Shown: positions 1 to 64,000 of the stretch, piece by piece
Layout of the letters: every line of letters begins with the position of its first letter
Position numbering within the stretch: position 1 is the stretch's first letter
NCBI GenBank assembly: GCA_002633185.1
Contig: NWBM01000002.1
Span: 209,640-273,639, forward strand
Direction of reading: 5' to 3'
Length of the DNA: 64,000 bases
Origin: Lachnospiraceae bacterium Phil5
GTDB lineage: Bacteria; Bacillota; Clostridia; TANB77; CAG-508
Notes under the pieces: generated by a model
Seen by the model: the letters and a program-made list of their open reading frames with translations, nothing else
The model's database searches: none
What the model was told of the DNA's origin: nothing
Made by a program: the position numbers and the translations under genes

Positions 1-122
1 CTGAGAATATAGAAGAACTAGTAGTTGAAAGTATTCAAGAGCCAGAAGTATCAACAGAAGCAGAACCAGAAACAGAACAACAACCTGAAACAGATTCAAC
101 AGAAAATACAGAAAATGAATAA
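1..122 (+). CDS. 3' end of a CDS entering from upstream (acidic E/T/P-rich tail), partial
   Basis: The frame is open from the window edge to TAA at 120-122, and a hairpin terminator follows. Forty residues are too few for a family call. Confidence 0.4.
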   Translation, partial: ENIEELVVESIQEPEVSTEAEPETEQQPETDSTENTENE

Positions 123-143
123 TTTAATGTAAAAATGTAAAAA

Positions 144-170
144 CCAGCATATTTTGTATGCTGGTTTTTT
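144..170. terminator. bidirectional intrinsic terminator
   Basis: A CCAGCATA-loop-TATGCTGG hairpin flanked by an A-run and a T-run, between convergent CDSs. Confidence 0.6.
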
Positions 171-453
171 AGTAAGGGAATCTCTCAAACAAATAGCGTA
201 TTAATTCATCGCTGTTATCAGTAGTAACTTTAATAAAAACGCCGCTATCGATACTAATCCACATACTTAGATTATAGTCATCAATGTTTTCAACATAAAC
301 ACTAATTATATCTACAATTTCAATAGGGTTAGGATATTCCTTTTGCCATTGTTTAGTATTTTTAGGAACAACAAAATCGTTTCCATAAAAATGAATTAAA
401 AATCTTTCAATCTCATTAGGAAAAACACTATATAATCTTACCAGTACTTGCAT
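169..453 (-). CDS. hypothetical protein (94 aa)
   Basis: ORF with a GAGGGA Shine-Dalgarno upstream of the ATG. No recognisable motif. Confidence 0.5.
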   Translation of the reverse strand: MQVLVRLYSVFPNEIERFLIHFYGNDFVVPKNTKQWQKEYPNPIEIVDIISVYVENIDDYNLSMWISIDSGVFIKVTTDNSDELIRYLFERFPY

Positions 454-557
454 ATAAATCCCTCTTTATAATAATTATTAATATTATTATTTTCAAATCA
501 ATTAATTCTATACATTAGAATAAAAGGTAATATTTAGGGTAATATAAAGTATATAAC

Positions 558-1484
558 ATGTTTAGAGGTGATATGGTGAAAAAAATATTAAATATATGTT
601 TAAGTGTTTTTACAATTATTTTTGTTTTACTATCATTTTGTGGATGTAAAAAAAATAAAAATAGTGAGAAAGAGCAATTGAAAGAAAAATTAAATTCAGA
701 ACTGTTTTATGTTGAAAATGAACTAGTTATTATAGCAAATTCAATTAATAATATTGATTATGCTAACTATAAAATTGCTACAGAGCATAAAGAAAATACA
801 TCGAATCAATCAAGCAAATCAGATAAAAATCAACAAAATTCAAAAGAAAAAGATGAAAAGGAAAAACAAGGCGATTCAAAGAACAGTGAATCATCTTCCC
901 AAAATGAAAATGGAGGAGATGTACAAAAAACATTTTCTATGGCTCCCAATGACATTTTAAATAGAAGTAAAGAAATTGATTGGATAAATTTGCAGAACAA
1001 AATTGAAACAATCTATACAGCTCTAACAGTAATTGGGGTAGATTTAAAAGAGGCGGGGGTGCCTGAAGAAGAAATAAACAACTTTATAGGAGAAATTGAT
1101 AAATTAACTATATCAATAAAAGATAAACAAAAAGAAGAAGTGATAACTAACATTGTTAATGTATACAAATATTTACCAGAATTTATAAAAAAATATGATG
1201 AATCCAGTGAGAAGCATAATATATTAGCGTTAAAATACAATTTGCTTATTTGTTATAATGATGTAAGCTTAAATAAATGGGATAATTATGAAAATGAGGT
1301 AACTAATATAAAATTAAGTTATTCAAATATTGAAAGCAGAAATGAAGAATTTAATGGCAAAGATATAAATTTGAAAAAAGTAAAATCAATTATTGAAGAA
1401 TTAAAAAAATGTAATGAAACAAGAAATCAAGATGTATTTTTCATAAAGTATAAGAACTTAATACAAGAAATTAATATACTATAG
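558..1484 (+). CDS. putative secreted protein or lipoprotein, K/E/N-rich
   Basis: N-terminal hydrophobic segment ending LLSFCGCKKN (signal/lipobox-like). The true start may be ATG 573 or GTG 576, after AGAGGTG. Confidence 0.6.
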   Translation: MFRGDMVKKILNICLSVFTIIFVLLSFCGCKKNKNSEKEQLKEKLNSELFYVENELVIIANSINNIDYANYKIATEHKENTSNQSSKSDKNQQNSKEKDEKEKQGDSKNSESSSQNENGGDVQKTFSMAPNDILNRSKEIDWINLQNKIETIYTALTVIGVDLKEAGVPEEEINNFIGEIDKLTISIKDKQKEEVITNIVNVYKYLPEFIKKYDESSEKHNILALKYNLLICYNDVSLNKWDNYENEVTNIKLSYSNIESRNEEFNGKDINLKKVKSIIEELKKCNETRNQDVFFIKYKNLIQEINIL

Positions 1485-1492
1485 AGTTTTTA

Positions 1493-1525
1493 GGATGTTT
1501 TTTGGAGGTGCCCCAAAAAACATCC
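1493..1525. repeat. REP-like palindromic hairpin element (GATGTTTTTTGGAGGTGCCCCAAAAAACATC), likely bidirectional terminator
   Basis: Self-complementary GGATGTTTTTTGG / CCAAAAAACATCC arms. The same element family occurs at 2035-2131 and 40592-40676. Confidence 0.6.
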
Positions 1526-1529
1526 AACG

Positions 1530-1973
1530 TTAATTCTTCATTGCTTGAAGCATTCTTCTTTCAGCATCTTTTTTAGCTATATCTTCACGCTTGTCATATA
1601 ATTTTTTACCTTTTCCAACACCTAATTCAAGTTTAACTAAGTTATCTTGAAAATATAAGCAAACAGGAACAAGAGTATATCCCTTTGTTTGAATTCTGCC
1701 AATTAATTTATTTATTTCTTTTTTAGTTAACAGCAATTTTCTAGTACGTAAAGGATCTTTATTGAAAATATTGCCTTGTTCGTATGGACTAATATGCATA
1801 GAATAAATAAAAACTTCACCATTTTTTATTCCAGCATAAGATTCTTTTAAATTAACTTTACCTTGTCTTATAGATTTTATTTCTGTACCTGTAAGTACAA
1901 TTCCGGTTTCTACAGTTTCCTCTATACTATAATTATGATGTGCTACAGGGTTTTTTGCAATTATTTTTTTCAT
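1530..1973 (-). CDS. smpB: SsrA-binding protein SmpB
   Basis: 147 aa with the typical SmpB pattern [24 protein letters not shown] and a basic C-terminal tail. Confidence 0.95.
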
Positions 1974-2034
1974 ATAACTACCATTCCTTAATTAATTTTA
2001 CCTAATTATAACACTAAAAATTAAAATTGCAAGA

Positions 2035-2131
2035 TTTTTTGGGACACCTCCAAAAAACATCTTCAATCGGAAAAGAAAAATAAACTTTTTCGCCACTTTA
2101 TTAAGATGTTTTTTGGAGGTGTCCCAAAAAA
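2035..2131. repeat. REP-like element, two inverted copies about 40 bp apart
   Basis: TTTTTTGGGACACCTCCAAAAAACATCTT at 2035-2063 and its reverse complement at 2103-2131. Confidence 0.6.
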
Positions 2132-2157
2132 TCTACCAAAAATCTATTTACACTTCA

Positions 2158-2562
2158 TTAATGATTGTTTTGACTAACGTAGTACCAAATAAGTGCAATT
2201 ATCACTATTGCAATAATTCCAACTATAACCCATGTCCAAATATTGTTAAAACCTGTTGTTGCTGATTCCATATTGTTTTCTGTTGCTGTTCTTGTTGCTG
2301 TATAATCTGAATTCATATCATTACCAGCGTTATTAACATCATTTGTCATTTGCTGTGTTGCATTACTTATGCCATTTATTCCGTTTTTTACAACTCCGGC
2401 AGCACCTGAAGCAGTGTCTTGAACAACATTTCCAGCGTTATTTACAGTATCTACCATATTATTTTTTACGTTATTCATATTATCTTCTGCGGCAAAAACA
2501 CAGGAAAATGAAAAAAATAAGGCTATTACAATAAGTGAAAATGTAAAAATACTCTTTTTCAT
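2158..2562 (-). CDS. N-rich secreted/membrane-anchored protein (signal peptide plus C-terminal TM)
   Basis: Strong SD AAAGGAGG. N-terminal signal-like segment and C-terminal hydrophobic helix. Confidence 0.55.
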   Translation of the reverse strand: MKKSIFTFSLIVIALFFSFSCVFAAEDNMNNVKNNMVDTVNNAGNVVQDTASGAAGVVKNGINGISNATQQMTNDVNNAGNDMNSDYTATRTATENNMESATTGFNNIWTWVIVGIIAIVIIALIWYYVSQNNH

Positions 2563-2718
2563 TTTAGTCCTCCTTTATTATTTATAAATTTGCATAATAC
2601 AAAATAGTATGTTTGTATTTAATAATAGTATTTATAAATAAATTGAAAAATATTCATAATAATTTTAATGAAAAAGTAAAAAATAAAAACGTCTGAAGAA
2701 TAGACGTTTTTTAAAAAT

Positions 2719-3087
2719 TTATTTTAATCTAATTAAAATAGCGATTCCTAATAATACTAAAATTACACATACAGCAATTAAAAAGATATTTATAATATCA
2801 GATGTATTTAAATCTTTTTCATTAACTGAAGGTATAGATGAAACTTGTGTTGATTGCTTAGTTTCTCCTGTTGATTCTATTGAAGTTGATTCATTTGCGG
2901 CTGTTTTATTTACAGCAGTATTATTAGTTGCATTTGAAGTACTTGTTAAACTAGTATTTGCTGCACTTGTTATATTTGAGACAGTATTTGCAATATTATT
3001 TGTTTCATTAACTGCAAATACACTAAAGTTCAAACAGAATAAAGCAGTTATAATAAATATTATTGATAATTTTACTATTTTTTTCAT
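2719..3087 (-). CDS. N/T/S-rich secreted/membrane-anchored protein with the same architecture as 2158-2562
   Basis: SD GGGGG, signal-like N-terminus, low-complexity middle region, C-terminal TM helix. Confidence 0.55.
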   Translation of the reverse strand: MKKIVKLSIIFIITALFCLNFSVFAVNETNNIANTVSNITSAANTSLTSTSNATNNTAVNKTAANESTSIESTGETKQSTQVSSIPSVNEKDLNTSDIINIFLIAVCVILVLLGIAILIRLK

Positions 3088-3285
3088 AAAAAATAACCCC
3101 CTAAAAATAAAATTAGTTTTATCTTTTTGTATAGGTATATAATATCAAAAAAAAATATATAAGTCCAGTGTTTTTTAAGAAATATTTTTTAGTAACAAAA
3201 TTCTATAGATAAATCAAAGAAAACCTTGATTTTATTTACATAATCTGATATAATGTAATGCATATGTTAGGAGGATGTTGAATTT

Positions 3286-4236
3286 ATGAGAGAAGTATCA
3301 AGAAGAAATAAAATTAATAAAAAACCAATAATATCAGATGAAGAAATAATAGAATTAAGAGAAGAAGGCTGGTCATATTCACTTATGGCAAAACATTTTG
3401 AAGAAACAGGTAGAAAAATTACAGCATCAGCATTACATCAAAGATGTACTAGAATATATGATATAATTGGCCAAAAAATACCAAGAACAACTAAAACTAA
3501 ATGTACAAGAGACGAGAGCAAGGTAAAAGATAGAAAAATTTTTGAATTAAAAGAAAAAGGATATTCATATGCTCAAATAAAAGACTATTATGAAAAAAGA
3601 GGAATAGAGATAAGTGTAAATCGATTAGTAAAAAGATGTCAAGCAATTTATGAAAAAAAAGAATTAGGAAAACCAAAGAAAGGTATTTCGAAAATTGCTA
3701 GGAAATATGATGAAGAAGAGATATTCAAATTAAGACAAAGAAAATGGTCATATGAAAAAATCGCAAGTTATATAGGTTCAAAGGAAGGTAGCTTATCCTA
3801 TATAACAATAAGGAAGCTATGTAAAAGAATATATAAAGAAAAAGGATTGGAAGAGCCTAAGCTATTTAGAGGGTTAAAAACAGGTGAGCAAACAGGCGTA
3901 AGTGATGAAGAAATAACACAACTTAAAATGCAAGGTTATACATATGGCCAAATGGTAAAACACTTTAAAAATATAGGAAAAAGTGTAAGTAGAAACAATA
4001 TTGCATATAGAAGTAGAGTAATGTTTGGTTCTTTGGAAAATGGAAAGCGTACTGCTATTGATATTAGAACAGTAGATGAATCATTAATGGAAAAAGCTTT
4101 GATTAATTTAAAACAAACTAAAGGAGCCACAGATAAACAATTGGAAATATTAGCTAATACATATGGAAAAGAATATATTTCACAAAAAGAAAAATTAAAT
4201 CCATATAAAATTAGTAAATATGATATTGAAAGATAA
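3286..4236 (+). CDS. protein of four tandem ~60-aa HTH-like modules plus a conserved C-terminal domain
   Basis: Internal repeats of the form [IV]SDEEI..L...G.SY..I......G..IS...L..RC..IY. The C-terminus LNLK..KGATD.QL....YG..Y...KE.LNPYK is shared with the next gene. Confidence 0.7.
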   Translation: MREVSRRNKINKKPIISDEEIIELREEGWSYSLMAKHFEETGRKITASALHQRCTRIYDIIGQKIPRTTKTKCTRDESKVKDRKIFELKEKGYSYAQIKDYYEKRGIEISVNRLVKRCQAIYEKKELGKPKKGISKIARKYDEEEIFKLRQRKWSYEKIASYIGSKEGSLSYITIRKLCKRIYKEKGLEEPKLFRGLKTGEQTGVSDEEITQLKMQGYTYGQMVKHFKNIGKSVSRNNIAYRSRVMFGSLENGKRTAIDIRTVDESLMEKALINLKQTKGATDKQLEILANTYGKEYISQKEKLNPYKISKYDIER

Positions 4237-4260
4237 GATGTAAAATAAGGAGTGTTAAAA

Positions 4261-5697
4261 ATGGAAATTCCTGAAGAAATAAAAAGTAAAATAATAAATC
4301 TTACCTTAGGTACAAAACTTCCTACATCAAAAATATTAAAACTATTTGAGCAAGAAATAAAGATTGATTGTAAAGATTATTATGCTATTATAGAAGAATA
4401 TCAGCAAAAAACAGGAGTACAAATTGTTAAAGGAATGAATTGCAAAGAAGCACCTAAAAAGATATCAGATAAAGAAATAATAGACCTATGCGAGAGAAAA
4501 ATTCCTTTTAGAGAAATTTATATGGAATTACTAAAAAATGGCAAAGCAATTAATGAATGTGAACTTAGACAAAGAATAAATAAATTATATCCATCAAAAG
4601 ATGGCAAAAGAAGCAGATATGTTAAAAGGAAATCTCCTAAGTCAACAATAGCTTTTAGTGATAAAGAAATAAAAGATATGTACGAAAGTGGGATGAGTAT
4701 AGATAATATAATAGAGGCTTATAAGATGAGAGGAGTGACAATTTCTAAACGTACACTGAGACAAGGAATTAGAAGATGTTATATTAGAATGGGCGAAAAA
4801 ATGCCTACTAGAGCAGAGATACAAGATAGATTAATTACATATGAAGACTTAATTAGATTTAGAGATAAAGGTTTCTCATATAAAGAAATATCCAATTATT
4901 ATAAAGAACTTGGAATCAAAACTACATTTACATATATAGAAAAAAGATGTAAACAAGCATTTGAAAATGCTAAGAAAAGAGATCCTAATGCGAACTGGAA
5001 GAATAATATTGCTGACAAGCAAAGAATTTTTGAGTTAAGTTTGGCTGGTTATTCAGAGAGAAAAATTACACAAATGTTCAATGATGAAGGAATAAATATA
5101 TCAATGAATACAGTTGCAAAAATATGCAAGCAATGTTATAAAGAAAAAGGAATTAAAAATTCTCTCAAAAAAAGAAGAAGTAAGACAGTTATTAGTGACC
5201 AGGAAATCTTTGAACTATGTGAACAAGGATATACCTATAAACAGATGAAACAATATACTTCAAATAAAGGTGGAGTAATAAGCACAGCGACAATAACTAA
5301 AAGATGCAAAGAGATATATAAATCTAGGGGATTAGATGTTCCTAAAGAATCTAATATTGAAAAAAGTAAAATATTAAAAAGTAAAGTGTCAGATGGTGAA
5401 TTATTGAAATTAAGGAAAAAAATGACATATTCTCAAATTCAAAAATATTTTGCTCAAAAGGGAATTATTGCAAGTGCTGCGTATTTTGAAAATAGATTAT
5501 TAAAATTAGCAAAAAAAATTGATATAAGATGCATGGATGAAAATAAAATGAAAAATGCGCTATTAAATTTGAAGGCTTCAAAAGGTGCAACAGATGAGCA
5601 ATTAAAAACAATAGGCCAATTATATGGTATAGATTATGCTCCTGTGAAAGAAAGATTAAATCCGTATAAGGTAGATAAAAGAATAGATGAAAGATAA
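4261..5697 (+). CDS. paralog of 3286-4236 with about 6-7 HTH-like modules
   Basis: Same module periodicity and the same C-terminal domain. ATG 4261 follows AAGGAG (the ORF-track start at 4252 is less likely). Confidence 0.7.
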   Translation: MEIPEEIKSKIINLTLGTKLPTSKILKLFEQEIKIDCKDYYAIIEEYQQKTGVQIVKGMNCKEAPKKISDKEIIDLCERKIPFREIYMELLKNGKAINECELRQRINKLYPSKDGKRSRYVKRKSPKSTIAFSDKEIKDMYESGMSIDNIIEAYKMRGVTISKRTLRQGIRRCYIRMGEKMPTRAEIQDRLITYEDLIRFRDKGFSYKEISNYYKELGIKTTFTYIEKRCKQAFENAKKRDPNANWKNNIADKQRIFELSLAGYSERKITQMFNDEGINISMNTVAKICKQCYKEKGIKNSLKKRRSKTVISDQEIFELCEQGYTYKQMKQYTSNKGGVISTATITKRCKEIYKSRGLDVPKESNIEKSKILKSKVSDGELLKLRKKMTYSQIQKYFAQKGIIASAAYFENRLLKLAKKIDIRCMDENKMKNALLNLKASKGATDEQLKTIGQLYGIDYAPVKERLNPYKVDKRIDER

Positions 5698-5705
5698 AAT
5701 ATTAT

Positions 5706-5737
5706 TAACAAGGTGGATTACGCACCTTGTTTTTTTA
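5706..5737 (+). terminator. intrinsic terminator
   Basis: AACAAGGTG-loop-CACCTTGTT hairpin followed by a T-run. Confidence 0.6.
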
Positions 5738-5782
5738 TGTAAAATATGATATAAATAATACAGTAAATTAGGGGGATAAAAA

Positions 5783-7738
5783 ATGTTTAAATTAGTATCT
5801 AACTACAAGCCAACAGGAGACCAACCACAAGCAATTGAATACCTATCGAACGGGATTAAAGAAGGCAAGAAATTCCAGACACTTCTAGGGGTTACAGGCT
5901 CTGGAAAAACCTTCACAATGGCAAATATAATTGAAAAAGTACAGAAGCCAACATTAGTACTTGCCCATAATAAGACTTTAGCTGGTCAGCTATACTCCGA
6001 ATTCAAAGAGTTCTTCCCAGAGAACAACGTAGAGTATTTTGTATCATACTACGACTACTACCAACCAGAAAGTTACATTCCACAATCAGACACATACATA
6101 GAAAAAGACGCATCAATAAATGACGAAATAGACAAACTACGCCACTCAGCAACAGCATCACTATTCGAAACAAGAGACGTAATAATAGTAGCATCAGTAT
6201 CGTGCATATATGGTTTAGGAGACCCAATAGACTACGAAAACTTAATAATATCACTTCGTCCAGGAATGAAAAAAGACAGAGACGAAGTTCTAAAAAAACT
6301 AATAAACATGCAATATACACGTAACGAATTAGACTTCAAAAGAGGAACATTCAGAGCAAAAGGAGACATAGTAGAAATATATCCATCAGACCAAAGTGAA
6401 AGCGCAATAAGAATAGAATTCTGGGATGATGAAGTAGAAAAAATTTCAGAAATAAACCCATTAACAGGGAAAACAATTGGAGTACGTAACCATGTTATGA
6501 TATTCCCAAACTCGCACTATGCAACAACAAAAGATAAGATGGAAAAAGCAATAACAACAATTGAAAAAGAGTTAGAAGAACGAATTCAATATTTCAAAAA
6601 TACAAATAAATTAATAGAAGCTCAACGTATAGAAGAAAGAACAAACTTCGATATAGAAATGATGCGCGAAACAGGCTTCTGCCAAGGGATAGAAAACTAT
6701 TCAAGACATATAAGTGGAAGACCAGCAGGTTCACCACCATACACATTATTCGACTACTTGCCAGATGATTTCTTGTTATTAATAGATGAATCACATGCTA
6801 CAATACCACAAGTAAGAGCAATGTATAATGGAGACAGAGCACGTAAAGAGTCGTTAGTAAACTATGGTTTCAGACTTCCATCAGCATTTGATAACAGACC
6901 ATTAAAATTCGAAGAATTTGAAGAAAGAATTAATCAAGTAATATTTGTAAGTGCAACACCTGCAGATTATGAAAAAGAACATTCAAAAGAAAATGTTGTT
7001 GAACAAATTATTCGTCCAACAGGATTACTAGATCCTAAAATAGAAGTTAAACCTGTAACAAATCAAATAGACGATTTAATCGCACAAATCAATTTAACGG
7101 TCGAAAAAAGGGAAAGGGTATTAGTTACCACCTTGACTAAAAAAATGGCTGAAGATTTAACCTCATACCTTTCAAGCCTAAATATTAAAGTGAAGTATAT
7201 GCACTCAGATATTAAGGCATTAGAAAGAATGGAAATTATTAGAGATTTACGTTTGGGCGAATTTGATGTTCTTGTTGGAATTAACTTATTAAGAGAAGGA
7301 CTAGACATTCCAGAAGTTTCTTTAGTAGCAATACTAGATGCAGATAAAGAGGGGTTCTTGCGTTCTGAAAGAAGCTTAATTCAAACAATAGGACGTGCCG
7401 CAAGAAATACAGAAGGACGTGTTATAATGTATGCTGATGAATTAACAGATAGCATGGAAAAAGCAATTTCAGAGACAAATAGAAGACGCAAAATTCAAAT
7501 GGCATATAATGAGGAACACGGAATTACTCCTCAAACTATTAAGAAATCTATTAGAGATACAATTAAGGCTAGTATAGTAGAAGAAGTTCAAGAAGAATAT
7601 AAATTAGATGAAAATACAACAATTGAAGAATTAGTAGCAAAATTAACAGATGAAATGCTACAACATGCAGCTGCAATGGAATTTGAAAAAGCTGCAGAAT
7701 TAAGAGATAAAATTAAAGAACTTACAAATGATTTATAA
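5783..7738 (+). CDS. uvrB: excinuclease ABC subunit B
   Basis: 651 aa with Walker [10 protein letters not shown], helicase motifs and a C-terminal UVR motif [15 protein letters not shown]. Confidence 0.97.
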
Positions 7739-7753
7739 TAAAGAGGTAAATAA

Positions 7754-10495
7754 ATGGATATAAGAGAAGTATTAGATGAAAGAGGAAATAGAATAAAAGT
7801 TTTATATAGCATTAACGATAGTGATTTAACAAATGGTACTTTTGAAATACCAGCTGATGTAGAAGCTATTGGAAATAGTGCTTTCAAATCATGTCAAAAA
7901 TTAACTGACATAATAATTCCATCTAATATTACTAGAATTGAAGATAAGGCTTTTTATGGATGCACATTTTTAAAAAGTATAATAATTCCAAATTCGGTAA
8001 AAGAAATTGGAAAATCTGCATTTGAGAAATGTAAAAGTCTTACGACAGTTAAGTTGCCAGAAGAATTAAAAGAAATTGATGATAGAACTTTTTCGGGATG
8101 TGTTTCACTTTCAAGCATACAAATAACAAGTGACTTAGAAAGAATTGGAGAAGAAGTATTTTACAATTGTACTTCAATAAAGAAAATAAGAATGCCAGAT
8201 TCAGTAAAAGAAATAGGAGAATCTGTATTTGAAAAATGTAAAAGTCTTATTTCAATTAAGCTGTCTAGCAATCTAGAAGAAATATCAGACTCCGCTTTTT
8301 CAGGATGTAAAAATTTGAGTTCAATTGAATTACCTAAAAATATTCGAACAATAGGCTATGATTGTTTTGAAGAATGTGAAAGTTTAAAGTCAATTACTAT
8401 ACCTGCAAATGTTTCTGAAATAAAGAATATGGCATTTATAGATTGCAAAAAAATGCGTGAAATAAATGTTGAATCCGGAAATACTAGTTACAAGTCTATT
8501 GATGGTGTTTTATATGATATTACAGGTGCAGAACTAATTTCATATCCATCAGGAAAAGTTGATCAAAAATTTGTTATTCCAGAAGGTGTAAAAAGAATAA
8601 AAGAAAGAGCTTTTGATGGTGCGACAAAATTAAGAAATATAGAAATTCCAGATGGTGTTACTGAAATTGGTGAAGGTGTATTTAGAAAGTGCGAAAATCT
8701 AAAACAAATTAGAATACCTGAAACAGTTAGAAGTTTGGGTGAAGAAGCGTTTTCTGAGTGTTTGAATTTGGAAGATGTAGAATTAGCTGGAAACATTTCA
8801 AGTATAGAGTGGAATACTTTTTTTAGATGTATAAAATTAAAAGAAATTAAAATTCCAGATAGTGTAATTAGCGTAGGAGAAAGTGCATTTGCTGGATGTA
8901 AAAACTTAAAAAGAATCACAGTACCATCAAATTTAACTCATATTGAATACAATGCATTTAATACAAATTCTTTTGTAGGTGGTAGAAGTGAGCCTTTATA
9001 TTATGATAAAGGACAATTGATTTTAGATAATCCTCAAGGCAAAAATGTAGTAGTATATCCTGCTAATTTCTTATCTTGTTTTGGTAGTATAAAAGAATTA
9101 GAAGAATTCTATAATAACAGTGATTTTAAAGCATTTTTAAGTAATTTCCAAAACCTAGATGAAATACGAAATAAAAAGAAGGAATCAGATTTTATTTGTT
9201 TCCTTAAGTTTGCGAAGGTATTAGGATGTTTTAGCAAAGAAAAAATTCGCGACAGTGCAGGTAATGAAACCCAAGTAACAGTTGGACAAAGAGCTTCATC
9301 AATTCTTGCTAGGCTTGTTAAAATAAGTCCTTTTGATTCAGATGTTTATTATAGATTATTTGGTGAACTATCATTTTATGCTAAAGCAAATCAGGGGTTT
9401 CTAGACTTTATTTCTGTAAAAGAACAATCTGGTTATGGTAATTTAAGAACGTTATTTATACTTGAAAAGAAGTATCCAGGAATCTTTGCAAAAGTAATGT
9501 CAAATTTTGATAAGGCAAGTTTATATAGAAATACAATAGGAGATAATGGGAAAACAGAAATAGTTCCATGGGATATAGCACTTTCAAGATTTTATGAAGG
9601 TGTAAAATATGTTGGAGTGGATAAAAAAGATGAAGATATTGCAGATATATACAGCGAAAAAGGATTAAAACAATCAACATTTGATAAAGCAGTAAGATTA
9701 AGAGAGGTTGCAAATCAAACTAAAATTCCAACTCATATTTTAGGAGAACCTTTAAAAGAAGATAAACCAGAAGCTACTATTCCTACTGGAGATAGTATAA
9801 AAGATAATATAAAAAGAATAAAAATGCAAACAGCATTAAGCCTTAAACATTCAAATGAATTACTAGAAGAGATGTTTGATAAAAAATTCTTTTATGAGTG
9901 GCTTGACAAACGTGATGCACATAATTCAATAATAGGATTATATTGCGATTGTTGTGCTACAATAGAAAGTAATGACTATGGTAGAGATATATCTAGGGCA
10001 ACTATTATATCTCCAAATGTGCAAAATTTAGTAGTAAGAAACTTAAAAGATGAAATAATTGCAAAATGTGCTGTGTATGTTAATTCAGAATTGGGCTATG
10101 CAGTTGTTAACAATTTTGAAATTAATAAAAGATATAGAAGGACTCAAACTAAGGAGCCACTTGGTGGAAGGTATACAGGTGATTACAAAAAATGGAAAGA
10201 TAAAACTCCAGCAGAAAGAAAAGAAGATGAAAACAGGGATTTAATTTTTAAAACATTTGTAAAAGGTATAAATGATTTTGTAAAAAGATATAATGAATTA
10301 CACCCTGATAAGCCTTTACATCAAGTAAATGTTGGTACTGGATATACAAAATTAAAAAAGCAAGTTGAACAATTAGAAAGAGCTAATAAAAAACTTTCAG
10401 TACCTGCAATTTATAGCTTTTTTGATGCAATGAGATATGATCAATATATAATTTATAAAGATAAAAAAGAGGAAAAGAAAGAAAAGGAAAGATAA
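7754..10495 (+). CDS. BspA-type leucine-rich-repeat protein with an unassigned ~500-aa C-terminal region
   Basis: About 15 repeats of I.IP..V..IG..AF..C..L over the first ~400 aa. No obvious signal peptide. Confidence 0.75.
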   Translation: MDIREVLDERGNRIKVLYSINDSDLTNGTFEIPADVEAIGNSAFKSCQKLTDIIIPSNITRIEDKAFYGCTFLKSIIIPNSVKEIGKSAFEKCKSLTTVKLPEELKEIDDRTFSGCVSLSSIQITSDLERIGEEVFYNCTSIKKIRMPDSVKEIGESVFEKCKSLISIKLSSNLEEISDSAFSGCKNLSSIELPKNIRTIGYDCFEECESLKSITIPANVSEIKNMAFIDCKKMREINVESGNTSYKSIDGVLYDITGAELISYPSGKVDQKFVIPEGVKRIKERAFDGATKLRNIEIPDGVTEIGEGVFRKCENLKQIRIPETVRSLGEEAFSECLNLEDVELAGNISSIEWNTFFRCIKLKEIKIPDSVISVGESAFAGCKNLKRITVPSNLTHIEYNAFNTNSFVGGRSEPLYYDKGQLILDNPQGKNVVVYPANFLSCFGSIKELEEFYNNSDFKAFLSNFQNLDEIRNKKKESDFICFLKFAKVLGCFSKEKIRDSAGNETQVTVGQRASSILARLVKISPFDSDVYYRLFGELSFYAKANQGFLDFISVKEQSGYGNLRTLFILEKKYPGIFAKVMSNFDKASLYRNTIGDNGKTEIVPWDIALSRFYEGVKYVGVDKKDEDIADIYSEKGLKQSTFDKAVRLREVANQTKIPTHILGEPLKEDKPEATIPTGDSIKDNIKRIKMQTALSLKHSNELLEEMFDKKFFYEWLDKRDAHNSIIGLYCDCCATIESNDYGRDISRATIISPNVQNLVVRNLKDEIIAKCAVYVNSELGYAVVNNFEINKRYRRTQTKEPLGGRYTGDYKKWKDKTPAERKEDENRDLIFKTFVKGINDFVKRYNELHPDKPLHQVNVGTGYTKLKKQVEQLERANKKLSVPAIYSFFDAMRYDQYIIYKDKKEEKKEKER

Positions 10496-10723
10496 ATGGT
10501 GGGGAAGATGGATTTATTAGAAGCACAATTATCAGAAATGTTAATGAGATTAAATTTGAAAGCAAAAGAATATCAGCTTCTTTGTAAAGAGTTTGAAAAA
10601 TTACAAGATGAAGATATAAAAGATAATGATTCAAAACTTGTACAATTAAAAGATAAGTTTGAGAATAATCAAAAAGAGATAGAGGAAATAAATAAAAAGA
10701 TAGAAGAATTAATAAGAAAATAA
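10496..10723 (+). CDS. small coiled-coil protein (start uncertain, 10496 or 10508)
   Basis: ATG overlaps the stop of the LRR gene. Heptad-like, E/K/L-rich sequence. Confidence 0.45.
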   Translation: MVGKMDLLEAQLSEMLMRLNLKAKEYQLLCKEFEKLQDEDIKDNDSKLVQLKDKFENNQKEIEEINKKIEELIRK

Positions 10724-10914
10724 GAGAAGATGCACTCAACAATTAAGTTGGGTGTATTTTTTTTGAAGCAATAAAGATGTACATAACAAGTTGACGCGTC
10801 GAAGATTATTTTAAATTTATGTAAAGAAAACACTTGTTTTACTTTTATCACTATGGTATAATAACAGAGTATTAAACAAATAATAAAAATAATTCCATAG
10901 AAAGGATGTTATAC

Positions 10915-13824
10915 ATGAATAACTCTATAAAAATAAAAGGAGCAAAAGAACATAACTTAAAAAATATAGATTTGGAAATTCCAAGAGACAAATTAGTTGT
11001 TGTAACAGGGTTATCAGGTTCTGGTAAATCTTCACTTGCATTTGATACTTTATATGCAGAAGGACAAAGAAGATATGTAGAAAGTTTATCATCATATGCA
11101 AGACAATTCTTAGGTTTAATGGAAAAGCCAAATGTTGAATCTATAGAAGGACTTTCTCCTGCAATATCAATAGATCAAAAAACAACATCAAGAAATCCTC
11201 GTTCAACAGTAGGAACAGTAACAGAAATATATGATTATATTCGTCTTCTTTATGCAAGAATAGGTGTTCCACATTGTCCAAATTGCGGTAAGAAGATTGA
11301 AAAACAATCTATAGATCAAATAATAGATACAGTAATGGCATTGCCTGAAGGAGCTAAAATTCAAGTATTAGCACCAATTGTAAGAGCACGTAAAGGCGAA
11401 TTTGTAAAACAATTAGAAGAGGCTCAAAAGCAAGGTTTTGTACGTGCTAGAATTGATGGAGAAGTAGTAGAAATTTCTGAAGATATTTCATTAGACAAGA
11501 AAAAGAAACACAATATTGAATTAATAGTAGATAGATTAGTTGTAAAGCCAGATATTAGAGCTAGATTAACTGAATCTGTTGAAGTTGCTTTAAAAAACGC
11601 AGATAATTTAGTTTTAATAACATCAAACAACATAGGAGAAGATAAAGATTTTATTTCAAAATTAAACCTAATAAAAACAGGCAAAATTTCAGAAATAAAA
11701 GATAATTCTCAAAAAGAATATGAAATATTATTTAGTCAAAATTATGCATGCCCAGATTGCGGATTTAGCTTTCCAGAGTTAACACCAGGACTATTTTCAT
11801 TCAACAATCCATTTGGTGCATGTCCAAAATGTACTGGTATAGGATATTTACTAAGAATGGATGAAGATTTAATTATACCAGATAAATCAAAAACTTTATA
11901 TGATGGTGTAAAAGCCTTTGGTGCAAGCACAATGAAAAAAGGCGACACTATGGCTAAAATGTATTTTGAAAGTATTGGAAAATACTATGGTGTAGATATA
12001 AAACAACCAATTAAAAAACTACCACGAGAGTTTTTAGATAAAATTCTATATGGTACTGGTGATGAAGCAATTGATTTTAGATATGAATCCATTGCAGGAG
12101 TTCGAAAATTTAAAGCACCATTTGAAGGAGTTATTCCAACACTTGAAAGACGTCATAATGAAACTAAATCTCAAGGTATGAGAGATTTTTATGAAATGTA
12201 TATGAGTGAAAGCCATTGTGATGTATGTAATGGAGCAAGACTTAAAAACGAAGTATTAGCCGTAACTATAGGAACAAAGAATATAAATCAATTAACAGAA
12301 ATGCCTATAAACAAAATAAAAGACTATTTAAACAGTTTAAAACTATCTAAAAAAGATGCAATGATAGCTGATGCAATTCTTAAAGAAATGAATAAAAGAC
12401 TTCAATTCTTAATTGATGTAGGATTAGAATATTTAACATTATCAAGAAGCGCTGGAACTCTATCTGGTGGAGAAGCACAAAGAATTCGTTTAGCAACACA
12501 AATTGGTTCAGGGCTAACAGGTGTATTATATATTTTAGATGAACCAAGTATAGGATTACATCAACGTGATAACGAAAAATTAATTGCTACTCTAAAGAAA
12601 TTAAGAGATTTAGGAAATACTTTATTGGTAGTAGAACATGATGAAGATACAATGTATGCTGCAGACCAAATAATAGATATTGGTCCAGGAGCAGGTGTTC
12701 ATGGTGGAAACGTTATGGCACAAGGAACTGCTGAAGAAATTAAAAAGGTAGAAGATTCAATTACTGGACAGTATTTGAGTGGTAAAAAGAAAATAGAAGT
12801 TCCTAAAAAACGTAGAAAACCAACAAAAGGTAAATGTATAGAAATAATTGGCGCATCAGAAAATAACTTGAAAAATATTAATGTTAAGTTCCCATTAGGA
12901 TTATTTAACTGTATTACAGGAGTTTCAGGTTCTGGTAAAAGTACTTTAATAAATGAAGTTCTATATAAATCAATTACAAAGGAACTAAACGACTCACATG
13001 TAAAACCTGGAAAATGCAAGGAAATAAAGGGAATAGAGAACATAGATAAAATAATAAATATAGATCAATCTCCAATAGGACGTTCACCACGTTCAAATCC
13101 TGCAACATATACAGGAGTATTTGATTTAATAAGAGATATATTTGCCGGTACAAATGAAGCTAAAATGCGTGGATATCAAAAGGGAAGATTTAGCTTTAAT
13201 GTAGCAGGTGGAAGATGTGAAAGCTGTTCAGGAGATGGATTAATAAAAATAGAAATGCACTTTTTACCAGATATATATGTGCCTTGCGAAGTATGTAAAG
13301 GAAAACGTTACAACCATGAGACACTAGAAGTAAAATACAAAGGTAAAACAATTGCAGATGTTTTAGATATGACAGTTGAAGATGCTTTAGAATTCTTTAA
13401 AAACATTCCTAAAATAAAGAGTAAAATTCAAACATTATATGATGTAGGATTAGGATATATTAAGCTAGGACAACCATCTACAACATTGTCTGGAGGAGAA
13501 GCTCAACGTGTTAAACTTGCAACAGAACTTTCAAGAAAAGCAACAGGTAAAACACTATATATATTAGATGAACCAACAACAGGACTTCATATAGCTGATG
13601 TTCATCGTTTAGTAGATATTTTACAAAGATTAGTAGATACAGGAAATACAATAATTGTAATAGAACACAATTTAGACTTAATAAAAACATGTGACAACAT
13701 TATAGACCTAGGACCAGAAGGTGGAGAAGCAGGAGGAGAAGTAGTTACAACAGGAACACCTGAACAAGTAGCAAAAGTTAAAGAAAGCTACACAGGCCAA
13801 TTTTTAAAGAAAATACTAAAATAA
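10915..13824 (+). CDS. uvrA: excinuclease ABC subunit A
   Basis: Two ABC modules ([18 protein letters not shown]), LSGGE signatures and CxxC zinc-finger pairs. ATG 10915 has the better SD spacing. Confidence 0.97.
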
Positions 13825-13835
13825 AAGAACAAATC

Positions 13836-13895
13836 AAATGTCGATGATGGTTGGCTTGATTAATATATTAGTCAAGCCGACCATCATCGACATTT
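13836..13895. terminator. long hairpin (about 25-bp arms), bidirectional terminator
   Basis: AAATGTCGATGATGGTTGGCTTGAT and its near-perfect reverse complement, between uvrA and a convergent small ORF. Confidence 0.7.
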
Positions 13896-13920
13896 GGCCT
13901 TAGCTTATTTTTCTACCTAA

Positions 13921-14037
13921 TTAATCACAATTTCTATTATTATTTGGACAATTACTATCATTTTGATTATTTCTATTATTATTTTGATTGTTTTTATTTT
14001 TGTTTTGATTATTCTTGTTATTATTTTTATCTGACAT
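13921..14037 (-). CDS. 38-aa Asn/Lys/Gln-rich small protein (MSDKNNNKNNQNKNKNNQ...)
   Basis: GGAGGTG SD 6 nt upstream of the ATG and a terminator downstream. Below the ORF-track length cut-off. Confidence 0.35.
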   Translation of the reverse strand: MSDKNNNKNNQNKNKNNQNNNRNNQNDSNCPNNNRNCD

Positions 14038-14215
14038 AAGAAACACCTCCAATCGTTTTCTCAAAATTATTATGTGAAAAAATTAAAAAATTATACAAAA
14101 ATAAAAAATTTGAAAAAAAGAATTTATAAAATTCTATTGACTAAAATAAAATATTATATTTTAATAATAAATGAAGAAAATAACAAGAAAATTAAATGAA
14201 AGAAGAGGAAAATTA

Positions 14216-14857
14216 ATGGAAGATAGCCAAATTAATCTTTTAGACTTAATAGCCTGTAACAGCCTAGAAAATATAATATATGACGCGCAAACAAATGAAA
14301 TAGACATACACAATTATTTATTTAAAGGCTGCTATGAAGCACATATAGATACAGCAAATATAGAATTTAATAAATGTAAATTTTTGGATTCAATATGTTT
14401 AAATGCAAGATTTAATAGAGTTGCATTTACAGATACAATATTTGAGGGATGTGATTTTTCAAACACAGATTTTAGTGAATGTACATTTATTAGAGTAACA
14501 TTTAGAAACTGCAAATTAGTTGGATGCAATTTTACAAGAACATATATGCATAATGCAAACTTTGATAATTGCAATATATCTTATTCAAATATGTCACTTA
14601 CAAATTTAAAAGAAACAAATTTTGTAAATTGTAAATTATCCAACTCAAGCATACAAGAAGCAGTATTAAAAAATGTATTTTTTCAATATTCAAACTTAAT
14701 AGGAGCACAACTATTTAGAACAAGTCTAAGTGGAATAGATTTTAGAACATGCGATATAACAGGATTAGTAATAGCACCACAGGATTTACAAGGAATGATA
14801 GTAGATGAATATCAAGCAATTGAACTTTCGAAATTATTAGGAATTGTAGTAAAATAA
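14216..14857 (+). CDS. pentapeptide-repeat protein
   Basis: Continuous pentapeptide periodicity, e.g. CDFSNTDFSECTFIRVTFRNCKLVGCNFTRT. ATG 14216 follows AGAGGAAA. Confidence 0.8.
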   Translation: MEDSQINLLDLIACNSLENIIYDAQTNEIDIHNYLFKGCYEAHIDTANIEFNKCKFLDSICLNARFNRVAFTDTIFEGCDFSNTDFSECTFIRVTFRNCKLVGCNFTRTYMHNANFDNCNISYSNMSLTNLKETNFVNCKLSNSSIQEAVLKNVFFQYSNLIGAQLFRTSLSGIDFRTCDITGLVIAPQDLQGMIVDEYQAIELSKLLGIVVK

Positions 14858-14869
14858 GGAGGTTTATTT

Positions 14870-15871
14870 ATGAATTTTATTGAATCAATTAAAGAAAAAG
14901 CAAAAAATGAAATCAAAAACATTATTCTACCAGAGGGAAATGACATACGTACATTAAAAGCCGCTTCTATAGCATTAAAAGAAGCATATGCAAACATAAC
15001 AATACTAGGAAACAAAAATGAAATAGAAAAAATGGCAAAAGAAAACAATTTAGACATATCAAAAGCAACAATAATAAACCCATTAGAAAGCGAAAAATAC
15101 AATGAATATGTAAACGCCTTCTATGAATTAAGAAAAGCAAAAGGAATGACATTAGAACAAGCAGAAGACATAATAAGAGACGAAACATACTTTGGAATGA
15201 TGATGGTAAAACAAGGAGATGGAGATGGTCTAGTATCAGGAGCATGCCACTCAACATCAGACACACTAAGACCAGCACTACAAATATTAAAAACAGCACC
15301 AGGAACAAAACTAGTATCAGCATTCTTCATAATGGTAGTACCAAACTGCGAATATGGAGAAAACGGAATATTTATTTTTTCAGACAGCGGACTAAACGAA
15401 TATCCAGATGCAGATGCATTATCAGAAATAGCAATATCATCAGCAAAAAGCTTTGAACAATTAGTAGGAAAAGAACCTAAAGTAGCAATGCTATCATATT
15501 CAACATATGGAAGTGCACACTCACCATTAGCAGATAAAGTAATAGAAGCAACAAAACTATTAAAACAAAAAGCACCAGACTTAATATGTGATGGAGAGCT
15601 ACAACTAGATGCAGCAATAATACCAGAAATAGCACAATCTAAAGCACCAGGAAGCCCTGTAGCAGGACAAGCAAACACATTAATATTCCCAGACTTAGAT
15701 GCAGGAAATATAGGATATAAATTAGTACAAAGACTAGCAAAAGCAGAAGCATATGGACCACTATGTCAAGGAATAGCAAAACCTGTAAATGACTTATCAA
15801 GAGGATGCTCAGCAGAAGACATAGCTGGCGTAATAGCAATAACAGCTGTGCAAGCACAAAATCAAAATTAA
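14870..15871 (+). CDS. pta: phosphate acetyltransferase
   Basis: 333 aa of PTA type, sitting directly upstream of ackA. Confidence 0.95.
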   Translation: MNFIESIKEKAKNEIKNIILPEGNDIRTLKAASIALKEAYANITILGNKNEIEKMAKENNLDISKATIINPLESEKYNEYVNAFYELRKAKGMTLEQAEDIIRDETYFGMMMVKQGDGDGLVSGACHSTSDTLRPALQILKTAPGTKLVSAFFIMVVPNCEYGENGIFIFSDSGLNEYPDADALSEIAISSAKSFEQLVGKEPKVAMLSYSTYGSAHSPLADKVIEATKLLKQKAPDLICDGELQLDAAIIPEIAQSKAPGSPVAGQANTLIFPDLDAGNIGYKLVQRLAKAEAYGPLCQGIAKPVNDLSRGCSAEDIAGVIAITAVQAQNQN

Positions 15872-15891
15872 GGATAAAGGGAAGATTTTAA

Positions 15892-17082
15892 ATGAAGATA
15901 TTAGTATTAAATAGTGGTAGTTCATCACTTAAATATCAATTAATAGAAATGGAAACCGAAACAGTTCTTGCAAAAGGAAATTTTGAAAGAATCGGACAAA
16001 ATAACTCATTCTTAACACATAAAGTAGGTGACTGTAAACACAAGTTTGAGCGTCCAGTTTCTAATCATGAAAAAGCAATTAAATTTGTTTTAGCAAGATT
16101 ATTAAGCAATCAATATGGTGTTATCAAATCTGTAGATGAAATAGATGCTATTGGACATAGAGTAGTTCATGGAGGAGAGAAATACACAGACCCTGTTATT
16201 ATTACACCAGAAGTATTAGAAGGACTAAAATCTATAATAGATTTAGCACCATTACATAATCCAGCAGCCATATCTGGAATGGAGGCATGTATAAACTTAA
16301 TGCCAGGTAAACTAAATGTAGCAGTATTTGATACAGGATTCCATAAAACAATACCAGAAGAAAGTTATATATATCCAATACCATATAGATATTATGAAAA
16401 ATACAAAATTCGTAGATATGGTTTCCATGGAATATCACATGAATATGTATCAAGAAGAGTTGCAGAACTTGCAAATAAACCTCTTGAAGATCTTAAAATA
16501 ATTAACTGCCATCTTGGTCAAGGTGCAAGTATATGTGCAATAAAAGATGGTAAATCTGTAGATACCAGTATGGGCTTCACACCACTTGGCGGAATACCTA
16601 TGGGAACTAGAAGTGGAGATATAGATCCATCTGTTGTTACGTATATAGCAAAATACAGAAAACATACTCCAGATGAAATGGATGAAATATTAAATAAGAA
16701 ATCTGGTGTATACGGTATTTCTGAAATATCTGTAGATTTTAGAGATATTGAAGCAGAAGCAGCTGATGGTGATAGAAATGCATTAATGGCTCTTGATAGA
16801 TTTGCATATAATGTAGCTCAATATATAGCAAAATACATGGTATCTATGGGCGGAGTTGATATAATTTCATTCACAGCAGGTATTGGAGAAAAAGATGCAA
16901 AAGAAAGAAAGAAAATTTGCGATTATTTAGCATTCTTAGGAGTAAAATTAGATGATGAAAGAAATACTACATTTGTAAATTGTGAAGGAAAAATTTCTGC
17001 AGATGATTCAAAAATCGAACTATATGTTGTTCCTACTAATGAAGAATTATTAATTGCAAGAGATGTAAAAAGTAAAATGTAA
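15892..17082 (+). CDS. ackA: acetate kinase
   Basis: N-terminus MKILVLNSGSSSLKYQL, plus HRVVHGG and GFHGISH motifs. Confidence 0.95.
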   Translation: MKILVLNSGSSSLKYQLIEMETETVLAKGNFERIGQNNSFLTHKVGDCKHKFERPVSNHEKAIKFVLARLLSNQYGVIKSVDEIDAIGHRVVHGGEKYTDPVIITPEVLEGLKSIIDLAPLHNPAAISGMEACINLMPGKLNVAVFDTGFHKTIPEESYIYPIPYRYYEKYKIRRYGFHGISHEYVSRRVAELANKPLEDLKIINCHLGQGASICAIKDGKSVDTSMGFTPLGGIPMGTRSGDIDPSVVTYIAKYRKHTPDEMDEILNKKSGVYGISEISVDFRDIEAEAADGDRNALMALDRFAYNVAQYIAKYMVSMGGVDIISFTAGIGEKDAKERKKICDYLAFLGVKLDDERNTTFVNCEGKISADDSKIELYVVPTNEELLIARDVKSKM

Positions 17083-17104
17083 TATATTAATCATAATAAA
17101 AAAT

Positions 17105-17136
17105 GCAGCAGACTATATAAAGCCTGCTGCGTTTTT
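17105..17136 (+). terminator. intrinsic terminator after ackA
   Basis: GCAGCAG-loop-CTGCTGC hairpin followed by a T-run. Confidence 0.65.
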
Positions 17137-17170
17137 GCATTTGCAAAAATTTTTTTTGATAACACAAGGA

Positions 17171-17938
17171 TTAATCTGAAGGATTTACAGAAGTAACGTT
17201 TTCATCATCAGCAGAAACTAATCCGAGATTTTCAGGAATTTCTCTATCAATAATAGTAACAACTCCGTACTGCCAAACCTTGTCCATTTTGGCAAGTTGT
17301 TCATCTAGTTCCTTCTTATTATTGATTTTTGTTGATGCCGCTTCTTCTTTGTTTTGGAAAAGCATAACATTTATATCTCTGCTTTTCAACTCATCAAGAT
17401 TTAGATCTGCCTGAATAATGTAATCGACTGTAGATTCATTTTTCATGAATTCGCACTGCTTTTGAATAAACATATTACAAATTTTATCTGCAATTATTGC
17501 AGCAGGGAAATATTGCAAACATGTTTTAAATGCAACTACACTATAGCCTTGTTTTGTTTGGAACATTGCAAATGACCGACTGGTTAAATAAGGATTCAAC
17601 ATTCGAAGCTCTTCAGGAACTTTAATCATTTTAACAATTTTTTCCTGAATTTGAAAATACTCCGGAATACATGAATCTTTGGTAAAAGTATGATCACCTA
17701 GATTTTGCATAAAGTCCATAACCCAGTAAATCACCTGAAATCCGACCCAGATGGCATAGAATAAGGGTGGTGCAATAAACATTTTGATTAGAGCAATAAT
17801 AGTCATAATCCAGAACGCAGATTTTGTCAGAAGCTTAACGGTTTTAAAAATGTGAGCCTTTGCAAATGATGATCTGTACTCTACAGCAATCGCTGCTAAA
17901 GTTTGTTGCCAGTCATCTGTTTCAAAAAAGCTTTGCAT
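17171..17938 (-). CDS. hypothetical membrane protein
   Basis: Hydrophobic helices in the N-terminal half. ATG 17938 follows GAAGGGAG. Confidence 0.55.
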   Translation of the reverse strand: MQSFFETDDWQQTLAAIAVEYRSSFAKAHIFKTVKLLTKSAFWIMTIIALIKMFIAPPLFYAIWVGFQVIYWVMDFMQNLGDHTFTKDSCIPEYFQIQEKIVKMIKVPEELRMLNPYLTSRSFAMFQTKQGYSVVAFKTCLQYFPAAIIADKICNMFIQKQCEFMKNESTVDYIIQADLNLDELKSRDINVMLFQNKEEAASTKINNKKELDEQLAKMDKVWQYGVVTIIDREIPENLGLVSADDENVTSVNPSD

Positions 17939-18233
17939 AAAATCCAATCTCCCTTCAATATATTAATAAATTGAGGAATTGCTAATTCATACATGAATAC
18001 TCTTATATGAATTATCTTTGCTATGCTCCTTGTGTTATAAACATACAAAGATTAGTGGTATTATATAATAATTAACATAAAAAGTCAATGAAAGATGCAT
18101 TATTAAGAGGATTTTTTAGTTTTAAACAAATTAATTTGCTAAATTTAATATTATATGTTATAAATAGTATGTAAAAAATAAAGTGGAATGATTTATGACG
18201 CGTCCCAAATTGTTCCAGAAAGGAAGTTATTAA

Positions 18234-19430
18234 ATGAAAATTTTAGTTTTAAACTGTGGTAGTTCTTCATTAAAATATCAATTAATAGATATGGAAAATG
18301 AAGAAGTAATTGCAAAAGGTAATTATGAAAGGATAGGGGAGGAAAAAGCTTTTGTAACACATAAGGTTAATGGAGAAAAATATGTTATAGAAAATTATGC
18401 TCCTACACATAAAGAAGCTTTGGAATTTATTATAAAACAATTAACTGAAACAGAATATGCTGTTGTAAGTAATTTAGATGAAATAAATGCTGTTGGACAT
18501 AGAGTTGTTCAAGGTGCTGAAAAATATGCAGATCCTATATTAATTGATGATAGTGTTATAGCAGGAATTAAAGAAATTGCAGATTTAGCTCCAGTTCACA
18601 ATATGGCAGCAGCTATGGGAATGGAAGCTTGTAAAGCATTAATGCCAAATACACCTTGTGTAGCTGTTTTTGATAATGGTTTCCACAAGACTATTCCTGA
18701 AGAAAGATATTTGTTCCCAATACCATATCACTATTATAGAGATTATAAAATTCGTAAATATGGTTTCCATGGAACATCTCATTTTTATGTTTCAAGAAGA
18801 GTTGCTGAACTTGAAAATAAACCAGTAGAAGAACTTAAAACTATAGTGTGTCACTTAGGACAAGGTGCAAGCTTATGTGCTGTTCAAGGTGGTAAATCAG
18901 TTGATACAAGTATGGGATTAACTCCACTTGGTGGAATTATGATGTGTGCTAGAAGCGGTGATTTAGACCCTTCAATTGTAACATTCATAATGAAAAAAGA
19001 TGGTACAAGTCCAGAAGAAATGGATAGAATTTTAAATAAAGAATCTGGTTTAGCTGGAATTTCTGGTGAAGCTCCAGATGTTAGAGATATTGAAGCCGCT
19101 TCTAATAACGGAAGTCATCAAGCAGCACTTGCTTTAAAAGCTTATGATTTAAACATTGCTCAATTTATAGCAAAATATGCTGTATCTATGGGTGGAGTTG
19201 ATAATATAGTATTCACAGCAGGTGTTGGTGAAAATCAATTTAACAGAAGAAGCGGTATCTGTAAGAATCTTGAATTCTTAGGTGTTAAATTAGATGAAGA
19301 TAAGAATCATACTAAAGCTGATGAAATTGAAATATCAAGTGAAGATTCAAAAATTAAAGTTTGGGTTATTGCTACTAATGAAGAGTTAGTTATAGCTAGA
19401 GAAACAATGAAAATTGCTCAAAATATGTAA
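18234..19430 (+). CDS. ackA: acetate kinase, second paralog
   Basis: Collinear with the 15892-17082 product along its full length (same MKILVLNCGSSSLKYQL, HRVV.G, GFHGTSH motifs). Confidence 0.93.
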   Translation: MKILVLNCGSSSLKYQLIDMENEEVIAKGNYERIGEEKAFVTHKVNGEKYVIENYAPTHKEALEFIIKQLTETEYAVVSNLDEINAVGHRVVQGAEKYADPILIDDSVIAGIKEIADLAPVHNMAAAMGMEACKALMPNTPCVAVFDNGFHKTIPEERYLFPIPYHYYRDYKIRKYGFHGTSHFYVSRRVAELENKPVEELKTIVCHLGQGASLCAVQGGKSVDTSMGLTPLGGIMMCARSGDLDPSIVTFIMKKDGTSPEEMDRILNKESGLAGISGEAPDVRDIEAASNNGSHQAALALKAYDLNIAQFIAKYAVSMGGVDNIVFTAGVGENQFNRRSGICKNLEFLGVKLDEDKNHTKADEIEISSEDSKIKVWVIATNEELVIARETMKIAQNM

Positions 19431-19446
19431 TCTAAATACTTTATAT

Positions 19447-19488
19447 ATCCCCTTAACTCAATATAAGAGTTACAGGGGATTCTTTTTT
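19447..19488 (+). terminator. intrinsic terminator
   Basis: ATCCCCT-loop-AGGGGAT hairpin followed by a T-run. Confidence 0.6.
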
Positions 19489-19584
19489 ACGCTAGACAAA
19501 TATAATAATTTGTAGTATAATATATTTTATGTGTTATATACACAAACATTTTATAGCCATAACTATGGCAGAAAGGAAGAACAA

Positions 19585-20292
19585 ATGAAAAAAGATGCGT
19601 GGAGAACTGAAAGCACAAGGAGACTTAGCGAGAGCGAAAAAATTGAACAACGGTTGAAGAAAAGAGTTTCAACAATTATAATTGCAATTATAGGTTTTTT
19701 GATTAGTCTTACTTTTGCAATTATAATCTCGAATCTATTTACGGCTTCAGCAAACATCTTAACTTGTGATTCTCAGGAAGATAGTTCTATTCAGCAATAT
19801 GAAATGGTGAATAACAACTGTTATGCTAAAACACAAAAAGAAACAACCACCACAACCACATCAACTACAACGTTAACTACTACCACCACAACAGATACTT
19901 CTACAACAACCACTACAAGTATAACTACAGCTCAAACAACTACAACATATGCACCCAAACAGGTTACGAATAGCAAGTGGAATGGACAAGTACTTACATC
20001 TCAAAATGGAAGAATTCAAGGCCCCTCAGGTCAAGAAACATATTATAACCTTCCAATGGAAGGAATTGTTTCTAGAATGAGAAGAATGGGTTTTGACGAA
20101 GAAAATTATCCATATTGGGTACGAGATGACGGAGTCAAAATGCTTGGTCCATATGTTATGTGTGCAGCGAATCTTGAATTAAGACCGAGAGGAAGCACTG
20201 TAGAGTCTTCACTTGGTACTGCTCTTGTATGTGATACAGGTGGTTTTGCAAAGAAGAATCCAAAACAGCTTGATATTGCAGTTGCATGGTAA
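19585..20292 (+). CDS. membrane-anchored protein with poly-Thr linker and 3D-domain-like (YuiC/MltA-type) C-terminus
   Basis: TM helix, a T-rich linker (TTTTTSTTTLTTTTT...) and a C-terminal LVCDTGGF....LDIAV resembling the 3D domain. The family assignment is from memory only. Confidence 0.55.
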   Translation: MKKDAWRTESTRRLSESEKIEQRLKKRVSTIIIAIIGFLISLTFAIIISNLFTASANILTCDSQEDSSIQQYEMVNNNCYAKTQKETTTTTTSTTTLTTTTTTDTSTTTTTSITTAQTTTTYAPKQVTNSKWNGQVLTSQNGRIQGPSGQETYYNLPMEGIVSRMRRMGFDEENYPYWVRDDGVKMLGPYVMCAANLELRPRGSTVESSLGTALVCDTGGFAKKNPKQLDIAVAW

Positions 20293-20408
20293 CAATTTAA
20301 TTCATTTGTTAAAACTCTCAGTTATTCTGAGAGTTTTTCTTTTTTTAAACACTCTTATTTACATAATTACATAATATATACTAAATATCTATGTAAAGGA
20401 GGGTTTAA

Positions 20409-20987
20409 ATGAGTTTAAAAAATGTAAAAATAGGATTTGCTCTTACAGGTTCTTTTTGTACTTTTGAAAAAACAATAGAGCAAATTGAAAACTTAGTAAA
20501 ATTAGGTTCTGATGTGATTCCAATAATGTCATATAACAGCTACAATTTAGATAGTAAATTTGGAAAAGCTTCAGATCATATAGATAGAATAAAACTACTA
20601 ACAGGCAAAGAAATTATACATTCAATACAAGATGCTGAGCCTATTGGTCCTAAGCAGATGACAGATATAATGATTATTTGCCCTTGTTCTGGAAATACAA
20701 TTGCAAAGCTTGCTAATGGTATAACAGATACTCCAGTTACAATGGCTGCTAAATCTCATTTACGTAATCAAAGGCCTTTAGTTGTTGCAATTTCTACAAA
20801 TGATGCTTTATCAGGTAGTGCAGAGAATATAGGAAAGTTGTTAAATAGAAGGAATTATTATTTTGTGCCATTTAGGCAGGATAATCCGATTACTAAACCC
20901 AATTCTTTGGTGTTTGATGCTAAAATGATTAAAGATACATTAGAAAAAGCTTTGGAGAGGGAGCAGATACAACCTATAATCTTGTGA
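20409..20987 (+). CDS. dpaB: dipicolinate synthase subunit B
   Basis: Collinear with B. subtilis SpoVFB: IGFALTGSFCT, GPK, SGNT.AKLANG.TD.PV.MAAK, STNDAL, F.PF.QD.P..KPNS. Confidence 0.85.
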   Translation: MSLKNVKIGFALTGSFCTFEKTIEQIENLVKLGSDVIPIMSYNSYNLDSKFGKASDHIDRIKLLTGKEIIHSIQDAEPIGPKQMTDIMIICPCSGNTIAKLANGITDTPVTMAAKSHLRNQRPLVVAISTNDALSGSAENIGKLLNRRNYYFVPFRQDNPITKPNSLVFDAKMIKDTLEKALEREQIQPIIL

Positions 20988-21023
20988 ATATAATTTATTG
21001 AAGCTAATAATTTAAGTGCATAG

Positions 21024-21145
21024 TAACGTTGGATGAATATATTAATACGCAGTAAGTGCGCAGTTTGGCGCCTCTAAAAGCCGTCTTTCTCCCAAATCCA
21101 ATCGCCAGCAAACGAACGAAGTATTAATATATTCATCCAACGTTA
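21024..21145. repeat. 122-bp hairpin element: perfect 25-bp AT-rich inverted repeats flanking a 72-bp GC-richer core
   Basis: TAACGTTGGATGAATATATTAATAC at 21024-21048 and its exact reverse complement at 21121-21145. The core continues the pairing (GTTTGGCG / CGCCAGCAAAC). Confidence 0.8.
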
Positions 21146-21201
21146 TGGTGTTGCATATTATAAATAGCGAACAATTATTTGAAATATTTTTTGAAAAAGT
21201 A

Positions 21202-21230
21202 TTGACAGCGAACAGGAGTTCTTGTATAAT
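21202..21230 (+). promoter_or_regulatory. sigma-A promoter with embedded LexA (Cheo) box
   Basis: TTGACA, 17 bp, TATAAT. The spacer contains CGAACAGGAGTTCT, which matches GAAC-N4-GTTC. Confidence 0.65.
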
Positions 21231-21268
21231 ATGTCTATACAAAAAGATGTTCGCAAGGAGGAATGTAT

Positions 21269-21568
21269 ATGAAGAGAATAGTGAATTTTAGAAGATTTTT
21301 AATTAGTAATGTAGTTTTATTTGTAGGTGTATTTGTTTTAATTAGCGCAATTGTTAATAATACGTATTCATATACAGAACCGAAGTATAAAACTATATAT
21401 ACAGAAGATGGAGATACTTTATGGAATATAGCTAATATAGAACAGAGTCAAAATGAATATTATAGAAATAAGGATATTAGATATATAGTAAGTAGTATTA
21501 AAGAAGTAAATGATCTAAAAGTTAGCGATTTGAATGTTGGACAGAAATTATTGATTCCTATTAATTAA
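21269..21568 (+). CDS. LysM-domain membrane protein, YneA-like SOS cell-division inhibitor candidate
   Basis: N-terminal TM plus a C-terminal LysM motif (GDTLWNIA...VGQKLLIP), behind an SOS-box promoter. Confidence 0.6.
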   Translation: MKRIVNFRRFLISNVVLFVGVFVLISAIVNNTYSYTEPKYKTIYTEDGDTLWNIANIEQSQNEYYRNKDIRYIVSSIKEVNDLKVSDLNVGQKLLIPIN

Positions 21569-21660
21569 TTGTAATAATAAAAGAAAAATAGAAGCGGTAT
21601 TAAATGTAAAAATTAATTCCACTTCTATTTTTATAACTCAATATTTTACAATTTCATATA

Positions 21661-22636
21661 TTACATATCTGCCAAAGGATTGCTTTCAACAGCATTACGT
21701 ACTTGTTCATTTGCAACGTGTGTATATATTTCAGTAGTAGAAATACTTTCATGTCCTAATAATTCTTGTAAAGCTCTAATATCTACGTTACCATATTGAT
21801 ACATAAGAGTAGCAGCTGTATGTCTTAATTTATGTACAGAATATTTATTTGAGTCTAATCCAGCACGACGTAGTTCTTGTTTAACTATGTATTGAACAGT
21901 TCTATTACTAATACGTTCTTTACGTTCACTTAAAAATAAAGCATCACGAGAATCGTTTTTAACGGCATCATGTGGCCTAATAGTTAAATAACTATTAATA
22001 GCATTCATACAAGCTTTATTTAAGTATATAGTGCGTTCTTTGTTACCTTTACCAATAACTGTCATTTTACAATCATTAAAATTTATATCTTTCATATTAA
22101 TGCCAACTAATTCAGAAAGACGCATACCACAATTTAGGAATAATGTAATAATAGCAAAATCTCTCTCTTTGTTCCTGTCATCTATATTAGTAGCCGCTTC
22201 TAGGAGTTTTTTGCTATCATCTAAAGATAAGTATTTAGGAACACGTTTATCTTGTTTTGGAGTCTCTAAGTTCTGCGCTGGATTCTTTTCTATTAAACCG
22301 TGCCTTGCTACACATATAGTTAAAGAACACACGAATACTTGCCGTTTTTCTAGCACGAGTAGCGGCTTTACTTTGAAAATTATTCTTTAAATAGAACAAA
22401 TATGCATGTATATCTTCAAGCTTTATTTTAGCAACCGTATCTATACTCATATCATGAATATCAATTTCTTTTATATCTTTCTTATCTGTCATTCTAAAAT
22501 GCATGAGAATGAATTTTAAGAAGTTATTTAAGTCATAGTTGTATTCCTTGATAGTGTTAGGTGATTTATTTAAAATAGTAGCTGTATAATCTAAAAATGA
22601 ATTTAAAAAATATGGATTTCCTTCTGTATTTATCAT
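21661..22636 (-). pseudogene. XerC/XerD-type tyrosine recombinase, split by a frameshift
   Basis: The N-terminal ORF (22247-22636) ends ...IRVFFNYM. The C-terminal ORF (21661-22356) continues GLIEKNP... in another frame and carries R (GMRLSEL), K, HKLRHT and LGHESISTTEIYTHV. Confidence 0.8.
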
Positions 22637-22782
22637 AAAAAAATCAGTCCTTTCTTTTGTAAAAATAGTATTATCTTAAGCAAATTTTATAATTAGTTTT
22701 AAAAAAAGTCAATATATGTAGTAAAGAAAGAAGCCTTCACTATTGGTTAGTGAAAGCTCCCTCTTTTTAAATTTGAGTATTC

Positions 22783-22932
22783 TTACTGGTCTTCATCACG
22801 ATCGTCATACGCTGCCTTATAATCAGCCGCTACTTCGTTTCCGCAGATAGGACATACAATGAAAGTAGCACCATCTGATGCTCTTCCACTAATTTCTTCT
22901 CCGCATGCAGGACAATTCATGTTGTATTCCAT
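22783..22932 (-). CDS. 49-aa zinc-ribbon protein (CPAC...CPIC)
   Basis: AGGAGGTA SD, ATG at 22932, two CxxC pairs and a hairpin downstream. Below the ORF-track cut-off. Confidence 0.5.
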   Translation of the reverse strand: MEYNMNCPACGEEISGRASDGATFIVCPICGNEVAADYKAAYDDRDEDQ

Positions 22933-23146
22933 AATAGAATACCTCCTTTTTAATGTTGCGCAAGCAGTAATACCACTTACATAGACCTAGTTAGTAGTAT
23001 AATATGGAAGAACCACAATACACTCTAACGCTTAATATGTTACTTAATGACTTTGTCATCTTATAACGTTAAATATTATATCACATATTTAAATTAATTG
23101 CAATATTACACATAATTGAACGAACAATAACAATATAAAAAAATTG

Positions 23147-23212
23147 CAAAAATAACGACGCACGAGAATCGATTTTAAGGCGTTTTTAAAAATTAGGCAT
23201 ATAGTTTGTTGT
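23147..23212 (-). repeat. inverted partial copy (box iii) of the island's AT-rich repeat, copy r1
   Basis: About 65 bp, near-identical to 24714-24778. Its reverse complement aligns with AAAACAACAA..TATATG.CT..TTTT.TAAAAA.G.CTTAAAA of copies c1-c5. Confidence 0.7.
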
Positions 23213-23340
23213 CTGCAAAAAGCTACCATTTATTGAAATATAAGCATTTTCAAGATTTTCAAAAAATTATATTTCAAGTTGAAAAAAATTTTTTAGTATG
23301 TTATTATTTTTTTGATATTATATAAAAAGGAGAAAATGTT

Positions 23341-24159
23341 ATGGGATTATTTAGTAAAAAGTATTGTTGCCTATGTGGCGAAAAAGTTGGATTATTAGGT
23401 GGACTAAAATTAAAAGATGGAGACCTATGTAAAGAATGTAAGAAAAAATTATCTCCATTTTTCGATGATGGAAAAGAATCAACAGTTGAAGATATAAAGA
23501 AACAAATTGCTGCTAGAGAAGAAAATTATAAACAATTAGATAATTTACAAATCAATAAAATATATGGAGAGTTTGGAGTTATATTAATTGATGAAACAAA
23601 TAAAAAGTTTGTTGCAGTAGCAGATACAAGTGATGGTTTGTTTAAATCTCCTAAAGTAGTTAAAAGCATTGAAGACATTAAAGATAAAAATCCTGATATA
23701 ATAGATTTCAAGGATATTGAAGATGTTGATATAAAAATAATTGAAACAACAAGAGAAGAAAAACAAACTATAGATGGACAGCAAGTTAGCTATGATCCAA
23801 AGCATTATACTTATATGATTGGTTTTGATGTAATTATTAAAGTAAATCATCCATATATTAAAACAATAAGAATAAGTCTAAAGAATGGAACTGTACAAAT
23901 TTATAATGAAGGAAGAAGATTAAAAGATGACTATGTAACTGGATTTATAAGAGATAGATTTGGAATAACAAGAGTTGAAGACAGAGCTGTTCACTACGAC
24001 AATTTAACAATACAAAATATTGTATCTAATGCTATGAAAGAAATGCCTGAATATTCATTTGGTTTTAAATGTACATTAAAGAATTATGACAGTATTAGAG
24101 AATATGCTTATTATTTAGCTTTATGTGATGATATAAAAACAACATTATTAAATAAATAA
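23341..24159 (+). CDS. DUF4428-like protein with N-terminal zinc ribbon
   Basis: N-terminus MGLFSKKYCCLCGEKVGLLGGLKLKDGDLCKECKKKLSPFF, which fits my recollection of the DUF4428 pattern. Good SD. Confidence 0.5.
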   Translation: MGLFSKKYCCLCGEKVGLLGGLKLKDGDLCKECKKKLSPFFDDGKESTVEDIKKQIAAREENYKQLDNLQINKIYGEFGVILIDETNKKFVAVADTSDGLFKSPKVVKSIEDIKDKNPDIIDFKDIEDVDIKIIETTREEKQTIDGQQVSYDPKHYTYMIGFDVIIKVNHPYIKTIRISLKNGTVQIYNEGRRLKDDYVTGFIRDRFGITRVEDRAVHYDNLTIQNIVSNAMKEMPEYSFGFKCTLKNYDSIREYAYYLALCDDIKTTLLNK

Positions 24160-24164
24160 TAATT

Positions 24165-24197
24165 TAAATTTCCACTTTTTATAGTGGAAATTTTTTT
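24165..24197 (+). terminator. intrinsic terminator
   Basis: AAATTTCCAC-loop-GTGGAAATTT hairpin followed by a T-run. Confidence 0.65.
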
Positions 24198-24199
24198 GT

Positions 24200-24640
24200 T
24201 TTTGTGCAAAGAAGCGGAAGAGTAGGGGAGGTAGAGGCATTTTGAAAGATAATAAAATAAATTTTAAATAATTTTAATAAATTGATTAAATAAAATTTTT
24301 TCAAAAAAGAAATAGGGAGAATAGACAGAATAAAATTTATACAAATAAAAAAATTTATAAAATAATTAAAATCAAAAAATTAATTTTAAAATTTAAAATT
24401 TAAAATTTTTACAAATTTATTTTTAAAATTTTTATGCGAACATTTGTGTTAAAAATATTTTTTTACAAAATTCTAAAATCTGATTTAAAAATTTTATTTT
24501 TGGATTTTTTTTAAATAAAATTTTATAGTATAAGTTTATAATTAAAATTATATTCAGACGTCTCAAAATCGTTTTTAAGACATTTATATTATTTAGACAT
24601 CAAATTATATATATAAATAATTTCGGATACTATTTTTTTA
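24200..24640. repeat. scrambled AT-rich repeat-derived segment
   Basis: Contains box i TTTTGTGCAAA (24200-24210), inverted box ii GTAGGGGAG (24222-24230) and an inverted box iii-like segment near 24573-24588. Confidence 0.4.
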
Positions 24641-24713
24641 AATAATTAAAACTGGTTATTTCTATGAAAAAAACTGATATAACTTGGGTTTCTAAGGAAC
24701 TCCTAAAAAGTGC

Positions 24714-24886
24714 CAAAATAACAACGCACGAGAATCGATTTTAAGGCGTTTTTAAAAATTAGACATATAGTTTGTTGTTATTAAGATAAACTTAATATAG
24801 CAAAAAGCGTGATATAGCAGTAATTATAAGGTATTAGTTGATATAGGCCTATATATAATTTTTGTCCTACCCCTATTTGCACAAAA
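24714..24886 (-). repeat. short inverted copy of the AT-rich repeat (r2)
   Basis: Inverted box iii at 24714-24778 and inverted box i TTGCACAAAA at 24877-24886, abutting copy c1 head-to-head. Confidence 0.6.
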
Positions 24887-24887
24887 C

Positions 24888-25255
24888 TTTCATTTTGTGC
24901 AATGTTATATTTCGGTTTTTGGTACCCTATATAGAGATAATTTTAAAAATTTTCCTACCTCTCTTCTATCACTTTTTAGCTTCTAACATGTAATTACCAA
25001 AATTAAATTTTATTCATTTTATATTTATTATTTTATTATTCTGATTATATTTTCTTTTCCAAACTCATTTTTTACTTTTTGAAAAATATTTTTATAAATT
25101 TAATTTTTATTTTTAATTTGTAAAAAATTAATCATTATACTAAAAATTACTATTTTTCTCCCCTACTTCTCAAATTCGTTAAAATTCAAGAAATTATAAA
25201 ACAACAAGTTTATATATCTTTTTTATAAAAATGTCTTAAAACTCATCCTTGTTCT
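24888..25255 (+). repeat. AT-rich cassette repeat, copy c1
   Basis: Boxes CTTTCATTTTGTGCAATGTT ... TTATACTAAAAATT.CTATTTT.CTCCCCTACTTCTCAAA ... AAAACAACAAGTTTATAT..CTTTTTTATAAAAATGTCTTAAAA. Confidence 0.8.
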
Positions 25256-25332
25256 TATTAAAATGTATTATAAATAATAAACAAGACTCTCAATTTTGGA
25301 TTGAAAGTCTTGTTTATTTGGTCAGTAATTTT

Positions 25333-25563
25333 TTACTTAATGATATACTTGGCAAGTTCTTTAGCTGCCTTTGCAGATTCCAGTTTGCCACGTTCAATGT
25401 TTCGACGCACGATTGGTAAGTTTCGCATATATTTTGCATTTACCATGCTGCGTATGGCTTTGGGTTTAGACTGCATTGGCTCATCTAAACAAGAATCCCA
25501 TACAAATTCTCTAGGTTCATCTAGACATGGATTCCGAACCATTTTTTGGGGCTTGTTGCTCAT
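25333..25563 (-). CDS. small basic protein (76 aa), third gene of cassette A
   Basis: GAGGTG SD before ATG 25563. No family recognised. Confidence 0.5.
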   Translation of the reverse strand: MSNKPQKMVRNPCLDEPREFVWDSCLDEPMQSKPKAIRSMVNAKYMRNLPIVRRNIERGKLESAKAAKELAKYIIK

Positions 25564-25573
25564 GTCAAACACC

Positions 25574-25759
25574 TCACTTAAATTTATGACGTTTGCTCCT
25601 CATTGTTACAGAACTATCTTGCTTTAACCTGTTAGCTTCATCAAGCTCTTTTTGCAGTCTTGGCAAAGCTCTTTTCTCTGAAGCAATCAGTTCGCCATAC
25701 CGAGGAACATGTACTGTAGCAATTGTAAAGCTGATTTTGGGCTTTTCACTAGTTTCCAT
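25574..25759 (-). CDS. 61-aa basic protein (METSEKPKI...YGELIASEKRALPRLQKEL), paralog of 28729-28914
   Basis: GGAAGG SD before ATG 25759. About 70 percent identical by eye to the cassette B copy. Confidence 0.6.
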   Translation of the reverse strand: METSEKPKISFTIATVHVPRYGELIASEKRALPRLQKELDEANRLKQDSSVTMRSKRHKFK

Positions 25760-25782
25760 AGAATTTACCTTCCATTCATATT

Positions 25783-25995
25783 TTAGCAACAACCATGGGT
25801 TTTAGCCCAAACTGATGCATCTGCATCGTTTTCACGTTGCTTTTTGCATTTTTCAGCTAGTTGTCTGTTCGTTTTTGCAATCTTTTCAGGATCAGCAGGA
25901 ACAACCTTTGCACGTTTTAGTGGAACTCCTGGACATAAATCACGCATTTTTCCATTAGGTAAGTGTATATACCTCTTTTGACGAATTATTTTCAT
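25783..25995 (-). CDS. 70-aa basic protein ending KTHGCC, paralog of 29137-29349
   Basis: GGAGGA SD. MKIIR.KRYIHLPNGKMR.LCPGV is conserved in both copies. Confidence 0.65.
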   Translation of the reverse strand: MKIIRQKRYIHLPNGKMRDLCPGVPLKRAKVVPADPEKIAKTNRQLAEKCKKQRENDADASVWAKTHGCC

Positions 25996-26179
25996 TTACG
26001 TTTCCTCCGAATTTAGGTTGTAAGCAAGTAAGCTGACCTTCTTACTAACTTATGGCTTTGTTAGTGCTGAACACGAATATATGCAAATTCTGCATTATTC
26101 CACTAACCTGGACTATATAAACAGGCTAAGTGCCTGGAATTTATGGATTTATATTATCATCTTTTATGTAAAATGTCAA
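25996..26179 (-). promoter_or_regulatory. island promoter plus conserved structured leader, copy A
   Basis: TTGACA (26174-26179), 17 bp, TAATAT (26151-26156), then a leader of about 150 nt shared with copies B, C and D. Confidence 0.7.
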
Positions 26180-26190
26180 TTTTTTAATTA

Positions 26191-27306
26191 TTATCTTTCT
26201 TCTTCTCGTTCACACAATTCTTTATTATAAACATCTCTTGCACTTTCATATGGTATAAAATTAAAATCAAAATAAGTGTAATACCCTCCTTTAGGTAAAC
26301 TTAAATATGTATTAATTTCATTATTTGCTTTTTCAGAAATTTCATTAATTCTAACTGTTCCATCTTCAGTTAATACTAATGGCACAACATATCTTGTTTT
26401 TGCCTTAACATTTACACAGTATTTATCTTGTATCTTGCTATTACTTTGATACACCGTATTAGCATTTTGGAATTTTTTGAAACTTTCTGATAAATAACTA
26501 TCTTCGCAATTCAAAAACTTATTAATTATTTCACTTTCAGATAAACTATATAAGTCATCAATGGTTAAATATCCCGCATTGTTCATAGATTTACACATAT
26601 CTGCTAAAAATTGCATAACTGTTCTATCTTTATCGCTTACCCATTCAGGCCATAGCTTTGATATAATACTAATATATTCTTCACATACTTCCTTATCTTT
26701 AAATACTAGTTCATCTATTCCATATTCATTTTTTGCAATTGTTATATTATTATATATCTTTCTTATTTTGTCTAATTCCCAAACTCTAAAGAATGTTAAT
26801 CCACTTGCAAATGTATATTCAAATCTATCTGCAGATAATTTTGGTGTATCATTATCTGCTATTGGATATTTTTTATAATCATCTACATCTTGTAATTTTA
26901 TACCATCTCTTTCAAGTAACCACATTATTCTTTTTGAATTTTTAATGATATCTGTTGTTCTTTCTTCAGTAGATTCTTGTGTTTCAGAGTCTCCATTCAT
27001 AAAGTCAATACAGTGTTTGAATACTGGTGTTGCAATATCGTGAAACAATCCTGCTAAAGTTTGTTTTTTATCATGCGTGAAATTCCATATAATAAGTGCA
27101 ACACCTACACTGTGATCTAAATTAGAATACCAGTATTTAACGTTGAAACATTTAGAATAATCTGTTCCACAACTCATACTAATTTTACCTATTCTTTCCA
27201 TTTCTGGAGTATTAATATATTCCAAGAGCCATTCTGGAAATTCTGGCGATAATATACTAAAATATTCTTTTACTTCGTCATTTAAATTATTATAATAGTT
27301 GTTCAT
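26191..27306 (-). CDS. HD-domain phosphohydrolase-family protein (371 aa)
   Basis: The HD signature GLFHDIATPVFKH and an upstream His in the N-terminal half. Own promoter TTGATA, 17 bp, TATAAT near 27340-27370. Confidence 0.7.
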   Translation of the reverse strand: MNNYYNNLNDEVKEYFSILSPEFPEWLLEYINTPEMERIGKISMSCGTDYSKCFNVKYWYSNLDHSVGVALIIWNFTHDKKQTLAGLFHDIATPVFKHCIDFMNGDSETQESTEERTTDIIKNSKRIMWLLERDGIKLQDVDDYKKYPIADNDTPKLSADRFEYTFASGLTFFRVWELDKIRKIYNNITIAKNEYGIDELVFKDKEVCEEYISIISKLWPEWVSDKDRTVMQFLADMCKSMNNAGYLTIDDLYSLSESEIINKFLNCEDSYLSESFKKFQNANTVYQSNSKIQDKYCVNVKAKTRYVVPLVLTEDGTVRINEISEKANNEINTYLSLPKGGYYTYFDFNFIPYESARDVYNKELCEREEER

Positions 27307-27424
27307 TTAAATTACCTCCATCTTTTTTGTATTATATCATAAATATTTTAATATATCAAGAAGCGGATTTAAATGCTGCATAAAAAAAATTTGACATATA
27401 ATATAATGGTGTTATAATAATATT

Positions 27425-27488
27425 AGCATTGTAATGTAACCGATTCATGCTGACAATTGATATGTGTGTGATGACACATATCTTTTTT
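27425..27488 (+). ncRNA. predicted small RNA 1 (module 1)
   Basis: TTGACA (27391-27396), 16 bp, TATAAT (27413-27418). Internal hairpin UAGCAU/AUGCUG and terminator GATATGTGT-loop-ACACATATC plus a T-run. The 5' half is conserved at 31824-31890. Confidence 0.5.
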
Positions 27489-27571
27489 ATATAAAAAAAA
27501 GGTAACAGAATATAAATGATGTATGAAAAATTTTATTTGACATATAATAAGAATGATGCTATAATAATTAT

Positions 27572-27647
27572 AGCTTAAGCAAATGTTGTTTTGTATAACC
27601 ATATAACAACACACTAGATATGTGAGGAGAACACATATCTTTTTTTT
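27572..27647 (+). ncRNA. predicted small RNA 2 (module 1), antisense to the neighbouring small-ORF initiation region
   Basis: TTGACA (27537-27542), 17 bp, TATAAT (27560-27565), and terminator GATATGTG-loop-CACATATC plus T8. 27592-27614 repeats 27780-27804 on the same strand, so it is complementary to the convergent mRNA. Confidence 0.55.
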
Positions 27648-27701
27648 GCTCAAAAAAAGAAACAGAGCAGGGAGAAACTGCTCTGAACTACTATGTAGTT
27701 T

Positions 27702-27800
27702 TTAGTTGTCATTGTTGTTCTGATACTTTTTCAATTCTTCATTTAATCTTGCGATTTCTTGAAGAAGAATCCATATCAATGTATAACCATTTATAACAAT
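27702..27800 (-). CDS. candidate small toxin-like peptide (module 1), start codon unclear (TTG 27779 or ATT 27800)
   Basis: Promoter TTGTAT (27870-27875), 17 bp, TATAAT (27847-27852); SD AAAGGGGG; terminator hairpin 27664-27686. ...GYTLIWILLQEI...NNNDN resembles the module 2 peptide. No canonical ATG in frame. Confidence 0.3.
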   Translation of the reverse strand: MVINGYTLIWILLQEIARLNEELKKYQNNNDN

Positions 27801-27950
27801 ACACCCCCTTTCTTTCAAGGGATTGTCCAAATACATGGACCTTTTAATTATATCGTAAAATCGACTCAAATACAATGACTATTCTGTGAGTTTTGTAATT
27901 TATTTTTCGACATATTTTTTATTAAATAGTAAAAATTTTGTTTCGATATT

Positions 27951-28432
27951 AAAGTGCGACATTTTTCGAAAAACGCATATTTTATTGATACATGTAAAAT
28001 ACATTGTTTGTTTATTTCAATACCGTTTTGGGATTTTTACACTCTTTAATTTTTCTAAACTTATATATAAAATTTACCTCATAGAAAATAGTCTTATTAC
28101 TTTCATTTTGTGCAATGTTTCATATCGGATTTTGATACCCTGTATCATGTAATTTACAAAATTTAATTTTATTCATTTTATATTTATTATTTAATATTTT
28201 ATTATATTTTCTAGGTTAGATTTTGTTTTCCAAACTTATTTTTACTTTTTTACTTTAAAAAATTATTTTATATAATTTCTTTTTATTTTTTAATTTATAA
28301 AAATTTAATCATTATACTAAAAATTGCTATTTTACTCCCCTACTTCTCAAACTCATTAAAATTTAAGAAATTATAAAACAACAAAGTTATATGTCTTTTT
28401 TATAAAAATCTCTTAAAATCCATCCTCGTTTC
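27951..28432 (+). repeat. AT-rich cassette repeat, copy c2 (with ~150-bp 5' extension shared with c5)
   Basis: Same three boxes. The extension AAAGTGCGACATTTTT...TTCTAAACTTATATATAAAATTTACCTCATAGAAAATAGTCTTATTAC is near-identical to 34239-34388. Confidence 0.8.
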
Positions 28433-28524
28433 TATAATATAGGAAACTATTTAACGTTTAACCATATAACAAAATAGAGTATTTACTGTAAAGTAAGTAC
28501 TCTATTTATAGGTCAGTTGTTAAA

Positions 28525-28719
28525 TTAGTCTGAATATGTTTCATCGGCAATTTTCATTGCTGTTTGTGATTCTGTTCGGTGTTGCTTAGCTGAACGTGAT
28601 ACTCTCTCGTTTATACGCTCTGCAGTTTGAACATCTAAGCTTTCAATTCTAATAGTTCTGCCTTTGCAAGATTTCTTTTTAAGAAGAGAGCCAGAGCTAT
28701 ATTTGTTTTTATCTTCCAT
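28525..28719 (-). CDS. 64-aa hypothetical protein (cassette B, last gene)
   Basis: AGGAGGGA SD. Unrelated to the cassette A third gene. Confidence 0.55.
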   Translation of the reverse strand: MEDKNKYSSGSLLKKKSCKGRTIRIESLDVQTAERINERVSRSAKQHRTESQTAMKIADETYSD

Positions 28720-28728
28720 ATGTCCCTC

Positions 28729-28914
28729 CTATTTCCTTTTACGATGTCGACTCATCATGGTTCTATGGCTTTCCACCTTTAACCGATTAGCGTCGTTAAG
28801 TTCTTTTTGCAATCTTGGTAAAGCTCTTTTTTCACTAGCAATAAGCTCACCATAACGATGACAAGGAATTACAGCTTTCATTGATTCAATCTTGGGTTTC
28901 TCACTAGTTTCCAT
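28729..28914 (-). CDS. 61-aa basic protein, paralog of 25574-25759
   Basis: GGAGGG SD and conserved YGELIASEKRALPRLQKEL. Confidence 0.6.
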   Translation of the reverse strand: METSEKPKIESMKAVIPCHRYGELIASEKRALPRLQKELNDANRLKVESHRTMMSRHRKRK

Positions 28915-28920
28915 CAGAAT

Positions 28921-29118
28921 TTACCCTCCATTAACAAAATGTTTGAATTGCTTTTTTACTGCCGCATTATTTGCTTCTGTCTGAATTGATATTTGGTTTT
29001 CAAGAAAATAAGCTGCTTTTGATGATATCTGTCCTTTAGGTGGTTCAATAATTTTTCTTGTGCTGCTGGATTGCAGAAGTTCTTTAGGTATAAACCGTTT
29101 TATATTAGAGTCTTTCAT
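28921..29118 (-). CDS. 65-aa hypothetical protein (present only in cassette B)
   Basis: AGGAGG SD. No family recognised. Confidence 0.5.
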   Translation of the reverse strand: MKDSNIKRFIPKELLQSSSTRKIIEPPKGQISSKAAYFLENQISIQTEANNAAVKKQFKHFVNGG

Positions 29119-29136
29119 ATAGATACCTCCTAAGCA

Positions 29137-29349
29137 TCAACAGCAACCATGAGTTTTAGTCCAAACTTTTGCTTCAGCATCATTCTCACGTTGCTTTTTG
29201 CATTTTTTAGCTAGTTTTTTGTTCGTTTTGGCTATCTTTTCAGGATCAGCAGGAATAACTTTTGCGCCTTTTATTAGAACTCCTGGACATAACTCCCGCA
29301 TTTTTCCATTAGGTAAGTGAATATACCTTTTGGGGCGTATAATTTTCAT
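29137..29349 (-). CDS. 70-aa basic protein ending KTHGCC, paralog of 25783-25995
   Basis: AGGAGG SD. More than 80 percent identical by eye to the cassette A copy. Confidence 0.65.
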   Translation of the reverse strand: MKIIRPKRYIHLPNGKMRELCPGVLIKGAKVIPADPEKIAKTNKKLAKKCKKQRENDAEAKVWTKTHGCC

Positions 29350-29536
29350 TAATGTATCCTCCTAATTTAAGGTTGTAAGCAAAGTAAGCTGACCTTCTTA
29401 CTTGCTATGGCTTTGTTAGTGCTGAACACGAATATCTGCAAATTCTGCATTATTCCACTAACGCTTACTATATGTAAACAGGCTGTTTGCCTGGAATTTA
29501 TGGGATTATATTATCATCTTTTATGTAAAAAGTCAA
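29350..29536 (-). promoter_or_regulatory. island promoter plus conserved structured leader, copy B
   Basis: TTGACT (29531-29536), 17 bp, TAATAT (29508-29513), then the conserved leader. Confidence 0.7.
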
Positions 29537-29630
29537 TTTTTCTATTGTGCTCTTACCAACAAGAATCTTTTGTATTTCGCTTTTTTGACTTTTATCGGAA
29601 TTTCCGACAAAAGATTAATGATTTTATTAA

Positions 29631-29670
29631 TAAAATAAAAAAGCCTAAAATTTTATATATTTCAGGCTTC
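29631..29670 (-). terminator. intrinsic terminator downstream of the Abi remnant
   Basis: AAGCCT-loop-AGGCTT hairpin with a T-run on the minus strand. Confidence 0.55.
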
Positions 29671-29673
29671 AGA

Positions 29674-29712
29674 ATGACTTAGAGCTTCTAGAGTTTTCTA
29701 AGTACCGTTCAT
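29674..29712 (-). repeat. structured direct repeat X1 flanking the Abi remnant
   Basis: ATGAACGGTAC-TTAG-AAAACTCTAGAAGCT-CTAA-GTCAT on the minus strand. The partner copy at 30360-30398 has compensatory stem changes. Confidence 0.55.
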
Positions 29713-29731
29713 TATTATTATATTCTAGTTT

Positions 29732-30321
29732 TTAATTATTATTCAAAGGAAAGCCCATTACAGATAAAATTGCATCTATTTTTATAGAATGTAAATTTTC
29801 TTTAAGTTTATCTATTTCATCATTTATAGAATTGCATAAATCTTTATATTGATCCTTTGTTAGTAGCTTTTCCATACATCTAATTACCATATATAAGTTA
29901 GTTATATTATCTGATTTTTCATAGTCCTTATCAATAAGTTTAAATGAAAGATAAAATTTACTAGTATAACTATATAATCTATCAGAGTGGGCTGCAATAT
30001 TTCTTACAGTAGATAAGTTTTTTAGTATTTGTTTTAATAACTTATCTGATATTCTAAAATACTTTGCAACTGCTTGTCTATCACTTTGCTTTAAAAGTCC
30101 ATAATAACTACTTGCTACTCCAAATGTAAGAACCTTTGTTAGAACAAATGGTGGTACAAATCCATATTTGTTTATGTAATGTGTTACTGCAGTATGAGTA
30201 TTATAATCCTTTTCGATTTCTGCATTTATTTTATTAAGCAAATTTTCTTTTATATTATTATTCTTACGCCTTTTGACTCCAAATAATCTATTAATTCTTC
30301 GTTAGTTCTATATTCTTTCAT
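29732..30321 (-). pseudogene. Abi_2 (AbiD/AbiF-like) abortive-infection gene remnant
   Basis: The 169-aa ORF carries FG....YY and VRNIAAHSDRLY, typical of Abi_2. A 23-aa N-terminal piece (MKEYRTNEELIDYLESKGVRIII, 30250-30321) lies in another frame, and the expected ~100 aa between the two pieces is missing. Confidence 0.6.
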
Positions 30322-30359
30322 TAAATAGTTAAACTCTCCTTGCTTTTATAGTAAAAAAA

Positions 30360-30398
30360 ATGACCCAAGGCTTCGAAAGTTTCTTGGATACCGCTCAT
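30360..30398 (-). repeat. structured direct repeat X2
   Basis: ATGAGCGGTAT-CCAAG-AAACTTTCGAAGC-CTTGG-GTCAT followed by T8, with a promoter-like TTGCTA, 17 bp, TATTAT just upstream. Confidence 0.55.
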
Positions 30399-30470
30399 AT
30401 ATATAATAGCATATTTTAAAGTAATTAGCAAGTACCTTTTATGAAAATGTTATGATTTTTGGAAACAATA

Positions 30471-30748
30471 CTTTCATTTTGTGCAATGTTATATTTCTCT
30501 TTTTGAGATGCTCCATTTCTAAATTTATATCCCTTCTCCATCATTCTTATATATAAATTTATTAAATTCTTTAAATGTTTTTTTAATTTAATTTTCATTT
30601 ATTAATTATTTTTGCTTCTCAAAATATTTTTCTCTTCAACTTAGTTTCTAATATAAAAAATTATTTTTGTAAATTTTAATTTTAAAATTTATATTAATTT
30701 AGTAATTTTAAAAAATCAACTTTTTACTCCCCTACTTCCTGAATCGCT
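30471..30748 (+). repeat. AT-rich cassette repeat, copy c3 (divergent, lacks box iii)
   Basis: CTTTCATTTTGTGCAATGTTATATTTC ... TTTTTACTCCCCTACTTCCTGAA. Confidence 0.7.
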
Positions 30749-30820
30749 AATATTTATTCATACTAAATAACGCAAAACGGAGTCTTATCCTCTAAGACTC
30801 CGTTTTGCGGCTGAAATAAA

Positions 30821-30874
30821 TTAACCGCCTGCTTCCTTATCAGCCACAATACCAGCATAAGCAATACCAGACAT
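30821..30874 (-). CDS. 17-aa ORF (MSGIAYAGIVADKEAGG) in a mini-cassette
   Basis: GAGAGGAAG SD, a perfect upstream promoter and a 16-bp-stem hairpin downstream (30772-30808). Coding status is unproven. Confidence 0.3.
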   Translation of the reverse strand: MSGIAYAGIVADKEAGG

Positions 30875-30976
30875 ATTGACTTCCTCTCAATCGTTAATTC
30901 TTTACAGCAAGTGTCTGAACACGAGCTTTTAAGCTCACACTACGATAATTATATAGCATAATATGTTCAATGTCAA
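30875..30976 (-). promoter_or_regulatory. consensus promoter plus short leader related to the island leader
   Basis: TTGACA (30971-30976), 17 bp, TATAAT (30948-30953). The leader shares CGTGTTCAG.CAC with leaders A-C. Confidence 0.5.
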
Positions 30977-30989
30977 ATAAGGACTTTTT

Positions 30990-31050
30990 TATTACATTCA
31001 TTATACTAAAAATTGCTATTTTATTCCCCTACTTCTTAAGTTTAGTGATA
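30990..31050 (+). repeat. AT-rich repeat fragment (box ii only), c3b
   Basis: CATTATACTAAAAATTGCTATTTTATTCCCCTACTTCTTAAG. Confidence 0.7.
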
Positions 31051-31112
31051 TTTTTTATAACAAATAAGAGTTTTCGGTTCAGTACGAAAACTCTTATAAA
31101 TATTTGATAATT

Positions 31113-31604
31113 CTACTTATCCCATGAACCAACAACAAAATATGGCACACCATCTATATTCCTATAGTAAACTCTGAAACCATAGGGCTCGCGAGATAAA
31201 ACCTGGACAATACCGACAATAACAATTTGAAACAAATCGTTTATCACTCTGATATCTGAGCCACAATATCCTTCGTGTGCAGTCAACAGTTCATCGAGAT
31301 TTTTTCCCCGAATTCCATTCTTGTCATCAGAAAACTTTGCTTCAAGCTTCTCAATAAGTTCTGTATCATCTTTATAACTGCTTGGAAACTTAATACTTGA
31401 GAACCGACCGTCGGCATCTTTGTCAAAAACTTCATCAAAAATATCTGCAAGTTTGAACTTACGCTCATTTCCTAAAAATCTTTCAGTTACCGGCAGATTT
31501 GCTTTTTCGAAGTGCTTAAGCACGATCTCAAGAAATGCCACTTTTTCAACAGAGCACCCTACATTATAAAGCAAGTAATCGGCTTTGAATATGCGATTAT
31601 ACAT
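31113..31604 (-). CDS. 163-aa hypothetical protein (cassette C cargo)
   Basis: GGAGGA SD and terminator hairpin at about 31055-31085. No family recognised. Confidence 0.6.
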   Translation of the reverse strand: MYNRIFKADYLLYNVGCSVEKVAFLEIVLKHFEKANLPVTERFLGNERKFKLADIFDEVFDKDADGRFSSIKFPSSYKDDTELIEKLEAKFSDDKNGIRGKNLDELLTAHEGYCGSDIRVINDLFQIVIVGIVQVLSREPYGFRVYYRNIDGVPYFVVGSWDK

Positions 31605-31779
31605 ATTTTTTCCTCCAATTATGGTTAGGCAAGTTTTTTTCTTAACTTGTATGGGCTTTGTTAGTGCTGAACACGAATATGCAAATTCTGCATTATTCCA
31701 CTAACGCTTACTATATGTAAACAGGCTGTTTGCCTGGAATTTATGGATTTATATTATCATCTTTTATGTAAAATGTCAA
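31605..31779 (-). promoter_or_regulatory. island promoter plus conserved structured leader, copy C
   Basis: TTGACA (31774-31779), 17 bp, TAATAT (31751-31756). Back-to-back with the sRNA1 promoter at 31790. Confidence 0.7.
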
Positions 31780-31823
31780 TTTATATGATTTGACATATAA
31801 TTAAATGGTGTTATAATAATATT

Positions 31824-31890
31824 AGCATTGTAGTGTAACCGATTTATAGTAATGCTTGATATGTGTGTGATGACACATATCTCTTTTTTT
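31824..31890 (+). ncRNA. predicted small RNA 1 (module 2)
   Basis: TTGACA (31790-31795), 16 bp, TATAAT (31812-31817). Same 5' sequence ATTAGCATTGTA.TGTAACCGATT and the same terminator stem as module 1. Confidence 0.5.
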
Positions 31891-31969
31891 ATAAAAATAT
31901 TAGATACACATAAATAAGGTATGAAAAATTTTATTTGACATATAATAAGAATGATGCTATAATAATTAT

Positions 31970-32037
31970 AGCTTAAGCAAATCATAGGATGTCACAAGAT
32001 TTGCATCGAGATATGTTCGTCGCATATCTCTTTTTTT
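31970..32037 (+). ncRNA. predicted small RNA 2 (module 2), antisense to the neighbouring small-ORF initiation region
   Basis: TTGACA (31935-31940), 17 bp, TATAAT (31958-31963), and terminator GAGATATG-loop-CATATCTC plus a T-run. 31982-32005 matches 32159-32182 at 19 of 24 positions on the same strand. Confidence 0.55.
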
Positions 32038-32082
32038 ATTTTAATTCAAAAGAAAAAGGCGGTCGTCGTCCGCCTTCAAAGA

Positions 32083-32172
32083 TTATTCTTTGTTTGTGCC
32101 TTGGTTTTCATTATCATTATTACTTAAAAGCAATAAGACAATTAATCGCCAGATTAGCTCATAGGATGTCAT
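32083..32172 (-). CDS. 29-aa hydrophobic peptide MTSYELIWRLIVLLLLSNNDNENQGTNKE, type I toxin candidate (Fst-like architecture)
   Basis: Promoter TTGTAT (32247-32252), 17 bp, TATAAT (32224-32229); SD GGGAGGTG; ATG 32172; terminator AAGGCGG-loop-CCGCCTT (32057-32077). Convergent with sRNA2. Confidence 0.45.
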   Translation of the reverse strand: MTSYELIWRLIVLLLLSNNDNENQGTNKE

Positions 32173-32358
32173 TCCTTTTGCACCTCCCTTCTGCAGGGAT
32201 TGTCCAAATACATGGACCTTTTAATTATATCGTAAAATTGACTCAAATACAATGACTATTCTGTGAATTTTGTAATTTGTTTTTCTAATAATATGTCGAA
32301 AAATGACATTTCGATAACTATTTTCAGCTTGTTATTTTTGTATTATAAAATGTCCGAT

Positions 32359-32725
32359 TTCTTTCATTTTGTGCAATGTTATGTTTCGGATTTTGGTATA
32401 CTCTATATCGATAAATTTAGAAATTTTTGTACCCCCTTCTATAGTTATTATATATTTATATATGATTATTAAAAATTATTTTTTATTACTATTTATATTT
32501 ATTGTTTTATTTTTTCTAATTATATTTTCTGTTTTAGATTTTCTTTTCCATAATTATTTTTAATTTTAAAAATTATTTTATAAATTTTATTTTTGTTTTT
32601 AAAAATTTATTCATTATACTAAAAATTCTTATTTTTCTCCCCTACCTCTTAAATTCATTAAAATTTAAGAAATTATAAAACAACAAGTTATATGTCTTTT
32701 TTATAAAAATGCATTAAAATGCATT
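32359..32725 (+). repeat. AT-rich cassette repeat, copy c4
   Basis: All three boxes are present. The ORF-track ORFs here are not frame-conserved between copies. Confidence 0.8.
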
Positions 32726-32770
32726 TCCATAAGTTTGTCAATAAGAAAAATATATTAATATGTAGTTTCA

Positions 32771-33088
32771 TTAAAATACTTCATACGTCGGATATTTTAA
32801 CAGTAAACTTTCATCATTTAAGTCAATTTTTTTATTATATAATAATTTGTAAAAATAGTCTTTTGAGATTAATTGTTTATATACTATATCTATTTTTTCT
32901 TCATTTATTTCTAACGCCTTCAAAAGCTGATAGGCTCTTTTTTGAGTAATCTTAAAAAAAAGAGCTTCATCTTTTAACATATTTCTTATTTCAAGATTTA
33001 TAGTGCAATCTACTCCATTATTAGTTTTAAAATCAATATTTGTTTCATTCATAATATTAATACATTCAAAAATATTTACATCATCCAT
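32771..33088 (-). CDS. 105-aa hypothetical protein, translationally coupled to the upstream gene
   Basis: AAGGAG SD before ATG 33088. The ATGGATGA overlap spans the stop of 33081-34112. Confidence 0.55.
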   Translation of the reverse strand: MDDVNIFECINIMNETNIDFKTNNGVDCTINLEIRNMLKDEALFFKITQKRAYQLLKALEINEEKIDIVYKQLISKDYFYKLLYNKKIDLNDESLLLKYPTYEVF

Positions 33089-34112
33089 AATAAACAATCT
33101 CCTTTGCAATTTCGCTTCTATTTTTATTTGGTAAATACAGTCCATCTTGAATATTATCAAAAAACTTTCTTGAACTAATTAATTCTACACCTAATGAATT
33201 TATTATTATGTAATTCATATTCCAAGCTATATATAAAGTTTGAATATATTTATCGCCAACTTTTAGCCAAATCTTTTTAGGTTCATAACCTTTAAGTTCA
33301 AGTATAGGCTTTATATATTTAAATACTCCATCATTACCAGCATTCTTTGTTTTGCTTAGCAAAATATTCATCCACTCATATTCACCATTTTTTTCAAAAT
33401 CTTCCATAATTTCTTTTTCAAACTCTTTTTTAGGCTTTCTATTTAAATTGAATTTATCAACTGCTTTCTTAACAATGTCTTTTTCATCATTAACAATTGT
33501 AATTCCTTTTATTTCTAATCCTAATTTTGCTCTATTTAAATCTTCACCTTTTACAAAATCATCACAATCAATAGTAATCATGAAATCGTCACATATAATA
33601 CCTGTAGCATAATGAGACTCATATTCATCAGATACCAAAAAAATATCGCATTCTTCATTCGTTAATTGTTTCATTCTAAAAGCAAAATATCTAGATAATT
33701 CAAAACATATTCTCCTATTATGTTTTTTTCTCTCTTCTATCCATCTGCTATTGGGATTTCTTCCATATTTTTGGTCAATAGTGCATATATTTTTCTCTCT
33801 ATCATATTTTCCTAAAAAATAACAAAATTCATCAAAAACAAAATGTTCACATACCATACAATGAACTATTAAGATTTTTTCAATTAAGCTTAGTTGATCC
33901 AAACCTTCGATTTCATGTATTTTATCTACAATTGAATCATCTTCTGTTTTCCAAGCCACATAATCATATTGTATTCTTGAATCACCTATTTCTTCTTGAT
34001 CTTCAGGATCAACTTTTATTTTACACCAGTTCATATGATTTGTAATTCTTTTTAATGCCTCTAGAAATTCTTTTCTCTTTTCTTCTTTGTTCATTAGTTT
34101 TTTATCCTCCAT
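33081..34112 (-). CDS. ~340-aa hypothetical protein, weak transglutaminase-like Cys-His-Asp pattern (start probably ATG 34094)
   Basis: RRICFELSRYF ... SHYATGI ... ITIDCD spacing recalls transglutaminase-fold cysteine proteases. This is inference only. Confidence 0.55.
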   Translation of the reverse strand: MEDKKLMNKEEKRKEFLEALKRITNHMNWCKIKVDPEDQEEIGDSRIQYDYVAWKTEDDSIVDKIHEIEGLDQLSLIEKILIVHCMVCEHFVFDEFCYFLGKYDREKNICTIDQKYGRNPNSRWIEERKKHNRRICFELSRYFAFRMKQLTNEECDIFLVSDEYESHYATGIICDDFMITIDCDDFVKGEDLNRAKLGLEIKGITIVNDEKDIVKKAVDKFNLNRKPKKEFEKEIMEDFEKNGEYEWMNILLSKTKNAGNDGVFKYIKPILELKGYEPKKIWLKVGDKYIQTLYIAWNMNYIIINSLGVELISSRKFFDNIQDGLYLPNKNRSEIAKEIVYYG

Positions 34113-34238
34113 ACAATAACTTTTATTTTAATTATATTCTAAATTAAAATAAAAAAAATGGCAATATAGCTTTTAAGTATTTTTACAATAATTTCTTCGT
34201 AACAAATTATAAGTGAGCAGTATTATAATAGTCATATT

Positions 34239-34760
34239 AAACTGCGACATTTTTGCAAATTGCATGTTTTATTCATACAGGTGAAAATGTCCTACGTGCT
34301 TATTTCAATACTATTTTGAGATTTTTACATTTCTTAAATTTTCTAAACTTATATATAAAATTTACCTCATAGAAAATAGTCTTATTACTTTCATTTTGTG
34401 CAATGTTGTATTTCGGTTTTTGGTATGCTCTGTATTGATTAATTTTAAAATTTTTGTACCTCTCTTCTATCTTTATTATATATTTATATGTAATTGTTAT
34501 AAATTATCTTTTATCTAAATTTATATTTATTGTTTTGATTTTTCTAATTACATTTTCTATATTAGATTTTCTTTTCTAAACTTATTTTTATTATTTAAAT
34601 ATTATTTTATAAATTTTATTTTTAATTTATAAAAAATAATCATTATACTAAAAATTGCTATTTTACTCCCCTATTTCTCAAATCCATTAGAATTAAAGAA
34701 ATTATAAAACAATACAAACATATATGCTTTTTCTGTATAAAAGTCTTAAATTGATTTAAA
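34239..34760 (+). repeat. AT-rich cassette repeat, copy c5 (with 5' extension shared with c2)
   Basis: All boxes plus the extension. Confidence 0.8.
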
Positions 34761-34873
34761 AGATGATGAACTTGGATTTAGTAACAATAAAAAAGACAGA
34801 ACAAAAAATATTTCACTCTGTCTTTTTTCAATTATTCAGTTTCTTAGAATTTTTAATTGTATGAAAATATTTC

Positions 34874-35554
34874 CTATATTTTAGTAACACTTGAAGAAAT
34901 CATTATATCAGTTTCTAACATATTAATGGTAAAACGCACTTCATAATCTTCTTCATAATCTTCCCTTGTGGTACTCACCACACAGCATTCATCACAAACC
35001 TCTATACCATTAATAATACAATTATCCGTATCAATGTCAACATAAGTATAGTGTTCACAATCGTTAGTTGCTAAAATATACTTCTCTGTATAGAAGATTA
35101 AAAGCCCTTCACTTGAGAGAACAAGCTTCGGTTTTTTCAGCAACATTTTGAATATATTGTAGTTAGAAATTATATTGTGTCTTCCGATGTTGTCTGTGAT
35201 GTAAGCTACAGTAGTTGGTCCTACAAATTCAAATGGCATTTCTCTTTTCTTAATTGAAAAACGTTTTCCTTCGCAGACAGTTGATATAGTAATATTTTGG
35301 ATAAATCCATTAAGTCTGCAAGGAGATTCCAGCCCTGAATCTGAATTGCAACAATATACAACAATCGGGTATTCGCTGCAATACTGATAAATGTCATTAC
35401 CATCTACCAAAACTAATGAGTTTTCCTCAAACTGCTCCCATTCTTTCTCTGAAACAATACTTTCAGCACACATGGTAACTTGAGAATTTTCAATATACAC
35501 GTCTTCAGAGAACTCAATTACTCGTTCTACAATTGGAAATTTTTTCTTTTCCAT
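34874..35554 (-). CDS. 226-aa Cys-rich hypothetical protein (cassette E cargo)
   Basis: GGAGGGA SD and terminator hairpin at about 34790-34830. No family recognised. Confidence 0.6.
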   Translation of the reverse strand: MEKKKFPIVERVIEFSEDVYIENSQVTMCAESIVSEKEWEQFEENSLVLVDGNDIYQYCSEYPIVVYCCNSDSGLESPCRLNGFIQNITISTVCEGKRFSIKKREMPFEFVGPTTVAYITDNIGRHNIISNYNIFKMLLKKPKLVLSSEGLLIFYTEKYILATNDCEHYTYVDIDTDNCIINGIEVCDECCVVSTTREDYEEDYEVRFTINMLETDIMISSSVTKI

Positions 35555-35755
35555 ACCATCCCTCCAAATTATTGGTTAGCAAGTGTAATTGTTATTTACA
35601 ACTTGCATGGGCTTTGTTAGTATGCTGAACTCACACTAACTCTTACTTATATATCACTTGTTCTGAAACGCGGACTATCCAGTTCAACAAGTGAACCACA
35701 GGCATTTGCCTGGAATTTATGGATTTATACTACCACAGTTTTATGCAAATGTCAA
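35555..35755 (-). promoter_or_regulatory. island promoter plus conserved structured leader, copy D (variant with an extra hairpin)
   Basis: TTGACA (35750-35755), 17 bp, TAGTAT (35727-35732). Shares the 5' AAATCCATAAATTCCAGGCAAATGCCTG and GTTAGTG..ACTAACAAAGCCCAT segments. Confidence 0.65.
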
Positions 35756-35767
35756 ATAAATATTAAA

Positions 35768-36373
35768 TTAGTCATCTATTACATTTATTATTTGTTCTTT
35801 TGAAATAGGACCTTCTCTTAATATTTTAAGTTCATCCAAACTGCAATCGACTATTGTACTACTTTTACCAAAAACAACATTTCCATCCATCATTCCGTTA
35901 ATCATTGGACAAGCCTTTTCTATTTCATCTAAATTTGTACATGTTGGTTCTCCGCTTCTGTTAGCACTTGTCATAAACACTGGGCTTTCTGTCTTTCTAA
36001 TTAAATCCTCTAGTGCTTTTGAAGTTGCCATTCTAACCGCAATAGTATCTTTTCCATTACTTACATAACTAGGTAATTTACTATTCTTTTTTAATATAAG
36101 TGTTATTGGTCCTGGCATAAAAGCATGTATTAACTTCTCTGCATTTTTATTAACTATTGCAATGCTTCTTATTTGTTCTTCATCAGCACACATAATTGGA
36201 AAAGATTTTATTTTAGGGCGATTCTTTACTTCCATTAATCTATCATGTGCTTTCTTTGAACTTATTCTTGCACATATACCATAAACAGTATCTGTTGGAA
36301 CGCTAATTACGCCATCATTTTTTAATATATTAGCTAAATCATCAGTTTTATTTTGTTTATATCTTTCTATCAT
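35768..36373 (-). CDS. tsaC: L-threonylcarbamoyladenylate synthase (YrdC/Sua5 family)
   Basis: 201 aa with PTDTVYG, K.RP and SAN.SG motifs of the YrdC domain. Confidence 0.85.
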   Translation of the reverse strand: MIERYKQNKTDDLANILKNDGVISVPTDTVYGICARISSKKAHDRLMEVKNRPKIKSFPIMCADEEQIRSIAIVNKNAEKLIHAFMPGPITLILKKNSKLPSYVSNGKDTIAVRMATSKALEDLIRKTESPVFMTSANRSGEPTCTNLDEIEKACPMINGMMDGNVVFGKSSTIVDCSLDELKILREGPISKEQIINVIDD

Positions 36374-36489
36374 TTTTAACTTCCTTTTTGATTCTCTATC
36401 ATATCAAGCATTCTTATATGATATTAATCCTATTATTTTATCATTATCTTCGTATAATAATATTTTACCATTACATTTTTTTATTTCAG

Positions 36490-36633
36490 TTATGGTTTTT
36501 CAAAATATTTTTCTTTATAATCTTCTCCTACTATGTTATATCCTTCTTTGTCTATATCAGTTAAATATTGTTGTAATTCTTCTAATAAATATTTTATTTG
36601 ATTATCATATTTTGGATTATACTCAATTATCAT
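36490..36633 (-). pseudogene. possible remnant of a small acetyltransferase-like gene (47-aa ORF plus out-of-frame continuation)
   Basis: SD GAAAGGA before ATG 36633. The frame stops at 36490 and a second frame continues ...CNGKILLYEDNDKIIGLISYKNA. Weak evidence. Confidence 0.25.
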
Positions 36634-36695
36634 ACTTTATCCTTTCATTTTATTTTTTTCTAATTATTTTTCCATATTTCATTTATATGACCCGT

Positions 36696-38042
36696 TTATT
36701 TGAATCTTTTCAAATATGTATCAAATTTATCTAAAAACTCATCATTAGTTTTTGTTTGAACCATTTGACTTAATAATTCTTCTGTTACATCTGCAACTGG
36801 TAAGCTATTTAATGCTTTTCTTAATGCAGATACAGTTTCTAATTCTTTTGGAGTTTGTAATAAATCTTCTCTTCTTGTACCAGATTTGTTAATGTCTATT
36901 GCAGGGAATATTCTCTTTTCAGATAGTTTTCTATCTAATACAACTTCCATATTTCCAGTACCTTTGAATTCTTCAAATATAACTTCATCCATTCTGCTTC
37001 CTGTTTCAACTAATGCTGTTGCAAGTATTGTTAGGCTTCCACCATTTTCAATATTTCTAGCTGCACCAAAGAATTTTTTAGGTTTATGTAGTGCTGCAGG
37101 ATCAAATCCTCCAGATAATGTTCTTCCTGATGAAGGTATAACTAAGTTGTAAGCACGAGCAAGTCTTGTAATACTATCTAATAAAATTACAACATCTTTC
37201 TTTTGCTCTGTTAATCTTTTTGCTCTTTCTAATACCATTTCAGCAACTTTAACATGGTGTTCTGGTAATTCGTCAAATGTTGAATATATTACATCTCCTT
37301 TAATTGAGCGAATCATGTCGGTTACTTCTTCTGGTCTTTCATCTATTAATAATACTATTAATTCTACTTCTGGATTATTAGCCGAAATGCTGTTCGCTAT
37401 TTTCTTTAATAAAGTTGTTTTACCAACTTTTGGTGGAGCAACAATCATACCTCTTTGTCCTTTTCCTATTGGAGAAACTAAATCCATTAATCTTGTTGCA
37501 TATTCTGTTGGTTTTGTTTCCAAGCGTAGTCTTTCATTTGCATATATTGGTGTTAAATCATCAAATTTAATTCTTCTATAGGCTTTTTCTGGTGCTTCAC
37601 CATTTACTTCTCCTACAAATATTAGCGCTGGGAATTTTTCTCCTTCTTTTGGTGTACGAGCTATACCTTTAATTTTGTCTCCTTTGTCTAGTCTGAATCT
37701 TTTAATTTGAACTGGTGAGATATATACGTCTTTTGGGCTTGATAGATAATTCTTTCCTCTTAAAAATCCATATCCATCTGGTAATACCTCTAAAATTCCC
37801 TCCACTATAACATCATCTTCATTTGTAATTTTATATGTACCGTTTGATTGAAGATCGTTTGTCTCGAAATCTTCAGTTTCCTTTTTTGTATTTTTTGTTT
37901 CTTCTGCCGCATTTTCTATAGTATTTTCTTCATTACTTAATAATTCTATTAATTCATCTTTCTTTAATTTTGATACATTTTTAGCACCCTTTTCCTTTGC
38001 TAATTGACGCAATTCTACTAATGTGAAATTTTCATAATCCAT
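36696..38042 (-). CDS. rho: transcription termination factor Rho
   Basis: N-terminal [15 protein letters not shown]-binding [14 protein letters not shown], and P-loop [18 protein letters not shown]. Confidence 0.96.
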
Positions 38043-38154
38043 AATTATAATACCCCTTTCGATTTTAAATATTTAATTTTAATTTTTGGAATTTTATTAA
38101 GAATAAAATGATTGAAAAAAATTTATAATAAGAGGTGGGTTAAACAACCTCTTA

Positions 38155-38457
38155 TTATTTACTAATATCTATATATACTCTTTCATTTGGTAAATACATT
38201 CCTAATTTATCTCTTGCAATTTGTTCTATGTATTCAGTTGAATCAATATTTTCTTTTTCTTGTAATAAGTCGGAATTTCTTTGTTTTTCTTCTGCTATTA
38301 AGTCTAAGTATTTCTGTTCATCTTTTTTATATGTACGAAGTACTTGATGTCTTGAAACCAGTATGTAAATTATATATAAGATTATTCCTATTATTAATAT
38401 ACGATTTAACTTTAATCTTTTTTTCATACGTTTCTCCATTTTTAAATTTTTATACAA
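38155..38457 (-). CDS. divIC: septum formation initiator (FtsB/DivIC family)
   Basis: TM plus coiled coil plus IEQIARDKLGM. Position after yabP-yabQ as in Bacillus. Confidence 0.75.
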   Translation of the reverse strand: MYKNLKMEKRMKKRLKLNRILIIGIILYIIYILVSRHQVLRTYKKDEQKYLDLIAEEKQRNSDLLQEKENIDSTEYIEQIARDKLGMYLPNERVYIDISK

Positions 38458-38504
38458 TCTATCTATTTATTTCTACATTATAACACAAAATCCTGCGTTT
38501 GCCA

Positions 38505-38858
38505 CTACTTTTTGAGAAATTTTTGGAAAAATTTGCAAATTTTTATTATTATGTTTTTAATAAATGATAGAATTTTTATATTTATAAGCATAAAGTATTT
38601 ACTTATTGTTAGAAAATAAATTGTTGTACCTATCATGAGCATGAGAATCATGTATAAGCGTATTTCACCTGTTGTAAAAACATGTATAATATATAAAACT
38701 AATAGACCGCTTAAAATCCAAAATAATGTGTCTTCAATATACGTAACTATATTTGGAGTATTAAATGATTTCCTTGTTATTCTAAATATATCAAATAGCA
38801 ATCCAACTAATATTCCTGCACAGAAAAAAGCTAATAAAGTAATCCATTCATTAGACAT
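38505..38858 (-). CDS. yabQ: spore cortex biosynthesis protein YabQ
   Basis: Membrane protein with GLLFDIFRITRK and a TGEIRLY motif, downstream of yabP. Confidence 0.75.
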   Translation of the reverse strand: MSNEWITLLAFFCAGILVGLLFDIFRITRKSFNTPNIVTYIEDTLFWILSGLLVLYIIHVFTTGEIRLYMILMLMIGTTIYFLTISKYFMLINIKILSFIKNIIIKICKFFQKFLKK

Positions 38859-38873
38859 TTTATTTCACATCCA

Positions 38874-39218
38874 TTATTTAAATATTTTCCCTAAAAAAGA
38901 GTTGTTCTTTCTTTCTGCTTCTTTTTCACTATATGAAAGATTGTTTATTTCACCTTCAACAATAACTTCTTCACTATCAAGGCTTAATTTATTTATTCTT
39001 AAATTTTCTCCTTTTACTGTTAAAAGTCCTAAACCAGTTTCTAGAATTACTATTTGGTCATCAAAGCTTAATACATCATTAACTCCAGAGATACTTAATT
39101 TTTCTCTATTTTCCAATACCAAATTTTGCATTAAACTTGAATTATTGCTATTTCTTTTATCTTCAATAATCATTACTCTTCTCCCCTTTCGTTGTTTATA
39201 TGTTTTCGGCTTGTTCAA
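38874..39218 (-). CDS. yabP: sporulation protein YabP
   Basis: LENREKLSISGV.DV.SFDD..I.LET..G.L...GE.L.I..L pattern. Confidence 0.8.
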   Translation of the reverse strand: MNKPKTYKQRKGRRVMIIEDKRNSNNSSLMQNLVLENREKLSISGVNDVLSFDDQIVILETGLGLLTVKGENLRINKLSLDSEEVIVEGEINNLSYSEKEAERKNNSFLGKIFK

Positions 39219-39386
39219 TTATATTAATATATATTCAAATTTAATATATTTATTCCTAAAATGTACAAGTTTTATAGAACTTTATGTAATTTATTTCATA
39301 TTATATACAGAAGTACTTTTTCTTTCGCAACTATTTTAGTATGGGAAAAGTATTTTTAATTTCATAAAGAAGAAGGTGCCTTAAAT

Positions 39387-40566
39387 ATGGACACAATTGT
39401 ATTAAAATTTGGAGGTAGTTCTGTAGCTGATAATATAAAATTAAATATTGTAGCTAACAAAATTATTGATTTATATGATCAAAATAATAATGTGGTTGTT
39501 GTGGTTTCAGCCCAACGGTAAAACTACAGATGCTTTATTAAAAGAAGCATATGAACTTGCAGAGGTTCCATCAGATAGAGAGCTTGACGTATTACTTAGT
39601 TCAGGTGAACAAATATCAATATCAAAATTAAGTATTTTACTTAATAAATTAGGTTATAAATCAATATCATTAACTGGATGGCAAGCAGGCATATATACAA
39701 ATAATACTAATCAAAATGCAATTATAGAAAATATTGATACGACTCGTATTTTAAAAGAATTAGAGCAAAGAAAAATTGTTATTGTGGCAGGTTTTCAAGG
39801 TTTTAATGAAAAATTAGATATTACAACTCTTGGTAGAGGTGGTTCAGATACTACTGCTGTTGCATTAGCAGCTGCATTAAATGCAAAACATTGTTATATA
39901 TTCTCAGATGTAGATGGAGTTTATACAACAGATCCTAATAAATTTGCTGAAGCTAAAAAGCTTGAAACTCTTTCTTATGTCGAAATGTTAGATATATCTA
40001 ATGAAGGCGCTAAAGTTCTTCATAATAGATGTATAGAAATTGGTGAAAAATTCAAGATTCCTATTATTACGAAATCAACATTTAATAATAAATCTGGTAG
40101 TGTAATTGATGAAAAAATTGAAGAAGCGGTTGTTAAAAGTATTGTAAAAAACGATGATTTGATTTTGGTTAATTTAAAATACGAAAATTATTCAATAAAA
40201 TTATTTAATCAAGTATATGAGCTTTTAATTAATACTGGCATTATGCCTATACAGTATGTTAATAATAGTGTTTCAGCTTTTGACGTTGATTTTATTATTA
40301 AAGCCAACGTTTTAAATAAACTTCAGGTAGCTTTAGATAAAGAATTGAATATGTTCAATATGTCTTTTAAAAATGTTACAAGAATTGCTGTCATTGGATA
40401 TGGAATTACAAATGATGAAATCGTTTTAAAAAAAGTATTTGATATTGTACAGAAATTTAATATTGATGTTTATAATATTGATATTACAAATGCTAAGATT
40501 ATTTTTACTTTTAAAGAAAAGGTTCAAAATAATTTGTTAGAATTATTGCATAATGAATTGTTTTAG
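39387..40566 (+). pseudogene. aspartate kinase, interrupted by a 1-nt frameshift (or assembly error)
   Basis: MDTIVLKFGGSSV...VVVVVSAQR stops at 39519-39521. The conserved GKTTDALL continues in the +1 frame (ORF 39466-40566), and ACT-like repeats follow at the C-terminus. Confidence 0.8.
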
Positions 40567-40591
40567 GACAGTTAATGAATTTTGAGTAGAG

Positions 40592-40676
40592 TTTTTGGGA
40601 CACCTCCAAAAAATATCTTCAAAAAAGATAAGATATTTTTTGGAGGTGTCCCAAAAAATATCCCAAAAAATATCTT
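40592..40676. repeat. REP-like element, inverted pair plus a partial third copy; bidirectional terminator
   Basis: TTTTTGGGACACCTCCAAAAAATATCTT / AAGATATTTTTTGGAGGTGTCCCAAAAAA between convergent genes. Confidence 0.65.
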
Positions 40677-40684
40677 AATTTTAT

Positions 40685-41326
40685 CTATTTTAGTTTAGTA
40701 TATCCAATTAATCCTAGAATTACTATAAAAGCAACTATTAGTGCTATTTTTCCTACTTTTTTTAGTAGTTTGAATTTTTCATACTTTACATATTTATCTT
40801 CTTCCGCTTCTTTTATTTCGAAGTTATTTAGGAACTCTACTACTTGTTCTTTATTTAAAAATGATGCATCAAAAAATAGTTCTTTTAATCTTTTAAAGTT
40901 GTCTTCATATCTAATTACAATATTATATGTTCTTATAGATAGTAAATAACTTGAGTCGTTAAATCTAGATATATATATACTTTTAATTTTGTCATATTTA
41001 AATAGTCCTTGTTGCATTCCGAACTTTATATATAATCCATCTTTAGTACATTTTAACTTATAGTAATTGAAAAAGAAGAAACTTACTCCCGCAAATAGAA
41101 AGAATCCCATTACTATTAGCGCTATTTTTAAATTGTTTCTAAATGTATATAAGATAATAGCTATTATTATTAAGCTTGCTAAACCAAACCAAAATGCTTT
41201 TTCTTTTAGTAATTTTGAAGGGTTTGATTCTATTTCAACATCCTCTTTTTTTATTCCTGTTATTTCTGAATATCTTCTATGTTTGTTATCATTATAAATA
41301 TCTTTCCATTTAATTGAACTCTTCAT
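40685..41326 (-). CDS. hypothetical membrane protein (213 aa)
   Basis: Two central TM helices and one C-terminal TM helix. The start overlaps the prfB stop. Confidence 0.55.
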   Translation of the reverse strand: MKSSIKWKDIYNDNKHRRYSEITGIKKEDVEIESNPSKLLKEKAFWFGLASLIIIAIILYTFRNNLKIALIVMGFFLFAGVSFFFFNYYKLKCTKDGLYIKFGMQQGLFKYDKIKSIYISRFNDSSYLLSIRTYNIVIRYEDNFKRLKELFFDASFLNKEQVVEFLNNFEIKEAEEDKYVKYEKFKLLKKVGKIALIVAFIVILGLIGYTKLK

Positions 41327-42435
41327 TTGTGGTACCTTCTTTCTTTAAATATTCTTTCATAAAGTCGTTTAAGTCTCCATCCATTACTGCTTGTACATTT
41401 CCAACTTCATAGTTTGTTCTATGGTCTTTTACCATTGTATATGGACAAAATACATATGAACGAATTTGACTTCCCCATGCTATGTCTTTTTGCTCTCCTT
41501 TTAGTTCGTTAATTGTTTCTTTGTGTTCTCTTTCTTTCATGTCTAATAATTTAGATTTAAGCATTCTCATTGCTGTTTCTCTATTTTGAATTTGAGATCT
41601 TTCTGTTTGACATGCTACTACTGTGTTTGTTGGTATGTGTGTTATTCTAACTGCAGAAGATGTTTTGTTTATGTGCTGTCCGCCCGCTCCTGATGCTCTA
41701 TATGTATCTACTCTTAAATCATCTGGATTGATTTCTATTTCTATATCTTCTGTTATTTCTGGTAATACTTCAACAGATGCAAATGATGTATGTCTTCTTC
41801 CTCCCGCGTCAAATGGTGAGATTCTAACTAGTCTATGAACTCCTTTTTCTGCTTTCATGTATCCATATGCATAATCACCTGATATTAAGAATGTAACACT
41901 TTTTAACCCTGCTTCATCACCTTCAAGATAATCTAGCTCTTGCATTTCATATCCATTAGCTGTTGCCCATCTTGTATACATTCTATATAACATTTCTGCC
42001 CAGTCTTGTGATTCTGTTCCTCCTGCTCCTGGGTGGATTGTTACTATTGCATTGTTTATGTCATATTTACCTGATAGAAGTGTTTCTATTTCTAAGTTTT
42101 CTATTTCTTTTTGTATTGATATAGTACCATCTATTATGTCTTTAGCTAGATTCTCATCATTTTCTTGTAATACTAACTCTGTCATTTCTAATAGATTTGA
42201 TATATTTTCTTTTATAGCATGATATTTACTGCATTTATCTTTTATTGTCTTAATTTTCTTTAAGATTATACTCGAATTTTTGGTATCGTTCCAAAATCCT
42301 TCTTGAGTTGTTTTACTTTCTAGTGATTCTAGCTCTTTTTCTTTGCTTTCTATGTCAAAGTGACTCACCTAATTCTTGTATTTTGTCTTTTAAATTATTA
42401 AGCAAACGTGTGTTTTCTTCTAATTCTATAATCAA
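41310..42435 (-). CDS. prfB: peptide chain release factor 2, with programmed +1 frameshift
   Basis: Frame 0 reads MIIELEENTRLLNNLKDKIQELGESL from TTG 42435 and ends at CTT TGA C (TGA 42355-42357), preceded by AGGTGA. The +1 frame continues DIESKE... and contains the GGQ motif (SGAGGQHINK). Confidence 0.93.
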
Positions 42436-42536
42436 CTACTTTCACTTCCTTCTTTGTTTTTAGTAAGTTTTTAATTATTGTTATTTTATCATATTAATTA
42501 TTTTTTGTATATATTTTTTTGCTATTTGATTGTAAT

Positions 42537-42565
42537 TTGACATAATTGCGTTTTCATTATATAAT
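42537..42565 (+). promoter_or_regulatory. consensus sigma-A promoter driving a ~130-nt structured 5' UTR
   Basis: TTGACA, 17 bp, TATAAT. The UTR contains the hairpin GCGTTGCAG-loop-CTGCACGC. Confidence 0.55.
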
Positions 42566-42699
42566 ATCGACATAGGCGTTATGCCGCGTTGCAGTATTTT
42601 CTGCACGCAAAGCGTTTAACATTTCAAAGGAGGGTAATATATGAACCATTAATTTGTAACATCTTTTTACTATCTTTAGTCGGAAGGAGGTTGCATTTT

Positions 42700-42873
42700 A
42701 TGGACGTAGCATTTCTGATAGTTGCATGTATTATTGTTATTATCTGTCTACCATATGCCCTTAAACAGTTCCTGCTGCATCATCCCGTTATAGTTATTAT
42801 CGCAGTACTTATTATTGGATTCAAAGTTGCATGTATGATTTATGCTATAATAGATGAAAAAAAATACAAGTAG
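42700..42873 (+). CDS. 57-aa two-TM membrane protein
   Basis: GGAAGGAGG SD before ATG 42700. A terminator hairpin follows at 42880-42913. Confidence 0.55.
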   Translation: MDVAFLIVACIIVIICLPYALKQFLLHHPVIVIIAVLIIGFKVACMIYAIIDEKKYK

Positions 42874-43020
42874 GAATCAAAAAACTACGAGAATTCTTTT
42901 CTCGTAGTTTTTTATCTATGAATCAATCTATTCAATTGCAACAACAGTGTTGTCGCAAGCTGTATTTCCATGATTACCTTTCTAATATGTACTTATAATT
43001 CAACTGTTTATTTTTAAAAT

Positions 43021-43353
43021 TTACCAAATATAATTCATAAGTAAATAACCAAGTATTACTAATAAAATTAAAGCAGAGATTATTATAGCTTTTACTTTTT
43101 TAGTTAGTTTTTTACTAAAAATTACAAATAATCCTATAATAAATAATAAAACAGGAAGTATTATTTTTCCTAATCTTAATCCCTTCTCTATAGGAGACTC
43201 CTCAATTCCATACATAGGAGCTACCTCAATTCCGTACTCAGTTTGAATACCATGACTGTTTAACTCACTAATTGATGTAGCAAATACTTTAGATGTTATT
43301 CCTGTAAAAAATACTTGAATTGAAATTAATATTTTTTTAATTTTACTTTTCAT
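43021..43353 (-). CDS. 110-aa protein with signal-like N-terminus and C-terminal TM helices
   Basis: Overlaps the 3' end of the rSAM gene by 11 nt, which suggests translational coupling. Confidence 0.55.
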   Translation of the reverse strand: MKSKIKKILISIQVFFTGITSKVFATSISELNSHGIQTEYGIEVAPMYGIEESPIEKGLRLGKIILPVLLFIIGLFVIFSKKLTKKVKAIIISALILLVILGYLLMNYIW

Positions 43354-44443
43354 AAACTTTTCCTCCTAACATCTTATTCACACATAATTTAGGTTTATTA
43401 TTATCAAAATCCCATGTATGCAAAGAATCTCCTAAACAGTATTTCCAATCTTTACATTTTTCACATTCCTGGCATTTAAATTTATTTTCATCCCTAAACC
43501 ATTTAAATTTATTTTCCCAAACATCTACAAAATCATCATATTTAATGTTTCCTTGTATTAACTCTTTCCTTCGTTCAACACTTGGGCAAACATAAATATC
43601 TCCATTATACAAAATACTGCCTGTTGTAAATCCTGCAACACAGAAAAACATATTATCTCTTACTTCTTTTTCAAATTTCATACCTAAAAAATGACCGCAG
43701 CCATACTTTACATCAAATTTTGAAGTTTTTTTCTTATCCTTTATAAAACTCAATAATCTATTAAAATCATCTTTATCCAACAATAAATCTTTATTATCAT
43801 TGGCTCTTCCTATAGGATCTATACTTAATATTCTCCAAGAATTAATATGTAAATCAGTAATAATTTTATGTAAGTCTTCTAATTCATCAATATTAGATTT
43901 ATTGATAACAGTAGTAACTTGTAACCATTGTAAAAAGCCAGCATTTTTTAACTTTTGTATATTCTCGATTATCCTTTCGTAAGAATTAGGAACACCTCTA
44001 AACTCATTGTGGGTATCTTTTAAACCATCTATGCTAATAGAAATTGTATCCATATCTGACAACTTCATTTTCTCTATAATATCTTCATTAATTAGCATTC
44101 CATTAGTTGTCATTCCCCAATGAAAGCCTAATTTTTTAGCATAAGTCATTACATCAAATAAATCTTTTCTAAGTAGCGGCTCTCCTCCTGTTACATTTAT
44201 TAATATTTTCTTTGCATCATATTTATTAGCAATACTATGTAAAGCATTTTTTATTTCTTGAGTAGTTAATTCATCATTAAAATTACATTCTTCTCCTGCC
44301 CTACTACCACAATGTTTGCACTTTGCATTGCATCTTAATGTTGTTTCCCAAAATAAATTATATAATATTGGTTCTTTAGATAATAACTGTTTGTTTTTAT
44401 ATGTAATTTCCGCTTCTCCATATTTCATTATATCTTTTATCAT
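43343..44443 (-). CDS. radical SAM enzyme with SPASM-like C-terminal Cys cluster
   Basis: CNAKCKHC (CxxxCxxC), GGEPLL, and Cys-rich C-terminal segments (CVAG..., VCPS, CQECEKCKDWKYC). Confidence 0.8.
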   Translation of the reverse strand: MIKDIMKYGEAEITYKNKQLLSKEPILYNLFWETTLRCNAKCKHCGSRAGEECNFNDELTTQEIKNALHSIANKYDAKKILINVTGGEPLLRKDLFDVMTYAKKLGFHWGMTTNGMLINEDIIEKMKLSDMDTISISIDGLKDTHNEFRGVPNSYERIIENIQKLKNAGFLQWLQVTTVINKSNIDELEDLHKIITDLHINSWRILSIDPIGRANDNKDLLLDKDDFNRLLSFIKDKKKTSKFDVKYGCGHFLGMKFEKEVRDNMFFCVAGFTTGSILYNGDIYVCPSVERRKELIQGNIKYDDFVDVWENKFKWFRDENKFKCQECEKCKDWKYCLGDSLHTWDFDNNKPKLCVNKMLGGKVYEK

Positions 44444-44506
44444 ATTTTCAAATCCTTTATAATTTTATGATTAAATATTATCACAATTATTATTCTTATT
44501 CAATAC

Positions 44507-45004
44507 CTAAAATGTTCTTGTTCTTATATAATGTCCTTCTTGTACTGCAGCAAATGATGCAATACCACAAATTATAATCTCAAATATCATTGAATTAGTA
44601 TTAACTATTATAAACGGTGCTATAAATAATATGAATCCGGTTATTTTATTTGCAACGGTATGTGGTAATACTAATTTCTTATAATAAATATAAGAGCATA
44701 GTACATTAGTAACTTTTATTAAAGCAATAATAACTATCCATATAATCATTCCTTTAGATAAGTTTAAAGACGGTAATATTTTAATCATTGCCATAATAAC
44801 AAATATCATGTCAGCAGTACTATCTAATATAGCTCCTATTTTACTTGTATTCTTACTTTTTCTTGCAACAAATCCATCTAGCATATCTGATATTCCACAA
44901 TAAATATATATTATATAAAAAGTAGCGGAAAAAGTTTCTGTAATAGCTAACATTATTGATATTATAGCTCTACTGATGGAAATATAATTTGCTATGTTTT
45001 TCAT
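44507..45004 (-). CDS. CDP-alcohol phosphatidyltransferase family protein
   Basis: Full signature D-x2-DG-x2-AR-x8-G-x3-D-x3-D in DMLDGFVARKSKNTSKIGAILDSTAD. Polytopic membrane protein. Confidence 0.8.
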   Translation of the reverse strand: MKNIANYISISRAIISIMLAITETFSATFYIIYIYCGISDMLDGFVARKSKNTSKIGAILDSTADMIFVIMAMIKILPSLNLSKGMIIWIVIIALIKVTNVLCSYIYYKKLVLPHTVANKITGFILFIAPFIIVNTNSMIFEIIICGIASFAAVQEGHYIRTRTF

Positions 45005-45861
45005 TGTTTCTCACTTTCTATTTTTTTGTTATCTTCCAAATATTTATAATTTAAGTTATTCTTTTTACTAATAATTGTTTCTCCTAGCTTTTGTTCCAAA
45101 TCATCACGTGCTGTTTTAGCAACTTCTCCTCCCTCTTTTGCTATTCTTCTATTTTCTTTTAATCCTTGTGGTTTACGTTTTTTTGCAAGTTCTCGAGTTG
45201 CTATTTCTCCTAAATCTGTTAAAGCAACTTCAACATCTGTCATATTATCTCTTAAAGATTCCTTTCTTATGTTTTTATGTGCTTTATATTCTGATGCCTT
45301 CATGCCTGACCATGTTTTATAAATATCATTAGTTAATACAGCATATTCAAAATTATCTTTAATCCCATTTTCTTTCCATATATCTGTTAATTTCTTTCTG
45401 TCTAATATTCCTTTTAATCGTGCTTCAATCCATCTGTCTGCATAACCTTTATTTCGATAATAGTCGATTGCTCTGTTAATAGCAATTTCGGGATTAAATA
45501 CTTCATCTATTCTTTCTTTTCCAAGTGATGCCAACCATAATTTAAATGGTTCTGCTTTTTTGCTTGGAACTGATTCTATTAGTCTTAATATGCCTTCTGT
45601 ATCTAAGGTGTCTGTTGTATATCTTTTTCCATCTTTGGAAGATTTCATTTTCAGTTGTCCTATTTTTTCGGACAACTGACTGCCTTCGTCTTTTAGCTTT
45701 ATTTTTAAATCATTCCAATATTTTCTTGGTCTTGGGCTATCGGTTAAAGCACTAATTACATCTACTATACTAAAATAATACTCTTCCTTTTCAGCATCCC
45801 ATACACTTCTTATTTCTTTTCCTTCAAAAAGATTTAAAATAGTTTCTAACTTATTATTCAT
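45001..45861 (-). CDS. Bro-N domain protein (DinD / phage antirepressor-like)
   Basis: N-terminal FEGKEIRSVWD...YFSIVDVISAL typical of BRO-N. The stop overlaps the next start (ATGA). Confidence 0.65.
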   Translation of the reverse strand: MNNKLETILNLFEGKEIRSVWDAEKEEYYFSIVDVISALTDSPRPRKYWNDLKIKLKDEGSQLSEKIGQLKMKSSKDGKRYTTDTLDTEGILRLIESVPSKKAEPFKLWLASLGKERIDEVFNPEIAINRAIDYYRNKGYADRWIEARLKGILDRKKLTDIWKENGIKDNFEYAVLTNDIYKTWSGMKASEYKAHKNIRKESLRDNMTDVEVALTDLGEIATRELAKKRKPQGLKENRRIAKEGGEVAKTARDDLEQKLGETIISKKNNLNYKYLEDNKKIESEKQ

Positions 45862-46112
45862 AATTGCAGTCCTCCTATTTGTTTATTTAAGTTTCTACTA
45901 CTTTTATTATTACATATTTAGTTACATTTATTGTTTCATCAAACTTGTGTTTGTATTATATCATTTTTTCAACACCAATGCAATACAATATTTGACTAAT
46001 AATTGGAATTCATCTTGCTTAGAATACCAAAATCTTGTAAACATCTTGATAAATTGTAATTTATATATTAAATAAGGAAATGATTCTATATAAAACCATT
46101 TCCTTATAAATA

Positions 46113-46538
46113 TTATTTAATTTCAATATGTTTTGCTTCTGGAAGTTCTTTTCTTTCTTCTTTTTTTGGAATACAAATTTTTAATATACCGTTTTTAAAT
46201 TCTGCATTTACCTCTTCTTCTTTAATTTGCTCTCCTACATAAAAACTTCTTGAGCAATGTCCGTAATATCTTTCCTTATGAACAAATTTGTCCTTTTCTT
46301 CATTGTCATCTTCTTTCTTAACCTCAGCTGTTACTTCCAAATATCCATCTTTCAATGAGAGGTTAATGTTTTCTTTTTCATATCCAGGAAGATCCATTTC
46401 GATAATGTATTTATCTTTTTTCTCTTTTATGTCTGTTTTCATTATTGCACTTTCTCTTCTAATTGGAAAGAAATCATCTCCTTCAAAAAAATCTCTGAAC
46501 AAATCAAATTCGTTCCTTTTTCTTGGTATCATCATCAT
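46113..46538 (-). CDS. Hsp20/alpha-crystallin small heat-shock protein
   Basis: MKTDIKE..D.Y.IE.DLPG..KE.I...L.DG.L.V.A ... F.NGIL.I.IPK. ATG 46538 follows GGAGTGG. Confidence 0.85.
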   Translation of the reverse strand: MMMIPRKRNEFDLFRDFFEGDDFFPIRRESAIMKTDIKEKKDKYIIEMDLPGYEKENINLSLKDGYLEVTAEVKKEDDNEEKDKFVHKERYYGHCSRSFYVGEQIKEEEVNAEFKNGILKICIPKKEERKELPEAKHIEIK

Positions 46539-46642
46539 AAAAACCACTCCTTTTACAAAATAATTTTTTATGTGTTGATACTCTGTTTCAAGGGTATGCA
46601 CATAAATGTAATTCTCATTACATTTATATTGTATCACTATTT

Positions 46643-46669
46643 TTAGCAATGTCAAGTGTAGAGTGCTAA
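46643..46669. promoter_or_regulatory. CIRCE-like operator overlapping the hsp20 promoter
   Basis: TTAGCAATG-N9-GAGTGCTAA versus the consensus TTAGCACTC-N9-GAGTGCTAA. Overlaps the -35 TTGACA (46650-46655). Confidence 0.6.
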
Positions 46670-47281
46670 TTTTTTGTGAATTTTTTGTGAATTTATATTT
46701 TTATTTAAACAAAAAATTACTATTTATCTTTCTTTATTCAGCTTGTTAACAATATTACTTATATTATGAACATTTAACATCCAAATAATTTTTGTTTTTC
46801 TCAAGTTCAATTATACTATAAAAACAAAAGATTATCTAGGTATCCAGATAATCTTTTAAAATCATTTATAAAAAACGTATGTAAAACGTATGTAAGTGTA
46901 CTATATTTCACTTTTTAGATTTACTCAAATCTCTGTAAGCCCTTCATTTTACTGGTTTCTACCACAACACGCCTTATACTTCTTCCCACTGCCACATGTT
47001 CTAGCACCTCGAATATTATTAGTATTTATCTTATTTATAATATTATCTGTATTCGTTGATGTTACTAGACAATGCACATTTGGTATATATCTTATTATTA
47101 GTATTTATTTTACTTATAATATTTCTCTACGGATGTCAAATCGCTATCATTGACATCTTACTAATATATTAAATATATTACTATTTTTTAAACATTTTAT
47201 ATAATTTAATCTTTTTATTTACTTTATAATTATAAACTTTCTTTATTTAAATTTCAACTATTAAATATTTTAAAAAAATAT

Positions 47282-48172
47282 CTAATTTTCATCACTAATA
47301 AGTAATTTATCATCTCTTACCTGTTTTTGCAATGTTTCTAATTCTTTTATATTTCTATTATCTTTTAGTATTTCCATCTGTCTTTTAGCCATTTTATTCA
47401 ATCTTATTAATCTTTGGTTTTGTGGTATTTTTTCTTCAATCAACTCTGCATTTGTATTTTGAAGATTATTAAGAATAACCAAATGAAGTAAATCTGTATA
47501 ATCTCTCATATTTCCTTCTTTAGCTAATTTTGGATTTTTATCTCTCCATTCTTTCGCAGTCATACCAAATAAAGCAACATTTAAAACATCTGCTTCTTCT
47601 GCATAAACATATTTCTTTTGTCCTTCTGTAAGTTCTGGAACAATATTCATTTTTATTGAATCTGTATGTACAATATAATTTAATTTAGATAACAACCTAT
47701 TTGCTTGCCAATCTATTTTTTCCTGATATGCTTCATTGCTTTTTAATCTTTCAAATTCCGTAATTAAATATAATTTAAATTCTGGAGACAGCCAACTTGC
47801 AAATTCAAAAGCAATATCTGGATGAGCATATGTTCCTATGCTATATTTACCACCTTTTGAAATAATTCCTATAGCATTCGTTCTTTTTATCCATTGTGTT
47901 GGAGACATTGCAAATGAATTTCTTCCATATTAGGTTTTAATTTGGTCGAATTCGACCAAATTAAAATTATCGTTATGAATTTGCTCCCACAAGCCTACAT
48001 AATCTATGGTTGTTACTCTTCTAAGCCAGTTCTTTACAGTAAAAGAAGGATCGCTTGAATTTTGATATTTTGCTAAATCAGTAAGAGAAATATAATTTGT
48101 ATTTCCTATTCTCATTACTCCAACTTTGGTTTCTTTAACAATTATCTCTGTTGTTACAATGTTGTTTTTCAT
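47282..48172 (-). pseudogene. KilA-N domain protein interrupted by one in-frame TAA
   Basis: ORFs 47930-48172 and 47282-47908 are in the same frame, separated by TAA (47930-47932). The joined sequence reads ...EFDQIKT*YGRNSFAMSPTQWIKRTNAIGI... Confidence 0.7.
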
Positions 48173-48346
48173 TTACCTTAGCCTCCTTTATAGTTTTGAT
48201 TTTTCATTTATTAAATAGTTCATTTGAACTTGTCAGAAAAACTGACAGGTTCGATTCGTATTTATCCGGCGAACATTTGTATTGTATCATGTTTATATTT
48301 AAAATTCAATAGTTACTCAAAAAAAATTTATTAAAAACTTTAATTA

Positions 48347-49372
48347 TTAATCCATACAACATAATTCATTTATTATCTTTTTATATTGCACAACTAATCT
48401 ATCTAAACTTTCTATTGTAATATATTCATTTGCTTCATGTGGATTTATTGGTCCCGTTCCAAGTATATATCTATTCTTAGCCTGTATAAAACTCGCTTCT
48501 GTTATAAAGTTCGTTGTTTTACACTTTTCACTTTCGGTTATAAATGGTCTTATATCGTTTATTATTTCATACTCAAATTGATATTTTTCTTTTAATCTAT
48601 TGAGCTCTTCAAATATTTTCTGCCTATGTCCATTATTCATAACTCTAAAATCTATATATGTTATACAACTATTAGGAACAATGTTAATGCTTTTACCTCC
48701 ATCTATTTTCCCAATGTTCATAGTTGTATATGGGATTTTAAATCTTTTATCAGTTTCAGATTTTAAAACATTATAAAATAATTTTAATTCATCTAAAAAA
48801 CTAATACATTTTTCTATTGCATTTATCCCTTTTTCAGGATTACTAGAATGTGCAGATTTACCTTCAAAGTCAACCTTAAATTCTAATAGTCCCTTACTTC
48901 CATTCATTATCTCATTATTAGTTGGCTCTCCTACAATTACATTTTCTGGAATTTCTACATTTAGACTGTTTATTTCTTTTATTCCATTAAAACCAATTTC
49001 TTCATCATATGTAAAAATCAACTTAATTCCATACTTTAATTTATTCCAATCTATATCTAATACAGCTTTCAAAATTGCAGCTATACCACCTTTCATGTCA
49101 CAGGTTCCAAGTCCATATAATTTATTATCAACTTCAGTTAGTTCCAAAGGATTGTATTTCCAATCGTTTCCACTTTGTACCGTATCAGTGTGTCCAATAA
49201 AACCAATTTTGCATTTTTCTTTTATACTCATAATTAGACATTTACTTCTATAATCTAATTTAAATCCTTTCTCTTCTAGGATTCCTTGTATATATTTCAT
49301 TATCTCTAGGTTTTCTTTGTCTTTAAATGTATCATATTTAATTAATTCTTTTAATATTTCTTTAGCTTGCAT
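48347..49372 (-). CDS. M20-family metallopeptidase (ArgE/DapE-like)
   Basis: GHTDTV, CDMKGG and YDEEIG metal-ligand motifs. Starts 1 nt after the hisS-like stop. Confidence 0.75.
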   Translation of the reverse strand: MQAKEILKELIKYDTFKDKENLEIMKYIQGILEEKGFKLDYRSKCLIMSIKEKCKIGFIGHTDTVQSGNDWKYNPLELTEVDNKLYGLGTCDMKGGIAAILKAVLDIDWNKLKYGIKLIFTYDEEIGFNGIKEINSLNVEIPENVIVGEPTNNEIMNGSKGLLEFKVDFEGKSAHSSNPEKGINAIEKCISFLDELKLFYNVLKSETDKRFKIPYTTMNIGKIDGGKSINIVPNSCITYIDFRVMNNGHRQKIFEELNRLKEKYQFEYEIINDIRPFITESEKCKTTNFITEASFIQAKNRYILGTGPINPHEANEYITIESLDRLVVQYKKIINELCCMD

Positions 49373-49373
49373 T

Positions 49374-51449
49374 TTAAACCTCCTCTACTATTCCAGTAAT
49401 AATTGCATTTTCTATTAATTGTTTTTTCGTATCTAATTCTATGTTAACAGTATATCCTGATGGTTGAATTACTTCCAACATTTCTTCTTTACAATTATAA
49501 TAATTATATATAGCTGTTGCTAGACTTCCACTACCACAAGCTGTTTCATAAAATACTGTGTCGATATCTTTCACCCATACTACAGGATTTATTTTTATCT
49601 TATCTAAAACATTTTCCAATAGCATTATTCCTATTGCTTTTTCAGTCGTCTGAATATTTTTATTCATAAATTCTTTCAATTCTTTTTTTGCCAGTTCTTC
49701 ATTATCTTTTAATTTTCGTATATATTCTTTAGATTTCTCCTCATCAAAAATTACTATTAGAATCCCATCTATTTTAACAAGGATAAAATCGTTTTGCACT
49801 TCTATTAACTCATCTATATTTTTGCTTATATCTATCTTTATCTCAACTTTATTATCATTTAATACTCTACCTTTTAAACTATTATTAGTCCCAGATACAG
49901 AAATTTCAATACTATCTTCATTTTCTTTAGAATATTCATAAATAGCACATCTTGTAGCATTCATACAAAATTCTCCGCCAGCCATTTCTAATCTATTTGT
50001 TTCATTACTCAAAAATCCTACTTGTTCAACTTCTAAATATTTCTCCATAATAAGTCTATTTATTAAACATTTTTGTTTATCATTAAATTTTGTACTTTTT
50101 ACCAAGGCGGTTTTGTTTCCTCCTGGATTTAATATTTTATACTCTATTTTCGGTATTGAAATTAATTCTTGTATAGTATTGATTAAATTATCAATATTTT
50201 CAGTTATTTGAAAATTATTTCTCATATCTTTAATAATTAACTTATTTTCTTTTAGCTCATCTTCTCCCAATATAATAACTAATGGAATTTCAGTTTCATT
50301 GGCACTACTTAGTGCCTTTTTTAGTTTTAAATTATTCATTTCAACTTCAACTTTTATATTTTTTTGTCTTAATTCATTTGCTAACTTTAATGCTGTTATA
50401 TTGTTATTCATTGGGATTATATATATATCTATACTATTTATATTTTTCGTTTTGTCTTTTAATATTTCAAAAATAACATCTAATCCAAAACTAACTCCAA
50501 CAGCAGGATATTTTTTTCCATCTCCTATAAATTCTCCAATCATATTGTCATATCTACCACCGCCACCAATGCTAGATTTTATACTACCATCTACTACATA
50601 TACTTCAAATATTGTTCCAGTATAATATTCTTGACCTCTTGCAAGTGTTGCTGAAAACATTACATATTCTGTTAAATCAAGTTCTCTAATATATTTATTT
50701 AATTCACAGATTTCATTTAATCCCTCTTTTAAATTTATATTTGTTGTATCTTTGAAAAGTTCATTTAAGCTATTAAATTCCATTGATAAATACTTAATCA
50801 TTTTATCTATTTGGTCATCTTTTAATTCTTGTTTCTTAAATTCTTCAATTAGTTCTTCTTTTGTTAATTTTTCCATTTTATCTATTACAGTTATTACTTG
50901 ATTAATTTTTTCGCTTTCAATATCACATATTTCAATTATTCCATTCATAAGCTTTCTATTGTTATATTTTATAACTATATCTATACCTAATTTTTTATAT
51001 CCTTCTACAAATATTGATATAAGTTCGGCTTCAATCATTTGTCCTTCAATTCCAACAGTATCTACATCACATTGTATAAATTCTCTGGTTCTACCCTTTT
51101 TTATTGGACCATCACGAAACACTTTTCCAATTTCATATCTTTTAAAAGGAAGCTTTATGTCTTTATTTGAAGCTATATATTTGGCAAACGGTACCGTTAA
51201 ATCATATCTTAAAGCTAAATTTCTATTTCCTTGATCTGATACTTTGTATATTTCTTTTAAAATATCATTATCTTCCTCATATTTTAATGCTAATAAATCA
51301 TAATAGCATAAAATTGATGTTTCTAAAGGGCTATACCCATATTTTTCAAATGTTTCTTGTAGAGTTTTTGAAATAAAACTTCTAATTTTGGCATCCTTTC
51401 CTCCATAATCGATACTTCCTCTCACGTTTTTTAATCCTTCATTTTTCAT
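49374..51449 (-). CDS. hisS: histidyl-tRNA synthetase fused to a C-terminal DapF-fold (PLP-independent racemase/epimerase-like) domain
   Basis: HisRS motifs (LRYDLTVP, FRDGPIKKGRTREF.QCDVD, GGGGRYDNM) plus an anticodon-binding domain. A ~260-aa extension follows, with NPGGNKTALV, GGEFCMNATRC and ETACGSGS resembling the two catalytic-Cys motifs of DapF. Confidence 0.8.
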   Translation of the reverse strand: MKNEGLKNVRGSIDYGGKDAKIRSFISKTLQETFEKYGYSPLETSILCYYDLLALKYEEDNDILKEIYKVSDQGNRNLALRYDLTVPFAKYIASNKDIKLPFKRYEIGKVFRDGPIKKGRTREFIQCDVDTVGIEGQMIEAELISIFVEGYKKLGIDIVIKYNNRKLMNGIIEICDIESEKINQVITVIDKMEKLTKEELIEEFKKQELKDDQIDKMIKYLSMEFNSLNELFKDTTNINLKEGLNEICELNKYIRELDLTEYVMFSATLARGQEYYTGTIFEVYVVDGSIKSSIGGGGRYDNMIGEFIGDGKKYPAVGVSFGLDVIFEILKDKTKNINSIDIYIIPMNNNITALKLANELRQKNIKVEVEMNNLKLKKALSSANETEIPLVIILGEDELKENKLIIKDMRNNFQITENIDNLINTIQELISIPKIEYKILNPGGNKTALVKSTKFNDKQKCLINRLIMEKYLEVEQVGFLSNETNRLEMAGGEFCMNATRCAIYEYSKENEDSIEISVSGTNNSLKGRVLNDNKVEIKIDISKNIDELIEVQNDFILVKIDGILIVIFDEEKSKEYIRKLKDNEELAKKELKEFMNKNIQTTEKAIGIMLLENVLDKIKINPVVWVKDIDTVFYETACGSGSLATAIYNYYNCKEEMLEVIQPSGYTVNIELDTKKQLIENAIITGIVEEV

Positions 51450-51737
51450 AAATATTTCCACCTTTCTTTTTAGAAAATAAAAATAGATATACAAAAAGAC
51501 ACTATTTATAGTTTATTTCCTACAAATAGTGTCTCTTAATATATCTATTAATTAATATATTTTTAAACTATCGTAGGCACAGCGCTTTTAGCCTGTACCT
51601 ACGCTTACTGTCAGCAGTAGTTACAAGCTCCTACGATGATGATGTAATTGGTTTAAAAATATATTTGATTTCATTTTATTTCCTTCTTTCTTTTATTTTA
51701 TATTTAAAATTATATCATGTTTTTTAATATTCGTCAA
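51450..51737 (-). promoter_or_regulatory. promoter, leader-peptide attenuator and terminator upstream of the hisS-like gene
   Basis: TTGACG (51732-51737), 17 bp, TATAAT (51709-51714). Also a leader ORF, competing helices, and the terminator AGACACTATTT-loop-AAATAGTGTCT plus a T-run (about 51493-51537). Confidence 0.6.
51621..51674 (-). CDS. 17-aa leader peptide MKSNIFLNQLHHHRRSL with three consecutive His codons
   Basis: GAAGGAAA SD 6 nt before the ATG. CAT CAT CAT at 51636-51644 overlaps helix-forming segment AUCGUAGG. Confidence 0.5.
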   Translation of the reverse strand: MKSNIFLNQLHHHRRSL

Positions 51738-51900
51738 TGTGTTTTTCTTGCTTAATGTATATACACATAATAATTAAACTAATCACAGTATTTATAAAAC
51801 TTTTTGACATCCATATTTAGTATTTTATGCTGTCAAATGGATGTCAAAATGCCTTTTTTATTATATTTAATATATTAGTTCAGGCTTGTAACCCTTGATA

Positions 51901-54681
51901 TTACTGATTTTTACCACAGCAATTTTTATACTTCTTACCACTTCCACATGGACAAGGATCATTTCTACCAACTTTAGGTTCTTTGTTAACAACAGTCTTG
52001 TTAAGTCCTCCCTCTTTTGGAGCAATGTTTCCATCTACTAAGTTAATAGCAGCACCATTTAAACTTGCATCTTGTAAGCTTGCATCTTCAATTTCAGCAG
52101 CTTCACTTCTTACAACGTTTTCGTTCTTTTCTAAGTGTAATAATATTTTAGCTACATCTTCTTTAATAGATTCAATCATTGCATCGAACATATCGAAACC
52201 TTCAATTCTGTATTGAACAACTGGGTCTTTTTGACCATAAGCACGTAATCCAATACCGTTTTTTAGTTCATCCATGTTATCAATGTGTTCCATCCATTGT
52301 TGGTCAACAATTTTTAAAACAATAACTCTTTCAATTTCTCTTAAATCTTCAGAACCAATCATTTGCTCTTTAGCTTCATATCTGTTGTGAACTGCTTCTG
52401 TTAATTCATCTATTAATTCATTAACTTTAACTTTTCTTCCTTCAGTTAAATCAATTTCATTAGTAATTCCTAATGTATTTGAAATTTCTTGTTTTATTGC
52501 TTCATCTATTGTAACATCTTCATCAATGGCAAATGCATTAACTATGTTTTCTACAGTAGATTCCATCATTCCAACAACGTTGTCTTTTAAGTTTTCACCA
52601 TCAAGAACTTCACGTCTTTGTTTGTAGATGATTTCTCTTTGTGTGTTCATAACATCGTCATATTGAAGTACGTTTTTACGAATACTAAAGTTCTTTCCTT
52701 CAACTTTCTTTTGAGCATTTTCAACTGTTTTTGAAAGCATTCCAGATTGAATTGGCATGTCTTCGTCTGCTCCTAATGTATCATATACTTTAGTAATTGC
52801 ATTACCACCGAATATTTTCATTAGGTCATCATCTAATCCGATGTAGAATTTAGAATTTCCTGGGTCTCCTTGACGTCCTGAACGTCCACGTAATTGGTTA
52901 TCAATACGTCTTGATTCGTGTCTTTCTGTACCAATTATTTTTAAACCACCGGCATCAATAACTTTTTGTTTTTCTTCTTTTATTTCTTCATCAAATTGTT
53001 TTTCTAGGTCTTTAAATTTTTGTCTAGCTTCTAATACTTCTTCATCATCTGTTTCATTGAATGCTGTTGCTTGTTCAATTAAGTCTGATGAATATCCTTC
53101 TTTTTTCATTTCTATTTTAGCTAAGTATTCGCTGTTACCACCAAGCATAATATCAGTACCACGACCAGCCATGTTTGTTGCTATTGTAACTGCACCAAAT
53201 TTACCAGCTTGAGCTACTATTTCAGCTTCTTTTTCGTGTTGTTTAGCATTTAATACTGTATGAGCAATTCCTGCATCATTTAACAATTTGCTTAATTTCT
53301 CAGATTTTTCAATTGAAACTGTACCAACTAGAACTGGTTGTCCTTTTTCATGGCTTTCTTTAATTTCATTTATAACAGCTCTGAATTTTGCAGCTTCATT
53401 TTTGTATATAACATCTGGTTCGTCAATTCTTATTAATGGTCTGTTTGTTGGAATTTCAATAACGTCTAATTTGTAGATTTCTTGGAATTCGTCTTCTTCT
53501 GTCATAGCAGTACCAGTCATACCAGATAATTTTTCATACATTCTGAAGTAGTTTTGGAATGTAATTGTAGCAAGTGTTTTAGATTCATCAGCAATTTTAA
53601 CTTTTTCTTTCGCTTCAATTGCTTGATGTAGTCCGTTATTATATCTTCTTCCATACATAATACGTCCTGTAAATTCATCTACAATTAGAACTTCTCCATC
53701 TTTAACAATGTAGTCTATATCTTTTTTCATAATACCATGTGCACGTAATGCTTGGTTAACATTATGAACTAACTCAGAGTTTTCTATATCATTGAAGTTT
53801 TCAAGTCCAAATTCTTCTTCAGCTTTTGCTATACCTTTTTGAGTTAATGTTGCAGATTTAGCTTTTAAGTCTACTATGTAATCATAGTTTTCATTATCTT
53901 CAGCTTGTTCTTCATCTTTAACATCTTCTTCAACTATAACTTTAGCTTGTAATTTTCTTACGAAAGAATCAGCTTTTTTATATAAGTCTGAAGATTTATT
54001 AGCTCTACCTGAAATAATAAGTGGTGTACGAGCCTCATCTATTAAAATACTATCAATCTCATCAACAATAGCATATGCTAATTTTCTTTGAACTAATTGA
54101 TCTTTGTATATAACCATGTTATCTCTTAAGTAATCGAAACCAAATTCATTATTTGTTCCATAAGTAATATCGCAATTATATGCATCTTGTTTTTCTGCTG
54201 GTTTCATTCCTGCAATAATTAATCCTACAGATAAACCTAAGAAACGATATATTTTTCCCATCCATTCACTATCTCTTTTTGCTAAGTAATCATTAACAGT
54301 AATTATATGAACACCTTCACCTGTTAAGGCATTTAAGTATGCTGGTAATGTAGCAACTAATGTTTTTCCTTCACCTGTTTTCATTTCGGCAATTCTACCT
54401 TGGTGTAATATAATACCACCAATTAACTGTACATCAAAGTGACGTAAACCTAAAACTCTTTTTGATGCCTCTCTTACAACAGCAAAAGCTTCTGGTAATA
54501 AATCATCTAAAGTTTCACCTTTAGTTAATCTTTCTTTAAATTCATCTGTTTTATGTCTTAATTCGCTATCAGTTAATTTAGCTATTTCATCTTCTAGGCC
54601 ATTAATTTTGTCCACTAGAGGCATAACTCTTTTAACTTCTTTTTCACTGTAACTTTTAAATATTTTGCTAATAAAACTCAT
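51901..54681 (-). CDS. secA: preprotein translocase ATPase SecA
   Basis: 926 aa with DEAD-like motor motifs and a C-terminal zinc motif [14 protein letters not shown]. Confidence 0.97.
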
Positions 54682-54814
54682 TGTTATTTCTTCCTTTCTG
54701 TCTTATGTATTTTTAAATTTACATACAATTTAAGAGTACTATATCACTAATCTTAATTTTTCGCAAGAAAAATCATAATTTTTTTATATAAATAATATAT
54801 TTTTATTAAAAGGG

Positions 54815-54870
54815 ACAATTGGGGACGTGTCCCAATTGTACCAAAAGGTACAATTCGGGACACGTCAGCC
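54815..54870. repeat. cluster of overlapping GC-rich palindromes (ACAATTGGGGACGTGTCCCAATTGT; AATTGTACC-AAAA-GGTACAATT; ACAATTCGGGACACGTC)
   Basis: Read directly from the sequence. A related ACAATTTGGGACGCGTC (reverse) lies at 18197-18213. Confidence 0.6.
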
Positions 54871-54905
54871 ATTTATTTTACATTAAGAAAGGTTGAGTGT
54901 TTGTT

Positions 54906-55430
54906 ATGTTTGTATGTAATTTTAAGTTTAACAGAAAACTGACAATTAAAATTGCTATTGCGTTTCTGGTAATTATTTTTTGTATTATTTTTGGAGTTGT
55001 TGGTAAGAAATTCTATGATAGTGTATCAACTTTTAAGGTTAAAGATGAAATAAAAACAGATTATTTAGACGTTAATAGTAATAACTACTCTGATATTTTA
55101 AAAGACAGTCACGAAAATATTGATAAATATGTTGGTAAAAAAATTAAATTTGTGGGTTTTGTTTATAGGCTCTATGATTTTAATGAAAATCAGTTTGTTT
55201 TAGCTCGTGAAATGATTATTTCATCTGATAATCAAGCTGTTGTTGTAGGCTTTTTGTGTGATTGTAATGATGTGAAAAACATGGAGAATGGTGCTTGGGT
55301 AGAAGCTGAAGGTGTTATTGAAAAAGGTAATTATCATGGTGATTTGCCAGTTGTAAAGGTTACTTGTTTGAAAAAGGTTTCCGCTCCTAATGATGAATAT
55401 GTTTATCCTCCTTCAGGTAGTTATATTTAA
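54906..55430 (+). CDS. membrane-anchored hypothetical protein (~174 aa)
   Basis: N-terminal TM. ATG 54906 follows AAAGGTTGAG. No confident family call. Confidence 0.55.
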   Translation: MFVCNFKFNRKLTIKIAIAFLVIIFCIIFGVVGKKFYDSVSTFKVKDEIKTDYLDVNSNNYSDILKDSHENIDKYVGKKIKFVGFVYRLYDFNENQFVLAREMIISSDNQAVVVGFLCDCNDVKNMENGAWVEAEGVIEKGNYHGDLPVVKVTCLKKVSAPNDEYVYPPSGSYI

Positions 55431-55481
55431 TTTTCTAAATAGTTAAAGGATGGTTTTTCACCACCCTTTCTTTATTCTTAT

Positions 55482-56577
55482 TTAGCAATCTTTCTCAAAT
55501 ATGCTCTTCACAAATCCCCTATCAATCCTAACCTCATATATATTCTTAAGCACTATTAAAATAATTGGTCCGACAAATAGTCCAATAAATCCTAAAAATC
55601 TAAACCCTGTATACATTGCTATTAATGTAAATATAGGATGTACTCCAAGTTGACCGCTTACAATTTTTGGCTCTACTACCTGTCTAACAATTGTCATTAT
55701 TATCCATAATACAAATATTGCTATTCCTAAAGTTAAATCTCCATTAAATGCCGATATTATAGCCCATGGTATCATTACAGTACCAGAACCAAATATTGGT
55801 AATGCATCTACTATGGCTATTCCTAATGCTGCTAGTAATGGATAATTTACATTAAGCCCAACCGCTGAAAATATTGCTAATCCAATTAATGATATTACAA
55901 ATGAAATTAATATTAATTTTGCCTGAGCTTTTAGATAACAACTTAGTGATTTTATTAGTGCTTTTATATGTGTAGTTAATTTTTTTACCCATTTTTCTGG
56001 TAAATGATGTTCTATTTGGTCTAGCATATAAATTTTATCTGTACACATGAAATATAATGCTACTATTGTTATTATTATATATAAAAATATTGATGGTAAA
56101 GATGTTAAAATATTTAAGAATTTTGTAATGATATCTTTTAGCCAATTAGAAGCGGTTCCGTATTAATTGTGAACTGGCATTGTTTATTATAGTTCTAACT
56201 TCATCAGATACTTGTATTTTATTGAAATCATAATTTGATATTATATTCTGACTTTTAGAAGATATTTTTTCATAATAATAATTAAAGTTCCCAAGAAAAT
56301 TTGTAGTTTCTGTAATAAGAGTTATTACTCCCCATACAATTAATCCTATTATTATTGATAATATAATGGCAAAAATTAGTATTGCACTTACTTTTCTTCT
56401 CATTTTGAGCTTCCTCATACAAAATCGTATAAGTGGTTCTATTAATTGCGATAATATAAATGCAATCAAAAATGGTATATAAAAAATACTTACTTTAAAT
56501 CCAATTATTATTAATATTGCACTTGATATAAATACTGCTGTTTTTTTAACTATATCTGTCCAATTATTATAGTTCAT
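55482..56577 (-). pseudogene. AI-2E family transporter (YtvI/PerM-like), split by a frameshift
   Basis: The N-terminal ORF 56146-56577 ends ...SSQLIRNRF*. The other frame continues TASNWLKDIITKFLNILTSLPSIFLY... into ORF 55482-56048, collinear with B. subtilis YtvI. Confidence 0.75.
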
Positions 56578-56673
56578 TTTATATTTTCCCTTTCAAAAAA
56601 TATGTATATTACTATTTTAAGCTTATTTGATGTTTTATATTCATTAAATTTAAAAAAGCAATAGAGTAATTCT

Positions 56674-57111
56674 CTATTGCCAATTCTTATCACCACATCT
56701 ACATATATTGTCTACTGTAATAATAAAATTTTCTTTATTTGTGTTTGGATTTCTGCTTATATCGCCTATTGAAAGTATTCCAACTATTTTGTTGTTTTCT
56801 ATAATAGGTAATCTTCTTATTTGATTTTCAGACATAATTTTTTCTGCAGTATTTAATGTATCATTTGTGTTACAACTGTGTACGTTTGTAGTCATTATTT
56901 GGCTTACTGGTGTTGTTTTTGCATTTAAATCGCAGCATACACTTCTTAAAAGTATATCTCTATCTGTTATCATTCCAACTACATTTTGATTTTCATTACA
57001 CACAGGTACACATCCAATTTTATATTCAGCCATTAAGTTAGCACATTCGCATATTGTGGTTTCAGGCTTAACCCACATTACATCATGACACATGCATTCA
57101 TTTACTTTCAT
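56674..57111 (-). CDS. CBS-domain pair protein
   Basis: Two CBS repeats (V.PV...N.VVGMITDRDI ; RLPIIENNKIVGILSIGDI). ATG 57111 follows GGAGGA. Confidence 0.8.
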   Translation of the reverse strand: MKVNECMCHDVMWVKPETTICECANLMAEYKIGCVPVCNENQNVVGMITDRDILLRSVCCDLNAKTTPVSQIMTTNVHSCNTNDTLNTAEKIMSENQIRRLPIIENNKIVGILSIGDISRNPNTNKENFIITVDNICRCGDKNWQ

Positions 57112-57227
57112 TTTTATATCCTCCATTTCAATTTATTGTCAATTTTTTTATGACTTATATTTATTTTTTGTTAATTTGTTTTTTTATATTCATTTTAAAT
57201 ATTGAAATTTTGGAAATTTTTTCATTT

Positions 57228-58181
57228 TTAATTTTTATATTTAATAATTGCTCTTGCCTGCATGTTTGGTTCTACAATGCCTGATGTTGCAGCTATTGCG
57301 GCACATATATTTTCATAGTTTTGCATTCCGGTTAATGATATTGCATCATCTAATGTTAGTATATGTCTTCTTACTCCATCTTCGCATTTTTTTATTGTTC
57401 CATTATCATAAACAATTCCATTATCCAATTTGTTGTTTGTGCTGAAATATCTAATTTTCCCTGGTACATCTGTAAGTAAATTTTTTCTTATTTCTGTATC
57501 ATAGTTTAATATTAGTATTCCTTTTTCGTTTTGATATTTATATATGTTTTCAATATAATTTTCATTAATAATATCTATATCATCTTTATCAATATTTGTT
57601 ATTACTGCGATGTCTGGTGATGATTGAATTTCTGCTAATTGCATATTATTTGCTTGCAAAACTATTATGCTATCTTTTGTCATGTTTTCTATTTCTGTGA
57701 ATAATGGCTCTCCAATATTTCCACCTAAATAGCATTTGTTTCCATTTTCTTTTAATATACTATATATTAGTTTTGCAGTGGTTTCTGCACCTTGGCTTCC
57801 TGTTACTCCAATTAATTTACATGGGGCCATTTCTAATAGCATTTCAATTTCAGATATTACAACTGCGCCACGTAATTGCTCTGCTTTTATTTCTGGTATG
57901 TCTGCATTATAGCTTGGACCTCTAAATATTATTTCATACCCAACTAAATTTATTAAGTGATGCTCTCCAAATGAGAATCTTATACATTTGTCCGTTATTT
58001 TGTCTAATAAGGTTCTGTCTATTTCATCTATTGTTCTTTTATCAAATACTGTTACGTTTGCTCCTTTGTTGTAGAAATAGTCTAGAAGCGGTAAATTACT
58101 TGATTCTAGCCCAATTAATGCAATTGTTTTATTCTTTATAAATTTTTCAAATTCCTGTAGTTTTTCATTTACATACTTCAT
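57228..58181 (-). CDS. MurD-like Mur-ligase homolog lacking the C-terminal domain, with a degenerate P-loop
   Basis: Rossmann-like N-terminal domain plus a central domain with LIGVTGSQGAETTAKL where MurD has GITGTNGKTTT. GGNIGEP is retained. Only 317 aa. Confidence 0.55.
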   Translation of the reverse strand: MKYVNEKLQEFEKFIKNKTIALIGLESSNLPLLDYFYNKGANVTVFDKRTIDEIDRTLLDKITDKCIRFSFGEHHLINLVGYEIIFRGPSYNADIPEIKAEQLRGAVVISEIEMLLEMAPCKLIGVTGSQGAETTAKLIYSILKENGNKCYLGGNIGEPLFTEIENMTKDSIIVLQANNMQLAEIQSSPDIAVITNIDKDDIDIINENYIENIYKYQNEKGILILNYDTEIRKNLLTDVPGKIRYFSTNNKLDNGIVYDNGTIKKCEDGVRRHILTLDDAISLTGMQNYENICAAIAATSGIVEPNMQARAIIKYKN

Positions 58182-58286
58182 TAGATTTCCTCCTTACTTT
58201 TGGAATTATATCTCATCTTTTTTGGTTACGCAATAGAAAAAAAGCAAATACATCTATTTCGTATTCGCTTTTTCGTCATTTTTCTA

Positions 58287-58862
58287 CTATTCTCGACCTG
58301 GTTTTAAGTTTTTTATAACAAATTTACTATATTCATTATACAAAGCAGCTACATCTATTTTGCCACCATCTCTATATTGATATAAAAGAGCAGAACTTGT
58401 TAGTCCAAATAGTATTGAAGATACTGCTTTTGCATCTTGTGTTACAATTTCTCCTCTTTCAATTCCATAATTTATTATATTTTCTATTATTTCAACATAT
58501 TCATATATGCATTGTCTGCATAACAAGTTACGCTCGTCTTTCCCCCACATTTGTCCAATTATTAATGTAATTAGGCTTTCATATTTTTCCATAATTCTTA
58601 ATTGCACTAGTATTGCGGCTTTTAATTTATCTATAGCATTTTCATGTTTTGCAGCTTGAATTTCTATGCTATTTTTGAAAAGGTTCATTCCTTCAACTAT
58701 TAAGAAGTTGTATATTTCTTCCTTACTCGAAAAATGATAATATAGAGTTCCTTTTGCTATACCCACTACTGATGTAATTTCGTCTACGCTTGTGCCATCA
58801 TAGCCTTGTTTTGCAAACAGTTCCATAGCTGCTTCGAATATTTTTCTTTTTGTTCTATTCAT
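58287..58862 (-). CDS. TetR/AcrR-family transcriptional regulator
   Basis: N-terminal HTH KIFEAAMELFAKQGYDGTSVDEITSVVGIAKGTLYYHF. Confidence 0.85.
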   Translation of the reverse strand: MNRTKRKIFEAAMELFAKQGYDGTSVDEITSVVGIAKGTLYYHFSSKEEIYNFLIVEGMNLFKNSIEIQAAKHENAIDKLKAAILVQLRIMEKYESLITLIIGQMWGKDERNLLCRQCIYEYVEIIENIINYGIERGEIVTQDAKAVSSILFGLTSSALLYQYRDGGKIDVAALYNEYSKFVIKNLKPGRE

Positions 58863-58937
58863 TAAATTTATCACACCTTTTTGTTTAAACTATGATTATT
58901 TTACTATATATGATTTGTAATTTCAATATGTGTGGTT

Positions 58938-59151
58938 GCAAATTGCTAAATCTTTTTGGGTAGAGGAATATATATATTACATTCAGTGGACTTGCTGACT
59001 CGGCTTTGAATTAAGGCAAAAGGATTGTTGGATAGTAAAATGTTTTATTATGGAGTCCTTTTGCTTCTTTATTCAAACCTCGTCAAACTGGCGCGTCCTG
59101 TCTTCATGTAATATATATATTCCTCTACCCAAAAAGATTTAGCAATTTTGC
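58938..59151. repeat. 214-bp palindromic element: ~41-45-bp near-perfect inverted arms around a 123-bp partly self-complementary core
   Basis: ATTGCTAAATCTTTTTGGGTAGAGGAATATATATATTACAT (ending 58982) and its exact reverse complement at 59106-59146. The core continues imperfect pairing. Confidence 0.8.
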
Positions 59152-59165
59152 TTCATATTAAATTT

Positions 59166-59200
59166 TGAAAAACAAAAAGAAGCTGATGATTAACAGCTTC
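59166..59200 (-). terminator. intrinsic terminator of rnpB
   Basis: AGAAGCTG-loop-CAGCTTCT hairpin with a T-run on the minus strand. Confidence 0.65.
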
Positions 59201-59212
59201 TTCTTGATATAT

Positions 59213-59560
59213 AATAAGTAAATCTATAAGCCGGGTTCTGTCTTGAATAGTCATTTATCTAGTACATATATTACTATATGCCTCAAGCCACCTCAGTTTG
59301 AAGATGACGAGCAGTCTTAGCCTTCAATTAGGGTGTTGCTCCAGATGGGGTTTACACTGTCCCAGTATGTCACCATACCGGCGGTGAGCTCTTACCTCGC
59401 CTTTTCATCCTTACCTACTAATGTAGGCGGTTATTTTCTGTTGCACTTTCCTTAAGGTTTCCCTCACTGGACGTTATCCAGCATCATTGCTCTGTGGAGC
59501 CCGGACTTTCCTCGTACGCTTTCTTTCGAAATTGCTATACGCGACTATTCAATTTACTCT
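59213..59560 (-). ncRNA. rnpB: RNase P RNA, bacterial type A
   Basis: The minus strand contains GAGGAAAGTCCGGGCTCCACAGAGC (P4 5' strand), GGTAAGAGCTCACCGCCGG and ACAGAACCCGGCTTAT (P4 3' strand). Terminal P1/P2 pairing: AGAGTAAATTGAATAGTC with GACTATTCAA...ATTTACTT. Ends are accurate to about 5 nt. Confidence 0.93.
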
Positions 59561-59670
59561 ATTGTTTATTGTATCTTTTTTTTTGTATTTTGTCAACTAA
59601 ATACTGATTTCATAGCTTATAATTTGCTTATTTTTTAAATTTATTATATTATTAATATTGGTGATTATAA

Positions 59671-60555
59671 ATGAATTTAAGTTATATGGTAAAAGATAAT
59701 GAACATTTTGATAATGTAAAAGAAGTTTTGAAGACAAAATTTGAAATTTCAGATAGACTTTTATTAAAACTAAAATCAAATAATAAAATTTTTTTAAATA
59801 AAACTCCTATTGGTATAAAAGCACCTGTTAATTCAAACGACGTTGTTGAAATTTTGTTAAATTATGATGAAGACAACAAGAATATCGTTCCAACAAAAAT
59901 GGAGCTTAATATTCTTTTTGAAGATGATTATTTATTAATTTTAAATAAACCTGCAGGATTTCCAATTCATCCTTCTATAAATCATTATGAAGATAGTATT
60001 TCTAATGGTGTAAGATATTATTTTGATAGTATCGGTCTTAAAAAGAAAATTAGGCCTGTTAATAGATTAGATAAGGATACTTCTGGTATAATAATTTTTG
60101 CTAAAAATGAATATGTACAAGAGTGTTTAGTTAGACAAATGAAAAGAAACGAATTTGTTAAAGAATATATTGCTATTTGTGAAGGTATTTTTGATAATAT
60201 TTCTGGAGTAGTTAATGCCCCTATTGCACGAAAAGAAAACAGTATTATTGAAAGATGTGTTGATGATTCTGGTGATAATGCTGTAACTTATTATGATGTT
60301 TTAAAATATAATGATATTTTATCTGTCGTACATTTGAAATTAGAAACTGGTCGTACTCATCAAATTCGTGTTCATATGGCTTATCTTGGACATCCTATTT
60401 TGGGCGATTCTTTATATGGCAATTATTCTAATTTAATTGATAGACAAGCATTACACAGTTATAAAATTAGTTTTATTCATCCAATTCATCACAAAAGAAT
60501 TGAATTGATAGCTCCTTTATATAGCGACATGGAGAATATAATAAATAAACTATAA
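59671..60555 (+). CDS. RluA-family pseudouridine synthase (RluD-like)
   Basis: S4-like N-terminus, catalytic NRLDKDTSG, and GRTHQIRVH. Confidence 0.85.
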   Translation: MNLSYMVKDNEHFDNVKEVLKTKFEISDRLLLKLKSNNKIFLNKTPIGIKAPVNSNDVVEILLNYDEDNKNIVPTKMELNILFEDDYLLILNKPAGFPIHPSINHYEDSISNGVRYYFDSIGLKKKIRPVNRLDKDTSGIIIFAKNEYVQECLVRQMKRNEFVKEYIAICEGIFDNISGVVNAPIARKENSIIERCVDDSGDNAVTYYDVLKYNDILSVVHLKLETGRTHQIRVHMAYLGHPILGDSLYGNYSNLIDRQALHSYKISFIHPIHHKRIELIAPLYSDMENIINKL

Positions 60556-60565
60556 TAAACAATAA

Positions 60566-60598
60566 AAAAGGCGTGTTTAATTTAATTCACGCCTTTTT
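60566..60598. terminator. bidirectional intrinsic terminator
   Basis: AAAAAGGCGTG-loop-CACGCCTTTTT. Confidence 0.65.
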
Positions 60599-60609
60599 CG
60601 TTTATCTAC

Positions 60610-60822
60610 CTAGTGAAGTATACCAAACCATATAAACCCTGCAATAGCTGAAATAGTAATAATCCAGAATACCCACGGAAAAATCCGAGATTCGTTTATT
60701 TTTGTAATTTTAGAAATAAATGCGGAAACTCCAAAAATTACTACTTCCAAAGCATCAAATGCAATACCTATAAGTTGAATAAGAAGCCATAATGTAAAAA
60801 CACCTATTAGCAATGTAATCAT
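60610..60822 (-). CDS. 70-aa two-TM membrane protein
   Basis: AAGGAGG SD. Hydrophobic throughout. Confidence 0.55.
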   Translation of the reverse strand: MITLLIGVFTLWLLIQLIGIAFDALEVVIFGVSAFISKITKINESRIFPWVFWIITISAIAGFIWFGILH

Positions 60823-60953
60823 ATGACTACCTCCTTTTTAGAAGTTGTATCACTAGGTTTTATAAACGATTTTTTGTAATAAATTATATTTAATTACAAT
60901 AAAATTTTACAATATTTTGCTCATTTTGTCAAATTATGTTAATTGATTACCTG

Positions 60954-61931
<978 letters not shown>

Positions 61932-62100
61932 TTAATATTTATATGTCTATTATTTCTAACTTTTTTTATTTTATGTTTAGGTTTTTAATTTGTCAATGAA
62001 TAGTTTACATATTTCAGAAATAACTTTCGTGGTGTCAACTTGTTATGTTTATTTGGTGACACGCTTTGGGACGGGGTAAAAAAAGTGACACATTTTTATA

Positions 62101-62131
62101 AAAAAGAGGTTCACAATGTGAACCTCTTTTA
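62101..62131 (-). terminator. intrinsic terminator
   Basis: AAGAGGTTCACA-TTGTGAACCTCTT hairpin. Confidence 0.6.
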
Positions 62132-62151
62132 ACCTTTTAAATAAAATCAAA

Positions 62152-63639
62152 TTAGAGTCTTTCTGCTGCTTCCTTGGCAAGTGCTCCTCTGACTGTCTCA
62201 TCTTCTTCAAATGTGATAACCATTGTGTTAACACTGCCCTTCATTTTTTCTGCAACATAAACAATTCCGTTGTACCTTTCGTCAAGACCGGGATGGTCAA
62301 CTTGTGTTGGGTCTCCGCAAATAATAATTTTAGAACCTTCTCCCATTCTGGTGATGATTGTCTTCATGTCTTTCGGCTCAATATTTTGAGCTTCATCAAC
62401 AATGAAAATTTCATCCATAATGGAGGCTCCTCTTAATGCGCGGAGTGCGAGAATTTTAATAATCCCCTTTTCGAAATAATAAGAGCCATCCTCTTTGATA
62501 GGTTTTGTCCAATCATGATTCGGCTTATCTTTCGAAAAGCTGAGTTTCTGCTCTTTTGAAGTATTTTTGGTTTCCTTACTAACTACTATATCATCCTGTT
62601 TTCTGTTACTAAGCAAATACTCCAAATTGTGCATAATACCGCTCAGGAAAGGACTTACTTTGTCATCGATGTCACCTGGCAGATATCCAAGCTCATCATT
62701 AAACACAGGGCTCGTGATATTAATGCGCCGGAATTCCATTTTTTCATACCCCTCTAAGCTGTTAGCAAGTGCAAGCAATGTTTTACCAGTGCCTGCAGTT
62801 CCTTTTGCAACAATCAGAGGGCAGCCACTTGTAAGTGCACACACATACGCTGCTTGACCTTCTGTTTTAGGCTTAACACCGTACATTGCAGCTTTATATG
62901 GATTTTGAAAAACAAGTTTTTTGCCTTTCACGACAGAAAATGTGGGATGACCATCGGGATTATTGAGAATTACAATACAATTTTCAACCCACTCATATTC
63001 ATCACGGTTGTAAATCTGTGCAATCTCAATCTCTCCTTTGTTTCGAAGAATCTCGACAATCTCTTTGCTAACACAAATTGTCATTTTTCCCTTATACTGC
63101 TGTGCAAGCTCAGGGAAAATTTCATCCTTGAACGGTTCTGCCTTAATACCTACAGTATACGCCTTAATTTGAAGTGCCGTGTTGTTGGTAATAAGGATAA
63201 CCCTTTCCCTCACATCTTTACTTTTTTCTCCTCCTTTGTTTTCTGTCTCAAGATTATTCTTAACCCCTTTAATCACTTGCGATGCTTGATTCTTAAGGGT
63301 CTTCTGAATTCCGAGACAGACCTGTAATGTTCGTTTTTGAAATTCTGTGATATTAGGAATATCGATAGGAATGTCCTTCTGGTTTACCTCAATCTTGAGA
63401 ATACTGCCGTTTTCCTGCACATACCCTTTATCAGTAAGTGCACCATTTTTGGCAGCTTTTCTAAGATACTTGAGGATGATCCCGCGAACCTTCGCCTTTT
63501 CAGGGTTAAGATTCTTCATAGACTGAACCTCATCGACTATGGCCAGAGGTACAACTATTACATTGTCCTCTCCAAACTTCTGCAAACTATCTTCAGAAGA
63601 CAGCAGTGCATGCGGCCGGAGTACAAAGTACTTTGTCAT
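62152..63639 (-). CDS. PIN-domain plus PhoH-like ATPase (PhoH2/YlaK type)
   Basis: N-terminal PIN-like domain and Walker A GTAGTGKT, followed by the PhoH C-terminal region (GDPTQVD). Confidence 0.85.
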   Translation of the reverse strand: MTKYFVLRPHALLSSEDSLQKFGEDNVIVVPLAIVDEVQSMKNLNPEKAKVRGIILKYLRKAAKNGALTDKGYVQENGSILKIEVNQKDIPIDIPNITEFQKRTLQVCLGIQKTLKNQASQVIKGVKNNLETENKGGEKSKDVRERVILITNNTALQIKAYTVGIKAEPFKDEIFPELAQQYKGKMTICVSKEIVEILRNKGEIEIAQIYNRDEYEWVENCIVILNNPDGHPTFSVVKGKKLVFQNPYKAAMYGVKPKTEGQAAYVCALTSGCPLIVAKGTAGTGKTLLALANSLEGYEKMEFRRINITSPVFNDELGYLPGDIDDKVSPFLSGIMHNLEYLLSNRKQDDIVVSKETKNTSKEQKLSFSKDKPNHDWTKPIKEDGSYYFEKGIIKILALRALRGASIMDEIFIVDEAQNIEPKDMKTIITRMGEGSKIIICGDPTQVDHPGLDERYNGIVYVAEKMKGSVNTMVITFEEDETVRGALAKEAAERL

Positions 63640-63793
63640 ACATAGACCCTCCTTTGAATTTATTTAAAAAACTTTAATCTCTTATACATAAGAAATTAAA
63701 AATCTTTTATGCCTATAATTATATAACATTCAACCTTTAAAAGTCAATGTTTTTCTGCTATTTTGAGGAAAAGCTACAGTTTTTTTCATTTAT

Positions 63794-63970
63794 TTATTTA
63801 AGCAATTCCTTTTCAAATTCATAGCTACTGCACATAGACTCATCTGCTTTTTTAGTATTACAATTTTCCATTGGTGTAACCATTATTTTATTTAAAGTAC
63901 ACTCTTTATTATCAGAGTTATTATACTTACAGCTTCCAACTGTACAATTTATTTTTTGTTTTCCATCCAT
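63794..63970 (-). CDS. 58-aa DUF1540-like Cys-rich protein
   Basis: GGAGG SD. CTVGSCKYN...ECTLNKI.V......C.T...ESMCSSY matches my recollection of the DUF1540 pattern. Confidence 0.55.
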   Translation of the reverse strand: MDGKQKINCTVGSCKYNNSDNKECTLNKIMVTPMENCNTKKADESMCSSYEFEKELLK

Positions 63971-64000
63971 AATTAAATTAACCTCCTTCCAATATATTTA

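Follow-up and report, generated by a model that had tools for sequence, protein, structure and literature searches.

Tandem array of small gene cassettes at a terminus palindrome, the candidate dif site of an uncultured gut Bacillota lineage

We analysed a 64-kb stretch of DNA (hereafter the window) in which a ~13-kb block (22640-35760), located between xer and tsaC, is made up of five small gene cassettes in tandem. The breakpoints at cassette junctions, together with the sites found at the ends of a shared repeat, indicate that this island is a tandem cassette array integrated by a tyrosine recombinase. We consider it probable that integration occurred at one side of a palindrome in the replication terminus, most likely the dif site. 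A first-pass annotation of the same DNA had recognized the modular build of the island; the dif-like sites at the repeat ends are a key feature absent from it.

Results

Organization of the cassette island

Three repeated elements, leader L, repeat R and module M, make up the framework of the island, and all of their copies are confined to it, with zero elsewhere in the window. L occurs four times on the minus strand (35768-35556, 31795-31610, 29549-29354 and 26194-25998) and contains a TTGACA-17-TAATAT promoter followed by a ~150-nt 5′UTR. R is ~450 nt long with an AT-rich core and occurs five times (34847-34362, 32765-32320, 30904-30441, 28530-28074 and 25331-24864), and an extra R fragment (31041-30996) lies beside the third copy. 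M, a small-peptide and sRNA-like module, is present in two full copies (28140-27331 and 32399-31749) and one partial copy (34428-34126). Hairpins of the terminator type number 24, against 2.9 expected. The first-pass annotation had described units with a near-consensus promoter and conserved leader, a hairpin terminator and an AT-rich repeat after the cargo, two of them with an sRNA/small-peptide module, and nearly everything that it described was recovered, at levels well above chance, with transcription from L being a prediction. Its count of at least five full units has to be lowered, as only four have the L-cargo-terminator-R order, and what bounds the units is not the leader but a 28-bp site with which each R closes at its 3′ end.

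Within M, two sRNA-like units stand in tandem on the plus strand (27391-27650; second copy 31790-32030), with perfect TTGACA/TATAAT promoters at 27391-27418 and 27537-27565 and hairpin terminators at 27459-27482 and 27616-27640. These units are convergent to the mRNA without overlapping it, their duplex energies do not clearly improve on those of shuffles, and an Rfam search of them returned zero matches. The M peptides (29 and 44 aa) have short hydrophobic stretches, a feature that we compared with type I toxin–antitoxin systems.

The cassettes, 1.4-3.2 kb long and all on the minus strand, are numbered here from the side of tsaC (Sua5/YciO/YrdC; 35768-36373, minus strand), the core gene flanking the array. 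C0 (34388-35767) is the innermost unit and holds the first L, the orphan o226 (35554-34874), a terminator (34828-34789) and the first R. Because it has no upstream site, C0 is possibly resident chromosome and not a cassette; the order tsaC-L-o226-R is also present in the same-species contigs L001 and L002. C1 (32361-34387) contains the partial M, o343 (34112-33081), o129/o105 (33160-32771) and the second R, has no L, and its orphans gave zero matches in Pfam, NCBIfam, PHROGs, PADLOC and PDB. C2 (30471-32360) carries a full M, the second L, the orphan o163 (31604-31113), a terminator (31097-31064) and the third R, as well as the R fragment and an inserted mini-unit (promoter 30976-30948, a 17-aa ORF and terminator 30809-30771).

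C3 (28100-30470) comprises an AbiD/Abi_2 ORF (30241-29732), a terminator (29670-29640), the third L, small-basic-protein operon B (29349-28525) and the fourth R. Its AbiD/Abi_2 gene has an internal deletion and retains the C-terminal half, and contig L108 has an intact 291-aa Abi. C4 (24887-28099), which adjoins the dif candidate, contains the other full M, a gene for an HD-like protein of 371 aa with a weak HD match (27306-26191), the fourth L, a second small-basic-protein operon (25995-25333) that is a diverged copy of the one in C3, a terminator (25318-25276) and the last R. Most of the island cargo is orphan (226, 343, 129/105 and 163 aa), and the cargo calls of the first-pass annotation hold, namely DUF4428, the weak HD match, the C-terminal half of AbiD/Abi_2, the two small-basic-protein operons and the orphans. 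With respect to a possible defence island, one of the platforms to which the first-pass annotation likened the block, PADLOC detected the truncated AbiD and one weak match in the window, and nothing more, leaving AbiD as the sole defence-family match; relatives carry SLFN/AlbA_2, Fic and RhuM. An L-operon-R query found zero matches among 72,556 plasmids and 50,697 phages.

A dif-like site at the replication terminus

All five copies of R terminate with ATTGCACAAAA-TGAAAG, after which comes an arm particular to the cassette, and the five arm-and-centre sequences are in direct orientation on one strand. Four of them form minus-strand pseudo-sites with the conserved arm and centre plus a variable arm: S1 between C0 and C1 (34377-34404, variable arm TAATAAGACTA), S2 between C1 and C2 (32350-32377, AAATCGGACAT), S3 between C2 and C3 (30460-30487, TATTGTTTCCA) and S4 between C3 and C4 (28089-28116, again TAATAAGACTA). 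The right arms of these pseudo-sites match the palindromic arm at 3-5 of 11 positions only, and S4 with its flanks showed no hairpin in a folding test (z = +1.2). At the last R, the second arm is an inverted copy of the first, which creates a perfect 11-6-11 palindrome of 28 bp (24876-24903), reading ATTGCACAAAA-TGAAAG-TTTTGTGCAAA on the minus strand. This palindrome folds as a perfect hairpin (z = -4.6) and is single-copy within the 64-kb window (0.02 expected).

The palindrome is located at the terminus. The cumulative G-C and purine curves both reach their maxima at 24847, and a 7-mer polarity model, trained independently on sequence outside the island, switches at 24843, so that the palindrome lies 30-35 nt from all three polarity switches. 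Core genes converge on it, with rho on one side and xer-ackA-uvrA on the other. The skew apex also coincides with the site in 14 contigs of relatives that span several lineages. The distance is 15-65 nt in L103, L105, L108, L111, L117-L122, L128, L131 and L133. It is kept despite different flanks in the lineages L103/L108, L105/L111, L117-L122/L128, L131 and L133. The 28-bp site differs from the Bacillus-type dif sequence. Its 11-6-11 architecture, its position at the terminus and its conservation among relatives whatever the neighbouring genes are those of a dif. Published definitions of dif and of IMEX att sites (28 bp, 11-6-11, dyad symmetry, terminus location, one arm and the centre on the mobile partner) likewise fit (PMC5357621), and the dif of Legionella, found through the element LME-1, is also a perfect dyad (PMC9765430). 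We conclude that the palindrome is most likely the chromosomal dif, and it may act in dimer resolution.

In L123, L132 and L134, hybrid junctions stand in place of the perfect palindrome. Either a hybrid can do the work of dif, or the real dif has another position. The insertions that destroy the palindrome in these three contigs also speak for an alternative, in which it serves only as the attachment site of this element family for its own paired Xer-like recombinases, and chromosome dimers are resolved at a different dif within the terminus region. Two tyrosine recombinase genes directly beside R/att in complete elements, and the frameshifted xer of the window's host, point the same way. Against this, the site falls within 15-65 nt of the polarity switch in 15 contigs from several lineages, whatever the flanks, it has the canonical dif architecture, and a conserved chromosomal Xer gene adjoins it. 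We regard this alternative as unlikely; were it correct, the array would remain site-specific without exploiting dif and Xer.

A gene for a 272-aa DUF4428 protein (23341-24159, plus strand; Pfam PF14471, E = 6e-14; phrog_888) lies on the other side of the dif candidate from the array and is transcribed towards it. The segment is bracketed by D2 (24705-24778) and D1 (23139-23212), both on the minus strand. D2 is a conserved block of ~55-74 nt, whose homologue in R is the 5′ block in inverted orientation, and lies ~100 nt from the dif candidate on its xer side; a D element is found beside the 28-bp site in every relative compared. The first-pass annotation had seen inverted repeat fragments around the DUF4428 gene, which is right relative to R, since D repeats the R 5′ block in inverse orientation; the two flanking D copies are direct repeats of each other (74 nt, 95% identical). 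The segment has the D repeats as its limits, not dif-like sites, and the array model leaves it unexplained.

Cassette junctions in related strains

We compared the locus in relatives by anchoring on xer and rho, as the first-pass annotation had suggested, and found that cassette number and content vary against a constant background of L and R. Between strains of the same species the differences amount to entire cassettes, with breakpoints inside the 6-bp centre. Contig L122 differs from L118 by one additional cassette of 4,214 bp, which sits precisely at the site and has duplicated arm and centre; 27 nt of arm and centre are common to both junction alignments, the flanks are 97-99.9% identical, and the inserted cassette has no homology to the sequence displaced. 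L117 and L121 are identical rightwards from the site and unrelated leftwards. In 11 pairs, the left flanks are 86-100% identical (100% in eight) and the right flanks are unrelated, with divergence beginning 1-7 nt past the centre (1-2 nt in 9 of the 11); the converse pattern of shared right and unrelated left flanks is seen in 10 pairs. The right flank of S3 is joined to differing left flanks in L096, L103 and L108. One base of the centre is polymorphic (C/G) and can go with either flank, as expected of exchange across a 6-bp overlap. Reciprocal junctions (foreign arm-centre-A′) are present at the large inserted elements of L123 and L132/L134. C4 is 95.6% identical to L106, and the match between them stops at 24886, where it reaches the edge of the centre.

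In principle, duplication of segments and homologous recombination among L, R and M, in a terminus region prone to recombination, could have built the block without any site-specific step. Units share long homologous stretches (24977-26197 with 28136-29554 at 67-87%, and the two full M copies with each other), L106 is a mosaic of C2 and C4 joined within M, and in C3 the breakpoint of the cargo swap is the leader/cargo junction, its 96.7% identity to L108 extending no further than 29345, the start codon of the cargo. However, at least 20 pairwise comparisons break at the same 6-bp centre with unrelated sequence 1-7 nt further on (mostly 1-2 nt), the L122 cassette is non-homologous to what it displaced, and reciprocal hybrid junctions exist. 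Homologous recombination clearly acts here too, yet alone it is unable to yield the junctions seen, making this account very improbable.

Recombinases and the proposed route of capture

The xer pseudogene (21661-22636, minus strand), which the first-pass annotation had correctly read as a broken recombinase, carries a +1 frameshift near 22303 and is an orthologue of the 324-329-aa chromosomal Xer (XerC/XerD-like) that is conserved in relatives. Each of these relatives has a Xer-family gene at a distance of 2-6 kb from the site. Such proximity of recombinase gene and site is also the arrangement of difH and XerH. It has been published for difSL and XerS (PMC5357621). Complete relatives of the cassettes contain two Xer-like recombinase genes and a gene for a ~110-aa protein between a D block and R, and some of them adjoin a gene of the tet(M/W/O/S) family. 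Recombinase genes are absent from the window's cassettes, and with xer frameshifted and no intact recombinase in the island, the array is possibly frozen.

A true integron, with xer as integrase and the AT-rich repeats as attC, can be dismissed as wholly improbable: a tyrosine recombinase gene at one edge and unidirectional cassettes with repeated 3′ boundaries do resemble one, but Xer scores 103 bits with the integron integrase model TIGR02249 (cut-off 265) and best with XerC (245 bits) and XerD (230 bits), it is a conserved housekeeping orthologue, the boundaries are non-folding half dif sites, the cassettes bear their own near-consensus promoters, and IntI, attC-type hairpins, attI and a common Pc promoter are all missing.

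Returning to integration at dif by a tyrosine recombinase, we propose that a circular cassette would present an att composed of R (~450 bp), then ATTGCACAAAA-TGAAAG (one dif arm and the centre), plus a cassette-specific second arm, with R possibly acting as an accessory (arm-type) region. Recombination of the cassette with dif would insert it between an impaired hybrid site, facing inwards, and a restored perfect dif, facing outwards, so that successive cassettes would accumulate in the same orientation, the most recent of them beside dif. As they lack a recombinase, the window's cassettes are presumably non-autonomous or decayed and would need mobilization in trans, either by complete elements that encode recombinases or by the neighbouring chromosomal Xer. 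L and R may double as portable homology, through which the cargo between them would be swapped by homologous recombination. We looked for circular contigs, as possible excision forms, and found none.

Discussion

Beyond integration itself, we tentatively suggest, as a serious possibility still short of a conclusion, that a clade of uncultured gut Bacillota practises integron-like capture at dif, in which small promoter-bearing cassettes, each marked by an R arm of ~450 bp and a half dif site, are excised, exchanged among strains and re-inserted, being mobilized in trans by elements with a dedicated Xer-like recombinase pair or by the host Xer. If true, this would be a previously undescribed system, and one that also adjoins tetracycline-resistance genes in relatives. 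Collecting accessory genes in this way is known in a small number of other bacteria and apparently undescribed in the present group.

The closest parallels are found among elements that use dif. Like the array, IMEX elements integrate at the terminus dif, where several may stand in tandem; in their att one arm for Xer binding and the centre are conserved and the second arm has diverged, and the integrated copy lies between a good and a degenerate dif, here the palindrome and S1-S4. They differ in that the present array belongs to an uncultured gut Bacillota lineage of low GC content with a perfectly palindromic site, that its cassettes measure 1.4-3.2 kb where IMEX are phages or large islands, that a ~450-bp AT-rich R accompanies the kept arm in every cassette, and that complete family members encode their own Xer-like pair, which classical IMEX, dependent on the host XerC/D, do not.

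LME-1 of Legionella, with its XerL-dif system, is another mobile element whose mimic of dif led to the recognition of that site; it uses a site at the GC-skew maximum with perfectly dyad-symmetric arms of about 10 bp, and leaves one intact and one modified site after integration, stabilizing the insert (PMC9765430). It is a single element, whereas the island is a multi-cassette array with another site sequence and an Xer of the XerC/XerD type, not XerL.

The dif (pdif) modules and islands of Acinetobacter are also small accessory modules bounded by 28-bp 11-6-11 Xer sites, form multi-module arrays and are shuffled between replicons with toxin–antitoxin, Fic and resistance cargo (PMC6449649, PMC13141974, PMC12907356). 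Their flanking sites are inverted and mostly on plasmids, in contrast to the five direct chromosomal sites here that end at the terminus site. We rejected a module of the Acinetobacter type for the island, given that all five sites are on one strand and no plasmid matched.

The functional logic proposed by the first-pass annotation, a tyrosine recombinase and boundary repeats around promoter-equipped cargo that varies, is right, and its likeness to an integron stands in part. One primary site, unidirectional capture of small cassettes by a tyrosine recombinase and differences between strains in cassette number and content are shared with integrons; IntI, attC hairpins and attI/Pc are not, and the cassettes here bear their own promoters, whereas those of integrons are promoterless and expressed from a common Pc. 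The position of the platform at the replication terminus instead groups it with the IMEX elements and the dif-module arrays.

Architecture of a cassette array at the replication terminus

The window (G+C ~27%) carries ackA, a flavoprotein gene, a LysM gene and xer to the left of the island, and tsaC, rho, divIC, yabQ and yabP to its right. Cumulative G-C skew rises until ~24.8 kb and falls after it, and gene orientation switches at the same place, so the island abuts the replication terminus. The G-C and purine cumulative maxima both lie at 24847, and a 7-mer strand-polarity model, whose training was limited to 1-15000 and 36001-64000, puts the switch at 24843. Contigs of the same species are short pieces only (GCA_965313995.1 and Logan SRR22536472), and the nearest TsaC proteins, at most 77% identical, come from uncultured gut 'Clostridia' MAGs and from Clostridium sp. 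CAG:440 and CAG:343. Outside the island, the window contains a bacterial class A RNase P RNA (59211-59560, minus strand, 275 bits), its sole Rfam match at gathering threshold; the two 25-nt arms of a perfect inverted repeat, 72 nt apart (21024-21048 and 21121-21145) between the flavoprotein and LysM genes; and a 253-aa protein (19531-20292, plus strand) with an N-terminal membrane anchor, a long Thr-rich linker and a C-terminal domain, also found near xer in the related locus L103.

Self-comparison of the window yields three repeat families, L, R and M, all within 24.86-35.77 kb, and profile searches found no additional copies anywhere in the window; the repeats described by the first-pass annotation are thus real. 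L, present four times, consists of a TTGACA-17-TAATAT promoter and a ~150-nt leader that runs up to the Shine-Dalgarno sequence and start codon. The promoter and the first ~30 nt of the leader are invariant, and of the two conserved hairpins in the leader, one shows compensatory AU-to-GC changes. R, found in five copies and one fragment, spans ~450 nt, with conserved blocks around an AT-rich core. M (two copies and one partial copy) combines a small minus-strand gene for a peptide, of 29 and 44 aa, with a pair of plus-strand units that each run from a perfect consensus promoter to a hairpin terminator. These sRNA-like units are convergent with the peptide mRNA without overlapping it, and their predicted duplexes with leaders or with this mRNA are not convincingly better than those of shuffles. 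The proposed unit layout of L, cargo, terminator and R stands, in full in four units rather than in at least five, and the hairpin terminators are borne out by 24 terminator-like hairpins against 2.9 expected.

Five cassettes, all on the minus strand, make up the array. C0 (35767-34388) holds L, the orphan protein o226 and R; instead of a cassette, it may be part of the resident chromosome. C1 (34387-32361) contains a partial M, o343, o105 and R; C2 (32360-30471) contains M, L, o163 and an R holding an inserted mini-unit; C3 (30470-28100) contains AbiD with a deletion, L, small-basic-protein operon B and R; and C4 (28099-24887) contains M, an HD-like protein, L, a small-basic-protein operon and R, followed by a palindrome. 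The mini transcription unit in the R of C2 (30771-30976, minus strand) comprises a promoter that matches TTGACA-17-TATAAT perfectly, a brief stretch resembling the leader, a 17-aa ORF (MSGIAYAGIVADKEAGG) and a terminator with a 17-bp stem; copies of a duplicated R block flank it on both sides (31041-30996 and 30738-30711).

Family searches agree with the earlier cargo annotation, namely DUF4428, a weak HD match, the C-terminal half of AbiD/Abi_2 and otherwise orphans. Sequence searches of Pfam, NCBIfam, PHROGs, PADLOC and PDB returned no match for o226, o343, o129 or o163; for the 371-aa protein they gave a weak HD match and nothing more. The two small-basic-protein operons, of three or four genes, are diverged; their three small basic proteins gave nothing meaningful in NCBIfam, PHROGs or PADLOC, and an AlphaFold model of one of them, sb70 (pLDDT 76; a beta-hairpin and a long helix), has no meaningful fold match in PDB. 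Homologues of sb70 are metagenomic only, and in their contigs the leader stands before the small-basic-protein operon, so L looks like the native promoter and 5'UTR of this operon. In the window L is also ahead of o163 and o226, and across 20 distinct leaders, the first ORF downstream is of at least six different kinds.

A dif-like palindrome ends the array

The minus-strand end of every R reads AACATTGCACAAAAT-GAAAG-T, and the sequence beyond it varies from copy to copy, a feature absent from the first-pass annotation. At the last R, the sequence beyond the end is an inverted copy, which creates the 11-6-11 palindrome ATTGCACAAAA-TGAAAG-TTTTGTGCAAA at 24876-24903; it occurs once in the window, against 0.02 expected. 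Compared with the E. coli dif sequence, its arms agree at 7-8/11 positions (XerC arm) and 8/11 positions (XerD arm). The published definition of dif is a 28-bp, 11-6-11 architecture at the terminus (PMC5357621). Legionella dif is also perfectly dyad-symmetric and was likewise discovered via a mobile element that mimics dif (PMC9765430). We infer both the function of the palindrome as dif and the identity of the acting recombinase. The classical dif half-site pattern (ATTATGTWAAHT) is not enriched.

The right arms of the pseudo-sites S1-S4, at the C0/C1, C1/C2, C2/C3 and C3/C4 boundaries, match the palindromic arm at only 3-5/11 positions, and S4 shows no folding. By analogy with GGI and LME-1, such degenerate right arms would stabilise integrated cassettes (PMC5357621, PMC9765430).

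In all relatives, a conserved block, D (ACAACAAACTATATGTCTAATTTTTAAAAACGCCTTAAAATCGATTCTCGTGCGT), lies 100-450 nt past the palindrome. D mirrors the 5' block of R, of which it is an inverted homologue, so the terminus site lies inside a large imperfect inverted structure. Past D, content varies by strain too (L118 versus L121), and the DUF4428 gene of the window sits between two direct D copies at 23139-23212 and 24705-24778. D has no significant secondary structure, and no Rfam family was found for L, R, M or D at gathering threshold or E <= 5. Other conceivable readings would make R an origin of the plasmid type and the D/R blocks polar sites of replication termination. A coding stretch within xer (..DSRxxLFL.., 21932-21962) is similar to the D core, and D also occurs upstream of element-borne recombinase genes. 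Between the first D copy and xer is a 49-aa ORF (22783-22932, minus strand) with two CxxC pairs, zinc-ribbon-like.

Relatives differ exactly at the site

A metagenome scan by leader 21-mer gave 23 loci, onto which we mapped L, R, M and the window proteins. L103 and L108 represent the same rho...xer locus with far fewer units than the window, and in L106, a near-identical strain, another cassette rather than the palindrome follows the last R; cassette number and content vary while L and R are kept, as had been anticipated. We then listed every site instance and compared flanks pairwise. In 11 pairs, the left flanks are 86-100% identical (8 at 100%) and the right flanks unrelated, diverging 1-7 nt past the centre (1-2 nt in 9/11), and in 10 further pairs it is the right flanks that are identical and the left flanks that differ. 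A base in the centre is polymorphic (C or G) and segregates with either flank, the pattern predicted if strands exchange on each side of a 6-bp overlap.

Six strains with an identical Xer protein (L117-L122) share xer-LysM-flavoprotein-ackA-pta-uvrA on one side and differ wholly on the other, with the palindrome 15-65 nt from the skew maximum in 6/6. L122 equals L118 plus a 4,214-bp cassette exactly at the site, encoding an SLFN/AlbA_2 ATPase, an S51 peptidase, DUF4299, a recombinase fragment and a 115-aa ORF, with R; the two junction alignments have 27 nt of arm and centre in common, and identity across the flanks is 97-99.9%. At ~12300-15000, these six strains have two adjacent acetate-kinase fragments (160 and 239 aa) in addition to a complete acetate kinase gene, a pattern suggestive of a second copy that was split. 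The palindrome is also at the skew apex in L128, L131 and L133, and adjoins rho in the latter two. Where large elements are inserted (L123, L132 and L134), the reciprocal junction consists of a foreign arm, the centre and the palindromic arm, and likeness to uninterrupted relatives begins within the centre. L123 (8490-8530 of a 1.77-Mb contig, GCA_025992485.1) has the hybrid junction TGATCGGATTA-TCAAAG-TTTTGTGCAAA in place of the palindrome, at least 8.5 kb of accessory sequence (CHAP, Y-family polymerase, DUF5131) across it, and a skew apex away from it.

Taken together, the breakpoints, the L122 insertion, the differences among L117-L122, the further lineages and the reciprocal junctions show site-specific recombination at the palindrome site, in nature and in several lineages. 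Mis-assembly at repeats is conceivable in principle for the metagenomic contigs, but junctions built in this way come from many independent samples. L, M and R probably also serve as tracts for homologous recombination that reshuffles cargo, judging from two relatives: L108 is 96.7% identical to the window across AbiD and leader up to 29345, the cargo start codon, after which other cargo stands ahead of the next R, and L106 is a mosaic of window C2 and C4 inside M. Homologous recombination cannot account for the site-exact junctions, for which we retain site-specific exchange. No contig has terminal overlaps of the kind expected from a circular cassette, and no excision circles were seen. In 80 tsaC-anchored genomes of related species, among which synteny around tsaC is poor, L and R are absent save in same-species contigs; IMG/VR scans found neither motif, and annotated plasmids and phages gave no match.

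Paired recombinases in complete elements

The Xer-type recombinase at the island edge was described as frameshifted, and comparison with the abundant intact orthologues (324-329 aa) confirms the +1 frameshift, which is known from one assembly; the exact N-terminal ORF of the window xer is not on record elsewhere. The window array has no recombinase gene. Immediately upstream of the last R, relatives carry truncated copies of another Xer-like recombinase, which shares 46-52% identity with xer. A ~10-kb cassette of L128 ends in the order D, 341-aa Xer-like recombinase, 304-aa tyrosine recombinase, 115-aa ORF, R and site, and the element abutting the palindrome in L131 and L133 holds the same trio of two recombinases and small ORF. 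With paired recombinases in complete relatives and none in the window array, autonomous family members look like integrative elements with recombinase genes beside an R-plus-core att site, and the window cassettes are non-autonomous or decayed derivatives.

We infer that R is an accessory (arm-type) region of the att site: it is found next to the conserved arm without exception, it has conserved blocks, complete elements place it between their recombinase genes and the core site, and at the innermost site of L108 a minimal R tail of ~75 nt suffices.

In L132-L134, the trio lies ~5 kb from a TetM/W/O/S-family gene (1231 bits; cut-off 1100), a tetracycline ribosomal-protection gene at L132:2150-4072 that is also in L133 and L134. 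A weak, below-cut-off CatA-like acetyltransferase (L091:529-1182) occurs in another array.

Relation to known dif-targeted systems

The earlier likening of the island to an integron holds for its functional logic only, as integron membership tests failed. A full-text literature search for IMEX in Firmicutes returned a general review only. If our reading is true, dif-targeted gene capture of the IMEX and dif-module kind reaches from Proteobacteria to abundant uncultured gut Firmicutes. It would provide a candidate dif sequence and Xer partner for the clade, neither of which we found described in the literature searched, and a hot spot of accessory-gene turnover between conspecific strains, whose genes in relatives include TetM/W/O/S-family resistance, the CatA-like match, Fic, Schlafen-like ATPases and Abi. 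Directionality control at a chromosome-segregation site could then be probed through the conserved R and the paired element Xer-like recombinases.

The closest systems are IMEX elements (PMC5357621, PMC6744903), LME-1/XerL (PMC9765430) and Acinetobacter dif modules, including the recently described chromosomal 'dif module islands' (PMC6449649, PMC12907356). In contrast to these, the present locus belongs to a different host clade and has a perfectly palindromic site; its sites are all direct and end at the terminus site itself; its cassettes are small and promoter-bearing, each with a long conserved R; and its family has paired element-encoded Xer-like recombinases.

What the first reader, a model, noticed from the sequence alone, without database searches (positions are those of the whole stretch)
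23147..34760. 280-520-bp AT-rich non-coding repeat family marking cassette boundaries
Five same-orientation copies (24888-25255, 27951-28432, 30471-30748, 32359-32725, 34239-34760) are accompanied by a fragment (30990-31050) and inverted partial copies (23147-23212, 24200-24640, 24714-24886). Three conserved boxes are separated by ~200-250 nt of low-complexity A/T. Box i is CTTTCATTTTGTGCAATGTT. Box ii is TTATACTAAAAATTGCTATTTTACTCCCCTACTTCTCAAA. Box iii is GAAATTATAAAACAACAAGTTATATGTCTTTTTTATAAAAATGTCTTAAAA. No ORF is frame-conserved between copies. On the minus strand box ii reads TAGTATAAT, and in inverted copy r1 the homologous TTTTTTAGTAT segment lies directly upstream of the DUF4428-like gene. 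Part of the repeat may therefore be an outward promoter or a non-coding transcript. The family is not CRISPR-like and has no transposase. Candidate roles are recombination substrate for cassette exchange, long ncRNA, or curved/silencing DNA.
Basis: seen in the sequence. Interest (0 to 1): 0.6.

Follow-up and report, generated by a model that had tools for sequence, protein, structure and literature searches.

The report
Gene cassettes stacked at dif site
The AT-rich repeats are the conserved end-pieces of small gene cassettes that carry no integrase of their own and have piled up one behind another at dif, the site at the replication terminus where the chromosome is untangled, so that this housekeeping site works here as a gene-collecting platform.

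Summary
The repeat family is real: five direct copies, one box ii fragment and inverted box iii homologues. It occurs only in this locus. "Box i" is the 6-bp spacer plus one 10-bp arm of a perfect palindrome, TTGCACAAAA-CTTTCA-TTTTGTGCAA (24877-24902). That palindrome is unique in the genome. It lies exactly where genome-wide GC skew changes sign, 2.2 kb from a Xer-type recombinase gene. It is present once per genome in 23/30 genomes of the genus and 76/201 of the order. It therefore meets the usual criteria for dif.

Copies c2-c5 keep only the spacer and right arm. They are pseudo-dif junctions of the kind left by successive integrations. Homology between species breaks at the spacer. Two 99.7%-identical metagenome contigs diverge exactly there. 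One cassette module is 95-97% identical between species whose rho genes are about 80% identical.

The repeats are thus the roughly 370-nt right attachment-site arm (with a roughly 150-nt left arm in one sub-family) of 1.9-3.2-kb integrase-less cassettes. This is an IMEX-like, integron-like array at dif in an uncultured gut Clostridia lineage.

What the arm itself does is unresolved. I found no conserved RNA structure, no Rfam match, no helical A-tract phasing and no ORF. An accessory or architectural role, or an outward promoter, is inference only.

The parts
24877..24902 (.). Complete dif core. Left arm TTGCACAAAA (24877-24886), spacer CTTTCA (24887-24892), right arm TTTTGTGCAA (24893-24902).
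   Evidence: It is the only such palindrome in the genome. It lies at the GC-skew sign change. One copy per genome in 23/30 genomes of the genus and 76/201 of the order, with no hits for the reversed control pattern.
24886..25258 (-). AT-rich arm c1. On the minus strand it reads box iii 25258-25195, box ii 25187-25132, A/T tract, purine box 24970-24954, then right arm and spacer.
   Evidence: It abuts the complete dif.
28099..28435 (-). AT-rich arm c2 with pseudo-dif half site 28100-28115. The left arm is degenerate (AGTCTTATTA, 3/10 matches).
30470..30748 (-). Divergent arm c3 with half site 30471-30486. It keeps GTAGGGGAG, an A/T tract and a purine box (GGAGAAGGG) but has no box iii.
   Evidence: long branch
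32360..32737 (-). AT-rich arm c4 with half site 32361-32376.
34387..34766 (-). AT-rich arm c5 with half site 34388-34403. This is the outermost copy.
27951..28098 (-). Conserved left attachment-site arm ('fam2', degenerate arm ATAGTCTTATTA) that ends cassette E1.
   Evidence: 90% identical to 34297-34386 (family D10). The same arm occurs in G001 and in three metagenome contigs next to different cargo.
34239..34386 (-). Second copy of the fam2 left arm, ending cassette E4.
30998..31053 (-). Isolated box ii fragment inside cassette E3.
   Evidence: family D4, 86%
23139..23212 (+). D14a, a 74-nt element homologous to box iii in the opposite orientation.
   Evidence: nhmmer E = 1.8e-16. The motif occurs only at the dif locus. 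In relatives where both were found it lies between dif and xer.
24705..24778 (+). D14b, a second copy about 100 bp left of dif. With D14a it brackets the DUF4428 gene segment.
   Evidence: (family D14, 95%)
24200..24640 (+). Weakly related A/T-rich stretch. It has one exact arm (24200-24209), GTAGGGGAG, and a box iii-like piece (24554-24599).
   Evidence: E = 0.076. Its origin was not resolved.
21661..22636 (-). Xer-type tyrosine recombinase gene linked to dif. It is broken here by a 1-nt insertion near 22290.
   Evidence: The intact 328-aa orthologue in G023 scores best against XerC but below the family cut-off. The split gene is also called in a second assembly.
24886..28099 (-). Cassette E1 (3213 bp): arm c1, three small genes behind a promoter/leader module, a 371-aa protein with a weak HD match, a type I toxin-antitoxin-like module, and the fam2 left arm.
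28099..30470 (-). Cassette E2 (2371 bp): arm c2, four small genes behind the same leader type, and a truncated AbiD/Abi_2 gene.
30470..32360 (-). Cassette E3 (1890 bp): arm c3, a 17-aa peptide module, a 163-aa gene with leader, and a toxin-antitoxin-like module.
   Evidence: The toxin-antitoxin plus leader part is 95-97% identical to G001.
32360..34387 (-). Cassette E4 (2027 bp): arm c4, genes of 129 aa and 343 aa with no family match, and the fam2 left arm.

Best explanation
The repeats are the conserved attachment-site arms of a family of small (1.9-3.2 kb) gene cassettes that encode no recombinase. The cassettes have integrated one after another, in one orientation, into the chromosomal dimer-resolution site dif at the replication terminus.

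Box i is the dif spacer plus one recombinase-binding arm. Only the copy nearest the Xer gene has the second arm (24877-24902); this is the live dif. Each further copy (c2-c5) is a hybrid pseudo-dif with a degenerate left arm, left behind when a later cassette entered the reconstituted dif.

Shown here:
- The site meets the standard computational criteria for dif.
- The half-site architecture is as described.
- Homology breaks fall at the spacer.
- The same modules move between species and between array positions.
- Other integrase-less elements use the same site.

Inferred:
- The host Xer recombinase(s) catalyse integration.
- The newest cassette lies next to dif.
- The ~370-nt arm (box iii, box ii, A/T tract, purine box) acts at the DNA level as an accessory or architectural region for synapsis or directionality. 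This would be comparable to the accessory sequences of cer/psi or the arms of a phage attP. It may also carry an outward promoter (TAGTATAAT).
For: 1. The palindrome TTGCACAAAA-N6-TTTTGTGCAA occurs once in the genome, and the spacer plus right arm occurs five times, all in the array and all in one orientation.
2. Cumulative GC skew of the 693-kb contig peaks at this point. In another species a 383-kb contig changes skew sign within 2 kb of its single site.
3. There is one site per genome in 23/30 genomes of the genus and 76/201 of the order. The arms are conserved and the spacer is lineage-specific. The reversed control pattern gives no hits.
4. The Xer-family gene lies 0.5-6 kb from the site in relatives, and synteny rho - variable region - dif - D14 - xer - flavoprotein is kept.
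5. Half sites number 0-5 per genome; 9 genomes have two or more. G021, G017 and G020 have rho within 0.4-0.7 kb of dif and no canonical AT repeat.
6. Homology of c1 plus its cargo with G001 and G002 stops at 24886/24887, which is the spacer.
7. The toxin-antitoxin plus leader module is 94.9-97.5% identical to G001, whereas rho is 77-80% identical.
8. The c1 module is dif-proximal here and rho-proximal in G001.
9. Copies within this genome are not each other's closest relatives.
10. All full-length copies in relatives and in 15 metagenome contigs abut a half or full dif.
11. Two metagenome contigs are 99.7% identical over 5992 bp and diverge immediately after the spacer. One continues into the dif left arm and D14. 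The other continues into a ~9-kb element. In IMG/VR that element is bounded by two half sites, encodes a Zot-like ATPase, and has no Pfam integrase hit.
12. No recombinase homologue lies inside the array.
Against: - No circular or excised form was found, and no strain pair was found that differs by an AT-repeat cassette itself. The clean insertion polymorphism concerns a different element.
- The dif-linked xer gene is frameshifted in this strain in two assemblies, so the array may now be frozen. Which recombinase acts is unknown. A true XerD equivalog lies elsewhere.
- The outermost copy c5 is not followed by an identifiable final junction before yrdC/rho.
- The left arms of the half sites match only 3-5 of 10 positions, so excision may be inefficient.
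- Nothing computed here shows what the arm does. The purine-box/KOPS idea is weak because purine-only 7-mers are generally ~90% strand-skewed in this genome.
Confidence: 0.8

Rival explanations
1. The repeats arose in place, by tandem duplication or homologous recombination of the DNA flanking dif. The genes between them arrived by other routes, so the repeats are substrates of RecA-type exchange rather than attachment sites.
For: Copies are 280-380 nt long and 74-86% identical, which in principle is long enough for homologous exchange. Modules are mosaic between species: the leader, the toxin-antitoxin module and the arms are combined differently.
Against: Every copy starts at the same base of the dif spacer. 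Sequence to the left falls into unrelated families of degenerate arms. Copies of this genome are interleaved with copies from other species in the tree. Homology breaks with relatives fall at the spacer.
Confidence: 0.07
2. The repeat is mainly an expression element. It would be an outward promoter (box ii TAGTATAAT, or AAGACA-16-TATAAT in box iii) that makes a non-coding transcript or drives the neighbouring cassette. Its position next to the half site would be secondary.
For: ATTTTTAGTATAATGA is nearly invariant in 10 of 12 copies from seven species. The consensus scan lists a promoter-like site in box iii of c2. Cassette transcripts end at terminators just before the repeat, so any transcript of the repeat would be separate.
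Against: There is no -35 hexamer at the right distance from TAGTATAAT. There is no conserved RNA structure and no Rfam match. The natural variants c3 and L171:6140-6290 lack the -10 or the whole A/T tract yet still sit at half sites. This reading also does not explain why each copy begins with half a dif.
Confidence: 0.08
3. The repeats are leftovers of dif-integrating prophages or of their satellites. For example, they could be the non-coding origin/packaging region of a filamentous phage, kept by mini-elements that a helper phage moves.
For: The same half site is used by about a dozen low-GC viral contigs of 28-43 kb. Where checked, these carry their own Xer-like integrase plus a 91-aa ORF next to the site. 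It is also used by a ~9-kb integrase-less element with a Zot-like ATPase. Satellites of this kind are known at dif in Vibrio (PMC6744903).
Against: No viral contig fetched carries the AT repeat beyond the shared arm. A scan of viral contigs with a box ii pattern gave only unrelated matches. The cassettes hold no phage genes. Folding the 528-nt attP-like stretch as single-stranded DNA is barely better than shuffles (z = -2.0 and -1.1).
Confidence: 0.05

Closest known systems
IMEX arrays at dif (integrative mobile elements exploiting Xer: CTXphi/RS1/TLCphi in Vibrio cholerae, the gonococcal genetic island)
   Same: The elements have no integrase and sit at the chromosomal dif. The attachment site keeps one arm and the central region and has a degenerate second arm. 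Successive integrations give tandem arrays in which one functional dif is retained (PMC5357621).
   Different: The cassettes are not phages or conjugative islands. They are 2-3-kb cassettes carrying one to a few cargo genes. The host is an uncultured gut clostridial lineage. The dif sequence is unrelated to the canonical XerCD site. The attachment site carries a conserved non-coding arm of 0.37-0.52 kb. Catalysis by host Xer was not tested.
dif modules (pdif modules) of Acinetobacter plasmids
   Same: They are small modules without a recombinase, bounded by Xer sites. They carry accessory genes, including toxin-antitoxin pairs, and are shuffled between replicons (PMC6449649, PMC13141974).
   Different: Those modules lie on plasmids between complete XerC/XerD sites of alternating orientation. 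Here the sites are half sites in direct orientation on the chromosome next to the true dif.
Integron cassette arrays
   Same: Both are one-directional stacks of small cassettes lacking a recombinase, next to a tyrosine recombinase gene, with a repeat at each boundary and the newest cassette presumably nearest the primary site.
   Different: The recombinase is Xer-like, not IntI. The sites are a double-stranded palindromic core, not folded attC hairpins. The cassettes bring their own promoters.
cer/psi plasmid resolution sites with accessory sequences
   Same: A Xer core is flanked on one side only by a conserved non-coding accessory region of a few hundred bp, and the sites are in direct repeat.
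   Different: No PepA, ArgR or ArcA sites were sought or found. The resemblance is geometric only and is offered as a working model.
Xer systems whose recombinase gene lies beside its site (XerS/difSL, XerH/difH); dif discovery through mobile elements in Legionellales
   Same: The recombinase gene is linked to an atypical dif whose arms have inner A/T runs (PMC5357621). As for the Legionella mobile element described in PMC9765430, integrated elements point to the site.
   Different: The genome also has a bona fide XerD equivalog. A single-recombinase system is therefore not established, even though the 10-bp arms are perfectly symmetric.

Membership tests
Chromosomal dif site | Two inverted recombinase-binding arms around a 6-8-bp central region | tested here: met
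   TTGCACAAAA-CTTTCA-TTTTGTGCAA at 24877-24902.
Chromosomal dif site | Single occurrence per chromosome | tested here: met
   One in the own genome, which is 77% complete. One in each of 22 further genomes of the genus. Order-wide, 75 of 76 genomes with a match have exactly one.
Chromosomal dif site | Located at the GC-skew shift point (replication terminus) | tested here: met
   Contig C2 (693 kb) changes skew sign at the site. The G021 contig (383 kb) changes sign at 344 kb and its site is at 344,455.
Chromosomal dif site | Bound and recombined by Xer recombinases; needed for dimer resolution | not testable with these tools
   Only linkage to a Xer-family gene and the presence of a XerD equivalog are shown.
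IMEX (integrative mobile element exploiting Xer) | Integrated at dif, with junctions in the core | tested here: met
   Each cassette is bounded by spacer plus arm. Homology breaks fall at the spacer.
IMEX (integrative mobile element exploiting Xer) | No recombinase of its own | tested here: met
   No Pfam or NCBIfam recombinase match in any ORF of 24.9-35.8 kb. Translated search with Xer finds nothing in the array.
IMEX (integrative mobile element exploiting Xer) | Attachment site resembling dif, with one good arm plus the central region | tested here: met
   The right arm and spacer are exact in c2-c5. The left arms match 3-5 of 10 positions.
IMEX (integrative mobile element exploiting Xer) | Integration and excision catalysed by host XerC/XerD; an extrachromosomal form exists | not testable with these tools
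   No circular contig among the 15 metagenome contigs.
Integron | IntI-type integrase | tested here: not met
   The integron integrase models score 105.6 and 71.7 bits against cut-offs of 265 and 435. The best matches are XerC, XerD and XerA.
Integron | attC sites: imperfect palindromes that fold as single strands | tested here: not met
   Single-strand DNA folding of the 528-nt unit gives z = -2.0 and -1.1. No consensus structure.
Acinetobacter-type dif module | Module flanked by complete Xer sites in inverted (C/D, D/C) orientation on a plasmid | tested here: not met
   Here the sites are half sites, all in direct orientation, on the chromosome. No plasmid match was found.
MITE / insertion-sequence remnant | Dispersed copies with terminal inverted repeats and target duplications | tested here: not met
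   All copies lie at the dif locus in the own genome, relatives and metagenomes. There is no transposase.
Structured non-coding RNA family | Conserved secondary structure with covariation, or membership of an Rfam family | tested here: not met

The most novel reading that the evidence does not exclude
In this order of uncultured gut Clostridia the chromosomal dif may work as a true cassette-acquisition platform, a 'Xer integron'. Small recombinase-less cassettes would carry a composite attachment site of about 0.5 kb. Its box iii/D14 motif, which is private to the dif region and also sits beside the chromosomal dif across the family, would recruit an unknown accessory factor. That factor would let Xer recombine a half site without the usual cell-division control. 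The same site also serves filamentous-type and tailed phages.
Probability: 0.3. Interest if true: 0.75.

Novelty: new variant of a known kind. Interest (0 to 1): 0.6.

Why it matters
The finding identifies the dimer-resolution site of a large, uncultured, low-GC gut clostridial order. The site's sequence is unrelated to the canonical XerCD dif.

It also shows that this site is a busy entry point for foreign DNA. Three kinds of element use it: small cassettes carrying toxin-antitoxin, Abi-type and unknown genes; a filamentous-phage-like element; and tailed phages with Xer-like integrases.

Arrays of tiny integrase-less cassettes at dif would extend the IMEX and dif-module concept from Proteobacteria to Firmicutes-type gut bacteria. 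They give a simple sequence rule (spacer plus right arm) for finding such cassettes in metagenomes. The long conserved arm and the dif-private D14/box iii motif are concrete candidates for a new accessory component of Xer recombination.

Tried and rejected
- **Canonical Firmicutes-type dif.** A match at 20366-20384 is only half a site, lies in a promoter region, and matches to that pattern are no more frequent than in shuffles. The four CATAA-N6-TTATG sites in the genome are far from the terminus.
- **GATATAGGCCTATATA at 24838-24853 as a dif.** It is not conserved in relatives.
- **Box iii as a Xer-type core.** It has only a T5-AT-A5 palindrome and two direct AAGACAT words, with no arms. Homology with relatives runs straight through it.
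- **Box ii as a fossil dif left half.** Local alignment is no better than shuffles; 38-331 of 500 shuffles reach the score.
- **Structured RNA.** Rejected.
- **Phased A-tract curvature.** No 10-11-bp signal.
- **attC-like or packaging-signal hairpins in single-stranded DNA.** z = -2.0 and -1.1.
- **Iterons.** Tandem Repeats Finder gives only weak 13-15-nt imperfect repeats, as expected for A/T-rich DNA.
- **Plasmid or phage origin of the repeat.** No match in plasmids and none in the viral contigs fetched.
- **Purine box as an FtsK/SpoIIIE-orienting word.** Polar words are enriched next to right arms (48 toward the core, 2 away; 9.9 per kb against 3.0 per kb). However, purine-only 7-mers are ~90% skewed genome-wide. 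I keep this only as an idea.
- **Strain-level comparison of this species.** Other assemblies break at the repeats.
- **Extending the metagenome contigs L176 and L179.** Not possible.

Full report
**1. The observation**

The region holds five direct copies of an AT-rich repeat: c1 24886-25258, c2 28099-28435, c3 30470-30748, c4 32360-32737 and c5 34387-34766. There is also an isolated box ii at 30998-31053. Two 74-nt elements, 23139-23212 and 24705-24778, are box iii homologues in the opposite orientation.

GC content of the copies is 16-19%, against 28% for the window. BLAST of every copy against the 1.04-Mb genome (4 contigs, about 77% complete) gives strong matches only inside this 10-kb locus.

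All cassette genes lie on the minus strand. Read in that direction, a repeat runs: box iii, about 20 nt, box ii (GAGAAGTAGGGGAG ... TTTTTAGTATAATGA), about 200 nt of A/T tract, a purine box (ATAGAAGAGAGGTA), about 50 nt, then box i. Each repeat follows the terminator of the upstream cassette.

**2. What box i is**

At c1, box i is mirrored by an inverted copy. Together they form TTGCACAAAA-CTTTCA-TTTTGTGCAA (24877-24902).

- This palindrome occurs once in the genome. The spacer plus right arm (CTTTCATTTTGTGCAA) occurs five times, at c1-c5 only, always on the same strand.
- The 693-kb contig has positive GC skew from its start to about 230 kb and negative skew afterwards. The maximum of cumulative skew falls at window position ~24-25 kb.
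- In another species of the genus, a 383-kb contig changes skew sign in the 2-kb bin that holds its single copy of the palindrome.
- The palindrome is present exactly once in 23 of 30 genomes of the genus and in 76 of 201 genomes sampled from the order. One of those 76 has two. Arms are conserved and the spacer varies by lineage. The reversed control pattern never matches. Several of the genomes without a match are less than 80% complete, and in others the site lies within a few hundred bases of a contig end, so assemblies tend to break here.

A palindromic core, a single copy and a position at the skew shift point are the criteria used to predict dif (PMC3025954). All three are met.

A Xer-family gene lies 2.2 kb away. 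It is broken here by a 1-nt insertion, and the break is also present in a second assembly. The intact 328-aa orthologue scores best against XerC, XerD and XerA models but below their cut-offs. In relatives where both were found, this gene lies 0.5-6 kb from the site, with conserved synteny rho - variable region - dif - D14 - xer - flavoprotein. A true XerD equivalog lies elsewhere in the genome. I therefore do not claim a single-recombinase system.

**3. The array**

Copies c2-c5 keep the spacer and right arm exactly, but the ten bases on the other side match the left arm at only 3-5 positions. This is the junction expected when a circle whose attachment site has one good arm recombines with dif. 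One junction regenerates a full dif. The other is a hybrid that later insertions push outward.

By this reading the window holds four delimited cassettes:

| Cassette | Coordinates | Length (bp) |
|---|---|---|
| E1 | 24886-28099 | 3213 |
| E2 | 28099-30470 | 2371 |
| E3 | 30470-32360 | 1890 |
| E4 | 32360-34387 | 2027 |

An outermost segment (c5, a 226-aa gene, then yrdC and rho) has a far junction that I could not find.

None of the cassettes encodes a recombinase. The cargo is as follows:
- operons of tiny basic proteins;
- a 371-aa protein with a weak HD match;
- a truncated AbiD gene;
- two type I toxin-antitoxin-like modules;
- proteins with no family match.

Cargo behind the shared promoter/leader module has 34-37% GC, well above the genome average.

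**4. Evidence for mobility**

- Half sites per genome in the genus range from 0 to 5, always in one orientation within an array; this genome has the most.
- Three species have rho within 0.4-0.7 kb of dif and no canonical AT repeat.
- Homology of c1 plus its small genes with G001 (87%) and G002 (83%) ends at 24886/24887, the first base of the spacer.
- That module is next to dif here and next to rho in G001.
- The toxin-antitoxin plus leader part of E3 is 94.9-97.5% identical to G001, whereas rho is 77-80% identical.
- In a tree of 12 copies from seven species, c1 and c2 group with G001 and G002 copies to the exclusion of c4 and c5 (support 98/96). The copies of this genome are therefore not local duplicates.
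- A metagenome scan with a box ii pattern returned 15 contigs. Every repeat that is complete at its box i end abuts a half or full dif. This includes a natural variant that lacks the whole A/T tract.
- The ~150-nt segment to the left of c2 and c5 is a conserved left arm. It recurs in G001 and in three metagenome contigs beside different cargo.

**5. A direct polymorphism at the core**

Metagenome contigs L176 and L179 are 99.7% identical over 5992 bp, up to and including ...AACATTGCACAAAATCAAAG. They differ from the next base on.

- L176 continues with the left arm, the flank and D14.
- L179 continues with a degenerate arm and another element.

That element matches a 10.8-kb IMG/VR contig in which about 9 kb is bounded by two half sites. 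It encodes a Zot-like ATPase (27.4 bits, cut-off 20.3) and gives no integrase match. It is therefore a filamentous-phage-like IMEX.

About a dozen further low-GC viral contigs of 28-43 kb also carry the half site. In those examined it lies next to a 320-aa Xer-like integrase and a 91-aa ORF.

dif in this lineage is thus used by at least three kinds of element. None of the viral contigs fetched carries the AT repeat beyond the shared arm.

**6. What the arm does (inference)**

The arm is conserved along its whole length in seven species. The following tests were negative:
- no consensus RNA structure (-3.7 kcal/mol with a positive covariation term);
- no Rfam match at E<=1;
- no significant single-strand DNA fold;
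- no 10-11-bp A-tract phasing;
- no ORF with a conserved start.

Box iii is homologous over about 60 nt to D14. This motif occurs only at the dif locus in this genome. In relatives across the family it lies 80-400 bp from dif on the xer side, often in two or three copies that themselves bracket inserted genes.

Box iii and D14 face each other across the core. The arrangement resembles a composite attachment site with outlying protein-binding sites, or the one-sided accessory sequences of cer/psi. I consider a DNA-level accessory or architectural role the most likely (about 45%). An outward promoter, alone or in addition, comes next (about 25%). The remainder is unknown.

The purine box and the GTAGGGGAG word coincide with some of the most strand-skewed words of the genome (AGAAGAGA 80:2, TAGGGGA 33:0). 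Polar words are enriched and oriented toward the core in 44 distinct right flanks. Purine-rich words are skewed in general, however, so a role in orienting FtsK or SpoIIIE is only a lead.

**7. Comparison with known systems**

The array works like the IMEX arrays at dif of Vibrio and Neisseria and like Acinetobacter dif modules (PMC5357621, PMC6449649). It looks like an integron. It fails the integron tests for integrase type, attC folding and promoterless cassettes. It fails the dif-module tests for plasmid location and inverted complete sites.

It meets the three IMEX features that can be tested from sequence. Catalysis by host Xer and a free circular form remain untested.

Full-text searches of the paper library found no paper with both "IMEX" or "elements exploiting Xer" and "Clostridia" that concerns such elements. 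Two other searches on IMEXs and dif modules returned nothing on clostridial dif cassettes.

Record titles of relatives are "uncultured Clostridia" MAGs, Clostridium sp. CAG:492 and similar. The placement of the organism is inferred from these titles.

**8. Limits**

- The genome is an incomplete MAG.
- Strain-level assemblies of this species break at the repeats.
- The stretch 24200-24640 and the D14-bounded segments on the xer side of dif were not resolved.

Noticed in passing
window 26045-26182, 29400-29539, 31645-31782, 35587-35755 (minus strand): A shared promoter (TTGACA-17-TAATAT) plus a ~130-nt leader precedes unrelated cassette genes. It recurs in cassettes of other species and in metagenome contigs at 86-92% identity. 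There is no Rfam match.
   Followed up: partly
window 27389-27908 and 31788-32300: Two type I toxin-antitoxin-like modules. Each has two plus-strand small RNAs with consensus promoters and terminators, convergent with a tiny hydrophobic peptide gene (MTSYELIWRLIVLLLLSNN..., 32083-32172). The second module is 97.5% identical to one in G001.
   Followed up: partly
window 21661-22636: The dif-linked Xer gene is split by a 1-nt insertion near 22290. The same split is called in assembly GCA_965313995.1. This genome also has the longest array of half sites in the genus.
   Followed up: partly
window 23139-24778: Two 95%-identical D14 copies bracket the DUF4428 gene (23341-24159) and an A/T-rich stretch that holds an extra exact arm (24200-24209). 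In relatives, D14 copies likewise bracket 1.4-3-kb segments on the xer side of dif. This suggests a second kind of cassette boundary.
   Followed up: partly
L133:2233-3466, L131:155-1411, L114:5131-6403 (IMG/VR contigs): Tailed-phage-sized contigs (28-43 kb, 22-29% GC) carry the dif half site next to a ~320-aa Xer-like integrase and a conserved ~91-aa ORF (..IRKNKIELLDCQVDLILKSLE..) that has no family match.
   Followed up: partly
L117:1241-10270 (IMG/VR) and L179:5988-7005: A ~9-kb element bounded by two dif half sites. It has a Zot-like ATPase and no integrase hit, so it is a filamentous-phage-like IMEX in a Gram-positive-type gut lineage. It is present in one and absent from the other of two 99.7%-identical metagenome contigs.
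   Followed up: partly
L013:18103-20000 plus L014:1-3646 (G001): A 5.5-kb integrase-less segment lies between a half site and the full dif. It carries a FolC-like ligase, ECF-transporter-like components and an ATP-grasp-like gene, and has no AT repeat. These functions were read from the translations only and were not checked against family models.
   Followed up: no
window 25783-25995 and 29137-29349: Paralogous 70-aa basic proteins ending in HGCC head the small-gene operons of E1 and E2. They have no family match, and their GC content (~36%) is well above that of the genome.
   Followed up: no
window 30750-30990: A self-contained module with a consensus promoter, a 17-aa ORF (MSGIAYAGIVADKEAGG) and a strong terminator is inserted between the divergent arm c3 and the orphan box ii.
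   Followed up: no
L171:6140-6290: A natural deletion variant of the AT arm. The half site (arm TTTTGCACAA) is joined after ~35 nt directly to box ii and box iii, without the A/T tract or the purine box.
   Followed up: no

Follow-up and report, generated by a model that had tools for sequence, protein, structure and literature searches.

Why should one promoter and leader stand before genes that share no ancestry? This question is raised by an island in Lachnospiraceae bacterium Phil5, an uncultured Clostridia member from the gut, where a strong promoter with a folded leader of about 150 bases, without a catalogued RNA family, is reused before unrelated cassette genes. We analysed the island within a stretch of 64,000 nucleotides (the window) and followed the element into other genomes.

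Five copies of a promoter-leader in the window

Four full copies, A (25996-26179), B (29350-29536), C (31605-31779) and D (35555-35755), and a minimal relative, E (30875-30976), were found on the minus strand. A preliminary description had listed these five copies; the observation proved to be real, and all five coordinate pairs held on this strand. Each copy consists of a near-consensus sigma-A promoter and a hairpin-rich 5' UTR that runs up to the Shine-Dalgarno (SD) sequence. The 19-mer GTTCAGCACTAACAAAGCC occurred three times against 0.03 expected, which is not chance, and CGTGTTCAG occurred exactly four times, always inside copies A, B, C and E. The 5' end reads CCAUAAAUUCC.

The promoter elements described earlier for A to D, TTGACA or TTGACT, a 17-nt spacer and TAATAT or TAGTAT, were all detected. 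They read TTGACA-17-TAATAT in A (26151..26179, with a TG extension and a spacer including TTTACATAAAA), TTGACT-17-TAATAT in B (29508..29536), TTGACA-17-TAATAT in C (31751..31779) and TTGACA-17-TAGTAT in D (35727..35755, spacer including TTTGCATAAAA), where the Sua5 stop codon directly precedes the promoter. The promoter of E is TTGACA-17-TATAAT (30948..30976). All of them lie on the minus strand, as do the leader features and genes below.

The leader of copy A was taken to begin at the predicted start, about 7 nt past the -10 box, and to extend to the last base before the ATG (25996..26144; 178.5 bits, z-score -2.5). It contains the hairpin P1, CAGGC-ACUUA-GCCUG (26122..26136); P2, GUUAGUG/CACUAAC with an inner hairpin P2b/c (26060..26107) and the 3' bulge GUGUUCAG (26067-26074); AAAGCC on the 3' side of P2 (26054-26059); the hairpin P3 with loop AAGGUCAG (26021..26052); and P4, in which the anti-SD CCU pairs with AGG/GGAGG of the SD (26004..26017). 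Copy B (leader 29350..29501; 187.6 bits, z-score -3.2) has P1 as CAGGC-AAACA-GCCUG (29479..29493), P2 with P2b/c (29415..29462) and the bulge GUGUUCAG (29422-29429), AAAGCC (29409-29414), P3 as GCAAGUAAG/CUUACUUUGC (29379..29405), and P4 with the SD, CCU...AGGAGG (29358..29372). In copy C (leader 31605..31744; 131.3 bits, z-score -3.5) the same order was found: P1 (31722-31736), P2 (31660-31705) with its bulge (31667-31674), AAAGCC (31654-31659), P3 (31630-31649) and P4/SD (31612-31624). Every RNA feature of the preliminary description (the 5' end, P1, P2, GUUCAG, AAAGCC, a variable P3 and the anti-SD helix) was recovered, and the P1 stem CAGGC/GCCUG carries the loops ACUUA, AAACA and AAAU.

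The A-type model gave copy D (leader 35555..35720; z-score -3.8) a score of just 29.6 bits. Its short P2 apex and extra hairpin, noticed before, are present: P2 is a 9-bp hairpin (35616-35640) with the loop AGUUCAG (35625-35631), and the extra hairpin P1b is 41 nt long (35654-35694). P1 (35699-35712), AAAGCC (35610-35615), P3 (35579-35606) and P4/SD (35561-35575) complete it. Copy E had been called a shorter relative. Its minimal leader (30875..30941) keeps the core architecture of the family, namely a helix AGUGU/ACACU enclosing the hairpin GAGCU-UAAA-AGCUC (30910-30941) and the identical 3' bulge GUGUUCAG (30915-30922), but it scored only 12 bits with the covariance model. The SD of E, GAGAGGAAG, is placed in a hairpin loop.

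Genes behind the copies

Copy A is followed by an operon of small proteins (25333..25995), F1 (25783-25995), F2 (25574-25792) and F5 (25333-25572), ending at a terminator (25276-25318). Behind B lie F1, F3, F2 and F4 (70, 65, 61 and 64 aa; 28525..29349; terminator 28472-28507). The gene behind C encodes a 163-aa protein without family match (31113..31604; terminator 31064-31097), and that behind D a Cys-rich 226-aa protein of unknown function (34874..35554), with a terminator-like site at the end of the D-driven unit (34789-34828). Homologues of the 226-aa protein elsewhere are preceded by diverged D-type leaders. Copy E precedes a 17-codon ORF (MSGIAYAGIVADKEAGG; 30821..30874) and a strong terminator (30771-30809).

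The first genes had been described as non-homologous. Three unrelated first genes do stand behind A to D, but the statement holds only in part: A and B both have F1 as first gene (70 aa, 83% identical), so that these two copies are paralogous past the leader. Across genomes, at least ten unrelated first genes were found behind family members. A search for Pfam, NCBIfam or PHROG functions in these families found none, nor any metabolic theme.

Relation to known regulatory RNA classes

The leader had not been matched to a named class, and this held. The Rfam 15 scan of the window at gathering scores gave RNase P as the sole match, and no match at leaders was found at E<=5 in 22000-37000 or at E<=1 in four loci of other genomes (L129, L181, L186 and L124). 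A small-molecule riboswitch could explain why the 5' UTR is structured and conserved and has a helix that occludes the SD, and of the expression platforms checked, a terminator is absent and the short covarying anti-SD helix P4 is present. However, the folds are hairpins in series, and P1, P1b, P2b and P3 are dispensable or replaceable among copies. Because a multi-helix junction (or a supported pseudoknot) and a coherent metabolic or transport gene set are both absent, the downstream genes being unrelated small proteins, and with no Rfam match, we regard a riboswitch as extremely improbable.

A transcription attenuator or RAT-type target was also rejected. There is no terminator from P2 to the start codon, and the one match of a loose terminator scan in the leaders was P1 of copy A, which has 5 bp and a U-rich tail. 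Attenuation is excluded because no terminator separates leader from gene. No leader-peptide reading frame is conserved: A and B have 16-27 codons from the P2c ATG, but the frame is broken in C and in one relative (L149), and the ATG is missing in D and in L124 copy 2. Targeting by sRNAs of the island was not supported.

If the leader were a processive antitermination RNA (put, nut or EAR), its nascent transcript would alter RNA polymerase and downstream terminators would be bypassed. In favour of this, the leader consists of hairpins close to a promoter and is present several times in an element linked to an integrase, where it precedes unrelated operons. Each operon also closes with a terminator, after which more cassette genes follow. 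We nevertheless consider this very unlikely, since the operons are short, with their terminators at the ends and none called inside on the coding strand, and the genes past a terminator have their own promoters (e.g. 27359-27331). Moreover, the leader adjoins and pairs with the SD, an internal copy is at a distance on the scale of 3 nt from its start site, and neither an Rfam match nor likeness to conAn2, which requires ConAn1, was found.

The structure is conserved in other Clostridia

The search of genomes and metagenomes proposed earlier recovered about 40 related copies in Clostridia MAGs and metagenomes, with compensatory changes in P1, P2, P3 and P4; similar elements were not found in phage, plasmid and IMG/VR collections. 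When A, B, C, D, L129 and L124 copy 2 were each folded independently (MFE), the hairpin order was identical (z-scores -2.5 to -5.1). Across 32 distinct copies 96% of cells were paired. The suggestion that pairing is conserved despite sequence change was borne out by 13 pairs altered on both sides, counted on an alignment fitted to the model, versus 2.1 ± 1.2 in shuffled alignments (0/500 reached it) and 1-4 in slid controls. Only 3 pairs covaried in a MAFFT alignment of the A-type copies alone. Because the recovered copies are mostly closely related, the support from covariation corresponds to about 8-10 independent lineages.

The compensatory sets are CAGGC/GCCUG, CAAGC/GCUUG, CAAAGG/CCUUUG, UAGC/GCUA and CAUAUUC/GAAUAUG in P1; GUUAGUG/CACUAAC, GUUAGUA/UACUAAC, GUUAGGGUG/CAUCCUAAC, AUUAGUGUAG/CUGUACUAAU, UUAAAUA/UAUUUAA and AGUGU/ACACU in P2; and CCU/AGG, CCAA/UUGG, CUUU/AAAG and CCUAAA/UUUAGG in P4. 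Pairing was better in the sense of the genes (918/955 cells, versus 891/955 antisense; 32 G-U cells), which agreed with a leader on the gene-sense strand.

The sequence-invariant core is a helix that presents G(U/G)UCAG, usually followed by ACAAA(G/A)CC. The motif stays constant though all surrounding helices change, and lies in an 8-nt 3' bulge in types A and E and in a 7-nt hairpin loop in type D. Homologues were retrieved by a pattern inside P2-3'/AAAGCC, so invariance there is partly by construction; the motif was also retained in copies reached via proteins rather than the pattern.

These data bear on a constitutive module. Such a leader would contribute only promoter strength, a 5' structure that stabilises the RNA and a tuned ribosome-binding site, with no signal bound, and its uniformity would be the product of copying and of homologous recombination between cassettes. 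In favour of this, the promoter comes close to consensus, P4 is weak, and copies are near-identical within one genome and among close genomes. Mosaic breakpoints were located inside the leader, past P3, past the SD and on the 5' side of P2; for example, B and two relatives (L134/L144) are 96% identical through P3 and then unrelated. The high conservation could partly be due to such recombination between copies. However, unpaired G(U/G)UCAG is fixed while neighbouring helices are fully replaced, even where the downstream protein is just 42-52% identical, which argues against a stability element, as this needs no such motif. Leader variation is also strongly uneven, being clustered in the P1 loop, J1/2, J2/3, P3 and the SD-ATG spacer, and the UTR is conserved above the coding sequence (promoter and leader 86-94% identical, downstream F1 69-80% in nucleotides and 52-61% in amino acids). 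A constitutive module is rather unlikely on this evidence.

One copy (L176, 605-744) has neither promoter nor P1 and lies between F3 and F2 within an operon. P2-P3-P4 thus accompanies the start site behind it rather than the promoter, and this copy points to a role at the RNA level. The same position would suit an RNA processing signal, where a host ribonuclease would cut the asymmetric loop of P2 and P3, immediately 3' of it, would then shield the new 5' end. A multi-copy element ahead of unrelated genes would also fit. The classical RNase III substrate has about two turns of dsRNA; A-type P2, P2b and P2c together give about 16 bp with bulges, including the 8-nt 3' bulge, but the 9 bp of D-type and the 5+5 bp of E appear too short, and P3 is missing in L157 copy 2 and L181. 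We judge a processing signal distinctly unlikely.

A candidate post-transcriptional operator

We tentatively favour the reading that the element is a post-transcriptional operator module, in which a trans-acting factor at P2/GUUCAG would set access or stability. A near-consensus sigma-A promoter and a structured 5' UTR of 70-170 nt, predicted to be co-transcribed with the gene behind it, form a portable expression module. Its RNA is built of consecutive hairpins: a P1 whose sequence is free, P2 showing the G(U/G)UCAG core, a variable P3, and a short P4 whose anti-SD pairs with the 5' half of the SD. P2/GUUCAG would be the putative operator for one factor, most likely an RNA-binding protein from the host or from the island family. 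Its occupancy may alter ribosome access at P4/SD or mRNA stability, and many unrelated cassette genes would thereby be switched jointly, after transcription. The at least ten unrelated first genes and the density of five copies within 10 kb of the window were counted toward shared control. On the other side, no candidate binding protein was found: a model of F1 gave no informative fold match, and the L144 island has the leader while F genes are absent. P4 has only 3-6 bp, which speaks against an operator, since it could just tune translation without a switch. If the operator reading is true, one factor controls many cassettes at once in an integrase-linked Clostridia island.

The island is a cassette array

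In the island each cassette is closed by an AT-rich unit with an invariant half-site, which near the Xer-like recombinase forms a perfect 10-6-10 palindrome. This side finding may outweigh the leader in importance. The recombinase (21661-22636) is split into two ORFs and best matches XerC/XerD models, though also below their cut-offs. The island content includes an AbiD remnant and type I toxin modules, and appears related to phage defence or anti-defence. The leader may coordinate the island, as the preliminary description proposed, but the family is also present outside such islands, for instance between rplS and dapB (L181).

Hairpins in single-stranded or cruciform DNA can serve as recombination sites, origins or single-strand promoters (attC, sso, Frpo). 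By analogy, the leader could be such a DNA-level element, as its pairing is conserved and its sequence variable like in attC, the island has both a Xer-like recombinase and an array of cassettes, and one junction is exactly at the 5' edge of P2. However, breakpoints occur at several places and not at one crossover point, the array has a far better candidate site of its own at the cassette 3' ends, the promoter hexamers are in normal duplex outside the hairpins, and the element invariably ends at the SD. There is also no Rep gene, and no recombinase or AT-rich unit in the DNA fetched around L129 (about 8 kb) or L181 (about 9.6 kb). A DNA-level role is highly improbable.

Comparison with known systems

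The conAn2/EAR antitermination leaders are likewise leader RNAs in mobile elements of Firmicutes. conAn2 spans 260-600 nt downstream of conAn1, and its features include a GC-rich box as well as terminal inverted repeats of 20 bp (PMC8191782). Our leader has none of these hallmarks. The put RNAs of phage HK022 and the nut boxA/boxB of lambdoid phages also resemble it: they are short hairpin RNAs past strong promoters, a mobile element has more than one copy of them before its unrelated operons, and they are read via loop or bulge nucleotides. However, they act on RNA polymerase and suppress termination over long operons, whereas the leader operons are short with nothing to bypass, and the leader pairs with the SD, may sit between genes and has no sequence or Rfam similarity to them.

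Integron attC sites also recur in a recombinase-linked cassette array with pairing conserved over sequence. They lie at cassette 3' ends, have no promoter or SD and act with IntI, whereas the leader is 5' of genes with both, and the recombinase scored 97 bits against the 265 cut-off of TIGR02249. RNase III sites lie between early genes of T7 and SP82; they too are irregular hairpins that recur, have an asymmetric internal loop and precede or separate unrelated genes, but the D and E helices appear too short for such sites.

Translational operators bound by small proteins include Mu Com/mom, phage Orf1/lactococcal abiD1, Aca2/acr and ribosomal-protein leaders. They too have a hairpin upstream of a sequestered SD, and there protein recognition switches translation. 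Several of them control phage-defence or anti-defence genes, and the island appears alike. Those operators each serve a single gene, whereas the leader would be one operator type for many unrelated genes.

Leader copies, promoters and first genes

The preliminary description proposed four full copies of a promoter-plus-leader element and one short relative, with promoter boxes at 17-nt spacing upstream of each leader. We read positions 25800-36000 and aligned the reverse complements, and recovered the full copies A (25996-26179), B (29350-29536), C (31605-31779) and D (35555-35755) and the minimal relative E (30875-30976), all on the minus strand. Inspection of A-E also located the boxes. All five promoters are sigma-70-type and near-consensus: A at 26179-26151 (TTGACA-17-TAATAT, with TG), B at 29536-29508 (TTGACT-17-TAATAT), C at 31779-31751, D at 35755-35727 (TTGACA-17-TAGTAT) and E at 30976-30948 (TTGACA-17-TATAAT). 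A Shine-Dalgarno sequence (SD) and a start codon lie at the 3' end of every copy. The repetition of the leader far exceeds what chance would give: there are 3 instances of the 19-mer GTTCAGCACTAACAAAGCC versus 0.03 expected, and the only four occurrences of CGTGTTCAG in the 64 kb lie within copies A, B, C and E.

The first genes had been described as non-homologous. Three unrelated first genes were indeed found, but those of A and B are homologous and encode proteins with 83% identity. Since A and B share F1, a small protein of 70 aa, the four full copies drive only three unrelated first genes, the other two encoding proteins of 163 aa and 226 aa. The A/B duplication extends past the leader (repeat D3, 86% identity over 229 nt). 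Leader E is followed by a 17-codon ORF (MSGIAYAGIVADKEAGG; 30821-30874, minus strand) and then by a terminator with a 17-bp stem.

The 17-nt promoter spacer of every full copy contains TTT(A/G)CATAAAA (26162-26172, 29519-29529, 31762-31772 and 35739-35749), and a second CATAAA lies 21-22 bp downstream of it, at the transcript start. The spacer motif is kept in the distant relatives L129, L158 and L181 (L numbers denote related loci from Clostridia MAGs or metagenomes) and is inverted in L186. Elsewhere in the window TTTRCATAAAA occurs at 5733 and 17932, in neither case inside a promoter. The motif may be a DNA operator distinct from the RNA element. No LexA/Cheo box was seen in the promoter sequence. 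A Frpo-type single-strand promoter or sso origin was also rejected, as the promoter is outside any hairpin and there is no Rep gene.

Folding and covariation of the leader

When folded individually, each copy gave the identical hairpin order P1, P2, P3 and P4 from 5' to 3', with folding z-scores of -2.5 (A), -3.2 (B), -3.5 (C) and -3.8 (D). An extra hairpin, P1b, is present in D only, and an inner hairpin within P2 is present in A, B and C. P4 is a short helix in which an anti-SD sequence pairs with the 5' half of the SD. A single unpaired motif, G(U/G)UCAG, is fixed in all variants and is usually followed by ACAAA(G/A)CC. It forms an 8-nt 3' bulge between P2 and the inner hairpin in E and in the A-type copies (those resembling A, B and C), a 7-nt hairpin loop in D, L129 and L181, and part of a 10-nt loop in L186. 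Copy E is a minimal version with the same bulge but a different helix and inner hairpin, and the full covariance model barely detected it (12 bits).

This covariance model, whose use in a search for relatives had been suggested in the preliminary description, was built from 17 A-type copies. With it, additional and more divergent copies were detected in loci already reached by the pattern scans described below (L123 4453-4597, L124 5540-5695 and L157 621-746). The idea that pairing rather than sequence is conserved was supported by compensatory variants in three helices. These are CAGGC/GCCUG, CAAGC/GCUUG, CAAAGG/CCUUUG, UAGC/GCUA and CAUAUUC/GAAUAUG in P1; GUUAGUG/CACUAAC, GUUAGUA/UACUAAC, GUUAGGGUG/CAUCCUAAC, AUUAGUGUAG/CUGUACUAAU, UUAAAUA/UAUUUAA and AGUGU/ACACU in P2; and CCU/AGG, CCAA/UUGG, CUUU/AAAG and CCUAAA/UUUAGG in P4. 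Among 32 distinct sequences, in an alignment that had been fitted to the model, 96% of cells were paired and 13 pairs changed on both sides, versus 2.1 ± 1.2 in shuffles (0/500) and 1-4 with partners slid. On a MAFFT alignment of the close A-type copies only three covarying pairs were found, so the signal stems from about 8-10 diverged lineages. Pairing of the 5'-end UUCC with the SD and of the P3-loop AAGG with the anti-SD was not kept across copies.

The Rfam check, which covered the window and divergent copies at permissive thresholds, gave no family match for the leader even at E ≤ 5, which agrees with the earlier view that the element belongs to no named class. Copy C had no blastn match in phage and plasmid collections. 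Scans of IMG/VR with three specific patterns returned no true copy, and a bare 14-mer gave chance matches only. No match was present in the 200 of 408 supplement files searched of a human-microbiome structured-RNA catalogue (PMC8040213). The leader was dissimilar to conAn2 on comparison (PMC8191782). We conclude that the leader belongs to a structured-leader family that is real and uncatalogued and whose support from covariation is moderate.

Relatives and mosaicism

When a single genome per species was scanned with a sequence pattern, four true relatives emerged, in a Hadza gut MAG, UMGS1995, a roe-deer rumen MAG and a goat ileum MAG; all four are uncultured Clostridia. A metagenome scan added about 27 more. 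Contigs reached independently via F1 homologues contained further copies, including the diverged L176 605-744. Variation is uneven along the leader: it is high in the P1 loop, J1/2, J2/3, P3 and the SD-ATG spacer and nil in P2, although the P2 invariance is partly ascertainment because the fishing pattern lay within P2-3'/AAAGCC. The motif is retained also in the copies obtained through proteins. Homologues of the 226-aa gene are only 42-52% identical, and their D-type leaders (resembling D, with the P2 motif in a hairpin loop) are still recognisable at quite different loci, between rplS and dapB in L181 and adjoining a KAP NTPase in L186. Thus, the leader family is older and wider than the island.

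Breakpoints between differing downstream genes fall within the leader. Copy B and L134/L144 share 96% identity across the upstream AbiD gene, promoter and P3, and are unrelated beyond. Promoter and leader keep 86-94% identity between copies whose F1 genes share 69-80% (DNA) and 52-61% (protein). An unregulated expression and stability module homogenised by recombination is an alternative that we consider unlikely. One copy, in L176, has neither promoter nor P1 and lies between the genes for F3 and F2, with the F3 stop codon inside the P2 5' strand. This internal copy is the best single argument that P2-P3-P4 acts on RNA, for the following gene. The gene-sense strand paired in 918/955 cells versus 891/955 on the opposite strand, and G-U pairs favour the sense strand. 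That the conserved region is a DNA-level site is, in our judgement, very improbable.

Candidate functions of the leader

Our leading, still tentative, explanation is that the leader is a post-transcriptional operator. A single trans-acting factor would bind the sequence-specific loop or bulge on the covarying P2 helix, and its binding would set translation initiation or mRNA stability of the gene behind the leader. We favour this reading because serial hairpins present one such loop or bulge on a covarying helix, because the anti-SD helix covaries as well, and because the leader precedes many unrelated genes. The same hairpins could instead form a ribonuclease processing signal, which we find improbable, and a riboswitch in front of such varied genes has very little credit with us. 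The leader is not an attenuator, since it contains no terminator. The operons of A, B and D have a terminator at their end, and put/nut-like antitermination is an alternative to which we give little weight. The alternatives to the operator rank, in descending likelihood, as unregulated module, ribonuclease signal, antitermination, DNA-level site and riboswitch.

A leader peptide was rejected because no ORF is conserved in frame. The small RNAs of the island were rejected as leader regulators, their complementarity being within the shuffle range (z > -1.6); the positive control, sRNA2 against the toxin ribosome-binding region, gave z -2.4. F1 found no support as a leader-binding protein, as the L144 island has a leader without any F genes.

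Genes of the island

The island spans about 24.2-35.76 kb, with Sua5/Rho on one side and an Xer-like tyrosine recombinase on the other. It contains an AbiD remnant, an HD-domain protein, a DUF4428 protein, two type I toxin-like modules with tandem small RNAs, and unknown genes. The commonest leader cargo, F1-F5, comprises five families of small charged proteins (61-79 aa) in shuffled orders (window 25333-25995 and 28525-29349, L153 864-2429 and other loci), with F1 and F3 fused in L153. No Pfam, NCBIfam or PHROG match and no family or fold match was found for F1-F5. The ends of F1 are conserved (MKIIR..YIHLPNGK ... WAKTHGCC) and its middle is variable. Its predicted structure is a beta-hairpin plus one long helix (pLDDT 75), for which a fold search gave no significant match; a sequence search gave a weak uS8-like match (E = 0.05).

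The type I toxin-antitoxin-like modules (27389-27875 and 31788-32285) each combine a small ORF on the minus strand (...IVINGYTLIWILLQEIARLNEELKKYQNNNDN), which has a promoter and a terminator to itself, with a tandem pair of plus-strand small RNAs that have terminators and promoters matching the consensus perfectly. The ribosome-binding region of the small ORF is complementary to the second of these RNAs (duplex -33.9 kcal/mol, z -2.4). The truncated AbiD/Abi_2 gene (29732-30300, minus strand, 169 aa) matches the C-terminal half of the models only, and the N-terminal part is a separate ORF in L144.

The recombinase (21661-22636, minus strand) is split into two overlapping ORFs, one of 231 aa and one of 129 aa, a pattern suggestive of a frameshift. 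Its homologue is intact in L153 (329 aa) and also fragmented in L144. The recombinase scores under the XerC, XerD and IntI cut-offs. Just upstream lies a four-cysteine zinc-ribbon ORF (22787-22936, minus strand, 49 aa); a ylbH-leader-like Rfam match over its start (19 bits, E = 2.6) is probably chance. An 80-nt repeat occurs at ~23138-23230 and ~24715-24800. The right-arm sequence TTTTGTGCAAA has a second, inverted occurrence about 680 bp away, just past the DUF4428 gene on the plus strand at 23341-24159 (24196-24210 (+) versus 24863-24886 (+)). The pair encloses a very AT-rich segment, perhaps a cassette that has been inverted or one that is able to invert. A class A bacterial RNase P RNA (59211-59560, minus strand, 274.8 bits) confirms the chromosomal context.

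AT-rich units and a possible cassette array

After the terminator, the operons of A, B and D continue into an R unit, a very AT-rich stretch of about 380 nt that forms the 3' end of a cassette; behind those of C and E lie a short R2 core and an R unit that has diverged. This arrangement was also seen in most related loci with enough downstream sequence. The R units lie at ~24886-25258, ~28099-28435, ~30470-30744, ~32360-32737 and ~34387-34766, with end blocks at 24877-24903, 28100-28116, 30471-30487, 32361-32377 and 34388-34404, respectively (minus strand). The last bases of every R unit form the invariant block ...AACATTGCACAAAAT(G/C)AAAG, beyond which the sequence varies and can be sorted into about 7 degenerate types. 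The copy closest to the recombinase has this block extended into a perfect 10-6-10 palindrome, TTGCACAAAA-TGAAAG-TTTTGTGCAA, and about 10 other loci show the same. Synteny with L148 ends exactly at this palindrome, and related islands beside a homologous recombinase (L144, L153) carry different cassettes. The array looks like cassette accretion by site-specific recombination, a lead rather than a demonstration, and the palindrome may be the core site of a clostridial cassette array that is either integron-like or built by tandem accretion.

A broader proposal, which we hold to be rather unlikely, is that the leader provides shared expression and control to the cassettes of an undescribed integron-like platform in Firmicutes. 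The Xer-like recombinase would add cassettes at the 10-6-10 core, and each cassette would retain its AT-rich, attP-arm-like R unit and one conserved half-site. The identical promoter and RNA operator would be present in many of the cassettes, and one RNA-binding signal, e.g. from phage infection, would switch the changing defence and toxin cassettes together.

Significance and comparison with integrons

Should the P2/GUUCAG helix prove to be a real operator, uncultured gut and rumen Clostridia, a poorly studied clade, would have a new control circuit of the RNA-protein or RNA-RNA kind, and mobile cassettes would be shown to carry their own shared post-transcriptional switch. Such a switch would link cassette arrays to toxin and defence genes and to co-regulation at the RNA level in a testable way. 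For work with low-GC anaerobes, the leader and promoter together would make a compact, strong and portable expression module. The setting in a cassette array adds to the potential importance of the leader finding. To our knowledge, integrons have not been reported in Firmicutes, so the array would be notable if recombination were confirmed. Integron cassettes depend on one platform promoter, whereas many of the cassettes here carry their own promoter and leader.

Follow-up and report, generated by a model that had tools for sequence, protein, structure and literature searches.

In the par locus of the Enterococcus plasmid pAD1, binding between the two RNAs begins at complementary terminator loops and spreads to two repeats, DRa and DRb, whose pairing hides the Shine-Dalgarno (SD) sequence and the start codon, a 5' stem-loop hiding the SD in the meantime (PMC7472228). 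In dinQ-agrAB, a locus with a pair of sRNAs, both agrA and agrB match the same dinQ segment, over 25 of 31 and 30 of 31 nt, respectively (PMC3567139). In the type I modules of Clostridioides difficile, the RNAs overlap extensively and the toxins, 34 to 59 aa long, have lysine-rich tails; these modules are located in prophages or beside CRISPR arrays (PMC6563280).

In this study, we analyzed a locus, referred to as module 2, in a 64,000-nucleotide stretch of DNA (the window), together with a paralogous module 1 of the same layout and with related loci from other genomes. We found that module 2 is genuinely related to type I toxin-antitoxin systems, although it had not been filed among them before, because the pairing between its small RNA and its peptide mRNA changes in step in related genomes, and that it has the regulatory logic of par but is no member of the Fst/Ldr family. 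For the full statement, that the locus is a type I toxin-antitoxin-like cassette of the par-like kind, we estimate a probability of about 0.6.

The elements of the locus are collected in Table 1. A preliminary description had placed here two plus-strand sRNA genes, each with a consensus promoter and an intrinsic terminator, and on the minus strand a promoter, an SD, a 29-aa open reading frame and a terminator close to that of sRNA2; all of these elements were found at the coordinates given for them. In both sRNA promoters, 12 of 12 positions agree with the sigma-70 consensus, and there is an extended -10 TG. The mRNA promoter, which faces P2, is weaker, with a -35 hexamer matching at 3 of 6 positions, and was therefore missed by our promoter scan; its -35 sequence, TTGTAT or TTGTTT, recurs in the related loci L007 and L006. 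Promoter P1 is almost unchanged in module 1 (from 27392) and in L003, L004 and L005, whereas P2 is identical in module 1 and a P2-type promoter also occurs in L005 to L009. Each sRNA transcript would begin about 7 nt past its promoter and end in a hairpin and a U-run, and a terminator scan of the 3-kb region found 6 terminator-like sites compared to 0.6 expected from shuffles, including the hairpins at the ends of all three predicted transcripts. The terminator hairpins of sRNA2 and the mRNA lie about 25 nt apart and have unrelated stems, and the two 3' ends are about 10 nt apart, so that the RNAs do not overlap. We infer from these signals that sRNA1, sRNA2 and the peptide mRNA are all transcribed from the predicted promoters.

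Table 1. Features of module 2 and position of the paralogous module 1 (position 1 is the first letter of the window).
Feature	Position	Strand	Basis
P1, sRNA1 promoter: TTGACA, 16-nt spacer, TATAAT, extended -10 TG	31790..31817	+	consensus 12/12
sRNA1, ~67 nt: 5' hairpin and terminator (stem 31858-31881, loop GUGAUG)	31824..31890	+	fold
P2, sRNA2 promoter: TTGACA, 17-nt spacer, TATAAT, TG	31935..31963	+	consensus 12/12
sRNA2, ~68 nt, proposed antitoxin: conserved 5' AGCUUAAGCAA, recognition hairpin, terminator hairpin 32008-32030	31970..32037	+	fold
Recognition block 1, UCAUAGGAUGUCA, complementary to the mRNA between the UG of its AUG and codon 5 inclusive	31982..31994	+	13-nt exact repeat of 32159-32171
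Recognition block 2, UUUGCAUC, pairs with GGUGCAAA (3' part of SD and spacer)	32000..32007	+	6-nt exact repeat of 32177-32182
sRNA2 terminator loop UCGUCG, proposed kissing-loop contact with mRNA terminator loop	32017..32022	+	6-nt perfect complementarity
Intrinsic terminator of peptide mRNA, loop ACGACGA (= plus strand 32063-32069)	32055..32077	-	scan, fold, loop comparison
Peptide gene, 29 aa, MTSYELIWRLIVLLLLSNNDNENQGTNKE, proposed toxin	32083..32172	-	ORF list; homologues in L006, L007/L009
mRNA target site: start region, 3' edge of SD to codon 5	32159..32184	-	repeat match and cofold pairs
Shine-Dalgarno GGGAGGUG	32181..32188	-	read off sequence; 8 nt from AUG
Anti-SD hairpin in 5' UTR, UCCCU...AGGGA	32185..32199	-	minimum-free-energy and centroid folds
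Hairpin at mRNA 5' end, GUCCAUGUAUUUGGAC	32202..32217	-	terminator scan and fold
mRNA promoter: TTGTAT (32252-32247), 17-nt spacer, TATAAT (32229-32224)	32224..32252	-	read off sequence
Module 1, paralogous: sRNA1, sRNA2 with different recognition sequence, type-B peptide gene	27389..27908		same layout

The related loci came from two motif scans. A scan of a genome collection with the 5' UTR motif gave L003 and L004, from two rabbit-gut Clostridia metagenome-assembled genomes (MAGs), and a scan with the sRNA promoter motif gave the metagenome contigs L005 to L009; across the genome-collection and metagenome scans, no more than a handful of contigs, all of gut or rumen type, yielded members of the module family. 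Together with the window modules, these loci define at least five specificity types. The module 2 peptide and those that resemble it, the peptides of L006 (MTSYELISQLIILLLLKNNNDIDETKRD) and L007/L009 (M(TTG)SSFDLIWRLIVLLLLSNNKNDESQNSQD), are referred to here as type A, and those of module 1 and L005 (..GYTLIWILLQEIARLNEELKKYQNNNDN) and of L003/L004 (..GYLLVWLLLQKIEKLEEELAKYQRNNDKN) as type B. As side observations on their surroundings, uvrB lies beside the L006 copy, and the neighbor of L008 is a probable seryl-tRNA synthetase, called by eye from its C-terminal sequence.

The peptide mRNA, whose start site is inferred from the position of the -10 box, is strongly structured (fold z = -4.9). 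The SD (GGGAGGTG, 8 nt 5' of the ATG of the 29-aa open reading frame) is engaged by the anti-SD hairpin in the predicted fold, the hairpin at the extreme 5' end is 100% conserved in sequence in module 1, L003 and L004, and the terminator is GC-rich. The 5' UTRs of L006 and L007 are unrelated to that of module 2, yet they are likewise predicted to pair with the SD. On the other side of the interaction, sRNA2 folds with -17.7 kcal/mol (z -3.5) and presents a 14-nt loop, AUAGGAUGUCACAA, closed by GCAAAUC/GAUUUGC. This architecture is general, in that every sRNA of the family folds into two hairpins, the terminator and, 5' of it, one whose loop and 5' arm present the recognition sequence.

The central claim of the preliminary description was that a variable segment of sRNA2 repeats the start region of the peptide gene in register, at 19 of 24 positions, and is thus complementary to the mRNA from just 3' of the SD to codon 5. 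Both parts of this claim stand. The segment at 31982-32005 (TCATAGGATGTCACAAGATTTGCA) and that at 32159-32182 (TCATAGGATGTCATTCCTTTTGCA) share 13 identical positions, then 5 different ones, then 6 identical ones; the number of exact same-strand matches of at least 13 nt expected by chance between two segments this short is about 4e-4. In the cofolded RNAs, intermolecular pairs cover mRNA positions G34-A41 (3' part of the SD and spacer) and U47-U62 (G of the start codon to codon 6), block 2 growing from 6 to 8 bp with a G-U pair. Because these pairs span the SD edge and the start codon, they would block ribosome binding at the module 2 start region.

To compare cognate and non-cognate partners, we used ΔΔG, the RNAcofold dimer energy minus both monomer energies, for all combinations of sRNA and mRNA; full-length RNAduplex scores are poor at separating cognates, as they are affected by pairing of the U-tails with the purine-rich SD. 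Cognate ΔΔG values were -19.6 (module 2), -20.2 (module 1), -18.8 (L003), -20.0 (L006) and -17.4 kcal/mol (L007), compared to mostly 0 to -5 kcal/mol for non-cognate pairs, so that in all five types each sRNA binds best to its own mRNA. When the 5' part of the sRNA was shuffled, 0 to 1 of 150 shuffles per pair were as good as the cognate sequence. For sRNA2 of module 2, for which an RNAcofold calculation had been proposed beforehand, the -19.6 kcal/mol is thus cognate specific, with 1 of 150 shuffles as good. A plain duplex scan of the whole window (8526 windows) placed the start region among the two best sites once the sRNA gene's own antisense was excluded, an equally good second site lying at 7361-7420 on the minus strand. 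The variable sRNA part matches the start region of its own module in each module, though the sequences differ between modules, and the complementarity, which the preliminary description had named as the property to look for in homologous loci, is kept in five module types with different recognition sequences. Based on this covariation and specificity, we consider it very probable that sRNA2 represses the peptide mRNA by pairing.

The preliminary description missed a third covarying contact, newly noticed here, between the terminator loops of the two RNAs. The sRNA2 loop UCGUCG pairs with CGACGA in the terminator loop of its own mRNA (32063-32068) over 6 nt, compared to 2 to 3 nt in the mRNAs of other modules. 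Across modules, the loop complementarity is 6 to 8 nt for cognate pairs and at most 4 nt for non-cognate ones, except between the closely related L006 and L007. This rule holds in module 2 (sRNA loop UCGUCG), module 1 (GGAGAA), L003 (GUGAUGA, shared with L004), L006 (UGACCA) and L007 (GUUGACCA), with a different loop sequence in each. Because the terminator stems are unrelated, only a loop-loop kiss is possible between them, and the loops probably act as a kissing complex.

The comparison with the other modules also reveals how module 2 was assembled. Modules 1 and 2 share P1 with sRNA1, as well as P2 together with the initial 12 nt of sRNA2, and their mRNA promoters and 5' UTRs are 97% identical over 91 nt; they differ in the middle of sRNA2, in the peptide gene and in both terminator loops. 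The segment 31933-32156, which comprises P2, sRNA2 and both terminators and reaches into the open reading frame, is instead 70% identical to the whole L007 module, whereas the mRNA promoter, 5' UTR and sRNA1 of module 2 belong to the type-B lineage. By its sequence relationships, module 2 is thus a recombinant chimera of two lineages. Both window modules lie in a variable island, rich in repeats and with a truncated AbiD gene, within a stretch that we take to be chromosomal because it contains RNase P RNA, rho and Sua5. Mobile-element traces accompany the relatives as well, IS481-like remnants flanking L003 and a broken serine recombinase lying near the L007 module. Chimeric origin, the truncated AbiD gene and repeat debris of the island, and an sRNA1 without a local target are what one would expect if module 2 were inactive, left over from recombination in an island under decay, with elements that are no longer used. 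We regard this as very unlikely: its signals are intact (two 12/12 promoters, three terminators, SD, ATG and an open reading frame), and its three pairing blocks are matched to one another within the module, a matching that decay would erode. Moreover, a search with a neighboring 163-aa gene returned two short contigs, from two further MAG assemblies, to which the window is identical. Decay is visible elsewhere in the family, in L005, a module 1-like locus in which a deletion took the -10 box and the 5' UTR of the mRNA while both sRNA genes were kept. In the usual decay of toxin-antitoxin modules, toxin expression goes first, and the loss of the mRNA promoter in L005 with retention of the sRNAs is the decay expected if the peptide is harmful.

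The peptide is a putative toxin. That it is translated is suggested by its substitutions. Of codons 1 to 19, 8 are identical between module 2 and L007, 8 differ synonymously and 3 carry conservative replacements, and the type-A peptides as a whole show 8 synonymous versus 3 to 4 nonsynonymous changes, the latter mostly conservative. Because synonymous outnumber nonsynonymous changes, the type-A peptide is, by this measure, a real coding gene under purifying selection. Its N-terminal helix is hydrophobic, and its tail is acidic, polar and Asn-rich. The best 11-aa Kyte-Doolittle mean (2.78) is close to that of Fst (2.89), but the apolar stretch comprises just 11 aa (L6 to L16) with an Arg9, or a Gln9, inside it in the type-A peptides, and the longest run without charged or strongly polar residues is 7 to 8 aa compared to 15 in Fst. 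Membrane insertion is thus uncertain, since the hydrophobic core is short and interrupted by Arg9/Gln9. The type-B peptides differ further, being amphipathic and coiled-coil-like instead of hydrophobic, and they have no in-frame ATG or GTG; a conserved frameshift as the cause of this missing start codon was rejected, since the frame offsets differ between module 1 and L003.

In Pfam and NCBIfam searches with five peptides at E values up to 10, no type-A peptide had a match, and a single type-B peptide gave a weak match to DUF1192 (E 0.14). Rfam returned only RNase P for the whole window at the gathering threshold, no toxin-antitoxin RNA family and no fstAT in a cmscan of 24000-36500 at E values up to 10, and no toxin-antitoxin RNA family for the related loci at E values up to 1. 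With the module as blastn query, plasmids and phages yielded only short chance matches or none, tblastn of the peptide against plasmids gave no match, and five conserved-motif scans of viral contigs gave 0 hits each. As far as can be told from these searches, this peptide and sRNA family, which is found in none of Pfam, NCBIfam and Rfam, is new.

The short, interrupted core, the amphipathic type-B relatives, the absence of a match to known toxin families and the location of several copies next to core genes (uvrB and the by-eye seryl-tRNA synthetase) would all fit a different interpretation, namely, a genuine sRNA-mRNA pair in which the antisense RNA tunes the synthesis of a small protein, membrane-associated or regulatory, that has no role in addiction or growth arrest. 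We consider this interpretation unlikely, while giving it serious weight, since other properties of the family point away from it: a perfect-consensus sRNA promoter set against a weaker mRNA promoter, sequestration of the SD, pairing at three sites, diverging paralogues with private specificities, the loss of the mRNA promoter in L005 and the mobile-element remnants. This combination of traits is known from type I toxin-antitoxin systems, and by analogy with them we favor a peptide that is toxic when produced.

The upstream sRNA1 does not take part in this interaction. Since the two sRNA genes are arranged in tandem and have a common scaffold of promoter, 5' end and terminator, one could imagine that both sRNAs act jointly on the local mRNA, agrA and agrB both being complementary to dinQ. 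This idea is highly improbable and is largely refuted by our data: sRNA1 has a ΔΔG of 0.0 with the module 2 mRNA, 137 of 150 shuffles binding equally well, and its terminator loop matches that of the module 2 mRNA over just 2 nt, compared to 7 nt for the mRNA terminator loop of L003/L004. In sequence, recognition region and loop, sRNA1 equals the single sRNA of the type-B modules L003/L004. With the L003 mRNA, sRNA1 of module 2 reaches a ΔΔG of -13.4 kcal/mol and the module 1 copy of sRNA1 reaches -24.2 kcal/mol. The window itself contains no AATCGGTTAC site, and in a duplex scan of the window with sRNA1, all sites returned were antisense strands of the sRNA genes; pairing of sRNA1 with the conserved 5' UTR hairpin was also considered and rejected, as there is no significant complementarity. 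Because a near-consensus promoter and an intact terminator are kept in three loci (module 1, module 2 and L005, with the promoter perfect in both window modules and a single spacer change in L005), sRNA1 looks like a stacked orphan antitoxin with type-B (L003-like) specificity and not like debris. Module 2 sRNA1 may have drifted towards the module 1 mRNA, with which it forms 22 bp including G-U pairs (ΔΔG -15.6 kcal/mol; 3 of 150 shuffles equally good); such cross talk is tentative, because the loop match is missing.

Taken together, our preferred reading of module 2 as a toxin-antitoxin-like cassette suggests the following course of events, in which the binding order, the relative RNA levels and the toxicity are predictions. 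A moderately strong promoter would produce an mRNA of about 170 nt with a 5'-terminal hairpin, an anti-SD hairpin and the 29-aa peptide gene, while a consensus promoter would supply the sRNA2 of about 68 nt, probably in excess. The two RNAs would first touch through a kiss between the terminator loops UCGUCG and CGACGA; sRNA2 would then pair through its two blocks (13 nt and 6 to 8 nt) with the mRNA between the SD edge and codon 5. This would keep ribosomes from binding, and the duplex may become exposed to RNase III. Should the supply of sRNA2 stop, the peptide would be made and would most likely damage the membrane or arrest growth. In this scheme, sRNA1 stands outside the sRNA2-mRNA pair, as a stacked antitoxin gene with specificity for a type-B toxin mRNA.

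On a broader level, one can speculate that the family constitutes a modular, reprogrammable RNA lock-and-key, in which stacked antitoxins of foreign specificity form an anti-addiction array against incoming toxin modules. We think this improbable as a whole. If it were true, the sRNA scaffold (promoter, 5' AGC..., terminator stem) would stay constant and bear three address segments that can be exchanged and that evolve together with three sites in the toxin mRNA, recombination at the conserved scaffold would generate new chimeras like module 2, and the modules would in turn stabilize the repeat-bounded cassette island. The stacked sRNA of foreign specificity leads to a testable idea, that RNA antitoxins may give immunity against related toxin modules. 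Independently of this, to our knowledge type I systems in Clostridia are known essentially only from C. difficile, and the family described here adds one from uncultured gut Clostridia. Judging by this family, no shared terminator is needed for the three-contact logic of par, a loop kiss and two blocks in the start region. Built on a single scaffold, at least five orthogonal sRNA/mRNA specificities provide a natural series for studying how antitoxin specificity evolves and could be used as orthogonal translational repressors for Firmicutes.

How, then, does module 2 compare to the described systems? With CD2517.1-RCd8 of C. difficile (PMC6563280), it shares the class Clostridia, a peptide gene convergent with the sRNA and a link to mobile elements, but it differs from the C. 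difficile modules in having no RNA overlap and a 29-aa peptide with an acidic, Asn-rich tail, and no homologue of module 2 was found in the viral and phage collections searched. From the TxpA/BsrG type of Bacillus, it differs in lacking a 3' overlap, its RNAs ending about 10 nt apart, and in having no family match. The tisB/istR-1, zorO/orzO and shoB/ohsC systems likewise encode the antitoxin beside the toxin gene instead of opposite to it and rely on short, imperfect to perfect complementarity in the 5' part of the mRNA, but they are divergent, come from Gram-negative bacteria (enterobacteria) and have peptides unrelated to that of module 2. We know of no terminator-loop contact described for them. 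As a lead, the N-terminal motif M-[TS]-x-[YF]-[ED]-x-[LI] resembles MSTYESL and MTVYESL, which we take to be N termini of TxpA/BsrG-type peptides.

For tandem sRNAs of which only one counteracts the toxin, dinQ-agrAB of E. coli is the nearest precedent. As in module 2, two tandem sRNA genes adjoin a small peptide gene without overlapping it, each sRNA has consensus-like promoter elements and a terminator, and one sRNA alone is an effective antitoxin (PMC3567139). The differences are that agrA and agrB are divergent from dinQ, whereas the module 2 genes are convergent; that sRNA1 of module 2 is matched to another type of toxin mRNA, with its ΔΔG of 0.0 locally; and that module 2 shows no sign of LexA control.

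The preliminary description had likened the locus to par/Fst, and our analysis supports this: the convergent promoters, the two repeat blocks and an anti-SD hairpin are present, and the complementary terminator loops strengthen the likeness. The peptide is nevertheless no Fst homologue. It has no PXXXG motif, its hydrophobic domain contains neither Pro nor Gly and is much shorter than that of Fst, and it has no Pfam Fst/Ldr or NCBIfam match, just as the module 2 RNAs have no match to the Rfam family fstAT. The terminators of module 2 are two separate hairpins and not the one bidirectional terminator shared by the RNAs of par, and a second sRNA gene of other specificity is stacked upstream. In its regulation, however, module 2 resembles the par/Fst-Ldr system of Enterococcus faecalis pAD1 (Fst toxin mRNA RNA I, antitoxin RNA II) in several features: convergent promoters and a small antitoxin sRNA; complementary terminator loops for the first contact, a role that we deduce here from the complementarity; two dispersed direct repeats over the SD and the start codon, present in module 2 as the 13-nt and 6-nt blocks; an SD sequestered within the mRNA by a 5' stem-loop, and structure at the extreme 5' end; a peptide whose N-terminal part is hydrophobic and whose tail is acidic; and paralogues whose interaction sequences differ, preventing cross talk (PMC7472228).

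Within the window, the gene for the class A bacterial RNase P RNA shows that the region under study is chromosomal. When the 5' part of sRNA2, the proposed antitoxin of module 2, was run against the entire window in a plain duplex scan, a site on the minus strand at 7361-7420 scored -33.4 kcal/mol, compared with -33.2 kcal/mol for the true target. This site is antisense to a 651-aa ORF (5783-7738). Transcription of the site is improbable, and its match to sRNA2 is therefore likely due to chance.

Coordinates of features in the window and in related loci
Feature	Position	Strand	Remarks
Type-B peptide gene of module 1	window 27650-27810	minus	counterparts in L003, L004 and L005
Repeat A, five copies	window 24860-25250, 28009-28420, 30470-30740 (+30952-31070), 32300-32720, 34297-34720
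Repeat B, four copies	window 26040-26182, 29395-29540, 31640-31782, 35700-35755	minus
Bacterial RNase P RNA class A	window 59211-59560	minus	274.8 bits
Split IS481-like transposase	L003 1363-2006		HTH plus rve_3
Fragmented large serine recombinase	L007 10395-11267

The putative type-B peptide genes of module 1, of the rabbit-gut Clostridia MAG loci L003 and L004, and of the metagenome contig L005 contain no in-frame ATG or GTG. Their encoded protein sequences are conserved, with 8 synonymous and 8 nonsynonymous changes between module 1 and L003. In module 1, a 4-codon upstream ORF (ATGGTTATACATTGA) stands at SD distance, and its terminal TGA overlaps a TTG in frame with the peptide; the upstream ORF in L003 has 14 codons and lies in a different frame. 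L005 carries a module 1-like copy with a ∼57-nt deletion (∼2720-2740, reverse-complement orientation) that takes out the -10 box of the mRNA together with the entire 5' UTR hairpin region. Both sRNA genes are intact despite this deletion, and the locus looks like one in which the peptide gene has been inactivated and the antitoxins kept. An additional sRNA gene of the family, with a distinct 5' sequence (AGCTAGCAAATTCGTAA...), is found at 22-67 of the metagenome contig L008, which ends at this gene; the gene immediately ahead of it is a putative seryl-tRNA synthetase gene, judged by eye from C-terminal sequence only. Mobile-element debris adjoins the modules in L003 and in the metagenome contig L007.

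Two repeat families mark the surroundings of the modules in the window. Repeat B combines a conserved promoter on the minus strand (TTGACA, 17-nt spacer, TAATAT or TAGTAT) with a downstream leader of ∼150 nt, likewise conserved, which contains the motifs AUAAAUUCCAGGCAAA..GCCUG and ACUAACAAAGCC and is predicted to form hairpins. Its copies precede four genes or gene pairs that are unrelated to each other, a further copy was found in L005, and Rfam gave no match to it; repeat B may be a cis-regulatory leader of an undescribed kind, or it may serve as a cassette promoter. Other genes of the island, all on the minus strand, include a truncated abortive-infection gene (169-aa ORF, 29732-30241), which matches AbiD/Abi_2 only in its C-terminal part, over positions 119-270 of the 277-position profile, and, directly upstream of module 1, a gene for a 371-aa protein (26191-27306), whose sole domain match is a sub-threshold HD domain.

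Repeat A is an intergenic, AT-rich sequence of ∼400 nt with the cores TTTCATTTTGTGCAATGTT and ..CTCCCCTACTTC.., and its 5' part also adjoins the modules of L003 and L004. No integrase was seen at the island. In the window, the five copies separate single-gene cassettes, every one on the minus strand, and core genes bound this arrangement, with a DUF4428 protein gene (23341-24159) on one side and Sua5 and rho (from 35768) on the other; the region is therefore a variable island that resembles a cassette array.
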